Source: Rubricoccaceae bacterium
GTDB taxonomy: Bacteria > Bacteroidota > Rhodothermia > Rhodothermales > Rubricoccaceae
Direction: 5' to 3'
Assembly (NCBI GenBank): GCA_043789155.1
Contig: JAYWIE010000465.1
Span: 1 to 35,795, forward strand
Length of the DNA stretch: 35,795 nt
This document shows positions 1 to 35,795 of the stretch, in pieces. The position numbers and the translations under genes are program-made. A model generated the notes under the pieces. The model was given only the letters and a program-made list of their open reading frames with translations, was not told the DNA's origin and ran no database searches. Each line of letters begins with the position of its first letter. Positions within the stretch are counted from its first letter, which is position 1.

Positions 1-1
1 G

Positions 2-1030
2 TTCTCGGTGGCGCAGGCCTCGGCCGGAGGCCTCGCCGTCGACGGGCAGGCGCTCCGGCTGGGGGCGGAATACATCCCGCTGGCCGGCAGCGCGGCCGGC
101 ACGGGCACGGGCACCGCGCGCGCGGTGCGTCAGGCCGCGTCCGGCGGCGACGAGGTGCTGGTCCTTCACGCTCCGCCGGCGCGCACCTACCCGCTCGCCG
201 ACAGCATCGCCGCCGCGCTGACGCCGTCGACGCGCGCCGTCGTCGTGATCGACTCGCTGCTGCCGGCGTTCGGCGGCAACCGGTTCCGGTCGTCGGTGCC
301 CGTCCTCGCCGTCCGGGCGGCTGCGTGGCCGGGCGGCGCGCGCTCGGTGCGGTTCGCGCTGGAGGGGCAGGCCGAGACGCCGCTGAGGAGCACCGACATC
401 ATCGGGGCCGTCCGCGGCACGGCCGTTCCGGACTCGTTCCTGGTCGTCACCGCGCACTTCGACCACCTCGGGCGCGTCCGCGATGCGTTCGGCCGAGCGC
501 CGGTCCTGTTCCGCGGGGCCAACGACAACGCGAGCGGCACGGCCATGCTCGTCACGCTCGCTCGCGAGGTCGCCCGGAGGCCGCTCCGCTACACCGTCGT
601 CTTCGCCGCGATGGGTGCCGAGGAGGTCGGCCTGATCGGCTCGACGGCGCTCGCGGAGCGCCCGACGTGGCCGCTCGACCGGACCCGCTTCCTCGTCAAC
701 CTCGACATGATGGCCGGCGGGCCGGCGCTCTCCGTGTTCGGCGGAACGGACCATCCGGCGGAGTTCGCCCGGCTCCAGACGCTGCTCGCGCAGGTGGGCG
801 CACCGGCGGCCTCGCCGCGCGACCAGCGCCCGAACTCGGACCACTGGCCGTTCGTGCAGCGCGGCGTCCCGGCCTTCTTCCTCATCTCGGGCGGTGGCTT
901 CCCGCAGCCCTACCACAACATCGGCGACGTGCCGGAGACGCTGGCGTGGGACGCGTGGGAGATGCTCTACGGCGTCACGAGCGGCCTTCTCCGGACGCTC
1001 GACGGCACCCCGTCGGCCAGCACGCGCTGA
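2..1030 (+). CDS. M28 family zinc metallopeptidase (aminopeptidase-like); the 5' end is probably outside the window
   Basis: Track ORF 8..1030 stays open back to base 2. It carries M28-type motifs: TAHFDHLG, GANDNASGTAMLV, GAEEVGLIGS, NLDMM and YHNIGD. Confidence 0.8.
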   Translation, partial: FSVAQASAGGLAVDGQALRLGAEYIPLAGSAAGTGTGTARAVRQAASGGDEVLVLHAPPARTYPLADSIAAALTPSTRAVVVIDSLLPAFGGNRFRSSVPVLAVRAAAWPGGARSVRFALEGQAETPLRSTDIIGAVRGTAVPDSFLVVTAHFDHLGRVRDAFGRAPVLFRGANDNASGTAMLVTLAREVARRPLRYTVVFAAMGAEEVGLIGSTALAERPTWPLDRTRFLVNLDMMAGGPALSVFGGTDHPAEFARLQTLLAQVGAPAASPRDQRPNSDHWPFVQRGVPAFFLISGGGFPQPYHNIGDVPETLAWDAWEMLYGVTSGLLRTLDGTPSASTR

Positions 1031-1050
1031 GACCCGCGGCGATTCGGGTC
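1031..1050. terminator. Hairpin between convergent genes (GACCCG-N8-CGGGTC); possible bidirectional terminator
   Basis: A 6-bp inverted repeat fills the 18-nt gap between the stop at 1028..1030 (+) and the stop at 1049..1051 (-). There is no U-tract. Confidence 0.3.
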
Positions 1051-2857
1051 AGTGCGCGGGGTTCAGGAGGGGAGAGGGCACCGAGTCGTCCCCGGTCTGC
1101 ATCGTGTTGAAGTCGAGCACCCGCCGGAGCGCGCCGTGGCGGAGGACGATCCGGCCGTCGTCGCGGGCGGCCTGCATGAACGGGCCGTCGTAGAGCGGCC
1201 ACGCGGCGTAGTCCACCGGCTCGCCGTCGATGCGCGGCACGGTGCCGTAGGCCGCGTCGATCGTGACGCCGCGCAGCGTGGTGAACCGGACGGTCGGGAC
1301 GGGCGACGTCTCGATCACCAGCGGGAGCGCGCGGATGACGTCGCGGAACGCGTCTGCCGTGGCGTAGGCATCGGCCGGGGCGACCTGCACGACGGCGCCG
1401 TTCTGCAGATGCGGGCTGTGCAGCCGGCGGTCGCCGCCCGGCTCCGGCTGCCACGTGTAGGGTGCGAGGGGGAAGTACGCGATCCGCGCCCCGCCACCTC
1501 GCGCGGTGATCCAGCCCGAGGCGTCCTCGTGGACCTCCTCCAGCGTCCGCGAGAAGTAGCCGCTGACGTGCGGGAAGCGGACGCCCGGTGGGATGTCGTA
1601 GAGCGCGACGAGCGCGTCCTCGTGCTGGACGACCTGCTGGTACGGAGAGCCGCCGGTCCACTTGCCCGGCGTGTCGTACGTGCCCTTCAGGTGGTCGACC
1701 ATCGCCTGCACGAGCAGCCGCGGCTCCTCGGCGAAGTACATCCCCATCTCGTGCGCGTCGGAGTAGGGGTGGAGCGCGAAGAGGACGTTGAAGCCTTCGT
1801 GCGGGTCGGCCGTGGCCCACTGCACCTCCCACGTGTGCTGCTGGATGGGCTGCAGCAATCCGCCCTGGACGGAACCAACGGCGTAGGCCGGGCTCATGAA
1901 GGCGGTCTTGTAGACCGGCGCGTCGGCCTCGGGGCCGTAGCGAATCCGGTGGCGCGTCCGCTTCAACTCGCGGTGGACGTACGGCGCCTCGCGGTCCGTC
2001 GCCATCCGGGTGACGACCTCGGGCGGGCGGTAGCCACTGAGCGCAAGGTAGAGCGCCGTGCCGTGCGGCCGGTATCCGGCTCGCGGGAGCACGACGTTGA
2101 CAGCGTCCGGGCGGAACGGCGTGTTGCCGAAGAGGAGCCAGGCGAAGCTCGTGCTCCCGTTCTTCCAGCGCTCCAGCGTCGGCTCTGGATAGACTCGGCT
2201 GAAGGCACCGGCGTAGAGCCCGTTAAGCGTGTCCGCAGCGAAGTCCGAGATCAGGAGGTCGAGCAGCATCTCGGCGCGGCGGCGCATCTCCGGGGCGTCG
2301 GCGAAGGCGTAGAGCAGCGCGAGCGGCGCGAGGAAGAACGGCAGGTAGTGCGGCGAGTCGAACTCGCCTTGCCCGCGCGTCACGGTGAGGCGGGTCCAGT
2401 GGCGGAGGTAGTCGTCCGTCTCGGCCATGTTCTCAGCAGCGCTGCGGCCGTTGAACCACGTCTCGGCCGGGCTGTCCGGGTCGAGCTGGCAGGCGAGGTA
2501 CAGCGATGCGTGGTACATCGCCCAGTGGTTCTCGGTGTCGCCGCGGTAGGGCGTGGTGGTGCGCCAGAGGTCCCGCATCCGGGCCAGCACGTCCGCCGGC
2601 AGCCGCTCGCGGCCGACGTGCTGGACGAGGGTCATCGGGAGCATCCAGAACATGTCCCCGTGCGGCTCGGCGAGGTGCGACTCGAGCAGCGGGAGCACGC
2701 GGTCGAGCGGGTCGCCGCGGCGGAGCCTGGCGGCGACCTCGATGTGGTCGAGCCGGGGAGTGCCGACGTCCTCGCGGTCAGCGTAGTGGTCGAGCAGCGC
2801 GGTGCACCGGTCGCCGTAGGTGGAGCCGGCCGGGTCGGTCAGGATGGACGACGTCAT
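1049..2857 (-). CDS. Conserved ~600-aa protein of unknown family, cytoplasmic paralog; possibly an alpha/alpha-toroid type glycan-active enzyme
   Basis: These are the last 602 codons of track ORF 1049..3847. The first 330 codons of that ORF are Arg/Pro-rich and overlap the well-supported 2854..3783 gene out of frame. I therefore placed the start at ATG 2857 (MTSSILTDP), which gives an ATGA stop/start overlap. There is no signal peptide. It shares long identical blocks with 20371..22242: GDMFWM, PYRGDTENHWA, APYVHRELKRTRHRIRY, GGLLQPIQQ, EDALVALYDI and WPLYDGPFM. Confidence 0.75.
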   Translation of the reverse strand: MTSSILTDPAGSTYGDRCTALLDHYADREDVGTPRLDHIEVAARLRRGDPLDRVLPLLESHLAEPHGDMFWMLPMTLVQHVGRERLPADVLARMRDLWRTTTPYRGDTENHWAMYHASLYLACQLDPDSPAETWFNGRSAAENMAETDDYLRHWTRLTVTRGQGEFDSPHYLPFFLAPLALLYAFADAPEMRRRAEMLLDLLISDFAADTLNGLYAGAFSRVYPEPTLERWKNGSTSFAWLLFGNTPFRPDAVNVVLPRAGYRPHGTALYLALSGYRPPEVVTRMATDREAPYVHRELKRTRHRIRYGPEADAPVYKTAFMSPAYAVGSVQGGLLQPIQQHTWEVQWATADPHEGFNVLFALHPYSDAHEMGMYFAEEPRLLVQAMVDHLKGTYDTPGKWTGGSPYQQVVQHEDALVALYDIPPGVRFPHVSGYFSRTLEEVHEDASGWITARGGGARIAYFPLAPYTWQPEPGGDRRLHSPHLQNGAVVQVAPADAYATADAFRDVIRALPLVIETSPVPTVRFTTLRGVTIDAAYGTVPRIDGEPVDYAAWPLYDGPFMQAARDDGRIVLRHGALRRVLDFNTMQTGDDSVPSPLLNPAH

Positions 2858-3783
2858 GGCGTGGCGGGGGGCGGCGTCCAGACGAGGCGGCGAACGGTCG
2901 CGTCGGGCAGGCCTGCCGGGAGGGCGGGGGCGTCGCCGTCCACGACGAACACGCCGGTCTCGGACGTCCCGACCCAGAGACGGCCGGGCACGACCGGGTC
3001 GAAGGCGAGGGACATGACGGTCGGGCCGGAGGGCGCGAGCGGCCGGTGCTCCCACGATGCGCCGCCGTCGGCGCTGAGGAGCAGGCCGGTTCTGTACCCG
3101 GCGGCAGCCATGCGGCGCGGGTCCGCAGGATCGAGGGCGACGGCGTAGACGACGACGTCTCCGGCCGTGACGCAGGTCCATGTGTCGCCGTTGTCGGTAG
3201 ACCGCCAGGCACCGGCACCGTCGGTGCCCAGCAGCCACGTCGCCGGCTCCGACGCGCTCTGCACGACCGACCGGACCGGCGCGCGAGGCCCGACCGCCGT
3301 CCACGGGACACGCCCGGCGTCGGTGCGAAACAGCCCGGCCTCCGTCCCGACGATGAGGTGCTCCGGCGCGGCGACGTCGGGGACGACGACCGTGGTGAAC
3401 CGGGCGTTCAGGCCGCCTACGTCGGTGGGGGAGGGGCACCACGTGTCGCCCGCGTCGTCGGAGCACCAGAGGCCGTAGGCCGTGGCCGCCCAGAGGCGGT
3501 CCGGCGCGTGCGGGTCCAGGGCGATGTCCAGCACCTCGGTCACGCGCCAGTCGGTCGTGACGCGCCACGACGCGCCGCCGTCGCGGGAGCGGAGCACGCC
3601 GTTGCCGCAGGCGAGGACGATCGCGCGAGGCGACGCGGCGAGGCCGAAGCAGCGCACATTCGTCCAGCCGCGGTGCTCCCAGACGTCTCCGAAGCGGACG
3701 TAGAGGCCGCTCGCGGCATTGGCCTCGCCGACGACGTAGCCGCGCGATTCGAGGATGGCAGCATGAAGGACGGGTGGCGGCAT
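2854..3783 (-). CDS. BNR/Asp-box repeat beta-propeller protein, cytoplasmic paralog
   Basis: 309-aa ORF with four canonical Asp-boxes (SRDGGASW, SDDAGDTW, STDNGDTW, SADGGASW). It has no signal peptide and no room for one, since no start codon lies upstream of 3783 in this ORF. It is a paralog of 22239..23267 (shared GNGVLR, TTDWRVTEV). Confidence 0.8.
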   Translation of the reverse strand: MPPPVLHAAILESRGYVVGEANAASGLYVRFGDVWEHRGWTNVRCFGLAASPRAIVLACGNGVLRSRDGGASWRVTTDWRVTEVLDIALDPHAPDRLWAATAYGLWCSDDAGDTWCPSPTDVGGLNARFTTVVVPDVAAPEHLIVGTEAGLFRTDAGRVPWTAVGPRAPVRSVVQSASEPATWLLGTDGAGAWRSTDNGDTWTCVTAGDVVVYAVALDPADPRRMAAAGYRTGLLLSADGGASWEHRPLAPSGPTVMSLAFDPVVPGRLWVGTSETGVFVVDGDAPALPAGLPDATVRRLVWTPPPATP

Positions 3784-4009
3784 CGGTGTTTCCTCGACGG
3801 TCGTCTGGTGGAGCGGCCCTGGTCTGCACCGGCCTCAGAGTACGCATCAGGGCCGGTTCGTGGCCCGGCTCGCCGGTGCGGCCGCCCGGATCCAGTCGAC
3901 GCGCGCGCCAATCGCGCAGCGCCCGGTTGCCGCAGTCTCCGCGCCCGTGCTACCATGGCCCGTTCCGCGGCACGCGCCGCTCCGCTGCAGAACCAGGCCC
4001 CACCGAACC

Positions 4010-5353
4010 ATGGCGACAAGGCTCCGGACACTCTTTTCTGCGACGCGTGGTGTGCTCGTCCTGCTCATCTTGTGCGCCGGGTGCCAGGGCGGGCGGCCCG
4101 AGACGACGGGCGGGCGGAAGCCGCTCCGCCTGTTCATCATGTTCATCAGCACCCAGCAGGCGGACTTCTTCCACTGGGCCGAGGCGACGTACGAGGCGGA
4201 GCACCCGGACGTGGACGTCATTGTCGAGCAGTTCCCGGGGAGCTCGCTCAAGGACTTCGAGATCAAGCTCCGCCTCCGGTTCAGCAGCCACCAGGAGCCG
4301 GACTTGCTGCTGGCCGCCGACAACGTCGTCGCGCCGCTCGCCCGCTACGGCCTTCTCTCCGAGGCCCCAGGCTACATCGCGCAGATGGTTCAGGACAACA
4401 GCCTGAACGAGATGGTCCGCCAGGCACCGCGTATCGACGGCACGCTCTACGGGATCTCCAGCGACGCGGCGTGGCAGGTGCTGTACTACAACAAGGCGAT
4501 GTTCCGCGAGGCGGGCCTCGACCCGGAGCGCCCGCCGCGGACGTGGGCCGAGCTCCTCGACGATGCCGACCTGCTCACGGTCCGGCACCCAGACAGCACC
4601 GTCGTGCGCGCCGGCCTCTCGCTTCGCAAGACCGGCTTCATGGCAGGCACGGCCGAGAAGTGGTACTCCTTCCTCTACTCAGCCGGCGGCCAGCCGTTCA
4701 GCGAGGACGGTACGCGCGCGACGTTCAACTCACCCGCCGGGCACGCCGCGCTCGACTTCTACCGGTCCGTCCTGTTCGACCGCCACATCGACTCCGTGAC
4801 GCATGAGGGCGACCAGCAGGGCTTCGGCCAGGGCCGCGTCGCCATGTTCTACCGCGAGATCCATGTCGCGCGCTGGCTCAAGGACAACTATCCTGACCTC
4901 GAGTACGGGGTGGCTCCGCTCCCGGCGCTCGAGACGTCGATGAGTGCGGGAGGGACGTACATGTACGCCGTCAGCAAGGCGTCCGGGCACCAGGACGAGG
5001 CGTGGCGGTTCATCCAGTTCCTGATGCAGGACGAGGCCTACGGCCGGTACGTCTCCATCGGAGGCATCCTGCCGTTGACGCGCTCCATCGCCAGCCGCGA
5101 GCCGTTCGCGTCGGACACGCTGATGCAGGTCTTCCTCAGACAGCCGGCGCGTACCGCAGGCTCGTTCCCGATGGTGTCGCGCGCCTCCGACGTCGTGGGC
5201 GGCTACATCGAGCAGTTCGTCTACGGCCGCATCAGCGAGGACGAGATGCTCAGCCGCGCCGAGCGTGACGTGAACGCGGTCCTCGCGCCGAACCGCCGAC
5301 CCGCCGCAGAGGCTGCCCCCACGAGACGCGCTCCGGTAGCAATGGTGCCCTGA
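4010..5353 (+). CDS. ABC transporter extracellular solute-binding protein (family 1, carbohydrate type), lipoprotein-like
   Basis: Track ORF 3860..5353, with the start moved to ATG 4010 (MATRLRTLFSATRGVLVLLILCAGCQGG). This start provides a signal peptide with an AGC lipobox-like cysteine. The body resembles sugar SBPs (YYNKAMFREAGLDPERPPRTWAEL, GRVAMFY, LPLTRS). Confidence 0.8.
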   Translation: MATRLRTLFSATRGVLVLLILCAGCQGGRPETTGGRKPLRLFIMFISTQQADFFHWAEATYEAEHPDVDVIVEQFPGSSLKDFEIKLRLRFSSHQEPDLLLAADNVVAPLARYGLLSEAPGYIAQMVQDNSLNEMVRQAPRIDGTLYGISSDAAWQVLYYNKAMFREAGLDPERPPRTWAELLDDADLLTVRHPDSTVVRAGLSLRKTGFMAGTAEKWYSFLYSAGGQPFSEDGTRATFNSPAGHAALDFYRSVLFDRHIDSVTHEGDQQGFGQGRVAMFYREIHVARWLKDNYPDLEYGVAPLPALETSMSAGGTYMYAVSKASGHQDEAWRFIQFLMQDEAYGRYVSIGGILPLTRSIASREPFASDTLMQVFLRQPARTAGSFPMVSRASDVVGGYIEQFVYGRISEDEMLSRAERDVNAVLAPNRRPAAEAAPTRRAPVAMVP

Positions 5354-5825
5354 GACGTCCGTTCAGTATCGACGGGCCTGCGTCCTGAGACGTCTCGGGG
5401 GGACCCGTCCCGCCTGGCCGCGCAGCGACGGTACGGGCCGGCGCGCTCGGCCGCGGCGCGCTCCCCGCCTGCGGCGGGGCAGGCTCGGAGCGCGCCCTAC
5501 CGGGCTGGCGCTCTTCAGTGAGCACGTCGGGGGGTTAGGGACGTCTCGCCGAGGCGTTCGCGGACCGACCGGCCATCGGGAAGAGTGCTGCCGGAGACGG
5601 CATTCCCCGGCGCGAAGCCGTCGGAGGGGTGCGCGCGAGGACCGTGCCAGCGCGACACGTCACCGGGGCCGACGGCGCAGAGGCAGCATCCCTCCGGCAC
5701 GCCGATGAGCGCTGGCGGCGCAGCGTGGTCCTGCGAACGCCCTGCCTCGGCTGCGGGGTACATGCAAGCACGGGCAGGCAGACCGTGGCCCGGCGATCGT
5801 TCTGTGAAAGAATCGCCCGATCCTA

Positions 5826-5880
5826 TTGACAGTCTCGTGAAAAACCGGTACCGTCTAGTAGACAAAACGCCGTTTCACAA
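5826..5880 (+). promoter_or_regulatory. AT-rich promoter/operator-like region directly upstream of the IclR gene
   Basis: Elements seen: TTGACA at 5826..5831; palindrome GTCTA-g-TAGAC at 5853..5863; palindrome AAACG-c-CGTTT at 5865..5875; inverted GTGAAA (5837..5842) and TTTCAC (5873..5878). Local GC is clearly below the window average. The -10 element is poor (TACCGT). Confidence 0.3.
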
Positions 5881-6702
5881 TTGGAACAGGAAGGCCGCTA
5901 CATCATCCCCTCGCTCGACCGGGCCATCAAGGTGCTCGGGGTGCTCGCACACGAGCCCCAGGGGACGACCCTCGCCGACCTGGCTCGCAGCTCAGGGATT
6001 CCCAAGAGCACCCTTTTCAGGATTCTCGTGACTCTCCAGAAGCACCACTGCGTCGTTCTCAGCCCAGACGGCCGGACGTTCCGGCTGGGCTCCCACCTCT
6101 GGGAGCTGGGCAGCCGCTTCGCCGACCAGTCGGACCTGTTTCGCGTCTCCGAGCCCTACATGACGGCGCTCGCCGACGAGTGTGGCGAGACGGTCTTCCT
6201 GAGCAAGCTCGAAGACGGGGAGGTGGTCTACCTCCGGCGGATCGAGAGCCCCAAGTCCATCGCGGCCGTCAAGAAGCTCCAGTCCCGCGCGCCCGTCCAC
6301 TGCACCGCGACCGGCCGCGCCCTGATCGCCTGGCTCCCGGCCCTCGAGATCGACGCCATCCTCGACCAGCGAGGCGTCGAGCCGTACAACGCCGCGACCG
6401 TCACGAGCCGCGTCGAACTGAAGGCGCTGCTCAGCGAGGTCCGCGACAACGAGTATGCGGTCGTCAACGGCGAGTTCAACGACGAGCTCCTGTGCGTGGC
6501 GGCACCTGTGCTGGACCATCAGCGCCGCCCGTCCGCGGCCCTCACGGTGGCGATGCTGTCGGCCCAGGTGTCAGACCGCGCCGCCATCGATGCGGTCTGC
6601 GTCGCCGTTCAGCGCGCGGCCCGCTCCCTCTCCCGAGAGCTTGGGGGGGGCGACCCCCTTCGGCCAGCGAGCGCCCCGGCGCTCACTGCCGGCGGTGCCT
6701 AG
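5881..6702 (+). CDS. IclR family transcriptional regulator
   Basis: 273-aa ORF with a TTG start. It has an N-terminal wHTH (SLDRAIKVLGVLA...LADLARSSGIPKSTLFRILVTL) and a C-terminal IclR effector-domain pattern (ETVFLSKLEDGEVVYL, TATGRALIAWLP, YAVVNGEFNDELLCVAAPV). Confidence 0.85.
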   Translation: MEQEGRYIIPSLDRAIKVLGVLAHEPQGTTLADLARSSGIPKSTLFRILVTLQKHHCVVLSPDGRTFRLGSHLWELGSRFADQSDLFRVSEPYMTALADECGETVFLSKLEDGEVVYLRRIESPKSIAAVKKLQSRAPVHCTATGRALIAWLPALEIDAILDQRGVEPYNAATVTSRVELKALLSEVRDNEYAVVNGEFNDELLCVAAPVLDHQRRPSAALTVAMLSAQVSDRAAIDAVCVAVQRAARSLSRELGGGDPLRPASAPALTAGGA

Positions 6703-6752
6703 CCGCACGTAGAAAGACGGCCACGGCTCCTCACGGCCATGTGGAACGGAAA

Positions 6753-6778
6753 GCACCGGCACCGCTCGCCGGGCTTTT
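6753..6778 (+). terminator. Weak hairpin plus T4 after the IclR gene
   Basis: CCGGC-N7-GCCGG is followed by GCTTTTCG. The stem is short, so this is a low-confidence intrinsic terminator. Confidence 0.2.
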
Positions 6779-6829
6779 CGCGCACCATGTCCTCATACAC
6801 GCTCACCCGACACGAGAAGAGGCCATCCC

Positions 6830-9826
6830 ATGAGCACAGCTATTCCCCGGCGGTTCCTAGTTCTACTCGCGCTCGTCCTGCTCTCGGTAGCGCTTCCGCG
6901 CACGGCCGCCGCGCAGAGTGGAAAGCTGTCCGGCGTGATCACCGAAGCCGCGACGGGTCTCCCGCTCCCCGGCGCGACCGTCCGGCTCGACAGCACGCAG
7001 CTCGGCGGCCTCGCCGATGAGCAGGGGCGCTACAACGTCATCGGCATCACGCCGGGGACGTACTCCGTCCGCGTCTCGTTCATCGGGTACACGACGAAGG
7101 TCGCCCGGATCCGCGTCGTGTCCGCCGTGACGACCTCCTACGACGTCACCCTCGACGTGTCGACCGAGGAAGGAACCGAGGTGGTGGTGGTCGCCACCCG
7201 GCCGGTGGTCGACCAGAACCAGACGACGTCGCGAGCGCTCGTGACCGGAGAAGAGATCGAGCGGCTGCCCGTCACGACACTCCAGGAGGCGATTTCGCGC
7301 ACGTCGAACGCCTACGACGGCTTCATCCGAGGCAGCCGACGGTCTGAGACGCGCACGATCATCGACGGCGTCGATGTGAGCGACGCCCTCAACCAGGCGA
7401 CGACTGGCGGGACGATCGCGGGCAACACGTACAACAGCTCCAACCGCTTCAACCAGTCCAATGCCAGCCTGTTCACCCTCAGCCCGGACGGCGTCGAGGA
7501 GGTGACGGTCAACACGGGCGCGACGGGTGCCGAGTATGGCGCCGCGACGGGCGGCGTCGTCGCGATCACGTTGTCTGAGGGGCGCGGCCCCATCCGCGGC
7601 AACGCCTCGTTCCGCATCGCTCCGTCCATCGGGCGGCCCGGCCCGGACTCGCTCGGCTTCTACGGCGACGGCGACATCTACCTCCGGGAGCGGGACGAGC
7701 GGATCGCGGCCAACAGCCCCGCGGCCAGCCTCTTCACGTGGACGCCGGACCGGTACACGACCGGCCAGCCGGAGATGGACGCGCGCCTCTCGCTTGGCGG
7801 CTCCATCACGGACCGCATCAGCTTCTTCGCGACAGGGCAGGCGTTCCAGACGAATGGCTACCAGCCCAACGAGTTCTCGCGCCGGCTCAACGGCCAGCTC
7901 AAGACCACCGCCAGCCTGACGTCCAGCACGCGGCTGAGCCTGCTCGGGATCGTCGAGGACCGCGGCCTCTGGGGCAACTGGAACAACCGGAGCTACAGCG
8001 ACTTCTGGCGCTTCAACCTCGAGGGCCTCGCGCAGAACGACGGCGGCAGCTACCTCGGCTCGGCGCGCCTCACGCAGATCCTCTCGGCGAGCTCCTTCAT
8101 GGAGGTCCAGGCGTACCGCACCTTCAAGCGGAACCGCTTCGGCTACGTCGACGACAACAACAACGGCTTCTCCGAGCAGGGCGAGCAGGGCTCCTTCATC
8201 GACTTCACGAACCCGGAGACCATCGCCCGCTACGTCGGGGTCGGGAGCGACCACTCGCGGATGTTCTTCGAGAACATCTCCGACGCCTACTCGAGCACCG
8301 GCCTCACGCTGCCGAGCGGCAGCCGCTTCAAGGCGGGCCAGCCGATGCCGTACTCCGAGGACGCCACGCAGGGCACCAACGCGGTCCGGGCCAACTACAA
8401 CAACCAGGTCACTCCGAACCACTACGTCCAGGCCGGGACCGAGCTCAAGCTGTACTCCTTCCAGTATCAGCAGGTCTACGGCATCGACCAGACAGGTGCC
8501 AAGCTCAACGGTGCCCGCGAGCCCTACCAGCTCCAGGAGTGGGACCGCCACCCGTGGAACCTTGGCCTCTTCGCGTCGGACCGCATGGAGTATGGCGGCC
8601 TGATCGTCAACATGGGCTTGCGGGTCGAGTTCGCGAACCGGGACATGGAGGTCATCAACGACTACTTCCACCCGTTCCGCCGCGACACCGTCGAGGCCGG
8701 CATCGTGTACCAGGCGGCCCCCGACGGCACCGTGGCACCGCTGCTTAATGCCGCCGGCGAGCAGGTCGTGCGCCGGCTCGCCCGCAACGCCTTCGACCGC
8801 GGCGAGGCCGTCGCGACGGACGTCTTCTTCAACCCGAGCTTCGGCGTCTCGCACCCGATCGGCGAGACGGCCTCGATGTACTTCTCGTTCGCACGCAACA
8901 GCCAGCTCGTTCCCTACACGACGCTCTACCAGTACTACGACGGCAACAGCTCGAACAACCAGTTCTTTACGTACCAGAACCCCGAACAGGAGGCGATAAC
9001 GGCGAACAACTATGAGCTGGGTGGCCAGTGGGAGTTCGCGCGCGGCTGGGGTCTGGACGTGAATGCGTACATGCGGAGCATCGAGAACTACGGCCAGGCC
9101 GTGCTCACGGCGACCAACCGCGCCGGGACGCCGAGCTTCGCCGGCGGCACCTACAGCTACGCCACGAGCGCCGGCTACGCCGACTCCCGCGGCATCGAGC
9201 TGGTCCTCCGCCGCCGCCCGCTCCGCCTCTCCCGCGGCGTCTCGCTGGGCCTGACGGGCTCCTACACGTTCTCGACCATCGAGACCTCGAACTTCGCCGG
9301 CACCAACGTCACCGGGTTCGTCGCACGGGACAGCAGCATGACGACGCTGCCGTTCGAGAACACCCAGGACTTCCGCAACTACCCGCAGGACGTGCGCGGC
9401 GGGGCCTCGACGCTCACCGGCGGCTACGGCAGGACGCACCGCTTCGTCCTTCGGTCGGTCGCAGCGCTGCCCTACGACGTGTCGCTCGGACTGACGAGCA
9501 ACTTCGACAGCGGCTTCCTCTTCCCCCGGGCGATCGACGCCGACCCGCGTGACCGCGAGCTCCTCACGGGCCCGTCGAACTACCAGATCGACCTCCGCCT
9601 CGAGAAGCGGTTCGCCTTCACGAGCCGGTTCGGCCTCGACCTGTTTCTCGACGCGATCAACCTGACGAACCACCGCAACATCGTCGCCTACGACACCTCG
9701 ACGCCGGGCCTCGCCCGCACCTTCGAGGAGACCGGAAGCCCCGGCCCCCGCCTCGTCCTGGGCGACGGGACGGCGCTCTACGGGCCTGCCCGCTCCTTCT
9801 ACTTCGGGACGCGCGCCCGCTTCTAG
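6830..9826 (+). CDS. TonB-dependent outer-membrane receptor with N-terminal carboxypeptidase-regulatory-like domain
   Basis: 998 aa. It has a signal peptide ending AAAQ, followed by GKLSGVITEAATGLPLPGATVRL...GRYNVIGITPGTYSVRVSFIGY (CarbopepD_reg-like). A plug-like segment follows (VVVATRPVVDQNQTTS...LPVTTLQEAI...IRGSR). The barrel is long, and the protein ends in a C-terminal aromatic residue (TRARF). Confidence 0.9.
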   Translation: MSTAIPRRFLVLLALVLLSVALPRTAAAQSGKLSGVITEAATGLPLPGATVRLDSTQLGGLADEQGRYNVIGITPGTYSVRVSFIGYTTKVARIRVVSAVTTSYDVTLDVSTEEGTEVVVVATRPVVDQNQTTSRALVTGEEIERLPVTTLQEAISRTSNAYDGFIRGSRRSETRTIIDGVDVSDALNQATTGGTIAGNTYNSSNRFNQSNASLFTLSPDGVEEVTVNTGATGAEYGAATGGVVAITLSEGRGPIRGNASFRIAPSIGRPGPDSLGFYGDGDIYLRERDERIAANSPAASLFTWTPDRYTTGQPEMDARLSLGGSITDRISFFATGQAFQTNGYQPNEFSRRLNGQLKTTASLTSSTRLSLLGIVEDRGLWGNWNNRSYSDFWRFNLEGLAQNDGGSYLGSARLTQILSASSFMEVQAYRTFKRNRFGYVDDNNNGFSEQGEQGSFIDFTNPETIARYVGVGSDHSRMFFENISDAYSSTGLTLPSGSRFKAGQPMPYSEDATQGTNAVRANYNNQVTPNHYVQAGTELKLYSFQYQQVYGIDQTGAKLNGAREPYQLQEWDRHPWNLGLFASDRMEYGGLIVNMGLRVEFANRDMEVINDYFHPFRRDTVEAGIVYQAAPDGTVAPLLNAAGEQVVRRLARNAFDRGEAVATDVFFNPSFGVSHPIGETASMYFSFARNSQLVPYTTLYQYYDGNSSNNQFFTYQNPEQEAITANNYELGGQWEFARGWGLDVNAYMRSIENYGQAVLTATNRAGTPSFAGGTYSYATSAGYADSRGIELVLRRRPLRLSRGVSLGLTGSYTFSTIETSNFAGTNVTGFVARDSSMTTLPFENTQDFRNYPQDVRGGASTLTGGYGRTHRFVLRSVAALPYDVSLGLTSNFDSGFLFPRAIDADPRDRELLTGPSNYQIDLRLEKRFAFTSRFGLDLFLDAINLTNHRNIVAYDTSTPGLARTFEETGSPGPRLVLGDGTALYGPARSFYFGTRARF

Positions 9827-9868
9827 TCCGGCCGCCTCTGGCCCCCTCTCCCTCAGATCGGTCCTGAC

Positions 9869-12514
9869 ATGAAAAACGTCTTGTTAAACGGCGTGCTCTC
9901 GCTGGCGGTGGTGGCTGGAGCCGCGATGCCCGCTGCGGCACAACGGCGAGACCGTCCGTCCACCGCGCTCCAGTACGCTGGCCGAAATGCGGCCACCACC
10001 GCGGGCGACGGCTACCTCGTCGGCGGAGACCTCTGGAACACGTTCAAGCCGGCCAACACGACCGAGGGCACGCGCCTCGGCAGCCCGTTCGCGCCCGTCG
10101 GCGGCGGCATCGTGAACCGCGTCCTGTTCGGGTCCCGCGCCAACTGGCAGGAGCCGACGGGCCTCTGGCCCTCGGGCTTCAACTTCACCAACTCGTTCCG
10201 CAACTCGGGCTTCATGGTGTTCCCGGTGTTCAAGAGCACCGGCTGGCCCGGGTACGGCCCCGGCAACGCGGTCCGTGCCCTGGACGGGAGCGCGGACACG
10301 CGAGGCACCGGCGGCACGAGCCGGTTCATGTTCGCCAGCTTCGGCCCCAACGTGCCCGGCGCCACCGACGCGGCGCGCAACTACAAGCGCCCGGCGCACT
10401 ACACGGACGAGAGCCGGACGGAGCTCATCTACGAGGCCGGCTGGCCGACCACGGCCGGCATCGACTTCAAGGTCCGCGCGCGCCAGTACACGCCCAACAC
10501 GCAGAACCTGAACGACTTCACGGTCCTCGAGATCTCGATGACCAACACGGGCATCGTGGACACGAACGGCGACGGAACGCCCGACGCCACCGGCAACGTC
10601 GTCGACGGCGTCTCGATGGGCCTCGACGTCACGGCCTCGCCCTCGATCGAGATCAGCACGGGCGGCGACCGCGGCTGTAACTGCATCGCCGCCGGCCGCA
10701 CGTTCGGCTACGTCGGGGCCCCGGATGCGACAGGTGCCCCGTACAACCTCTGGGCGTGGTACGCCAACGTGCCGCCGACCCAGACGGCTGGCCGGACCGT
10801 CCCGGCCGTCGGGCGCCGCGCCTTCGGCATCAACAACCTGAACCAGCTCCAGGGCTACACGGACGTTTGGAACTCGATGAGTTTCCTCGGTGCCAAGCAG
10901 GGGGCGATCTCGGACAGCAACCTGCGCCTCATCTCGTCCGTGTCGCCGGACAAGTCGACGGCCTTCGGGACCCACCCCGTTGGGACCGGCCCGCAGCGCG
11001 GGTGGTACACCTCGGTCCAGTGGCAGGCCGGGCTCGCGAGCCTCTCCAACTCGGCCCTCGCCTTCCGCAACTCGACGGCGACGTGGTACGCGGACTACGG
11101 CAAGACCTCCAACGGCGGGAGCCGCCCCGTGAACCTGGCCCCGAACCCGGCCTTCTTCTCCGGCGGCTCGGCGGACGACATCACGACGTTCACCGTCGGC
11201 AACGCCGGCGCACGCCCGAACGGCGACTTCAAGTACGCCAACCAGGACCTCGGCGTGGCGAACGTCGAGCTGGCCCAGCCCGTCTGGGAGCCGGCCTGGA
11301 ACCCGGGCGCGGCCAGCGGCGACTTCTACAACGGCACGGTCGGGTTCGCCCGCGAGTACACGTTCGGTGAGGCCGAGACGCAAGGCATCGGGCCGTTCCG
11401 GCTCGGCGTCGGCGAGTCGATGACTATCGTGTGGGTCGCCGCCGCCGGCTTCCGGCTCGAGGGCATCGCCGACGCCGTCGATGCTGCGCGCTGGGCGTGG
11501 GGCACCGGATGGGACGTGAGCACACGCCTCCCCGTACCGGCCGCTCCCGACCTCACGATCGAGAGCACGACCACGGGCACGGCGCTCGTCCGCTGGACCG
11601 ACGTCAACAACGTCGCCGGCCGGCCCATCGACGGCTACAAGGTCTGGCGCTCGGCCCAGTACCGCCGCACGAACTGGCTCGACGCTGGGATGCGCCTCCA
11701 GGACCGGTACCAGGAGCAGCACGATCCGGGCCCGTTCCCGGCGACCCTGCTGGACCCGGTCAACCCCAACTTCGACGGCCTCAGCATCTTCCAGGGCGGC
11801 ATTCAGGGCTCCTACCAGCCGGCCGAGTGGGGCACCTACGAGCTGCTCGCCAAGATCCCGCTGAGCGCGCTGGGCACCTACACGAATCCCAGTGGCGGGT
11901 ACCAGTTCGCCTTCGAGGACACGGACTCGATCACGGGCTTCACCTACTGGTACTACGTGTCGGCCTACCGCGACGGTGCCTTCGTCGGGCCGCGCGGGCC
12001 GGTCGGCGGCGGTCACATCGAGTCGTCCAACATGAACCGGAACGGGCGCAACGCCCCCGATGCAACACCCGGCCAGATCGGCCTCGGCACGCAGTGGGGC
12101 GGGACGTATCCCTTCGCGATCAGCAGCGCGTTTTTCCCGCGGGCCGGGACGGTGGCCCTGAACAACATCGGTGCCGCCTTCACCGTGGTGCCGCCCGTGG
12201 CGCTGCCCGACCAGGTCGCAGACCTTATCACGGTGTCTCCGAACCCGTACAAGATCACCGGCCTCAACGACGTCCGTAACGACCCGGCGAGCCACTCGGT
12301 CAACTTCCTGAACGTGCCGGCGGACTTCACGCTGACGATCGTCGACGTCTCAGGCAAGCTCGTGTACCAGCGAGTGGTCGAGGGCGGTGCCAACGGACGC
12401 TTCAGCTGGGACCTGTTCTCGAAGGATGGGGTGGAGGTCTCGAGTGGTCTCTATCTCTACCACATCCAGTACGGCGACCGTAACGTCACCGGCCACTTCG
12501 CCATCCTGCGGTAG
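9869..12514 (+). CDS. Secreted 881-aa protein of unknown function with FN3-like segment and T9SS C-terminal sorting domain
   Basis: It has a signal peptide (MKNVLLNGVLSLAVVAGAAMPAAAQ) and an FN3-like stretch (PAAPDLTIESTTTGTALVRWTDV...IDGYKVWRS). A type-A T9SS tail is present. The gene starts 42 nt after the TBDT stop. Confidence 0.8.
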   Translation: MKNVLLNGVLSLAVVAGAAMPAAAQRRDRPSTALQYAGRNAATTAGDGYLVGGDLWNTFKPANTTEGTRLGSPFAPVGGGIVNRVLFGSRANWQEPTGLWPSGFNFTNSFRNSGFMVFPVFKSTGWPGYGPGNAVRALDGSADTRGTGGTSRFMFASFGPNVPGATDAARNYKRPAHYTDESRTELIYEAGWPTTAGIDFKVRARQYTPNTQNLNDFTVLEISMTNTGIVDTNGDGTPDATGNVVDGVSMGLDVTASPSIEISTGGDRGCNCIAAGRTFGYVGAPDATGAPYNLWAWYANVPPTQTAGRTVPAVGRRAFGINNLNQLQGYTDVWNSMSFLGAKQGAISDSNLRLISSVSPDKSTAFGTHPVGTGPQRGWYTSVQWQAGLASLSNSALAFRNSTATWYADYGKTSNGGSRPVNLAPNPAFFSGGSADDITTFTVGNAGARPNGDFKYANQDLGVANVELAQPVWEPAWNPGAASGDFYNGTVGFAREYTFGEAETQGIGPFRLGVGESMTIVWVAAAGFRLEGIADAVDAARWAWGTGWDVSTRLPVPAAPDLTIESTTTGTALVRWTDVNNVAGRPIDGYKVWRSAQYRRTNWLDAGMRLQDRYQEQHDPGPFPATLLDPVNPNFDGLSIFQGGIQGSYQPAEWGTYELLAKIPLSALGTYTNPSGGYQFAFEDTDSITGFTYWYYVSAYRDGAFVGPRGPVGGGHIESSNMNRNGRNAPDATPGQIGLGTQWGGTYPFAISSAFFPRAGTVALNNIGAAFTVVPPVALPDQVADLITVSPNPYKITGLNDVRNDPASHSVNFLNVPADFTLTIVDVSGKLVYQRVVEGGANGRFSWDLFSKDGVEVSSGLYLYHIQYGDRNVTGHFAILR
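12227..12511 (+). other. T9SS type-A C-terminal sorting domain (Por secretion tail) of the 881-aa protein
   Basis: ITVSPNPY...FTLTIVDVSGKLVYQ...FSWDLFSKDGVEVSSGLYLYHIQYGDRNVTGHFAILR matches the familiar PNP / short beta-strand / W-D-G / SG-Y-Y-Y / basic C-terminus pattern. Confidence 0.8.
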
Positions 12515-12550
12515 GCCGACCCCTCGGCCCCGCATCTCTACGCTACCGCT

Positions 12551-13561
12551 ATGAACAAAGGACTGGCACTCTCCATCCTCCTGGGCAGCCTGGCCGCTAT
12601 GCCCGCGCAGGCCCAGCGCAACGCCGGGCGCAACGGCGCGACCTTCCTCGAGGTCGGCGTCGGAGCGCGCGAAGTGGCCATGGGCTCGGCCGTGAGCTCC
12701 CTCAGCAACGACGCGAACCAGATCTTCTGGAACCCGGCGGGCACCGCCCTCCGGGACGACCAGCAGGCCAGCGCAGCGTTCTCCTACGGGAGCTGGATCG
12801 GCGACATCGGCTACACCGCCGTCGCGGCTGGCTACAACCTCGGCTCTGCCGGCACGGTCACGGCTGGCATCCAGGCCTTCGGCGTGAACGGCATCCCCGC
12901 GAACCGGCAGAACGGGTACGACGACCCGGTCCTCCAGGGGCAGGTCACGGACACGGAGACGTCGGAGACGTATGACTACCAGGACCTCGCCGTGAGCCTG
13001 ACGTACGCGCGCACCTTCGCCGGCCGTCTCGCGCTCGGCGCGACGGCAAAGGTCATCAACGAGTCCGTCGACGGCGTCAGCGCGAGCGCGGTCGGGTTCG
13101 ACTTCGGCTCCGTGTACAACATCGGGGTCAGCGACTGGAGGGTCTCCGCCCGGCTGAACAACCTGGGCACGAACATAACCTTCTACAACCAGCCGAACCC
13201 GCTCCCGCTCACGTTCACCATCGGGACGTCGATCTACCCGATCAACACCGAGCAGGTGCGCATGATGGTCGCGCTCGACGCCGTGAAGCAGCAGGACACG
13301 CAGCAGTTGTTCTTTGGCGGGACCGAGGTGTCGTTCTACGACCTCCTGTTCCTCCGCGGCGGCTACAAGTTCAACTACAGCGGCTCTTCCGATGGCGGCA
13401 CGGCCGATCGCGACCCGATCGACACGACGATCGAGAACTACTCGCTCGGCGGGGGCATCCAGTACGTCATCGCCGACAAGCCGGTCGCCATCGACTACGC
13501 GTTCACGAGCATGGACATGTTCACGAACGTCCACCGCGTCTCGCTGCGGGTCGGCTTCTGA
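12551..13561 (+). CDS. PorV/PorQ family outer-membrane beta-barrel protein (T9SS-associated)
   Basis: 336 aa with a signal peptide (AAMPAQAQ). The N-terminal signature GATFLEVGVGAREVAMGSAVSSLSNDANQIFWNPAG is typical of the PorV/PorQ (UPF0164-like) family. The rest has beta-barrel-like alternating sequence and ends in F. The gene starts 36 nt after the preceding gene. Confidence 0.75.
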   Translation: MNKGLALSILLGSLAAMPAQAQRNAGRNGATFLEVGVGAREVAMGSAVSSLSNDANQIFWNPAGTALRDDQQASAAFSYGSWIGDIGYTAVAAGYNLGSAGTVTAGIQAFGVNGIPANRQNGYDDPVLQGQVTDTETSETYDYQDLAVSLTYARTFAGRLALGATAKVINESVDGVSASAVGFDFGSVYNIGVSDWRVSARLNNLGTNITFYNQPNPLPLTFTIGTSIYPINTEQVRMMVALDAVKQQDTQQLFFGGTEVSFYDLLFLRGGYKFNYSGSSDGGTADRDPIDTTIENYSLGGGIQYVIADKPVAIDYAFTSMDMFTNVHRVSLRVGF

Positions 13562-13569
13562 GTCTCTAT

Positions 13570-13587
13570 CCCGCCGGCAGCGGCGGG
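13570..13587 (+). terminator. GC hairpin 9 nt after the porV-like stop (CCCGCCG-GCAG-CGGCGGG)
   Basis: Perfect 7-bp stem with a 4-nt loop, followed by TCTGGTCTCC. There is no clean U-tract. Confidence 0.35.
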
Positions 13588-13619
13588 TCTGGTCTCCTCC
13601 GGGTCACCCGAGTGACCTG

Positions 13620-13648
13620 CTCTCCCAGACGGGAGACTCTCCCAGACG
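13620..13648 (+). repeat. 12-nt direct repeat CTCTCCCAGACG x2 (13620..13631 and 13637..13648)
   Basis: Exact repeat read from the sequence, in the non-coding leader between the porV-like gene and the glycosidase-like gene. Confidence 0.85.
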
Positions 13649-13748
13649 AGAGAGGCCGAGAGGGGTAGATCTGTCTGAGCACCACCCTGTCGACAGATGC
13701 GGGTTGCAGCACGCGCTGCCCTCCGCGCACGTCTGGCCGTCCATTGTC

Positions 13749-13770
13749 CTCGCCGCGTTCGCGCGGCGAG
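13749..13770 (+). promoter_or_regulatory. 9-bp GC stem with TTCG (UUCG) tetraloop in the leader of the downstream operon
   Basis: CTCGCCGCG-TTCG-CGCGGCGAG is a perfect complement. It lies in a stretch with non-coding-like codon statistics. Confidence 0.35.
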
Positions 13771-13792
13771 CGATCACCAGCCTCTCAATCCA

Positions 13793-15370
13793 GTGATTCG
13801 CGTGTCGACCCCGTCGGGGACATGGTCGGCCCTCTGTGGCCGGCTGCTCGGGTTCCTCGGTGCGGACGTGATCCGCATGACCGTGGACGGGGCCGAGGTC
13901 TCCGGCTTCCGCAGCCCGGACTCTCCAGCGCTGTGGATCCGCGACCATTCGGACATCCTACGCGGCGGCGTCTACATGCACACGGACGTGCAGAGCGCCA
14001 TCGACCTCTTCGCCGAGTACCAGTCCGCCAGCGGGCGGCTCTTCGACTACGTCACGACGGAGGCCGGGACTGAGCCGGAGAACTGGGAAAAGTGGGTGCG
14101 CGTCCCCGTCGAGGCGGACGTCGAGTACCGGTTCGTCAAGGCCGTCCATCTCGCGTGGCAGGCGACTGGGGACGACGCGTGGCTGGAGCGCCATCTCTCC
14201 GCCATGGACCGCGCGATGACGTACACCCGCACCCACCCGTGGCGGTGGGACGAGGAGCACGGCCTCGTCAAGCGCGCGTACACCATCGACACCTGGGACT
14301 TCGACTACACGGCCGGCCGGATGCCGTGGCTCAACTTCCAGATCACCCCGGACACCTTCTGGGGGATCATGCACGGCGACTCGAGCGGGTTCTACGAGGC
14401 CGCGCGGCTCCTGGCTGGCCACTACGAGCACCTCGGGCGCGACGCTGACGCGGCGCGCTGGACCGCCGAGGCCGAGGGCGTGCGGGAGCGGGCCAACGCG
14501 CTCCTCTTCAACGGCCGGTTCTACACCCACTTCCACACGCTCACGCCGGTCGAGATCGAGGGCGTGGACGAGGCCGAGCAACTCAGCCTGAGCAACCCGA
14601 TGGCGATCACGCGGGGCCTCGCCACGCACGAGATCGCCGTCGCCGTGCTGCGCGAATACCGCCGCCGGCGCGAGACGACGGGCGCCTTCGCCGAGTGGTT
14701 CAGCATCGACCCGCCGTTTCCGGACGGGACGTTCGGCGACGAGCGGCAGGTCGCCGGGTCGTACGTCAACGGCGGCGTGCTGCCGCTCGTCGGCGGCGAG
14801 CTGGCGCGGGGCGCGTTCGAGCACGGCATGGAGACCTACGGCGTCGAGACGCTCGCGCAGTACGCCGCGATGGTCGCGGAGGCGGGGGAGACCTACCTCT
14901 GGTACTTCCCTGACGGACGTCCCTCGACCGTCGAGACGAGCACGAGCCCGAACGCGATGCCGACCGACGGCTGGGGCGCCTCGGCCATGCTCAACGGGCT
15001 CGTCGGCGGGCTGTGCGGCATCGAGGACCGTAGCCACTCGTTCCGCGACGTCCGCTGCTCCCCGCGTTGGGCCGCCGCGGGAGAGGACGACGCTGACGTC
15101 CGCGTCGAATACGAGGCGTCGGGTGCCGGCTTCGGCTACCGCTACACGCACGACGCATCGGCGCGGACGATCCGCGTCGAGATCGAGGCCAATGAGGCGA
15201 CCGTGGACCTGCGGGTGCTGCTGCCGGCCGGCACGCAGCCCGTCGCCCTGAGCTGGGACGGCGAGCCCGTCACACCGACCGCCGACCGGGTCGAGCAGAG
15301 CGTGTACGCGGGCGCGCAGCGCCCGGTCCGCGCCCGCGCATCCGTCGAGGTGACGTATGGCGACGCATAG
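13793..15370 (+). CDS. Six-hairpin (alpha/alpha)6 glycosidase-like protein of uncertain family; no signal peptide
   Basis: Track ORF 13697..15370. In codons 1-32 (13697..13792), 14 of 32 codons end in A/T. In the next 28 codons only 4 of 28 do, which matches the rest of the gene. Translation therefore more likely starts at GTG 13793 or ATG 13877. Motifs seen: WIRDHSD, YVNGGVLPLVGGELA, and DGWGASAMLNGLVGGLCGI followed by a beta-rich C-terminus. Confidence 0.6.
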   Translation: MIRVSTPSGTWSALCGRLLGFLGADVIRMTVDGAEVSGFRSPDSPALWIRDHSDILRGGVYMHTDVQSAIDLFAEYQSASGRLFDYVTTEAGTEPENWEKWVRVPVEADVEYRFVKAVHLAWQATGDDAWLERHLSAMDRAMTYTRTHPWRWDEEHGLVKRAYTIDTWDFDYTAGRMPWLNFQITPDTFWGIMHGDSSGFYEAARLLAGHYEHLGRDADAARWTAEAEGVRERANALLFNGRFYTHFHTLTPVEIEGVDEAEQLSLSNPMAITRGLATHEIAVAVLREYRRRRETTGAFAEWFSIDPPFPDGTFGDERQVAGSYVNGGVLPLVGGELARGAFEHGMETYGVETLAQYAAMVAEAGETYLWYFPDGRPSTVETSTSPNAMPTDGWGASAMLNGLVGGLCGIEDRSHSFRDVRCSPRWAAAGEDDADVRVEYEASGAGFGYRYTHDASARTIRVEIEANEATVDLRVLLPAGTQPVALSWDGEPVTPTADRVEQSVYAGAQRPVRARASVEVTYGDA

Positions 15371-16241
15371 CCTCCCCTGGAAACGGCCCTCTGCGGAGAC
15401 CAGGACGGCGTACGGGATGCTCGTCCCGACGCTCGTCTTCTTCGTCGTCTTCCAGTACTACCCGATCCTGAAAAGCATCGGGATCAGCTTCTTCGACTAC
15501 GGCCTGCTCCGCCGCGACACGCCGTTCGTCGGGATGGCGAACTACGTCCGCCAGTTCCACGACCCGCTCTTCCTCGCGGCGATCCGCAACACGCTCGTCT
15601 TCGTCAGCGCGGCCGTCGTGATCGGCGTGATCCTGGCGCTCGCGCTGTCGGTGCTCGTCGAGCAGACGGGTCGCTGGGCCCAGTTCTACCGCACGCTCTA
15701 CTTCATCCCCGTCGTGACGTCGCTCATGGCGACGTCGATGGTCTGGCGGTGGCTCTACGCCTCGAACGGGCTCATCAACTTCGGGATGGCCGCGATGGGC
15801 TTCGAGCCCCAGGCGTGGCTGCTGAGCGAGCACCTCGCGCTGCCGTCGCTGGTCGTGCTGACGGTCTGGAAAAACCTCGGCTTCGACCTCATCCTGTTCG
15901 TCGCCGCGCTGCAGGCCATCCCCGGCGACCTCTACGAGGCGTCCAGCCTCCAGGGCGCGACGGCCTGGCAGAACTTCCGCTACATCACGCTCCCGATGCT
16001 CCGGCCGATGGTCGTGCTCGTCGCCGTGACGGCCGTCATCCGGTCGTTCCAGGTGTTCACGATCGTCGTGGCGATGACCCAGGGCGGGCCCGTCAACGCG
16101 ACGCGCAGCGTGGTCTACCACATCTACGAGCAGGGCGTCCAGTACGACGAGATGGGCTACGCCTCGGCGGCGGCCGTCATCCTGCTGATCCTCGTCGGGG
16201 TCGTCACCTTCTTCCAGCTCCGGCTGGACCGCGAACCCTGA
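15357..16241 (+). CDS. ABC transporter permease (carbohydrate type, MalF/UgpA-like)
   Basis: 294 aa with multiple TM segments. The EAA loop reads YEASSLQGATAWQNFRYITLPMLRP. It overlaps the upstream gene by 14 nt. Confidence 0.9.
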   Translation: MATHSLPWKRPSAETRTAYGMLVPTLVFFVVFQYYPILKSIGISFFDYGLLRRDTPFVGMANYVRQFHDPLFLAAIRNTLVFVSAAVVIGVILALALSVLVEQTGRWAQFYRTLYFIPVVTSLMATSMVWRWLYASNGLINFGMAAMGFEPQAWLLSEHLALPSLVVLTVWKNLGFDLILFVAALQAIPGDLYEASSLQGATAWQNFRYITLPMLRPMVVLVAVTAVIRSFQVFTIVVAMTQGGPVNATRSVVYHIYEQGVQYDEMGYASAAAVILLILVGVVTFFQLRLDREP

Positions 16242-16249
16242 GGTGCACC

Positions 16250-16330
16250 ATGGTCGGACGCCGAGACATGCTCAAGCGCGCCGTGCAGGCAGCCGGCCTC
16301 GCCGCGCTGCCTCTGGTATCGGCTGCGGCT
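16250..16330 (+). other. Twin-arginine (Tat) signal peptide
   Basis: GRRDMLK matches the S/T-R-R-x-F-L-K consensus in the key positions. A hydrophobic AAGLAALPLV segment and an AAA cleavage-like site follow. Confidence 0.7.
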
Positions 16331-17569
16331 GAGACCCGCCCGCTCGTGCGGGTGCCGGCCGTGCGGCCGGCCGTGCGGCCGGCCGTGCGGCCAGCCGCGC
16401 TGCCGGCGGCCGCGGACCCGGACTACTGGGACCGCGTGCGCGACCTCTATCCGCTCACGCGCGAGCGGGCCTACCTCAACGCGGGCGGGCTCGGCCCCGC
16501 GCCGTACCCGGTCCTCGACGCCGTCGCGCGGCTGACGGCCGAGCTGCAGCGGATCTCCGAGCACGGGCACGAGCACATCGAGCCGGCGCGCGTCGCCGTC
16601 GCGGCGTTCCTCGGGGCGTCGCCGGCCGAGATCGCGCTCACGCGCAACGCGACCGAGGGCAACGCGACCATCGCCTCGGGCCTCGACCTGCGCCCCGGCG
16701 ACGAGGTCGTCTTCGAGTCCCACGCGCACCCCGGCGGCTCGTTCGCGTGGATGAGCCGCCAGCTCAGCCGCGGCATCCGCGTCCGCACCTTCGAGCCTGA
16801 CCCGACGAGCGCTGCCGGCAACCTCGAGCGCATCGCGGCGCAGCTCACGCCGCGGACGCGCGTGATCCAGGTCAGCCACGTCACGGCACCGACCGGCATC
16901 CGGATGCCGGTCGAGCAGATCGCGGTGCTCGCCCGCGACCGCGGCCTGTGGTTCCACATCGACGGCGCGCAGTCCGCCGGCATGATCCCCGTCGACCTCC
17001 ACGCCATCGGGTGCGACTCGTACGCTACGTGCGGGCACAAGTGGATGGGCGGGCCGCACGGAACGGGTGCCCTCTACGTCCGCCAGGACCGTCTCGGCGA
17101 GATCATGCCGACCGAGGTCGGTGCCTACAGCGACGGCGGCGACGTCCGCCTGCCGGACCGGTTCTCATACGCCCCGACGGCCGTCCGCTACGAGCCGGGG
17201 ACGCGCAACGCGGCCCTGGACGTCGGGCTGGCGGCGGCGGCGGCGTTCCAGACCGAGATCGGGACGGAGCGCATCGCCGCGCGAAGTCAGCACCTGGCGC
17301 ACTACCTCCAGGGCCAGCTCCGCGAGATCCCGGGCGTCGAGATCCTGACGCCGGCCGACCCCGCGCTCTCCGCGGCCATCACGACGCTCCGGACCGCGCG
17401 CGTGCCGTACCGCGAGCTCGACGCGCGCTACCACGCGGCCGGCCTCCGCTGCCGCATCGTCGGTGAGCAGGGGATCGACGCCGTGCGCGTCTCGACCCAC
17501 ATCTACACCAGCGAGGCCGAGTGCGACCGCGTCGCCGACGCGACGCGCGCAGCCCTCGGCCAGCGCTAA
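16250..17569 (+). CDS. Tat-signal-bearing aminotransferase class V fold PLP-dependent enzyme
   Basis: This is the C-terminal 439 codons of track ORF 15749..17569, starting at ATG 16250. The N-terminus MVGRRDMLKRAVQAAGLAALPLVSAAA carries a twin-arginine motif plus an h-region. Class V motifs are present: RAYLNAGGLGP, TRNATEG, HIDGAQSAG and TCGHKWMGGPHGTGALY (PLP lysine). Confidence 0.85.
   Translation: MVGRRDMLKRAVQAAGLAALPLVSAAAETRPLVRVPAVRPAVRPAVRPAALPAAADPDYWDRVRDLYPLTRERAYLNAGGLGPAPYPVLDAVARLTAELQRISEHGHEHIEPARVAVAAFLGASPAEIALTRNATEGNATIASGLDLRPGDEVVFESHAHPGGSFAWMSRQLSRGIRVRTFEPDPTSAAGNLERIAAQLTPRTRVIQVSHVTAPTGIRMPVEQIAVLARDRGLWFHIDGAQSAGMIPVDLHAIGCDSYATCGHKWMGGPHGTGALYVRQDRLGEIMPTEVGAYSDGGDVRLPDRFSYAPTAVRYEPGTRNAALDVGLAAAAAFQTEIGTERIAARSQHLAHYLQGQLREIPGVEILTPADPALSAAITTLRTARVPYRELDARYHAAGLRCRIVGEQGIDAVRVSTHIYTSEAECDRVADATRAALGQR
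16361..16396 (+). repeat. 12-nt tandem repeat x3 (GTGCGGCCGGCC, third copy GTGCGGCCAGCC) encoding (VRPA)3
   Basis: Read directly from the sequence. It sits immediately after the Tat signal peptide. Degenerate related sequence precedes it (16346..16360). Confidence 0.9.
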
Positions 17570-17575
17570 CCCACT

Positions 17576-18487
17576 GTGGCACACCTCCCGACCGTCCTCC
17601 CGGCCCTCCCGCAGCCGGCCCCGCGCCGGCGGTGGCGACGCCCCGCAGCCGGGAGCGTCGCGGTCCACGCCGTGCTGCTGCTCGGCGGCCTTGTCATGGT
17701 CGGGCCGCTCGTGTGGATGGTGCTCACGTCGCTCAAGACGTCCGCCAACGCGGAGGCCTTCTTCAACACGCCGCACCAGATCGGGGCTGTGCTCCGGAGC
17801 CTCTGGCCGGACCCGCTCACGCTGGACAACTACCGCGCGGTGTTCAGCGAGCGGCCGATGGGGCTCTACTTCCTCAACAGCGCCCTCTACACCGTCCTCC
17901 GCCTCATCCCGAGCCTGTTCCTCTGCTCGATGGCCGGCTACGTCTTCGCCAAGATGACCTTCCCGGGGCGGGACTGGATCTTCGGGGCCATCATCGTCAC
18001 GATGATGATCCCGTTCCAGATCAAGATGCTGACGCTCTACGAGATGATGGTCCGCGCCGGCTGGGTGGACTCCTACTGGGGCGTCGTCGTCGTCGGGCTG
18101 ATGGAGCCGCTGGGCATCTTCCTCTTCCGCCAGTCCATCCGCAACATCCCCGACGCACTGCTCGACGCCGCGCGCATGGACGGGGCCGGGCCGGTGCGGA
18201 TCTATTTCAGCATCGTGCTGCCGCTCATCCGCCCGACGCTGGCGGCCTACAGCATCTTCCTGTTCATGTGGTCCTGGAGCGACTTCCTGTGGCCGCTGAT
18301 CGTCATCAACACCGAGGCGCTCAAGCCGATCGAGGTCGGCATCCTGAGCTTCTCGGACCTCAACAATCCCGACTACGTCAAGATGATGGCCGCGGCGACG
18401 GTCGCCGTCGCGCCGGTCGTGGTGTTCTTCCTCTTCATGCAGCGCCAGTTCATCAAGGGCGTCACGCTCAGCGGGGTCAAGGGATGA
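17576..18487 (+). CDS. ABC transporter permease (carbohydrate type, MalG/UgpE-like)
   Basis: 303 aa with a GTG start. Motifs: PLVWMVLTSLKT and the EAA loop LDAARMDGAGPVRIYFSIVLPLIRP. Confidence 0.9.
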   Translation: MAHLPTVLPALPQPAPRRRWRRPAAGSVAVHAVLLLGGLVMVGPLVWMVLTSLKTSANAEAFFNTPHQIGAVLRSLWPDPLTLDNYRAVFSERPMGLYFLNSALYTVLRLIPSLFLCSMAGYVFAKMTFPGRDWIFGAIIVTMMIPFQIKMLTLYEMMVRAGWVDSYWGVVVVGLMEPLGIFLFRQSIRNIPDALLDAARMDGAGPVRIYFSIVLPLIRPTLAAYSIFLFMWSWSDFLWPLIVINTEALKPIEVGILSFSDLNNPDYVKMMAAATVAVAPVVVFFLFMQRQFIKGVTLSGVKG

Positions 18488-19341
18488 CGACGCCCCGCAC
18501 CCTGTCTGTCGGCGTCGTCACGGACGAGATCTCGCGCGCGTTGCCCGAGGCGCTGGAGGCGGCGCAGGCGTGGGGCCTGTCCCGCGTCGAGCTCCGCGAG
18601 GGCGCGAGGCACCGCTTCCCGTACCTCGCGCCCGGCGAGTTCGCGGCCGTGGACGCATGGCGGCGGGGCGGGGGAGAGGTCACGGCCGTCTCGCCGGGCC
18701 TCTTCAAGGCGAGCGTGGCCGACTACGCGCGCCTCCGCCACGACCTCGACGAGGTGCTGCCGCGCTCGGTCGAGCGCGCCGCGCAGCTCGGCGCTCCGAT
18801 GCTGATCGTGTTCGGGTTCGAGCGCGGCGCGGCCGAGCCGCCCGAGAACCGCCGCCGCGTGCTCTCCGCGCTGGCCGCGGCCGCCGAGCTGGCCGCCGAG
18901 GCGGGCCTGCTCGTCGCCGTCGAGAACGAGCCGGGCTTCTGGGTGGACCATCCCGAGGCGTCGATGGAGCTCATCCGGGAGGTGGACCACCCGGCGCTGG
19001 GGCTCAACTGGGACCCCGCCAACCTGCACTGGGGCGGCCGCCGCCCGACGCCCGCCGACGTGCGGACGGTCGCGCCGGCCCTGCTCAACGTCCACGTCAA
19101 GGACTACGGCGCGGGCCGGCCGGAGGCCCCGTGGTGGCCGGTCGGCGCGGGCGAGACGCCGTGGGCGTCCCTGCTCGGCAGCCTCCTCCGAGACACCGGC
19201 ATCGGCGCGGTGACGCTCGAGACGCACTGCGACCCGCCGGCCGAGTCGTCCTTCGCCAGCCTCGCCGCCCTCCGCCGCCTCATCGCCGCCGCCGAGGTGT
19301 CGGCCGCCGAGGTGTCGGCCGCTTCTACCCCGGTCCGATGA
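18484..19341 (+). CDS. Sugar phosphate isomerase/epimerase (xylose isomerase-like TIM barrel)
   Basis: Starts at ATG 18484, in an ATGA overlap with the permease stop. Motifs: VELREG, MLIVFG, LVAVENEPG, LGLNWDPANL, VHVKDY and VTLETH. Confidence 0.75.
   Translation: MTTPRTLSVGVVTDEISRALPEALEAAQAWGLSRVELREGARHRFPYLAPGEFAAVDAWRRGGGEVTAVSPGLFKASVADYARLRHDLDEVLPRSVERAAQLGAPMLIVFGFERGAAEPPENRRRVLSALAAAAELAAEAGLLVAVENEPGFWVDHPEASMELIREVDHPALGLNWDPANLHWGGRRPTPADVRTVAPALLNVHVKDYGAGRPEAPWWPVGAGETPWASLLGSLLRDTGIGAVTLETHCDPPAESSFASLAALRRLIAAAEVSAAEVSAASTPVR
19288..19317 (+). repeat. 15-nt tandem duplication (GCCGCCGAGGTGTCG x2) encoding AAEVS-AAEVS
   Basis: Exact repeat read from the sequence, in the C-terminal tail of the TIM-barrel gene. 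Confidence 0.9.
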
Positions 19342-20381
19342 CACGCTCTTCGCCCACCGCCCCCGTCCGCGTCGCCCGCGTCGGCCTCGTCGGCCTCGGC
19401 GGGCACGGCCGCACGATCCGCGACGCTACCGAGGCCGCCGCGAACCTGCACGTCGCCGCCGTCTACGACCCCGACGCCGGCGAGGCTCAGGCGGCGGCTG
19501 CGCAGTTCGGCTGCCCCGCCGCGGCGTCCTACGAGGCCCTGGTCGCGCGCGACGACCTCGACGCCGTCGTCCTCGTGACGCCGAACCACGTCCACCGCGC
19601 GCAGGCCGAGGCGGCGTTCGCGCGTGGGCTCCACGTGTTCGTCGAGAAGCCCATCGCCAACACCGTCGCCGACGGCGAGGCCATGATCCGCGCGGCCGAG
19701 GCTGCGGGGCGCGTCCTCGCGGTCGGGCACAACATGCGGTTCAGCCGCTCGGCGCGGCTGGCGCAGGCGACGCTCGCCGAGGGGCGTCTCGGCGACATCG
19801 TGACGGTCGAGATCCACTTCTCGGGCGATAACACGCGGCGCATGGCCAGCGAGGCGTGGCGGCTCCGGCCGGACCAGTGCCCGCTGCTGCCCGTGATGCA
19901 GCTCGGCATCCACGCGCTCGACCTCGTCCACTTCCTCATCGGCCCCATCGCCGACGTCTCGGCCCTGGCGCGCTCAGTGACGACGCAGCCGGGCGTCGTG
20001 GACAGCGTCGCGGCGTCGTTTCGGACGGCTGCCGGGCCGACCGGGACGATGGTGAGCAACTACTGCACGCGCGTCCACTTCGCGTACCGGATCTCCGGCA
20101 CTGAGGCGACGCTCCACTGCACGCCCCACACGGCCACGCTGCTGCCCGCCGACGGCGCGCCGGCCGAGGAGCACGACTTCGCGGCTGCGGGCCGCGAGAG
20201 CTACGACCGCCTCATGGCCGACTTCGGCGACGCCGTGCGCCTGGGCACGCCGCCCGCCTCCGACGGCTGGAGCGGGCTCCAGGCGCTGGCCGTCGTCGAG
20301 GCGATGTCGGAGAGCGCCGCGCGCGGCGCGTCCGTGTCCGTCTCCCGTTTCACCCACTCGGCCGAGGCTCATGTCGCATAA
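19338..20381 (+). CDS. Gfo/Idh/MocA family NAD(P)-dependent oxidoreductase
   Basis: Starts at ATG 19338, in an ATGA overlap with the upstream stop. Rossmann motif VGLVGLGGHG, VFVEKP motif, and GHNMRF. Confidence 0.85.
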   Translation: MTRSSPTAPVRVARVGLVGLGGHGRTIRDATEAAANLHVAAVYDPDAGEAQAAAAQFGCPAAASYEALVARDDLDAVVLVTPNHVHRAQAEAAFARGLHVFVEKPIANTVADGEAMIRAAEAAGRVLAVGHNMRFSRSARLAQATLAEGRLGDIVTVEIHFSGDNTRRMASEAWRLRPDQCPLLPVMQLGIHALDLVHFLIGPIADVSALARSVTTQPGVVDSVAASFRTAAGPTGTMVSNYCTRVHFAYRISGTEATLHCTPHTATLLPADGAPAEEHDFAAAGRESYDRLMADFGDAVRLGTPPASDGWSGLQALAVVEAMSESAARGASVSVSRFTHSAEAHVA

Positions 20382-22242
20382 ACCCTTTTTCGCCGCGTGC
20401 GCGCTGCTTCTGCTGGTGTCGCCGGCGGCCGGTCAGCCGGCGGCGGCCCAGACCGCGGGCCCGGTCCGGCGGACCGTCGGCGAGCTGGACCGCGCGTTCC
20501 AGGCCCGCCGCGACTCGGTCATCGACTTCTATGCGAACGCGGTCGAGCCCACGAACCTCTCGCGCGGCGGCTACTTCGAGGTGGCCGCCAGCCTCTACCG
20601 CCGCCGCAACCTCGACTGGAGCCTCGCCCGGCTGGACTCGCTGACGTCCGTGCCGCAGTCCGGCGACATGTTCTGGATGTACCCGTTCACGACGGCGATG
20701 TACGCCGGCCGCGACGTCATCCCGGCACCGATGCAGGCCCGCATGCGCGACCTCTGGCGGACGTACCACCCGTACCGCGGCGACACCGAGAACCACTGGG
20801 CGCTGTACTACTCCACGCTCTACCTCGCCGCGCAGATGTACCCGGGCGAGCCCGGCTCGGCGTGGTTCACGGGTAAGAGCTCGGCCGAGAATATGGCCGA
20901 GGCCGAGGAGTACCTCCGCTCGTGGATGGACCTCGCCACGACCGTCGGGCAGGGCGAGTACGACTCGCCGGGCTATGTCCGCGTCTACATCGCCCCGATG
21001 GCGCTGCTCTACGCCTATGCCGAGGACCCGGCGATGCAGCAGCGCGCCGGGATGATGCTGGAGTTCCTCCTCGCCGACCTCGAGGTGGAGAGCCTCAACG
21101 GCCTCTCCGGCGGTGCCCACAGCCGGACCTACGAGCGCGAGGCGATCCGCCCGTGGCAGGCCCCCGGCGCGCCCCGCCTGTCGTGGCTGCTCTTCGGCAA
21201 CACGCCCTTCGCCCCGATGGGCGAGTCGCTCGTGCTCGCCCTCAGCGGCTACGCGCCGAGCCCGATGCTCCACGCCATCGCGACGCGCCGCGACGCGCCG
21301 TACGTCCACCGGGAGCTCAAGCGGACCCGCCACCGCATCCGCTACAGCGACGCCATGAACGCGCCGGTCTACAAGTACACCCGGATGCGGCCCGAGTACG
21401 TCCTCGGGTCCACGCAGGGCGGCCTGCTCCAGCCGATCCAGCAGCAGACGTGGAGCCTCATCTGGAACGTGGACGACCCGCGCGAGGCGCGCAACACGAT
21501 GATGTCCATCCAGGCGTACTCGTCGCCGCACGAGCTCGGGATGTACTTCGCCGAGTTCCCCGAGTTCGTCACCGAGCTCGTGATCCGCTCGAAGGGCGAG
21601 TACGACTCGCCCGACAAGCTCACCGGCGGCTCACCTTTCGAGCAGGTCGTGCAGGACGAGGACGCCCTCGTCGCGCTCTACGACATCGCCCCGGGGACGC
21701 GCTTCCCGCACATAAACGCCTTCTTCTCAGCCGACCTCCAGGAGCTCACGCAGGACGCCTCGGGCTGGATCTTCGCCCGCGGCGGCGACGCGCTCATCGC
21801 GTACTACCCGCTCGCGCCCTACACCTTCGAGCCGCACCGCGACCTCTGGGACTCGACGCTCGTCCACCGCCGCCTCGTCAGCACGCAGCTGAAGAACGGG
21901 GCCGTCGTGCAGGTGGCCCCGGCCTCGCAGTTCGCCTCGATGGCCGCGTTCCAGGCCGCCGTCCGCGCCCTGCCGCTGGAGACCGCGACGTCGCCCGTGC
22001 CGACCGTTCGCTACACGTCGCTCAGCGGTGCGCGCATCGAGGCGGTCTACGGCCAGACGCCCCGCATCGACGGTGCCCCGGTGGACTACGCGGGCTGGCC
22101 GCTCTACGACGGACCGTTCATGACGTCTGCGCCGGGCAGCCGCATCCTCGACATGCACGACGGCCCGATGCACCGCCGCCTCGACTTCAACACGCTGGCG
22201 GTCACCGACTGGGCCGACTCCGCCAGCCCCGACGCGCCATGA
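20371..22242 (+). CDS. Conserved ~620-aa protein of unknown family, exported paralog of 1049..2857
   Basis: 623 aa with an N-terminal signal peptide (MSHKPFFAACALLLLVSPAAGQPAAAQ). It shares long blocks with 1049..2857 and overlaps the upstream gene by 11 nt. Confidence 0.8.
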   Translation: MSHKPFFAACALLLLVSPAAGQPAAAQTAGPVRRTVGELDRAFQARRDSVIDFYANAVEPTNLSRGGYFEVAASLYRRRNLDWSLARLDSLTSVPQSGDMFWMYPFTTAMYAGRDVIPAPMQARMRDLWRTYHPYRGDTENHWALYYSTLYLAAQMYPGEPGSAWFTGKSSAENMAEAEEYLRSWMDLATTVGQGEYDSPGYVRVYIAPMALLYAYAEDPAMQQRAGMMLEFLLADLEVESLNGLSGGAHSRTYEREAIRPWQAPGAPRLSWLLFGNTPFAPMGESLVLALSGYAPSPMLHAIATRRDAPYVHRELKRTRHRIRYSDAMNAPVYKYTRMRPEYVLGSTQGGLLQPIQQQTWSLIWNVDDPREARNTMMSIQAYSSPHELGMYFAEFPEFVTELVIRSKGEYDSPDKLTGGSPFEQVVQDEDALVALYDIAPGTRFPHINAFFSADLQELTQDASGWIFARGGDALIAYYPLAPYTFEPHRDLWDSTLVHRRLVSTQLKNGAVVQVAPASQFASMAAFQAAVRALPLETATSPVPTVRYTSLSGARIEAVYGQTPRIDGAPVDYAGWPLYDGPFMTSAPGSRILDMHDGPMHRRLDFNTLAVTDWADSASPDAP

Positions 22243-23267
22243 CCCGCCTCCTCGCACCCCTGCTCCTCGCGCTCTGCGGCGCGGCTCCCGTCCACGCACA
22301 GAGCAGCCCCCCGTCCACGCTCCACATCGGCGCGATGCAGTCGCGCGGGTACGTCGTCGGCGGGCGGATCCAGGCCGGCGGCCTCCAGCGCTTCTCCGGC
22401 GACTCGACGTGGACGCACCTCGGCTGGAACACGCCGCGCATCGTCGGCATCGCCGTCGACCCGGTGCGGCCGGACACGATGTATCTCGCCTCGGGCAACG
22501 GCGTCCTGCGGACCTACGACGCCGGCGCGTCGTGGCGCATCACGACGGACTGGCGCGTCACCGAGGTCCAGGACGTCGCCGTAGATCCGCACGACACGGC
22601 CCACGTCTACCTCGCCTCGGCCTACGGCGTCTGGCGCTCGGACGACCATGCCGACTCGTGGACCCAGGCCAACGTCGGCCTCCCGCCGCCGGGCAACACG
22701 TACACCGAGACGGTCGAGGTGGACCGGAGCCGCGCCGGGCGGATCATCGTCGGCACGCAGGACGGCCTCTACGTCTCGACGGACGGCGCGCGCTCGTGGC
22801 GGCGCACCGGCGGGGCCGGCCTCGAGATCCTCGACCTCAACCAGAGCGTCTCCGATCCAACCCGCTGGATCGCCGCCACCCAGGGCCACGGCATCCTGCG
22901 CTCGTCCGACGGCGGCGAGACGTGGCGTCCCGGCCCGCGAGACCTCGCGCAGAAGACGGTCCATGCCGTTGCCATCGACCCGCGCGACGCCACCCGCATG
23001 GTGGCCGTCGGCTGGGACACCGGCGTCCTGCTCACCGAGAACGGCGGGCGCTCGTGGCGCCGCCGGGGCGACCGCCTGCCGACTCAGCGGTTCTACGAGG
23101 CCATCTTCGACGCCAACATCCCCGGCCGCCTGTGGGTGGCCACGCTCGAGGAGGGCGTCTTCACCACCGACGACGCCGGCCGCACGTGGCAGCCGCACGG
23201 CTTCGGCGGGTCGATGGTCTTCGACATGTTTTTCGTCCCGCCCCACAGCTCCCGCTCGGCACACTGA
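22239..23267 (+). CDS. BNR/Asp-box repeat beta-propeller protein, exported paralog of 2854..3783
   Basis: Starts at ATG 22239, in an ATGA overlap. It has a signal peptide (MTRLLAPLLLALCGAAPVHAQ). Asp-box-like repeats: YDAGASW, SDDHADSW, STDGARSW, SSDGGETW, TENGGRSW and TDDAGRTW. Confidence 0.8.
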   Translation: MTRLLAPLLLALCGAAPVHAQSSPPSTLHIGAMQSRGYVVGGRIQAGGLQRFSGDSTWTHLGWNTPRIVGIAVDPVRPDTMYLASGNGVLRTYDAGASWRITTDWRVTEVQDVAVDPHDTAHVYLASAYGVWRSDDHADSWTQANVGLPPPGNTYTETVEVDRSRAGRIIVGTQDGLYVSTDGARSWRRTGGAGLEILDLNQSVSDPTRWIAATQGHGILRSSDGGETWRPGPRDLAQKTVHAVAIDPRDATRMVAVGWDTGVLLTENGGRSWRRRGDRLPTQRFYEAIFDANIPGRLWVATLEEGVFTTDDAGRTWQPHGFGGSMVFDMFFVPPHSSRSAH

Positions 23268-23300
23268 CGAGCACCACCCCCACACCCCACCACCAGTCCC

Positions 23301-24095
23301 ATGGACACGCAGCTTTTCACGGGCCAGTACCCCGTCTCCGACGAGAACGTCGACTCCTACCGCGACAACGGCTACGTCCGCTTCGACGGCGTCCTCACGG
23401 CTGAGGAGGTCGAGGCCGTCCGCGAGGGCCTCGCGCGCGGCGCGGAGGCCCAGAAGGGCTTCTCTCGCGACCTCGCCGGCGGCGGCGACAAGATCGTCCA
23501 GATGGTCAACCTCTGGGAAATCGACGACGTCATGAAGGCGTACTCGACCAACCCGCGCCTCGCCGGCATGGCCCGCCGCCTGACCGGCAGCGACTCCGTC
23601 CGCCTCTTTCACGACCAGGCGCTCGTCAAGAAGCCCGGGCCGAGTGCGGCCTCGCCGTGGCACCAAGACCAGCCGTACTGGCCCTCGAAGGAGCCCGGCA
23701 TGCTCTCGTGCTGGATGGCCCTCGACGACGTCACCATCGACCGCGGGGCCATGCAGTTCGTGCCCGGCTCGCACGCGTGGGGCGAGTTCGAGCCCATCTC
23801 GTTCGCCGGCGACGGCCCCGAGCTGCGCTCGCTGATCTCGCCCGAGCAGGAGGCGCAGTGGACCGTCGACCCCATCGAGCTCAAGGCCGGCGACTGCACG
23901 TGGCACCACGGCCTGACCTTCCACTACACGCGGCCCAACACGACCGAGCACGTTCGCCGCGCGCTCGTCACCATCTACATCCCCGACGGCGTGACGTTCG
24001 CCGCCGACGACAAGATGGAGGGCCCGATGAGCGAGTCGATCACGAGCAGAAAGGGCGAGCCACTGCGCGGCACGCGCTTCCCCGAGCTCGCGTAA
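23301..24095 (+). CDS. Phytanoyl-CoA dioxygenase (PhyH) family Fe(II)/2-oxoglutarate dioxygenase
   Basis: 264 aa. N-terminus YRDNGYVRFDGVL, HxD iron motif in WHQDQPYWP, and a distal His in WHHGLTFHYTRPN. Confidence 0.75.
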   Translation: MDTQLFTGQYPVSDENVDSYRDNGYVRFDGVLTAEEVEAVREGLARGAEAQKGFSRDLAGGGDKIVQMVNLWEIDDVMKAYSTNPRLAGMARRLTGSDSVRLFHDQALVKKPGPSAASPWHQDQPYWPSKEPGMLSCWMALDDVTIDRGAMQFVPGSHAWGEFEPISFAGDGPELRSLISPEQEAQWTVDPIELKAGDCTWHHGLTFHYTRPNTTEHVRRALVTIYIPDGVTFAADDKMEGPMSESITSRKGEPLRGTRFPELA

Positions 24096-24139
24096 CCGCT
24101 TCCCCGACCTCGCGCCGACGAAGCGCGACCTGTGTGAGT

Positions 24140-24166
24140 ACGGAGCCGCCGCCCGGGCGGCTCCGT
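24140..24166 (+). terminator. Perfect 11-bp GC-rich hairpin (ACGGAGCCGCC-GCCCG-GGCGGCTCCGT)
   Basis: Verified as an exact reverse complement. It lies in the 100-nt gap between the PhyH gene and the GH88-like gene. There is no U-tract, so it could be a terminator, an attenuator or a processing/stability element. Confidence 0.4.
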
Positions 24167-24195
24167 CCAGCCCACCACCTTCCGCCGGACCTTCC

Positions 24196-25569
24196 GTGAT
24201 CGACCTCACGACCCGCCTGACGCCCGCCGACCTGCTCCCGAAACTCGACCGCTTCTGGGAGTACTCCGGCCAGAAGATCGACGCCATCGAGGCGGCGTTC
24301 GACCCGGACCGCGGCGCGCCCGTGTTCACCGTCGAGGGGCGGTACACGACGCGCGGCTGGACCGAGTGGACGCAGGGCTTCCAGGTCGGGGCCGCCCTGC
24401 TCCAGTTCGACGCCACCGGCGACGAGCGCTTCCTCGCCCTCGGCCGCGAGCGAACGCTCGCGCGCATGGCCCCGCACGTGACGCACGCCGGCGTCCACGA
24501 CCACGGCTTCAACAACGTCAGCACGTACGGCGCGCTGTGGCGGCTGATGAACGAAGGCCGCATCCCCGAGGACGCCTGGGAGCGCGCCTTCTACGAGATG
24601 GCGCTCAAGGCCTCCGGCGCGACGCAGGCCGGGCGCTGGACGGACCTCGGCGGCGGCGCGGGCTACGTCTACTCGTTCAACGGGCCGCAGTCGCTCTTCT
24701 CGGACACCATCCGCTCGATGCGCGCGCTCGCGCTCGCGCACCGCCTCGGGCACACGCTCGGCGGCGAGAACGACGTCCACCACTCGCTGCTCGGCCGGCT
24801 CCTCGCCCACGCCCGCGCGACGGCGGCCTACAACGTCTACTACGGCGAGGGCCGCGACGGCTACGACCTCCGCGGGCGCGTCGTCCACGAGAGCATCTTC
24901 AACCTCAACGACGGCCACTACCGCTGCCCGAGCACGCAGCAGGGCTACTCGCCTTTCACGACGTGGACGCGCGGCCTCGCGTGGGTCCTGCTCGGCTTCG
25001 CCGAAGAGCTGGAGTTCCTCGCCACGTGCGCGGACGCCGAGCTCGACCCGTTCGGCGGGCGCGACGCCCTCGCCGCGATGCTGCTGCGGGTGGCGACCGC
25101 CACGGCCGACTTCTACATCGAGCAGACGCCGACGTGCGGCGTGCCGTACTGGGACACCGGCGCTCCCAGCCTCCACCTTCTCGGCGACTACCTCGACCGG
25201 CCGGCGGACCCGACCAACGACCACGAGCCCGTCGACAGCTCGGCGGCGGCCATCGTCGCGCAGGGCATGGTCCGCCTCGGGCACCTGCTCGGCGACGATG
25301 ACGGCGTGCGGTACACGCAGGCCGGCCTGCGCATCCTCGACACGCTGCTCGGCGAGCCGTACCTCAGCACGGACCCGCAGCACCAGGGCCTCATTCTGCA
25401 CTCGGTCTACCACTGGCCGAACCGCTGGGACCACGTCCCGGCCGGGCACCGCGTCGCTTGCGGCGAGGCGACGATGTGGGGCGACTACCACGCGCGCGAG
25501 GCCGCGCTCACCGTGCAGCGCATCGCCCGCGACGAACCCTACTACACGTTCTTCTCGCCCCGACCCTAG
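24196..25569 (+). CDS. GH88/GH105-like unsaturated uronyl hydrolase family protein; no signal peptide
   Basis: 457 aa with a GTG start. Motifs resemble unsaturated glucuronyl/rhamnogalacturonyl hydrolases: GWTEWTQGFQVGAALL, VHDHGFNN, YWDTGAP and DSSAAAIVAQGMVRL. Confidence 0.6.
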   Translation: MIDLTTRLTPADLLPKLDRFWEYSGQKIDAIEAAFDPDRGAPVFTVEGRYTTRGWTEWTQGFQVGAALLQFDATGDERFLALGRERTLARMAPHVTHAGVHDHGFNNVSTYGALWRLMNEGRIPEDAWERAFYEMALKASGATQAGRWTDLGGGAGYVYSFNGPQSLFSDTIRSMRALALAHRLGHTLGGENDVHHSLLGRLLAHARATAAYNVYYGEGRDGYDLRGRVVHESIFNLNDGHYRCPSTQQGYSPFTTWTRGLAWVLLGFAEELEFLATCADAELDPFGGRDALAAMLLRVATATADFYIEQTPTCGVPYWDTGAPSLHLLGDYLDRPADPTNDHEPVDSSAAAIVAQGMVRLGHLLGDDDGVRYTQAGLRILDTLLGEPYLSTDPQHQGLILHSVYHWPNRWDHVPAGHRVACGEATMWGDYHAREAALTVQRIARDEPYYTFFSPRP

Positions 25570-25611
25570 CGCCTGCCGACCCTGCCGCAGCCTCGGACAA
25601 CCTCACCTTCC

Positions 25612-26460
25612 ATGCCGCCCCCGCTCCAGGACTTTTCCCGGCTCGCCATCCACACCGTGACGACGCGGCCGTGGGGGCTCGAGGAGGCCGTCGCCAACTA
25701 CGCGGCGGCCGGCATCGGCGGCATCACCGTGTGGCGCGACACCGTCGGTGAGCAGGGCCACGCGGCGACGGGGCGCATGATTCGGGACAGCGGCCTCGAA
25801 ATCGTCTCGTACGTCCGCGGCGGCTTCTTCGCCGACCCCGCGGCCGCCACGCGCCAGGAGGCCATCGACGACAACAAGCGGATGATCGACGAGGCGGCCG
25901 CGCTCGGCGCGCCGCTCATCGTCCTCGTCCCGGGCGCAGTGCCGGGGCAGCCGATGGACGTCTCGCGGGCGCAGATCCGCGACGGCCTCGCGGCCGTGCT
26001 CCCGCACGCTGAGGCCGCGGGCGTGCGGCTCGGCATCGAGCCGCTCCACCCCGTCTATGCCGACAGCCGCTCGGCCGTCAACACGCTCGCGCAGGCCAAC
26101 CGTCTCGCCGAGGCGCTCGCCTCGCCCGCCGTCGGCGTCGTCGTGGACGTGTACCATCTCTGGTGGGACGAGGCGCTGGAAACCGAGGTCGCGCGCTGCG
26201 GCCGCAACCGCAACCTGTTCGCCTTCCACGTCTGCGACTGGAAGACGCCCACCGAGCACCTCCTCCTCGACCGCGGCCTGATGGGCGACGGCTGCATCCC
26301 CCTGCGCCAGATCCGCGGCTGGGTCCAGGACGCCGGCTTCGACGGCTTCGTCGAGGTCGAGGTTTTCTCGGAGACCTACTGGAAGATGGACCAGCACGTC
26401 TATCTGCGCCGCATCCAGGACGCCTACCTCTCGCACCTGCTCACTCATTCTCCCGCCTGA
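25612..26460 (+). CDS. Sugar phosphate isomerase/epimerase (xylose isomerase-like TIM barrel)
   Basis: 282 aa. Motifs: GIGGITVWRD, LIVLVPG, LGIEPLHP, VVVDVYHLWWD, FHVCDW and VEVEVFS. Confidence 0.75.
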   Translation: MPPPLQDFSRLAIHTVTTRPWGLEEAVANYAAAGIGGITVWRDTVGEQGHAATGRMIRDSGLEIVSYVRGGFFADPAAATRQEAIDDNKRMIDEAAALGAPLIVLVPGAVPGQPMDVSRAQIRDGLAAVLPHAEAAGVRLGIEPLHPVYADSRSAVNTLAQANRLAEALASPAVGVVVDVYHLWWDEALETEVARCGRNRNLFAFHVCDWKTPTEHLLLDRGLMGDGCIPLRQIRGWVQDAGFDGFVEVEVFSETYWKMDQHVYLRRIQDAYLSHLLTHSPA

Positions 26461-26464
26461 CCAG

Positions 26465-27661
26465 ATGGATTCCACCACTCCTCCTTCGCCGGCCGCCGGC
26501 GAGAAGACCGTCCACCGCGTCGGCATCGTCATGAACGGTGTGACGGGCCGCATGGGCACCAACCAGCACCTCCTCCGGTCCATCGTCGCCATCCGCGAGC
26601 AGGGCGGCGTCGCCCTGAGCGACACGGCGGCGATCATGCCGGAGCCCGTCCTCGTCGGCCGCAACGCCGTCAAGCTCGCCGAGCTCGCCGAGCGCGCCGG
26701 CGGCCTGCCGTGGACGACCGACGTCGAGGAGGCTCTCGCGGACCCGAACAACACGGTCTACTTCGACGCTCAGACGACCGACCGCCGCGTCGCCGGCGTC
26801 CGGCGGGCCATCGAGCTCGGCAAGCACGTCTACTGCGAGAAGCCGACGGCGCTCACGACCGAGGACGCGCTCGACCTGTACCGCCGCGCCGAGGCGGCCG
26901 GCGTCAAGCACGGCGTCGTGCAGGACAAGCTCTGGCTGCCGGGCATCCTCAAGCTCCAGGCGCTGAAGGACTCGGGCTTCTTCGGCGACGTCCTCTCGGT
27001 CCGCGGCGAGTTCGGCTACTGGGTCTTCGAGGGCGACACCGTCCCGGCGCAGCGGCCGTCGTGGAACTATCGCGCCGAGGACGGCGGCGGCATCATCCTG
27101 GACATGCTCTGCCACTGGCGCTACGTGCTCGACACCGTCTTCGCGCCCGTCAGATCCGTCTCGTGCCTCGGCGCGACGCACGTCCCGACGCGCTGGGACG
27201 AGAACGGGAAGCCCTACAACGTCACGGCAGATGACAGCGCCTACGCCACGTTCGAGCTCGAGGGCGGCATCGTGGCGCACTTCAACTCGTCGTGGACGGT
27301 CCGCGTACGCCGCGACGACCTGCTGACGATTCAGGTCGACGGCACGAAGGGCTCGGCCGTCGCCGGCTTGCGCGAGTGCTGGACGCAGCCCTACGGCAAC
27401 ACGCCGAAGCCGGTCTGGAACCCGGACGTCCCGCAGCCGATCGACTTCCAGAGCGGCTGGCTGAAGGTCCCCGACCAGCGCGCGTACGACAACGCCTTCA
27501 AGGTGCAGTGGGAGCTGTTCCTGCGCCACGTCGTCGTGGGCGAGCCGTTCCGGTTCGGCCTCCTCGAGGGTGCCAAGGGCGTCCAGCTCGCCGAGGTGGG
27601 CCTGAAGTCGTGGGCCGACCGCTGCTGGACCGACGTCCCGGCCCTCAACGCCGATGCCTGA
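26465..27661 (+). CDS. Gfo/Idh/MocA family oxidoreductase (long ~400-aa subtype)
   Basis: 398 aa. Motifs: VGIVMNGVTGRMG and VYCEKP. It starts 4 nt after the TIM-barrel gene. Confidence 0.85.
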   Translation: MDSTTPPSPAAGEKTVHRVGIVMNGVTGRMGTNQHLLRSIVAIREQGGVALSDTAAIMPEPVLVGRNAVKLAELAERAGGLPWTTDVEEALADPNNTVYFDAQTTDRRVAGVRRAIELGKHVYCEKPTALTTEDALDLYRRAEAAGVKHGVVQDKLWLPGILKLQALKDSGFFGDVLSVRGEFGYWVFEGDTVPAQRPSWNYRAEDGGGIILDMLCHWRYVLDTVFAPVRSVSCLGATHVPTRWDENGKPYNVTADDSAYATFELEGGIVAHFNSSWTVRVRRDDLLTIQVDGTKGSAVAGLRECWTQPYGNTPKPVWNPDVPQPIDFQSGWLKVPDQRAYDNAFKVQWELFLRHVVVGEPFRFGLLEGAKGVQLAEVGLKSWADRCWTDVPALNADA

Positions 27662-28439
27662 GACTACCCCCTTGCGCGTTGCGCTCGTCACCGGCGGCGC
27701 GAGCGGCATCGGCCTCGGCATCTCGGACGCGCTCGCGCGCGAGGGCTTCGCCCTCGCCGTCTGCGGCCGCCGCCCCGAAGCAGACCTGGCCGCCGCCCTC
27801 GACGCACTCCGCGCCCACGGCACCGACGTCCTCTACGTCCCGGCCGACGTCGCCCGTCAGGCCGACCGCGAGCGCGCCCTCGCGGACGTCCGCGCCCACT
27901 TCGGGCGCCTCGACGTGCTCGTCAACAACGCGGGCGTCGGGCCGACGCAGCGCCTCGACCTGCTCGAGGCGACCGAGGAGAGCTTCGACCGCGTGCTCGG
28001 CATTAACCTCAAAGGGCCCTACTTCCTCACCCAGGCCGCAGCGCGCTGGATGGTCGGGCAGGCCGGGGCCGACGCAGCCTTCCGGGCCGCGATCATCAAC
28101 GTCGGCTCGATCTCGGCGACGATGGTGTCCGTCAACCGCGGCGAGTACTGCATCTCGAAGGCCGGGGTGGCGATGGCGACGCAGCTCTGGGCCGCGCGCC
28201 TCGGCGAGGTCGGCATCCCCGTCTACGAGGTGCGCCCCGGCATCGTCCACAGCGACATGACGGCCGGCGTGCGGCAGAAGTACGACGCGCTCCTCGAGGC
28301 GGGCCTCTTCGTGCAGCCGCGCTGGGGCGAGCCCGAAGACGTCGGCAGGGCCGTGGCGATGCTCGCCCGCGGCGACCTCGCCTACTCGACCGGCCAGGTC
28401 GTGATGGTCGACGGCGGCGTCTCGATGAGCCGGCTCTGA
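27654..28439 (+). CDS. Short-chain dehydrogenase/reductase (SDR) family oxidoreductase
   Basis: 261 aa. Motifs: TGGASGIG, NNAG and the catalytic YCISK. It overlaps the upstream gene by 8 nt. Confidence 0.9.
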   Translation: MPETTPLRVALVTGGASGIGLGISDALAREGFALAVCGRRPEADLAAALDALRAHGTDVLYVPADVARQADRERALADVRAHFGRLDVLVNNAGVGPTQRLDLLEATEESFDRVLGINLKGPYFLTQAAARWMVGQAGADAAFRAAIINVGSISATMVSVNRGEYCISKAGVAMATQLWAARLGEVGIPVYEVRPGIVHSDMTAGVRQKYDALLEAGLFVQPRWGEPEDVGRAVAMLARGDLAYSTGQVVMVDGGVSMSRL

Positions 28440-28557
28440 GGGTTGAGAGGTTACAAGGGTGAGGGGGAAGGCTGCTCCGTGGGGGCGTTGGCCACTCAAC
28501 CGCTGCCCTGCTCAACACTCGGCCTTCTCAATTCCCCACTTCCCACCCTCTCAACCC
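28440..28557 (+). repeat. Imperfect long inverted repeat spanning an intercistronic gap (G-rich 5' arm, C-rich 3' arm)
   Basis: GGGTTGAGAGG (28440..28450) is the exact complement of CCTCTCAACCC (28547..28557). An inner pair is GAAGGC (28467..28472) with GCCTTC (28522..28527). CTCAA(C/T) recurs four times in the 3' half. Confidence 0.6.
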
Positions 28558-28563
28558 GATCCA

Positions 28564-29325
28564 ATGCCTTCCACCGAAACACTCACCCCCGACCAGGTCG
28601 CGCAGTACCAGCGCGACGGGTTCCTCATCGTCCCGGACCTGCTGACGGCCTCGGAGGCGGAAGCGTTCGTGGACCACGCCGACGCGACCGACGCCTCCGG
28701 GTGGCGCGAGAGCCTCCGGCACCACACCGCCGACGCGTCGTGGAACGCCGTGGCGACGACGGACCGCGTCGTGTCCATCATCAAGCAGCTGTTCGAGTCC
28801 GCCGAGACGCCGAACATCGTCCAGACGATGTACATGGTCCGCCCGCCGGCGGGCGACGCGGTCGTCGGCGGCAAGGGCATCGCGCTGCACCAGGACCAGC
28901 ACTACCTCCCGACCGACCCGGCGGAGATGATCGCGTGCTGGATCGCGATGGAGGACACGGACCCCGGCAACGGCGGCCTGTGCGTCGTCCCCGGGAGCCA
29001 CACCGCAGGGCTGCTCCAGACCCACAGGAACGCCGACGACGAGGAGCACGACTCGTGGGAGACGGACCACCTCATGCGCGACCGCGACGGCCGCGAGTGG
29101 ACGCAGAGCTTCTACTCGTTCGACATCGAGGGCCTCGACGAGAGCACCATCACCTGCCTGACGATCCCGCGGGGCGCCGGCGTCTTCTTCGACAGCCACA
29201 CCATCCACGGCTCCTACGGCAACCGCTCGAAGGACCGCATCCGCCGGGCCTTCGCGACCCACTACGTCCCGCCGCACGCATGGGTCGCCCGTGCCGACGT
29301 GCAGGACGTCGTGCCCGCCGCATGA
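28564..29325 (+). CDS. Phytanoyl-CoA dioxygenase (PhyH) family Fe(II)/2-oxoglutarate dioxygenase
   Basis: Track ORF 28459..29325, with the start moved to ATG 28564 (MPSTETLTPDQVAQYQRDGFLIVPDLL). HxD motif in LHQDQHYLP and a distal His in HTIHGSYGNRS. Confidence 0.75.
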   Translation: MPSTETLTPDQVAQYQRDGFLIVPDLLTASEAEAFVDHADATDASGWRESLRHHTADASWNAVATTDRVVSIIKQLFESAETPNIVQTMYMVRPPAGDAVVGGKGIALHQDQHYLPTDPAEMIACWIAMEDTDPGNGGLCVVPGSHTAGLLQTHRNADDEEHDSWETDHLMRDRDGREWTQSFYSFDIEGLDESTITCLTIPRGAGVFFDSHTIHGSYGNRSKDRIRRAFATHYVPPHAWVARADVQDVVPAA

Positions 29326-29329
29326 GACG

Positions 29330-30370
29330 ATGACCCTCACCGAAGACGCCCCATTCGAGGTCCTCCGCGCGACGTGGCAGCCCGTCGGCCTCTCGCGGGC
29401 GCTCGCCGCCGGCGAGACGCTGGCGTACACGCTGCTCGGCGTCGAGCTCGTCGTGGCGCGCTTCGACGACGGTCTGCTCGCGACCGCCGACGCGTGCCCG
29501 CACAAGGGCATGCGCCTGAGCTGCGCGGGCGTGGCGAATGGCCGGCTGACATGCGCCTACCACGGCTGGCAGTTCGACCGGTCGGGCCGGTGCGTCGGCG
29601 TGCCGTCTCTGCTGGACCCGCCGCAGCGGCTGCTCGACCATGCCGCGCTCACGCCGTTCGCCGTCCAGGAGCGCTACGGCATGATCTGGGTGCGCCTCGA
29701 CGCCGACGAGGCGGCACCGCTGCCCGGCCTCCCTGAGTTCGACGGGGCGGACGGCTGGGACGTGCTCGTCGCCGAGCCGATGGCGTTCGCGTGCGGCTTC
29801 CGGCGCGAGATCGAGAACTTCCTCGACATGACGCACTTCGCCTTCGCCCACGGCACGACGCTCGGCGCCGCGGCCGACGCCGTGATGCCGCCGATGGAGA
29901 CCGCACGCCTACCCGACGGTTTCGAGATGCGCGCGCCGTTCCCGGCTCTCGCGGTGCCCGGCATCACGCCAGGCAAGCTCCAGAGCGCGCACCAGCGCCA
30001 CCAGCGCGGACACCTGCCCAACGTCACCACCGTCCGCCAGACGTTCGGCGACGGCGACGAGCGCCTGGTCCTCCACGTCCCGAGCCCCAACACGCGGGAG
30101 AGCTGCACCGTCTTCTGGGCCGTCGCCCAGCCGGCCGGCTTCGACGGCCCGGCGCTCGCCGACCAGGTCGCCTTCTCGACGTCCGTCCTCGAGGAGGACC
30201 GCTTCATGTGCGAGCGGCAGGTCCCCCGCGAGGTGCCCATCGACCCGGCGCGCGGCGGCTGGGGCGTGCTCGTCTCGCCCGGCGACACCCTGGCCACCCT
30301 GTTCCAGAAGCAGTTCCGCGCCTTCCTGACTGCCCGCCTCGAGGCGCGGAAAGAAGGGCCAGGGGCATGA
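29330..30370 (+). CDS. Rieske [2Fe-2S] non-heme iron oxygenase, alpha-subunit/VanA-like
   Basis: Starts at ATG 29330 (MTLTEDAPF). Rieske motif CPHKG-x16-CAYHGW. Mononuclear iron motif in NFLDMTHFAFAHG (D-x2-H-x4-H). Confidence 0.85.
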   Translation: MTLTEDAPFEVLRATWQPVGLSRALAAGETLAYTLLGVELVVARFDDGLLATADACPHKGMRLSCAGVANGRLTCAYHGWQFDRSGRCVGVPSLLDPPQRLLDHAALTPFAVQERYGMIWVRLDADEAAPLPGLPEFDGADGWDVLVAEPMAFACGFRREIENFLDMTHFAFAHGTTLGAAADAVMPPMETARLPDGFEMRAPFPALAVPGITPGKLQSAHQRHQRGHLPNVTTVRQTFGDGDERLVLHVPSPNTRESCTVFWAVAQPAGFDGPALADQVAFSTSVLEEDRFMCERQVPREVPIDPARGGWGVLVSPGDTLATLFQKQFRAFLTARLEARKEGPGA

Positions 30371-30452
30371 GGCACCCGGTATGAGGCAACGGGCATGAGT
30401 GGAAGCCCCCATGCCCCGTTCCTTCACGATTCCACATCCAACCCTCTCCGAC

Positions 30453-31556
30453 ATGTCCTCCCGCCTTCCGCCGTCGCTCGCCGACGGGCCGTCCATCCTC
30501 ACCACCACCGTCGGCTCGTACTCGCCCATCGACTGGCTCGCGGCGCTGCCGAGCGAGCAGGCCGTCATCGACGCGACGGCCGTCGTCGTCGGTACGCAGC
30601 GGCGCGCGGGCATCGACCTGCCGACGGACGGCGAGCTGTACCGCTTCGACCCGAACCACCCCGACACGAACGGGATGATCGAGTACTTCATCTCGCGCAT
30701 CGGCGGCGTCGAGACGGCCGTCGGCATCTCGGACGGCCGGGCCTTCCGCGAAAAGCAGGAGATGAGCTTCCGCCGCAAGCCGGCGGGCGTCGTCGTGGAG
30801 GCCCTCTCGGAGGGCAGCCTCGACCTCTACGAGGCGTGCGCGCGCTCCGGCGCCGTCGCCGGCGGGCCGTTCAAGTTCACGCTCACGAGCCCGTTCATGC
30901 TCGCGCGGACGCTGCTGGACCGCCACTACACCGATTTCGAGGCGCTCACGCTCGCCATCGCCGACGTCCTCGCGGCGCAGGTGGAGGCGCTGCCGTGCGC
31001 CGTCGTGCAGGTGGACGAGGCCAACGTGCCGGGCGCGCCCGAGCACGCGCCCCTCGCAGCCGAGGCCATCAACCGCATCCTGGACAAGGTCCAGGCCGAG
31101 CGGGCCGTCCACTTCTGCTTCGGCAACTACGGCGGCCAGACCATCCAGGGCGGCTCGTGGCGCGTGCTGACGGACTTCCTGAACGCGCTCCACACGGACC
31201 ACCTCGTCCTCGAACTCGCCCACCGCCCGGACGACGACCTCTTCGCGCTCCGCGACGTCGACGACCGGATCGCGCTCGGCCTCGGCGTGGTCGACATCAA
31301 GGTCAACCACGTCGAGACGCCGGACGAGGTCGCGGGGCGCATCGAGCGGGCCGTCGAGGTGCTCGGCGAGGGCCGCGTGCGGTGGGTCCACCCGGACTGT
31401 GGCTTCTGGATGCTCAAGCGCTCCGTCGCCGACCGGAAGATGGAGGCGCTCGTCGCCGGCCGCGACCTGTTCCTCGGGCGCGCCGCGGCCGACTGGCCCG
31501 CGACGTCCGGCGCGGACGAGGCGGCCCCCGTCGGGACATCTGGCGAGGACTACTGA
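30453..31556 (+). CDS. Cobalamin-independent methionine synthase (MetE C-terminal/UROD-fold) like Zn-dependent protein
   Basis: Track ORF 30399..31556. Possible starts are GTG 30399, ATG 30411 and ATG 30453; I chose 30453 (MSSRLPP). Motifs: TTTVGSYSP.DWL, DGELYR, HFCFGNYGG (H-x-C) and VHPDCGFWMLKR. These match the MetE-type zinc/thiol-alkylation site layout. Confidence 0.7.
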   Translation: MSSRLPPSLADGPSILTTTVGSYSPIDWLAALPSEQAVIDATAVVVGTQRRAGIDLPTDGELYRFDPNHPDTNGMIEYFISRIGGVETAVGISDGRAFREKQEMSFRRKPAGVVVEALSEGSLDLYEACARSGAVAGGPFKFTLTSPFMLARTLLDRHYTDFEALTLAIADVLAAQVEALPCAVVQVDEANVPGAPEHAPLAAEAINRILDKVQAERAVHFCFGNYGGQTIQGGSWRVLTDFLNALHTDHLVLELAHRPDDDLFALRDVDDRIALGLGVVDIKVNHVETPDEVAGRIERAVEVLGEGRVRWVHPDCGFWMLKRSVADRKMEALVAGRDLFLGRAAADWPATSGADEAAPVGTSGEDY

Positions 31557-33997
31557 GCGCGTACAGGCGTGGGGGAGCGTGTTTCTGACGCGTCCCTCAC
31601 GCCATACCGCTCCAGCGCCACGGCGAGGATGCCGAACTGGTCCGTGAGCAGGCCCTCGTATCCGCACGGGCGGCCGTCCCAGTAGCGCCAGTCGAGGCCG
31701 CTGCCGGAGCCGCCGAAGACGGCGGCGTCGGCCAGACCGTCGCAGAGGCGCGCGAGCAGCAGGTCCGCCTCGCGCGTCATCCCGACGCGGTAGAGCGCGC
31801 CGACGAAGTGGCGGGCCTGCGAGTGCGTGCGGCCGCCGTTCTGGTAGAAGCCGAGCGGGTAGCCCTGCATGACGTCCGCAAGGTCCTCGTCGGCGACCGA
31901 CCGCAGGTTGCCGGGGAGGCCGAGGTACGCATCCGGCATCCGGACGCGCAGCGCCTCGGCCCAGAGGCGCTCGATGACGTCGCGGGCGAAGACGTCGTCC
32001 AGCAGGCCGGCCGTAACGGCGGCACCGTTGGGCGCGAGGAAGGCGTAGTCGTGGAGGCGGCCGTCGGCGCAGCGCCAGCCGGCGAGCCAGCCCGTCTCCT
32101 CGTTGTAGAACGCCGGCACGTAGGCGGTGCGCAGCGCCTCGGCCCATGCGTCGAGGCCGGCCGCGAGACCGCCGCCGCCGAGGCCGGGCAGGACGGCCGC
32201 GAGGCGCGTCAGGGCGGGGTAGAGGACCGCGTTCGAGAAGGCGTCCTTCCAGCCGTACGAGACGACGTCGAACCAGTTGGTGCTCCACTGGCCCGAGCCG
32301 CTCGTGCCGGTCCGGTAGGCGCTCTCGACGAGGCCGTCGCCGTCGAGGTCGCGGGCGCGCATGGCGTCGAGCTGGTGCCGGATGGCACCCCGGCGGGCGT
32401 CGAGCCACTCGGCCGTGCCGGCCGCCTCGAGGAACTCGGCGAGGCCGAGCAGGCAGGCCGCGCCCGTCATGAGGTACTCGTCCTCGGCGTCGTGGACGGT
32501 GCCGTCTTGGAGCAGCGGGCCGCTGGTGTAGCCCGGCGCGCCGTCGAGCCAGCGCTCGAGCGAGTCGCGGAGCAGGTCAAGGGCGTCGAGGTGGGGCAGC
32601 ACGCGGCCGATGAGGCGCGTCGTGGCCGCCCAGGCGTCCATGCAGATCGGGCAGTGGATCGAGACGCCGTTGTTGCTCAGCGTCGCCGTGTCGGCGCGGT
32701 ACGTGAGCGCCGTGAGCGTGCACGCCTCGACGGCCCGGACGACTTCGGGCGGCGTCTCGGCGGCGAGCGGCACGGCCGGATGCCCGACGCGGAGCTCGAT
32801 GCGCGCCTCGTAGCGGCCCGCCGGCAGCAGGACGTCGCCGCCGGGCTGCGGCTCCTCGCCGAGCGTGAGCTCGAGCGACGTCATCGCGCGCGGCCGGTTG
32901 GCGTCCGAGCGGACCCGCACCGCGTCCGTGTTGGCCTCGACGTACAGGCTCCCGAAGCCCGGCGCGTGGAGCCACACCGGCAGCACGAGCGTCCCCGTCT
33001 CGCCCGTCCGCTCGGTCGCGCCGACGACGTGGCACGGCGTGACGACGCTGTGGAGCGCGATCGTCCAGAGGCTCGACCGCCACGCGCGGATCGTCCGCTC
33101 GACGGTGCGGACGGCCCGCAGCACGAGGCGGTCCGGCAGGATCTCCCACGCGAGGCTCAGGTGCTGGCCCGAGTCGCCGAGCGTGAGGTCGTAGCTCAGC
33201 CGGTTGCCCTGGACGCGCGACGTGCCGCGGGCGCGGTTCCGCAGCGCCGTCATCACGACGGGCGCCCCGCCGACGGGCGCGAGCTGCGGCCCCTGGTAGA
33301 ACAGGCCCGGCCCGTGGCGCAGCAGGTTGCCCGCCGTGTCGCCGCCGCCGCGCGCGTCGAGCGCGAGGTGCGAGAAGCCGGCCCGGTTGAGGCAGAAGCC
33401 GACCTCGAGGTGCTGCGACCGGTAGCGGACCTCGCCGTGCGTGTGCTCGGCGGTGAGGCCGCGCGGGAGGCCCGAGAGCGACACCTCGGTGACGTCGAGG
33501 AGCGACTCCTGCCGGGCGCGGATCGTCCCGAGCGGCTCGCCTTCGAGCACGAGCGCGCCCATCGCCAGATTCCACGACGGCCACCAGCCGTCGATGCCGC
33601 AGCGGCGGACCTCGATCCGCAGCGTGCTCGCCTCGGTCCCGCCGAGGTCGATCCACGCCGTCTCGTCCGGCCGCTCGAGGTCCCGCAGGTCGTGCTCGAC
33701 GCGCCACTCGGCACCGTCCCACACGAGCACGCGCAGCGCCGTCACCCAGTCGAGGTCGACCGTGCTGCCGCACTTGTGGTAGCCGGGCGCGCACTGCAGC
33801 CCGAGGCGCGTGAGGCGCGCGGGCGCATGGAACTGGACCGTCCGGGCGTGGATGATGCGGTGCGCCGGCGCGCCGTCCTCGCCGTCCAGCGGGACGGTCC
33901 AGACCGCGCGGCAGCCGGCGAGCAATTCCTGCCCCGCCGTGTCGCCCATCGGGGGCTGCAGGTCACGCAGGGTGAGCAGGTTCCGGTCGGCGCTCAT
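31550..33997 (-). CDS. 815-aa cytoplasmic protein with C-terminal six-hairpin glycosidase-like region; uncharacterised family
   Basis: Clean ORF with an ATG start at 33997 and no signal peptide. The C-terminal half has alpha/alpha-barrel-like motifs (DEYLMTGAACLLGLAEF, DGDGLVESAY, FYQNGGRTHSQARHFVGALYRVG, YEGLLTDQFGILAVALE). The N-terminal ~170 aa look like a beta-sandwich. Confidence 0.6.
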   Translation of the reverse strand: MSADRNLLTLRDLQPPMGDTAGQELLAGCRAVWTVPLDGEDGAPAHRIIHARTVQFHAPARLTRLGLQCAPGYHKCGSTVDLDWVTALRVLVWDGAEWRVEHDLRDLERPDETAWIDLGGTEASTLRIEVRRCGIDGWWPSWNLAMGALVLEGEPLGTIRARQESLLDVTEVSLSGLPRGLTAEHTHGEVRYRSQHLEVGFCLNRAGFSHLALDARGGGDTAGNLLRHGPGLFYQGPQLAPVGGAPVVMTALRNRARGTSRVQGNRLSYDLTLGDSGQHLSLAWEILPDRLVLRAVRTVERTIRAWRSSLWTIALHSVVTPCHVVGATERTGETGTLVLPVWLHAPGFGSLYVEANTDAVRVRSDANRPRAMTSLELTLGEEPQPGGDVLLPAGRYEARIELRVGHPAVPLAAETPPEVVRAVEACTLTALTYRADTATLSNNGVSIHCPICMDAWAATTRLIGRVLPHLDALDLLRDSLERWLDGAPGYTSGPLLQDGTVHDAEDEYLMTGAACLLGLAEFLEAAGTAEWLDARRGAIRHQLDAMRARDLDGDGLVESAYRTGTSGSGQWSTNWFDVVSYGWKDAFSNAVLYPALTRLAAVLPGLGGGGLAAGLDAWAEALRTAYVPAFYNEETGWLAGWRCADGRLHDYAFLAPNGAAVTAGLLDDVFARDVIERLWAEALRVRMPDAYLGLPGNLRSVADEDLADVMQGYPLGFYQNGGRTHSQARHFVGALYRVGMTREADLLLARLCDGLADAAVFGGSGSGLDWRYWDGRPCGYEGLLTDQFGILAVALERYGVRDASETRSPTPVRAQ

Positions 33998-34145
33998 CGG
34001 GTCTGGAGCAAATCCCCGATCGCGGGGGGCGTGGTACGGGGCGCTGTGCGGCTCGGGTCACCGGGGTCGGCACCGACCGTTCGAACCCTGAACGCCGTCC
34101 CTGGAAACAGCCCGAAGGGTGCTCTCCTGCGCTGCACGGTCCGCA

Positions 34146-35795
34146 CTAGCGCCGCCCGTGCTCGGCGTCGAGGCGGGCACCGCGCGAGCCGGGGGCGTGC
34201 TGCGGGCCCGTCAGCGGGCGGTCCGGGCTGGCGTAGCGCGTCGGGAGCAGGCTCGGCTGGTTGGCGACCATCGTCAGGAAGACGTCCAGCGGGACGATCT
34301 CGACGTCCGGCCCGACCTGGTCGATGATGGCCTTGACCTGCGCGATCGTGCTCCACTGGCGGATGTGGAGCAGCAGGAAGGCGGGCCGCGCGGCGTTCAT
34401 CCGGACCAGCTCCTGGAGGTCCGCGACGGCCTCGGCCTGCGGGCGCGTCTCGCTGAGGTAGTAGTCGTACGACATCGTGGGGACGCCGTCGCGGACGTCG
34501 AACGTGCCGGCGGCACCGTAGCCGTTGACGAAGCCGAGCGCGTCTGGGTAGGCGGCATAGACGTCGTCCATCACCTCGCGCGTGATGTCGAGGTTGCCCA
34601 TCGTGCGCGTGCCCTCGGAGTAGTCCATCAGGCCGTAGACGCGGATGTCGAGCGTATCGGCGAGGGCGCGCGCCTCGGCGAGCAGGCGCGGCCGGTCGGC
34701 GGCGGGGATCGGCTTGGGGTACATGTAACCCGGCCCCGAGGGTGCCGCGGTGAAGTAGTCGTTCGGCGTGGCCTGCTCGTAGTGGTACTGCATGACGGCC
34801 GGACTCATCCAGGTCCAGTTCATCGTCACCTCCCAGGCGTACGGGATGGTGCCGCGGCCGGGCTTCAGCCACGCGCCGATGCCGATGGCGTCGGTCTGGA
34901 CGGCGGCGACGTAGACCCGGGGCCCGGGGACGATGACCTGGCCGGGCTGCACGCTGTGCTGGTTGCGGTAGCGGAAGCCGGGCGTGACGGGGATCTGGGT
35001 GTTGAAGCTCGTGTTGGGCAGCGTGTTGAGGCCCTCCATGCGGAGCGCGTGCTGCGAGACGAGCGTCGTCATCTGGCCCTCGGTGTCCTTGGCGTACGAG
35101 TGCCAGCCGAGGACGACGCCGCGGTCCGACATCGTGGCGAGGAGCGAGTCGGCGAGCGCGTACTCGGCGGCGTCGGTCGGGTCGGCCGAGAGGTCGGTGA
35201 AGAAGGCCCGCTGGTAGATGCCGTAGTCGGCCACGCCGGGCTCCATCGACGCGCCCGCGACGCCGCCCATCCAGACGATGAAGTCGTGCGAGACGCGGTC
35301 GCGGTAGCGCGCCCACGCGTCGCGGTAGATCTGGACGTCGGTCATGCCGCGGTAGCGGCCGCGGAGGTCGTCCACCATGCGCAGGCCATGGGCCTCGGCG
35401 AGCGGGATCAGCGCCTCGTTGACGACGATGGCCTGCTCCAGCCCGGCGACGGTGAAGGCGACCGTGAGCGAGGTCCGCACGTCGGCGTCCCACACGACGT
35501 AGCCCCGCGCTGTGCCGGCGAAGCGGTCGAGCGCGGCCTCGGGCGTCTCGATCTCGTCGAACGTGATGTGGTGGCGCGTGCCGTAGTAGTCGTGGATCGC
35601 CTCGGTGAACGAGAACACCCAGTCGGGCTGGTAGACGAAGTACAGGTTGGGCGCCTCGCGGTTGGCGACGCCCTGGAGGCTGATCAGCATCGCGTTGACG
35701 GGCAACTGGCCGTCGAGGCGCCAGTCGCCCTGGAGGTGCATCGAGGCGGCGGTGCGCGCCGGCGCCTCGCCCGTCTGCGCCCGCGGTGCCGCCGA
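34146..35795 (-). CDS. GxGYxYP family putative glycoside hydrolase; the 5' end is probably outside the window
   Basis: Track ORF 34146..35741. The frame stays open for 18 more codons to the window edge (..AQTGEAPARTAAS-MHLQG). It contains the family-defining motif in APSGPGYMYPKP. Confidence 0.7.
   Translation of the reverse strand, partial: SAAPRAQTGEAPARTAASMHLQGDWRLDGQLPVNAMLISLQGVANREAPNLYFVYQPDWVFSFTEAIHDYYGTRHHITFDEIETPEAALDRFAGTARGYVVWDADVRTSLTVAFTVAGLEQAIVVNEALIPLAEAHGLRMVDDLRGRYRGMTDVQIYRDAWARYRDRVSHDFIVWMGGVAGASMEPGVADYGIYQRAFFTDLSADPTDAAEYALADSLLATMSDRGVVLGWHSYAKDTEGQMTTLVSQHALRMEGLNTLPNTSFNTQIPVTPGFRYRNQHSVQPGQVIVPGPRVYVAAVQTDAIGIGAWLKPGRGTIPYAWEVTMNWTWMSPAVMQYHYEQATPNDYFTAAPSGPGYMYPKPIPAADRPRLLAEARALADTLDIRVYGLMDYSEGTRTMGNLDITREVMDDVYAAYPDALGFVNGYGAAGTFDVRDGVPTMSYDYYLSETRPQAEAVADLQELVRMNAARPAFLLLHIRQWSTIAQVKAIIDQVGPDVEIVPLDVFLTMVANQPSLLPTRYASPDRPLTGPQHAPGSRGARLDAEHGRR

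Follow-up and report, generated by a model that had tools for sequence, protein, structure and literature searches.

The window, by which we mean the whole stretch of DNA analysed (35,795 nucleotides), carries three closely spaced genes on one strand, flanked by a regulator gene and a further open reading frame:

5881-6702, + strand: IclR-family transcriptional regulator (IclR_C 133.7 bits, HTH_IclR 53 bits)
6830-9826, + strand: TonB-dependent receptor, 998 aa (open reading frame)
9869-12514, + strand: secreted protein of 881 aa, from an unnamed family (open reading frame)
12551-13561, + strand: PorV/PorQ-family outer-membrane barrel, 336 aa (open reading frame)
13697-15370, + strand: U557, 557 aa, an open reading frame with an uncertain start codon and no evident signal peptide

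The gaps within the trio are exactly 42 nt (receptor to 881-aa protein) and 36 nt (881-aa protein to barrel), as a preliminary description of this DNA had given them. Third-position GC of the three reading frames is 0.93-0.94, the level expected for real genes in a window with a GC content of 70%.

The adjacency of these genes is not due to chance. Our comparison set held 82 related loci from Rhodothermales, Ignavibacteriota, Kryptonia, Latescibacterota and Gemmatimonadota, and the full trio recurs in identical order and strand in 64 of the 68 copies for which both flanks are readable. In 73 of 79 readable cases the gene directly 3' of the 881-aa homologue is the barrel gene, and the median gap inside related trios is about 19-20 nt. 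The trio is found in at least four or five phyla; the synteny that the preliminary description had put forward for checking is kept in Rhodothermota, Ignavibacteriota, Latescibacterota and Gemmatimonadota, as well as in Kryptonia. The three proteins also diverge together, with pairwise identities that correlate at r 0.95-0.98, and the barrel is the most conserved among them. Three contigs (L002, L027 and L049) carry two tandem trios, each with its own barrel. The two trios of L002 are unlike in all three parts (42, 40 and 48% identity), and the first of them has the same nearest relatives for all three of its proteins. The conserved order, the co-divergence, the tandem trios and further trios with divergent middle proteins (see below) all argue against accidental neighbourhood; the two-trio contigs and the co-divergence also speak against the concern that the barrel is a lone core gene of type IX secretion (T9SS) placed here by chance. 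The genomic predictions set beforehand as tests all came out in favour. A few family members stand alone, with neither receptor nor barrel beside them (L042, L045, L054, L055, L060, P0108, P0110 and the second copy of L043), which suggests that a protein of the 881-aa type can work, or at least persist, without adjoining partners. P0291 has a receptor upstream and no recognisable barrel downstream. We found no paper that describes the trio arrangement.

The receptor consists of a signal peptide, a CarboxypepD_reg domain (aa 33-120), a Plug domain (aa 129-243) and a large divergent barrel with a terminal F. One short element lies between the N-domain and the plug:

7178-7195, + strand: conserved TonB-box-like EVVVVA, receptor aa 117-122

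The plug, the conserved EVVVVA ahead of it and the C-terminal F mark the protein as a TonB-dependent receptor, and three profile matches lie above their cut-offs (CarbopepD_reg_2 56.6 bits, CarboxypepD_reg 50.5 bits, Plug 31.1 bits, the last with a cut-off of 23.9). The preliminary description had noted an N-domain typical of SusC-type transporters. This carboxypeptidase-regulatory-like N-domain stands, but the receptor is no member of SusC/RagA: TIGR04056 scores 52.6 bits where 368 are required, and the alignment is confined to aa 32-371 (model positions 2-343). Because the score is so far below cut-off and the match covers only the N-terminal third, we regard the receptor as SusC-like in its N-terminal layout and not as a SusC member. 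The barrel Pfam model has no match in the 998-aa receptor and is matched in the trio receptors L085, L091 and L092; a comparison with PDB sequences gave no match at E<=0.001. No SusD/RagB lipoprotein gene lies 3' of the receptor, as the product of the next gene has no SusD match in Pfam or NCBIfam, no lipobox and an all-beta model.

A close organizational parallel is with SusC/SusD pairs, including RagAB, BtuB-BtuG and XusAB, in which the receptor gene likewise comes first and the partner gene next. SusC/SusD-type loci share with this one a substrate-specific setting with a local regulator and catabolic genes, and SusC-type receptors share the CarboxypepD_reg-type N-extension, the VVV-type TonB box, the plug and a length of about 1000 aa. 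However, unlike SusD, RagB or BtuG, the trio partner is not a lipoprotein, has neither their fold nor their sequence, and carries a T9SS tail; the trio adds a third gene, for a PorV-family barrel; its receptor fails the SusC/RagA model; and it occurs mainly outside the class Bacteroidia, in Rhodothermota, Ignavibacteriota, Latescibacterota and Gemmatimonadota.

A CarboxypepD_reg N-domain, a plug and a large non-SusC barrel are also what the receptor has in common, in general layout, with Oar-type transporters. In Myxococcus, PopC secretion requires Oar, a TonB-dependent transporter with a CarboxypepD_reg domain (PMC6434023), and an orphan paralogue in L060 adjoins an OMP_b-brl_4 receptor of Oar's general kind. 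One could therefore imagine that the receptor works outward and exports the 881-aa protein, or that the product of the trio is a surface layer or an adhesin with no part in uptake. We consider this very unlikely, since export is already explained by the conserved T9SS tail and the PorV-family partner, and the loci abound in genes for import and catabolism, placed under a local regulator. Oar, moreover, serves in protein export and lacks any T9SS or PorV partner (PMC6434023).

The 881-aa protein has a Sec signal peptide without a lipobox cysteine. Outside its tail nothing in Pfam or NCBIfam matched, and the protein fits no characterised family, in keeping with the earlier remark that none could be named for its first ~750 residues. 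The family comprises 110 full-length homologues at 31-80% identity and forms only about 26 full-length clusters in a set of 1.84 billion representatives. Its AlphaFold2 model (pLDDT 76, pTM 0.77) is all-beta, and three parts can be distinguished:

10004-11503, + strand: N-terminal all-beta region, family-specific, aa 46-545, almost entirely strands in the model
11534-12028, + strand: FN3-like domain with insertions, aa 556-720, from the model, FN3 fold matches and weak FN3 sequence matches
12236-12511, + strand: T9SS type-A C-terminal domain, aa 790-881, from profiles below or near cut-off and Foldseek

The model and the fold matches bear out the FN3-like segment proposed earlier (about aa 556-720). 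This domain is common to the 881-aa protein and its divergent counterparts, whereas the N-terminal region is divergent or unalignable in variant trios. Four very divergent middle proteins (P0277, P0280, P0379 and P0381), each flanked by a CarboxypepD_reg receptor and a PorV_fam barrel, can be aligned only from about aa 488 onward. This suggests that the middle protein has a constant stalk and tail and a variable head.

We propose that the N-terminal region is the ligand-binding part. With HMMER it matches only members of the 881-aa family, and some 90 of its positions are invariant, with D, E, R, N, W and Y frequent among them. The D, E, R and N residues in this set could instead mark the active site of a new fold, in which case the protein would be a surface enzyme (hydrolase, lyase or esterase), secreted by the same route, that cuts a polymer for the receptor, with the barrel as its dedicated shuttle or anchor. 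Besides the invariant residues, this alternative draws on the glycoside hydrolases and phosphorylases (GH116, GH94, ExoMA2) that are the only distant fold matches of the N-terminal region, on the GH123_N, DUF5107 and BNR/dockerin genes that adjoin orphan paralogues, and on the scarcity of classical secreted glycoside hydrolases in the window. However, the Foldseek matches to GH116 and GH94 enzymes are weak (TM 0.17-0.19), Foldseek found no catalytic fold in the model, the catalytic helical barrel of those enzymes is missing from its strand-only structure, and neither Pfam, NCBIfam, PDB profile nor HMMER searches detected a catalytic family. We judge an enzymatic role rather unlikely.

The preliminary description had also claimed a type-A T9SS tail, and several lines of evidence support it. 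TIGR04183 scores 21 bits, slightly under its cut-off of 23, and the CHU_C, FlgD_ig and PorZ-tail models all give sub-threshold matches; among the homologues, some do match PF18962 or TIGR04183, or bear the name 'T9SS type A sorting domain-containing protein'. The top Foldseek match of the tail is the PorZ CTD (5m11, E 5.7e-5, rmsd 3.1 over 103 columns), and it also resembles 8glk_D, a substrate CTD in the T9SS translocon (target TM 0.73). In the model the tail is a beta-sandwich like solved CTDs, in a protein with an N-terminal Sec signal. The PorZ model is the top scorer for trio tails. The tail is the best-conserved part of the middle protein (majority-residue fraction 0.66, against 0.52-0.56 elsewhere), with the nearly invariant motifs PNPY and GLYIY...GHFAILR. 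In the 35.8-kb window, the part of the genome covered here, there are no T9SS core genes.

The third gene had been assigned to PorV/PorQ, and the family profile agrees (NF033709, 170.3 bits, well over its cut-off of 90); in the four variant trios the barrels reach 120-198 bits. Assignment to PorQ or PorV proper, the core T9SS proteins, was rejected, with PorQ NF033711 at 100.7 of 220 bits, PorV NF033710 at 56.6 of 250 and PorV2 at 83.1 of 325; across trio barrels the PorQ model outscores the PorV model. The sequence matches F. johnsoniae PorV (E 2.7e-8), and the model, of low to moderate confidence (pLDDT 61), is a FadL-like barrel of about 14 strands, most similar in fold to F. johnsoniae PorV (8gl6_F and 6h3i_F, TM 0.62-0.63). 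Next in the fold search come FadL, TodX and TbuX, and PorV shares the FadL fold, so that the barrel might be a FadL-type channel through which a hydrophobic part of the substrate diffuses, unrelated to the T9SS tail. This seems to us most improbable, because in sequence and in fold the barrel is closest to PorV and PorQ and not to FadL, and because it stands 3' of the tail-bearing protein in the readable cases counted above and in all four variant trios.

We propose instead, by analogy, that the barrel is a dedicated holder of the neighbouring protein's tail. Conservation is highest in the tail within the middle protein and in the barrel within the trio, which fits a lasting contact between the two. 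The genes porU and porV adjoin in P. gingivalis and F. johnsoniae. PorU retains its CTD and remains attached to PorV, as PorZ does with PorQ (PMC10202324), so the earlier view that a cargo-adjacent PorV-family barrel is without precedent does not hold. In both pairs a T9SS-exported protein is held by its retained CTD on a 14-stranded PorV/PorQ-family barrel (PMC10202324), the 881-aa tail best resembles the PorZ and PorU tails, and the trio barrel best resembles PorQ and PorV. The differences are that the trio barrel lies under both equivalog cut-offs, that the 881-aa protein is unrelated to PorU and PorZ outside its tail, that the tail-bearing protein and its barrel go together with a TonB-dependent receptor and are present several times in a genome, and that retention of the tail is presumed here.

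Other barrels offer partial parallels. PorP/SprF-like barrels, whose genes lie beside those of type-B CTD cargo (e.g. SprB-SprF), are likewise cargo-specific; in contrast, the trio barrel is of the PorV/PorQ family, its partner's tail is type A and not type B, and a transporter is added. In the BAM complex of Bacteroidota, the loops of BamG, a FadL-like 14-stranded barrel, serve to hold BamH, a surface protein (PMC12578637). This is again a FadL/PorV-fold barrel as holder of an extracellular protein, permanently in that case, but there a lipoprotein is held and the setting is the assembly of outer-membrane proteins, whereas the proposed context of the trio is uptake.

The barrel could also act as a transient, cargo-specific shuttle from the T9SS translocon, after which the tail would be cleaved and the protein released or linked to lipopolysaccharide, with the receptor simply co-regulated. 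Canonical PorV is a shuttle, PorP/SprF-like barrels serve specific cargo (PMC10202324), and PorU normally cleaves type-A tails. However, conservation of the tail above all other parts across phyla is not expected of a mere export signal, and the receptor-first order, the gaps of about 20 nt and the co-divergence of all three proteins point to more than shared regulation. We regard transient shuttling as distinctly unlikely.

The genes around the trio bear on regulation and substrate. An IclR homologue lies directly 5' of the receptor in most Rhodothermales loci, and also in L001, and the IclR-family gene is likely the regulator of the locus. U557, for which neither Pfam, NCBIfam nor PDB gave a match, is 53-70% identical across Rhodothermales and Ignavibacteriota loci, where it lies 0.1-6 kb 3' of the trio; it belongs to the wider locus and not to the trio. 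The window also codes for ABC permeases and a binding protein, Gfo/Idh/MocA dehydrogenases, xylose-isomerase-like TIM barrels, a Rieske/VanA-type O-demethylase, a MetE-like protein, PhyH and GxGYxYP. Judged from these neighbours, the substrate here is probably a glycoside or oligosaccharide and perhaps O-methylated. GH38 adjoins the Kryptonia trio, as does a weak, below-cut-off GH127-like match. The trio had been put forward as a candidate glycan module, which suits the neighbours in this window, but other trios adjoin peptidases or M28-FtsX/DUF6785 genes, so the module is probably not glycan-specific.

Domain content, conserved gene order, co-inheritance, co-divergence and a modular middle protein are observed here. 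We hypothesize that the trio is probably an outer-membrane nutrient-capture device new to description. Specifically, with a probability of roughly one half, a capture protein exported by T9SS keeps its uncleaved tail on a dedicated PorQ-like barrel, as PorZ does on PorQ, and feeds the adjoining transporter. The 881-aa protein would use Sec to cross the inner membrane and type IX secretion to cross the outer one, the latter via its C-terminal domain, which would stay uncut on the extracellular side of the adjoining PorV/PorQ-family barrel, as in PorZ/PorQ and PorU/PorV. This hold would keep the large beta-rich N-terminal part on the cell surface next to the TonB-dependent receptor. The beta-rich head would bind the substrate and pass it to the receptor for import with TonB energy, and the ABC transporters and cytoplasmic enzymes encoded downstream would complete uptake and use. 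The protein would thus be a functional stand-in for lipoproteins such as SusD/SGBP, BtuG and RagB, anchored by a T9SS tail and a barrel and not by a lipid. The earlier interpretation along these lines is partly supported as a whole; we infer the secretion route, surface display, the uncleaved tail, tethering, contact with the receptor, ligand binding, the substrate and the SusD/SGBP-like role.

Somewhat more tentatively, we suggest that FCB phyla outside Bacteroidia may possess a general modular kit of a variable head, an FN3-like stalk, a T9SS tail and its own PorQ-like barrel, set beside a TonB-dependent transporter. If this is true, the modular trio would put the SusCD principle into effect without a lipid anchor, and PorV-family barrels would have a third role besides those of shuttle and attachment complex. 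Different heads could then serve different nutrients, such as glycosides and peptides.

Three closely packed open reading frames on the forward strand make up the trio at window positions 6830-13561:

6830-9826, + strand: receptor, 998 aa
9869-12514, + strand: middle protein, 881 aa
12551-13561, + strand: barrel, 336 aa

These coordinates agree with the gaps of 42 nt (receptor/middle protein) and 36 nt (middle protein/barrel) reported in the preliminary description. The GC3 of the three frames (0.93-0.94) falls in the range of genuine genes of the window, which has a GC content of ~70%, and a scan for promoters (sigma-70) and terminators returned no signal exceeding that of shuffled sequences. 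The closest relatives of the window are genome bins of Rhodothermales and Rubricoccaceae, whose middle proteins are 71-73% identical to this one.

Homologues of the 881-aa protein number 110, most of them full-length and 31-80% identical, and some are annotated as 'T9SS type A sorting domain-containing protein'. With each species represented by a single genome, a scan yielded 80 loci, distributed over Rhodothermales and Salinibacter, Ignavibacteriota, Kryptonia, Latescibacterota, Gemmatimonadota and one Acidobacteriota-labelled bin, where taxon names are the labels of the deposited bins; two further loci were taken by protein identity. When the window proteins were searched against all of these loci by tblastn, the receptor lay directly upstream and the barrel directly downstream, on the same strand, in 64 of the 68 copies with both flanks readable, and median gaps within the trio were ~20 nt. 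Synteny across phyla, on which the preliminary description had made its proposal depend, therefore holds in Rhodothermales, Ignavibacteriota, Latescibacterota, Gemmatimonadota and Kryptonia. The Latescibacterota chromosomes OX638377 and OZ220478 are examples of complete genomes with a trio. Across 61 trios and the window, the three proteins diverge in parallel, their pairwise identities being correlated with an r of 0.95-0.98. One contig at locus L002 carries two tandem trios, each with its own barrel (6852-13653 and 15139-21791), which are 42, 40 and 48% identical in their three parts, and the nearest relatives of its trio 1 are the same for all three proteins. The identity correlation and the L002 comparisons indicate that the three genes are passed on and duplicated together. 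Tandem trios of the same kind occur at L027 and L049. The parts of such pairs are only 40-48% identical, which points to ancient duplications of the entire trio. The synteny, the tandem trios and the correlated identities rule out that a core porV or porQ gene lies here by chance. In some long-read bins the receptor or middle-protein matches are broken into several frames (L005 4941-7899, L010 5045-7954 and L022 8001-10570), a pattern that probably stems from frameshifts in the assembly and not from pseudogenes.

Drawing on sequence, structural models, gene order and published precedents, we hypothesize, with a probability of about one half, that the trio encodes a T9SS-exported, barrel-held capture protein that feeds the receptor. 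The middle protein would be exported by the T9SS and anchored by the tail on a PorQ-like barrel of its own, beside the receptor; its head would bind substrate, which would then be imported through the receptor in a TonB-driven step. It would thus be a functional analogue of SusD/SGBP, BtuG and RagB, but lipid-free.

The middle protein has a Sec signal and lacks a lipobox. Its only family matches are sub-threshold T9SS tails in the last ~70 residues (CHU_C and the PorZ tail, besides TIGR04183, which scores 21 bits where 23 are required). An AlphaFold2 model (pLDDT 76, pTM 0.77) has four parts:

~aa 46-545: head, nearly pure beta
long helix
~aa 556-720: FN3-like domain with insertions
~aa 790-881: tail

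In Foldseek searches against the PDB, the tail matches the PorZ CTD (5m11) first, as well as 8glk_D, a substrate CTD bound to the translocon, and DUF3244. The type-A sorting tail of the preliminary description is therefore recovered as a fold and falls short as a TIGR04183 match. The FN3-like segment noted there is likewise recognised by Foldseek, and the statement that the bulk of the protein belongs to no nameable family is upheld in Pfam and NCBIfam. The tail is the most conserved part of the protein (majority fraction 0.66 vs 0.52-0.56 elsewhere), and its PNPY and GLYIY...GHFAILR motifs are almost invariant.

For the head, the full model found no convincing match in the PDB; the family profile against PDB sequences gave tail and FN3 matches alone, at E>0.05; and Pfam detected no head domain in six relatives (four of them from trios with very divergent middle proteins) or in the second middle protein of L002. 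Among 1.84 billion representative proteins, a HMMER search with the family profile retrieved only ~26 full-length clusters; outside these just tails and FN3 domains were matched and the head occurred in no other family, and therefore we consider it family-specific. Judged from the model, an ~880-aa family with a new, predicted all-beta head domain is thereby defined. The main alternative is that the head, within the same architecture, is an enzyme of new fold. Foldseek did return the enzymes GH116, GH94 and ExoMA2, at TM 0.17-0.19, but their helical catalytic barrel is missing from the strand-only model, so no catalytic fold was matched. An enzymatic head is rated as rather unlikely beside a binding one, and a known glycoside hydrolase identity for the 881-aa protein is rejected.

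In the receptor, a signal peptide is followed by a CarboxypepD_reg-type N-domain and a Plug domain (Pfam), with a TonB-box-like EVVVVA between the two domains that is kept in orthologues; the C-terminal residue is F. The SusC/RagA model scores only 52.6 bits against a cut-off of 368; the receptor therefore has a SusC-like N-terminal layout, as the preliminary description had noted for the N-domain, but is not a member of that family. Membership of the trio in SusC/SusD is ruled out, and a PDB sequence search found no relative of the receptor. For such a receptor an Oar-like role, with outward transport (PMC6434023), can be considered; we regard it as weaker than import.

The 336-aa protein scores 170 bits with the PorV/PorQ family model, whose cut-off is 90, and so belongs to that family, as the preliminary description had supposed. 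It lies under the cut-offs of PorQ, PorV and PorV2 proper, is weakly similar in sequence to F. johnsoniae PorV and shows the highest conservation within the trio. A moderate-confidence model has PorV as its best fold match (TM 0.62-0.63) and FadL as the next; a FadL-type channel would suit the second match and is the weaker explanation given the first. PorV is a shuttle of tail-bearing cargo (PMC10202324), and, as a weaker reading, the barrel could similarly be a transient shuttle, with the tail then cleaved. However, PorU and PorZ are cargo with unremoved tails, held on PorV and PorQ respectively, and protection of tails from cleavage has been proposed for cognate PorV-like barrels (PMC10202324). 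In the BAM complex of Bacteroidota, a FadL-fold barrel permanently holds a surface protein (PMC12578637). With these precedents and the anatomy of the proteins we favor lasting anchorage of the middle protein over a shuttle.

Four very divergent middle proteins (P0277, P0280, P0379 and P0381) align with the 881-aa family from ~aa 488 to the C-terminus only, that is, over the last sheet, helix, FN3-like part and tail. Each has a CarboxypepD_reg TonB-dependent receptor on one side and a PorV/PorQ-family protein on the other; the barrels exceed the family cut-off (120-198 bits) and score higher against PorQ than PorV, and the tails score best against PorZ. Another relative, P0291, has a receptor upstream and no recognisable barrel within the following 1.5 kb. 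A minority of copies are orphans: L045, L054, L055 and the second copy of L043 by the flank count, L042 and L060 in a low-threshold check, and the relatives P0108 and P0110. Adjacent receptor and barrel are absent from these paralogues:

L042 314-2869
L045 7980-10481
L054 1653-4211
L055 5858-8344
L060 195-2804

Several orphans have a full trio in the same bin, on another or the same contig, and their neighbours are GH123_N, DUF5107(-TPR), BNR/dockerin(-cohesin), URO-D, PhyH or U557 genes (U557 being a 557-aa protein encoded downstream of the trio). The L060 orphan has a different CarboxypepD_reg/OMP_b-brl_4 receptor downstream instead of upstream. Longer relatives of ~1350 aa also exist (P0236, P0238 and P0108, L083 5054-9121); P0108, which is not part of a trio, has extra Ig-like (ASH/HYDIN-type) and SBBP domains.

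An IclR regulator gene precedes the trio in the window. Flanking genes encode U557, two ABC permeases, a solute-binding protein, Gfo/Idh/MocA dehydrogenases, xylose-isomerase-like TIM barrels, an SDR, two PhyH dioxygenases, a Rieske/VanA-type O-demethylase oxygenase, a MetE-like protein, a GxGYxYP putative glycosidase and a BNR-repeat protein. Located features are:

1049-3847, - strand: 932-aa ORF with BNR/sortilin-repeat segment, window edge
13697-15370, + strand: U557, 557 aa, no evident signal peptide
15357-18487, + strand: two ABC permease genes on either side of a class-V aminotransferase gene (~16241-17569)
20371-22242, + strand: 623-aa ORF
23301-24095, + strand: 'demethylation' set
24196-25569, + strand: 457-aa ORF
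28459-31556, + strand: 'demethylation' set
31550-33997, - strand: 815-aa ORF
34146-35741, - strand: GxGYxYP putative glycoside hydrolase, window edge

U557 matches nothing in Pfam, NCBIfam or the PDB, and its start codon is uncertain because alignments start at ~aa 33-46. In Rhodothermales and Ignavibacteriota it almost always follows the trio at a distance of no more than 6 kb; between these two groups it is 53-70% identical vs 31-47% for the trio itself, and so is the more conserved across phyla. The 623-, 457- and 815-aa frames have a coding-like GC3 of 0.96-0.97; the first two have no family in Pfam and NCBIfam, the third none in Pfam. The extended locus of the window recurs in L001 at 55% identity, and the permease/aminotransferase/permease order is also seen there (~55%).

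From the neighbour genes, the predicted substrate in the window is a glycoside or oligosaccharide that may be O-methylated, and the two edge genes are consistent with a carbohydrate-use island. MetE-like or URO-D-like genes repeatedly adjoin trios and orphans. In several phyla we observe a 'demethylation' set, comprising a Rieske/VanA_C O-demethylase-type oxygenase, a MetE-like (Meth_synt_2) or URO-D-like gene and PhyH, near trios or orphans (outside the window at L002 13749-14774, L046 11456-12481, L055 3293-4459 and L060 6259-7359); its recurrence suggests an O-methylated sugar or glycoside. In Kryptonia the neighbours include GH38 and a GH127-like match that is weak and stays under the cut-off. 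Trios of Latescibacterota and Gemmatimonadota adjoin a ~1500-aa Peptidase_M28/FtsX-like permease protein and DUF6785/DUF6784 (L056 13077-17504 and 1662-3668; L076 11749-16350 and 16328-18277), which may represent another partner system in the inner membrane, and the P0277 trio adjoins Peptidase_M55 and gamma-glutamyltranspeptidase genes. Given these peptidase, M28-FtsX and DUF6785 neighbours, the uptake device is probably not limited to glycans.

Searches of open-access papers and bioRxiv retrieved no account of a trio of receptor, tailed protein and PorV-family barrel. In a published table, the xylan locus of R. marinus includes, in this order, a TonB-dependent receptor, a tail-bearing hypothetical and a hypothetical (Rmar_1070-1072; PMC6987092), and by these annotations it may be an unrecognised case of the same architecture. 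That a transporter can have a surface partner, and that a PorV-family barrel can hold an uncleaved tail, is already known; the combination of both principles, the ~880-aa family and its spread over phyla appear undescribed.

Nutrient capture in Bacteroidota is accounted for by SusCD-type systems, which need surface lipoproteins. Rhodothermota, Ignavibacteriota, Latescibacterota and Gemmatimonadota are plentiful in soils, sediments and saline waters and carry many TonB-dependent receptors without SusD. The conserved trio would offer a testable answer to how the SusD-less receptors of these phyla are loaded, and would assign a role to many unexplained PorV/PorQ paralogues. It would demonstrate T9SS tails as lasting anchors of uptake machinery, and would serve as an annotation marker for uptake loci in metagenomes.

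Follow-up and report, generated by a model that had tools for sequence, protein, structure and literature searches.

A conserved Rieske oxygenase/MetE-like gene pair at the end of a putative acidic-polysaccharide locus in a Rubricoccaceae bacterium, with a possible role in demethylation

Methyl ethers and esters stand in the way of sugar catabolism; to our knowledge the P450 system of porphyran loci is the only oxidative sugar demethylase that has been described. Two-stage demethylation is familiar from betaine, where a methyl transfer is followed by oxidative demethylation by a Rieske or flavin enzyme, and VanA-type Rieske enzymes also hydroxylate without demethylating, as in the case of SxtT and KshA. 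For methyl transfer to thiols, a zinc site built from His, Cys, Glu and Cys is the signature of thiol alkylation (MetE, MesD and relatives), and the zinc-thiolate requires an activated methyl donor, as in BHMT and MetE chemistry. In porphyran loci, a P450/ferredoxin/ferredoxin-reductase system demethylates 6-O-methyl-D-galactose (PMC6292453, PMC10033563), and the core folate-independent methionine synthases, MesA-D, have been described by Price et al. 2021 (PMC7857596).

The window analysed here, a stretch of 35,795 nucleotides from a Rubricoccaceae bacterium, contains a block of three intact plus-strand genes, supported by third-position GC (0.91-0.96) and Pfam, which encode a PhyH dioxygenase, a Rieske oxygenase and a MetE-like zinc protein. 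The original prediction had placed this block at the end of an operon, and this is where we find it: the co-directional run stops at the MetE-like gene, whose stop is overlapped by 7 nt by the convergent gene at 31550-33997. The features considered in this work are as follows.

1049-2761, minus strand: second lyase-fold paralog, 54% identical to the protein at 20371-22242
2854-3783, minus strand: BNR propeller of the second lyase-fold paralog
5881-6702, plus strand: IclR-family regulator, at the head of the plus-strand gene run (Pfam, NCBIfam)
6830-9826, plus strand: TonB-dependent receptor, at the head of the plus-strand gene run, with CarboxypepD_reg and Plug domains (Pfam, NCBIfam)
18502-19341, plus strand: xylose-isomerase-like TIM barrel (Pfam)
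19341-20381, plus strand: GFO/IDH/MocA oxidoreductase (Pfam)
20371-22242, plus strand: 623-aa protein with a predicted polysaccharide-lyase fold and no Pfam family (AF2 model, pLDDT 92.5; Foldseek)
22251-23267, plus strand: BNR/Sortilin-type beta-propeller (Pfam)
23301-24095, plus strand: PhyH dioxygenase no. 1 (Pfam; 71-83% identity in syntenic blocks)
24196-25569, plus strand: 457-aa distant GH88-like protein of the unsaturated glucuronyl hydrolase type (PDB 1vd5/2ahf, E 1.6e-10; no Pfam match)
25612-26460, plus strand: second TIM barrel (Pfam, NCBIfam)
26465-27661, plus strand: second GFO/IDH/MocA oxidoreductase (Pfam, NCBIfam)
27654-28439, plus strand: SDR (Pfam, NCBIfam)
28440-28563, plus strand: 124-nt gap ahead of the block, the largest within the co-directional gene run
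28564-29325, plus strand: PhyH-family Fe(II)/2-oxoglutarate dioxygenase, 253 aa (ATG at 28564; PF05721, E 6.6e-29)
29330-30370, plus strand: Rieske non-heme iron oxygenase of the alpha-only VanA/NdmA type, 346 aa (PF00355, E 3e-19; PF19112 (VanA_C), E 2.5e-15)
30411-31556, plus strand: core MetE-like zinc protein, 381 aa (alternative GTG start at 30399; PF01717 (Meth_synt_2), E 2e-17)
31550-33997, minus strand: 815-aa beta-sandwich plus (alpha/alpha)6 glycosidase/phosphorylase-like protein (AF2 pLDDT 90.3; Foldseek)
34146-35741, minus strand: GxGYxYP putative glycoside hydrolase with four GxGYxYP Pfam domains

The placement of the block within a glycan locus is borne out by the two lyase-fold proteins, the distant GH88-like protein, the (alpha/alpha)6 protein, the GxGYxYP protein, the TonB-dependent receptor and an ABC importer that is also among the window genes. 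The top 21 Foldseek matches of the protein at 20371-22242 were all polysaccharide lyases (PL33, PL8, PL17, PL12 and GAG lyases; E 1e-7 to 3e-5), and in P0362, P0363 and P0389 the lyase-fold protein is fused to the BNR propeller, the propeller at 22251-23267 being its predicted partner. The 815-aa protein matched GH15-like dextran dextrinase, GH94, GH116, GH63 and GH78 in Foldseek; an (alpha/alpha)6 protein adjoins the Rieske/MetE-like pair in Opitutaceae as well, and is a neighbour in L066, L068, L081, L082 and L084. The first TIM barrel and GFO/IDH/MocA oxidoreductase (18502-20381) form one fused 606-aa protein in a Bacteroidetes MAG (L001), and a cupin stands in the place of the window's second TIM barrel in the Bacteroidetes MAG. 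Looked at for the SusC/SusD pair of Bacteroidota-type polysaccharide utilisation loci, the window has this TonB receptor, and the 881-aa protein downstream of it has no SusD domain and only a weak CHU_C match. The best reading of the locus is that it would degrade an acidic polysaccharide.

Within the run, the intergenic gaps are 124 nt between the SDR and PhyH genes, 4 nt between the PhyH and Rieske genes and 40 nt between the Rieske and MetE-like genes. The first of these is a possible internal promoter, and a sigma-70 scan, which does not cover Bacteroidota-type promoters, found no promoter-like site there. Signal peptides are absent from all three proteins, and no SAM or B12 riboswitch is present.

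All the motifs that had been named for the three genes proved intact. The Rieske protein resembles NdmA/NdmB, VanA, DdmC, SxtT and KshA in its composition (Rieske and VanA_C domains, ~350 aa, no beta subunit) and in the Fe-S and mononuclear-iron motifs that they have in common. Its [2Fe-2S] ligands are C56-P-H58...C75-A-Y-H78, as in the Rieske class, and its mononuclear iron site is D166-x2-H169-x4-H174 plus D290; all of these ligand residues are unchanged across 41 Rieske homologs, and the PF19112 score is 57.6 bits, where the cutoff is 23.5. The likening of this size class to demethylases agrees with the closest solved relatives, which are the N-demethylases NdmB (115 bits) and NdmA (110 bits), both far under ortholog level, and DdmC (63 bits), with CntA a weak match (37 bits). 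The window protein matches enzymes of the NdmA/NdmB type at only 63-115 bits, and it widely misses every NCBIfam equivalog threshold (best match SdmA, 70 bits against a cutoff of 600; GbcA, 19 bits against 670). We therefore rejected orthology to SdmA, GbcA, NdmA/B, DdmC or CntA, for each of which the curated threshold or ortholog-level identity was missed, and in NCBIfam and PDB the genes are not orthologs of any curated aromatic or quaternary-amine demethylase; orthology to such a pathway would have spoken against the original prediction. Positions of the C-terminal domain that do not vary are occupied for the most part by Arg, Lys, Gln, His, Glu and Asp, in agreement with a polar substrate.

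No Fer2, FNR-type or flavin-reductase Pfam domain was found in any of the 26 window genes, and a regex for plant-type 2Fe-2S and FNR motifs gave no match, whether in the window or among conserved ORFs from 80 related loci, which upholds the earlier statement that the window holds no ferredoxin or reductase for the Rieske enzyme. A dedicated VanB/NdmD-type reductase or ferredoxin was likewise absent from both the window and the 80 related loci; the absence is a family-wide feature, not one peculiar to the window. It distinguishes the protein from NdmA/VanA systems, as do its neighbours, which are carbohydrate enzymes and not aromatic or purine pathway genes.

The MetE-like protein is a single 381-aa domain without the folate-binding N-terminal domain, and is like MesA-D and the split MetE catalytic half in being a single Meth_synt_2 barrel of about 340-380 aa. 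It carries the motifs H234-F-C236, E268 and P-D-C330, together with G-S36-Y, D-G-E75 and Q-V-D202-E. H234, C236, E268 and C330 align with the zinc ligands of A. thaliana MetE and MesD (3RPD), and as in MesA-D the homocysteine-binding Ser/Glu/Asp are kept alongside them. These residues are Ser433, Glu484 and Asp599 in E. coli MetE (PMC7857596); S36 (GSY) and D202 (QVDE) align directly with homocysteine-binding residues, and E75 (DGE) was assigned by motif, the HMMER alignment being offset there by an insertion. The zinc site noted earlier is thus retained together with the predicted homocysteine site, with all four ligands and S36, E75 and D202 unchanged across 25 MetE-like homologs, and the protein probably binds homocysteine on its zinc. 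Its best solved relative is MesD (3RPD), which it resembles in occurring in aerobes and in adjoining a putative redox partner; the match is nevertheless distant (E 5e-12, over the C-terminal half), and, unlike for MesA-D and split MetE, no MesX (DUF1852), corrinoid protein or split Meth_synt_1 was found in the window or the related loci examined. The gene context, in contrast to that of MesA-D, is catabolic. Assignment as a curated methionine synthase was rejected, since none of the 10 NCBIfam matches reached its cutoff (best PRK04326, 143 bits against 406). Conservation within the family is very high, at 75-94% identity among the top 120 matches.

What is conserved across genomes is the Rieske/MetE-like pair, not the PhyH/Rieske/MetE-like trio. 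In 47 of 72 species-level genomes, a sample made up of those with a Rieske ortholog and enough downstream DNA, the Rieske gene is followed directly by the MetE-like gene in the same orientation, with a median gap of 99 nt, and these 47 span Rhodothermales, Bacteroidota and many Verrucomicrobiota, that is three phyla and several orders with differing flanking genes. Hence, of the synteny on which the original prediction depended, the pair stood and the PhyH gene at 28564-29325 did so only in some genomes: its ortholog adjoins the Rieske gene only in L001-3, L009, L011, L013 and L079, and is absent from Rubrivirga, Rhodocaloribacter and all Verrucomicrobiota loci examined. Synteny extends over the entire 18.5-34 kb block in Rubrivirga, in Rhodocaloribacter, in further Rhodothermales MAGs and in one Bacteroidetes MAG, and at least seven Rhodothermales or Bacteroidota genomes have the pair tightly co-directional with sugar genes. 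Most Verrucomicrobiota have the pair accompanied by nothing but a divergent AraC regulator, between unrelated flanks and outside any glycan locus; the AraC regulators beside the pair carry a cupin sensor domain.

Seen from the MetE-like gene, the association is looser, with a Rieske gene at only 1 of 58 metagenome loci that have a MetE-like ortholog. At the remaining loci the neighbours are SSF transporters, PL22-like propellers, enolase-like proteins and AraC regulators, and such stand-alone arrangements are catabolic modules; others lie at the end of GH116-like/GH13/GH39 operons. Rieske genes without a MetE-like neighbour still adjoin genes of a sugar type, such as ThuA, LacI regulators, aldo-keto reductases and GFO oxidoreductases. 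In some Opitutaceae the Rieske gene has next to it a URO-D family protein, either in place of the MetE-like protein or in addition to it, and by eye this URO-D protein lacks H-x-C zinc ligands of the MtaA type. Since the pair is alone in most Verrucomicrobiota and the MetE-like gene mostly lacks a Rieske neighbour, a link to the imported glycan is not required, though it is plausible.

The PhyH protein at 28564-29325 matches PF05721 over its full length (1-213 of 213) and has an iron triad formed by H109-Q-D111 and a distal His in the segment 'SHTIHG' (by eye); it reaches no NCBIfam equivalog threshold. The two PhyH proteins of the window are 22% identical, and it is the one at 23301-24095 that is conserved, that at 28564-29325 being an optional accessory gene.

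Our best reading of the sequences is that the block demethylates a glycan-derived intermediate, a tentative view that we would place somewhat short of an even chance. The block would then be a cytoplasmic tailoring module with a two-gene core, closing an acidic-polysaccharide utilisation locus, with the PhyH Fe/2OG dioxygenase adding an optional third enzyme. In this scheme the Rieske protein, a monooxygenase drawing electrons from a reductase encoded elsewhere, would hydroxylate a polar, sugar-derived compound at a methyl or similar small alkyl substituent, which would then be released as formaldehyde or another aldehyde. The MetE-like enzyme, with homocysteine on its zinc, would make methionine by accepting a methyl (C1) from the same substrate family, for instance from a donor whose methyl is better activated, as in an ester or an onium group. 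The genes, their motifs, the conserved adjacency and the carbohydrate setting are observed; what the enzymes act on, which way the methyl moves and how the two share the work are inferred, and a specifically methyl-directed role is suggested by family resemblance. Against demethylation count the lack of a formaldehyde-handling gene or a reductase near the block, the ability of VanA-type Rieske enzymes to hydroxylate without demethylating, the weakness of simple methyl ethers as methyl donors to a zinc-thiolate, the Verrucomicrobiota pairs that have no glycan genes around them, and the far wider distribution of the MetE-like ortholog than of the Rieske gene, with an occasional position among housekeeping genes. 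In this proposed working, the block would resemble the porphyran P450 system, where an oxygenase in a polysaccharide locus takes off a methyl ether as formaldehyde, but the window enzyme is a Rieske protein, has no redox partners in the locus and is accompanied by a thiol-methyltransferase-like protein, not by alcohol dehydrogenases. The two-step logic of a zinc/homocysteine methyl acceptor and an oxidative demethylase is that of BHMT and two-stage betaine demethylation, although the MetE-like protein belongs to a different fold family from BHMT (PF02574). We consider it improbable that the pair is an oxygen-linked C1-salvage system, with the MetE-like protein as a fifth folate-/B12-independent homocysteine methyltransferase family and a methylated carbohydrate (ether or ester) or the Rieske product as donor; were this true, glycan methyls would pass directly to methionine and would not be lost as methanol or formaldehyde.

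Alternatively, the pair could be a self-contained catabolic module, unrelated to the glycan, for a small methylated solute such as betaine or another quaternary amine, a sulfonium such as DMSP, or an N-methylated heterocycle. Here the MetE-like enzyme would transfer the first, activated methyl onto homocysteine in the manner of BHMT, the Rieske enzyme would strip the remaining methyls oxidatively as do GbcA, Stc2 and NdmA, and the pair would have joined the Rhodothermales glycan operon by accretion. We hold this to be unlikely while giving it real weight: the minimal Verrucomicrobiota unit of AraC regulator, Rieske and MetE-like genes between unrelated flanks, the N-demethylases as nearest solved relatives, the zinc-thiolate's need for an activated donor, the SSF solute transporters and enolase-superfamily proteins beside stand-alone MetE-like genes, and the 124 nt that set the block off from the upstream genes are all consistent with it, but the tight co-directionality with sugar genes in Rhodothermales and Bacteroidota is not, and the recurrent partners are carbohydrate enzymes ((alpha/alpha)6 protein, PL22-like propeller, ThuA, GFO oxidoreductases, LacI). 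Moreover, the match to GbcA is negligible and that to CntA weak, there is no orthology to Stc2, and no BCCT or betaine ABC transporter or downstream sarcosine/DMG genes were seen.

The recurrence of stand-alone MetE-like genes with PL22-like and enolase-like proteins, makers of keto-deoxy sugar acids, would also suit an enzyme that is not a methyltransferase, whose zinc would act as a Lewis acid to isomerise, hydrate or decarboxylate such an acid produced by lyases or dehydratases, while the Rieske enzyme would simply hydroxylate it. The Opitutaceae URO-D family protein and the cupin that replaces TIM barrel 2 in the Bacteroidetes MAG point the same way; even so, this is distinctly unlikely, as the zinc site marks thiol alkylation, the three predicted homocysteine-binding residues are all invariant, and we know of no precedent for sugar isomerisation in a MetE-like fold. 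The relationship to MesD, which needs a partner protein and oxygen (PMC7857596), raises the further idea of an anabolic, O2-dependent methionine synthase without folate or B12, like MesD/MesX, with the Rieske enzyme making the methyl donor. The absence of a folate domain in a family of aerobes and its very high conservation favour such a synthase, yet the regulation looks catabolic (AraC with a cupin sensor domain, IclR-headed operons), SAM and B12 riboswitches and a DUF1852 protein are missing, and the MetE-like gene usually lies without a Rieske gene within transporter/carbohydrate-enzyme modules, which makes this decidedly improbable. That the adjacency is meaningless, two unrelated genes having been inherited side by side, is scarcely credible: a common MetE-like gene could have served as a landing site, but the arrangement is kept in three phyla and several orders, between different flanks and with short same-strand gaps.

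In the literature searched, we found no description of the Rieske/MetE-like arrangement in glycan loci, in keeping with the claim that such chemistry is undescribed for glycan loci using these families. If the demethylation reading is true, sugar demethylation would have a second solution in a Rieske route coupled to a zinc enzyme that binds homocysteine, and one widespread among the Verrucomicrobiota, Rhodothermota and Bacteroidota of soil, freshwater and marine habitats. A function could thereby also be assigned to a very abundant, highly conserved 'methionine synthase II family' protein, which annotation pipelines label as methionine synthase. For carbohydrate-enzyme discovery the locus offers two more leads: the lyase-fold protein as a candidate for a new polysaccharide-lyase family, and the (alpha/alpha)6 glycosidase-like protein as a member of an uncharacterised one.

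Genes in the window, whose G+C content is about 70%, were called by third-position GC and confirmed with Pfam and NCBIfam (26 window genes). This placed three consecutive genes precisely where the original prediction had located an oxygenase block:

28564 (ATG)-29325, forward strand: PhyH dioxygenase (PhyH-2), by third-position GC and Pfam
29330-30370, forward strand: Rieske oxygenase with a VanA_C domain, by third-position GC and Pfam
30411 (or a GTG at 30399)-31556, forward strand: MetE-like protein, a single-domain Meth_synt_2 protein, by third-position GC and Pfam

All the motifs ascribed to the three proteins were present, and the block does lie at the end of a putative operon: it closes a co-directional run of genes from about 13.7 to 31.6 kb, and the next gene (31550-33997, reverse strand), which encodes an 815-aa protein, is convergent, with a 7-nt overlap at the MetE-like stop. 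From 17.6 kb on, the gaps within this run are 42 nt or less, with two exceptions, one of 100 nt ahead of a GH88-like gene and one of 124 nt immediately upstream of PhyH-2. The Rieske oxygenase was also correctly described as having no reductase partner here, since Pfam gave no ferredoxin or reductase domain for any of the 26 genes; plant-type 2Fe-2S and FNR signatures, sought by motif, were likewise found neither in the window nor in the conserved ORFs of 80 loci related to it. A sigma-70 scan of the window, which is ill-suited to the host phylum, gave no promoter-like site, and terminator-like sites, in a scan with the same drawback, occurred at chance level. Sampled words of the window were recovered at 97% in a biofilm metagenome DNA run and at 7% in the sole RNA run.

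The premise that these genes belong to a glycan locus is supported by their surroundings. A 623-aa protein (20371-22242, forward strand) has no Pfam family, and a PDB sequence search with it or with the 815-aa protein, using single sequences or profiles, gave no matches; we therefore turned to structure prediction followed by Foldseek for both folds. The confident 623-aa model (pLDDT 92.5) matched toroid-plus-sandwich polysaccharide lyases (PL33, PL8, PL17, PL12 and GAG lyases) in all of its top 21 hits, and that of the 815-aa protein (pLDDT 90.3) combines a beta-sandwich with an (alpha/alpha)6 barrel, like GH15, GH63, GH78, GH94 and GH116 enzymes. A paralogue of the 623-aa protein at 1049-2761 (reverse strand), 54% identical and likewise without a Pfam family, adjoins a BNR propeller, as does the 623-aa gene itself, and other organisms have proteins in which lyase-fold and propeller domains are joined. 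With about 1,200 cluster representatives at E <= 0.001, the 623-aa family is, on the strength of its predicted fold, a candidate new polysaccharide-lyase family. The 457-aa protein (24196-25569, forward strand) has no Pfam match but is a distant relative of GH88 unsaturated-uronyl hydrolases (PDB 1vd5, E 1.6e-10), and is 72-82% conserved across syntenic blocks. The 815-aa protein, which also lacks a Pfam family and is 'hypothetical' in nearly all annotation sources, is conserved in Rhodothermota, KSB1, Ignavibacteria, Bacteroidota and Verrucomicrobiota. Together with a TonB receptor, ABC permeases, a GxGYxYP protein and two TIM-barrel/GFO pairs, these proteins support a glycan locus, one for an acidic polysaccharide, and suggest that its substrate contains uronate. 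The SDR of the locus is not KduD (125 bits against a cutoff of 338); it passed the generic PRK12745 model instead. Two ABC permease genes within 15357-18487 (forward strand) have between them the gene of a SufS/PvdN-like class-V PLP enzyme whose N-terminus is twin-arginine-like; the window has no ABC ATPase gene, and its sole recognisable solute-binding protein (3860-5353) lies 10 kb upstream. No SusD-like gene was recognised within the window. After the TonB receptor, two genes occupy 9869-13561 (forward strand): one for an 881-aa protein, in which the sole signal is a weak CHU_C (type IX secretion) match at the C-terminus, and then one that is weakly PorV-like.

For the Rieske, MetE-like and 815-aa proteins alike, the closest homologues are those of Rubrivirga, Rubricoccaceae, Rhodocaloribacter and other Rhodothermales MAGs, which makes the source of the window an uncultured Rhodothermales-like bacterium. 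Across about 18.5-34 kb, gene order (TIM barrel, GFO, 623-aa, BNR, a first PhyH dioxygenase (PhyH-1), 457-aa, TIM barrel, GFO, SDR, in some cases PhyH-2, Rieske, MetE-like and the convergent 815-aa gene) is kept in Rubrivirga, Rhodocaloribacter litoris, several Rhodothermales MAGs and one Bacteroidetes MAG. In this last locus (L001, 1-1350) a 606-aa protein fuses a xylose-isomerase-like TIM barrel to a GFO/IDH/MocA oxidoreductase, which unlike there are separate genes at 18502-20381 of the window, and a small cupin occupies the position of the second TIM barrel. PhyH-2, only 22% identical to the conserved PhyH-1, is found in some syntenic genomes only, being absent from Rubrivirga, Rhodocaloribacter and the related locus L012.

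The Rieske orthogroup is well conserved (56-87% identity) in Rhodothermales, Bacteroidota, Verrucomicrobiota, Planctomycetota, Acidobacteriota and Lentisphaeria, and we mapped the window proteins to 80 loci of species-representative genomes, each with a Rieske orthologue. Of these loci, 72 extend 1.2 kb or more downstream, and in 47 of the 72 the MetE-like gene comes next after the Rieske gene on the same strand (median gap 99 nt). The paired loci take in many Opitutaceae, Terrimicrobiaceae and Chthoniobacterales, where the remaining block is missing; the 815-aa gene adjoins the pair in several Opitutaceae too, and in 33 loci, mostly of Verrucomicrobiota, the gene upstream of it is divergent and encodes an AraC regulator whose sensor domain is a cupin. 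Thus, of the syntenic trio that had been proposed, the Rieske/MetE-like adjacency stood, but PhyH-2 is missing from most pair-carrying loci, which rules out a fixed trio: the conserved unit is the pair.

Searches of solved structures and NCBIfam were used as a proxy for placing the Rieske protein, whose cluster and iron ligands are all invariant, relative to VanA, DdmC, Stc2, BmoA, CntA and PaO. NdmB (115 bits) and NdmA (110 bits) scored best, followed by SxtDIOX/SxtT, phthalate 4,5-dioxygenase and DdmC (63 bits), with KshA and CntA much lower; the best NCBIfam match, SdmA, reached 70 bits where the cutoff is 600. With scores this low, the protein is not an orthologue of any known demethylase and represents, as judged from its sequence, a subfamily within the alpha-only VanA/Ndm class that is as yet uncharacterised. 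Orthologues that have no MetE-like neighbour adjoin ThuA, LacI, aldo-keto reductase and GFO genes, which argue against an aromatic substrate. For the MetE-like protein, which has no folate-binding domain, the best solved relative is MesD (3RPD, E 5e-12), and scores fell below all curated methionine-synthase thresholds (NCBIfam). Its H234, C236, E268 and C330 align to the zinc ligands of plant MetE and MesD, S36 and D202 align to the homocysteine-binding Ser and Asp, and the corresponding Glu comes from a D-G-E75 motif; all of these are invariant in 25 homologues, and their roles in methionine synthases have been described (PMC7857596). The simplest reading is a predicted zinc-dependent homocysteine S-alkyltransferase.

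The link between the two genes is asymmetric, in that the Rieske gene is usually accompanied by a MetE-like gene and not vice versa. The MetE-like protein is more conserved (75-94% identity among its best 120 matches) and far commoner, with at least 600 matching stretches in a metagenome scan, and a Rieske gene lies beside it in one of 58 metagenome loci (among matches listed, with at least 1.3 kb upstream). MetE-like genes without a Rieske neighbour are also seen in cultured and MAG genomes: in Cerasicoccus and in L090 housekeeping genes surround them, elsewhere they follow a GFO gene and a 1028-aa BNR protein or come last in a GH116-like/GH13/GH39 operon. In the metagenome loci listed (L093-L172), which carry stand-alone orthologues of 62-78% identity, the recurrent direct neighbours were:

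12 loci: PL22-like/PD40 propeller, downstream
12 loci: enolase-superfamily-like protein
8 loci: AraC regulator
7 loci: SSF solute transporter, directly upstream

A module of AraC regulator, enolase-like protein, SSF transporter, MetE-like protein and PL22-like/PD40 propeller recurs there. Such recurrent neighbours weaken the case for a housekeeping methionine synthase, and the MetE-like protein looks like part of several small catabolic modules instead.

From the genes, motifs, adjacency and context, all observed directly, we infer a mechanism that we favour tentatively: the pair, joined here by an extra PhyH dioxygenase, may strip small alkyl groups, most likely methyl, from a cytoplasmic sugar-derived intermediate. 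All three proteins lack a signal peptide, so they would act in the cytoplasm on imported material. The Rieske oxygenase would hydroxylate the alkyl group, which would depart as an aldehyde, the standard chemistry of its nearest relatives, while homocysteine activated by the zinc of the MetE-like protein would take methyl from a more activated position or handle the C1 unit. That the pair instead serves a methylated onium or N-methyl solute, as a module of its own joined to the operon by accretion, is a less likely though serious alternative; the pair does occur in genomes without the rest of the block, and the window pair lies within a block whose order is kept.

The MetE-like barrel could also be a non-methyltransferase acting on keto-deoxy sugar acids. 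This might be suggested by certain Opitutaceae (L033, L042, L057 and L087), in which the gene immediately before the Rieske gene encodes a URO-D family protein (PF01208, E 2e-39); that protein is of the same structural clan as MetE, and in it MtaA-type H-x-C zinc ligands are, by eye, apparently absent. With the ligands of the MetE-like protein itself invariant, we consider such a role unlikely. Still less probable, though MesD is the nearest solved structure, is an oxygen-dependent, MesD/MesX-like anabolic methionine synthase: the window and five related loci, scanned with Rfam, yielded a single tRNA and no SAM or B12 riboswitch, so that a biosynthetic role gains no support from that side. It is very improbable that the adjacency has no meaning, because it recurs in three phyla with differing flanks, which argues for a functional link.

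On the reading we favour, the block would resemble in action both the P450 sugar O-demethylase found in porphyran loci and two-stage betaine demethylation, but belongs to neither system; its proteins passed the superfamily-level tests and failed all ortholog-level ones. A literature search found no description of a Rieske/MetE-like pairing, of a Rieske oxygenase in polysaccharide loci or of 'methionine synthase II' in glycan clusters. The chief interest lies in a pairing that is conserved yet asymmetric, and in a 'methionine synthase II family' protein that is very abundant and has no explained role. In four Opitutaceae loci (L068, L081, L082 and L084) and in L004, the genes that accompany the Rieske gene encode a DUF455 protein, a member of a further PhyH subfamily, an AraC regulator and two proteins of about 800 aa without an assigned identity, which hints at a broader group of oxygenases and glycosidase-like proteins that occur together.
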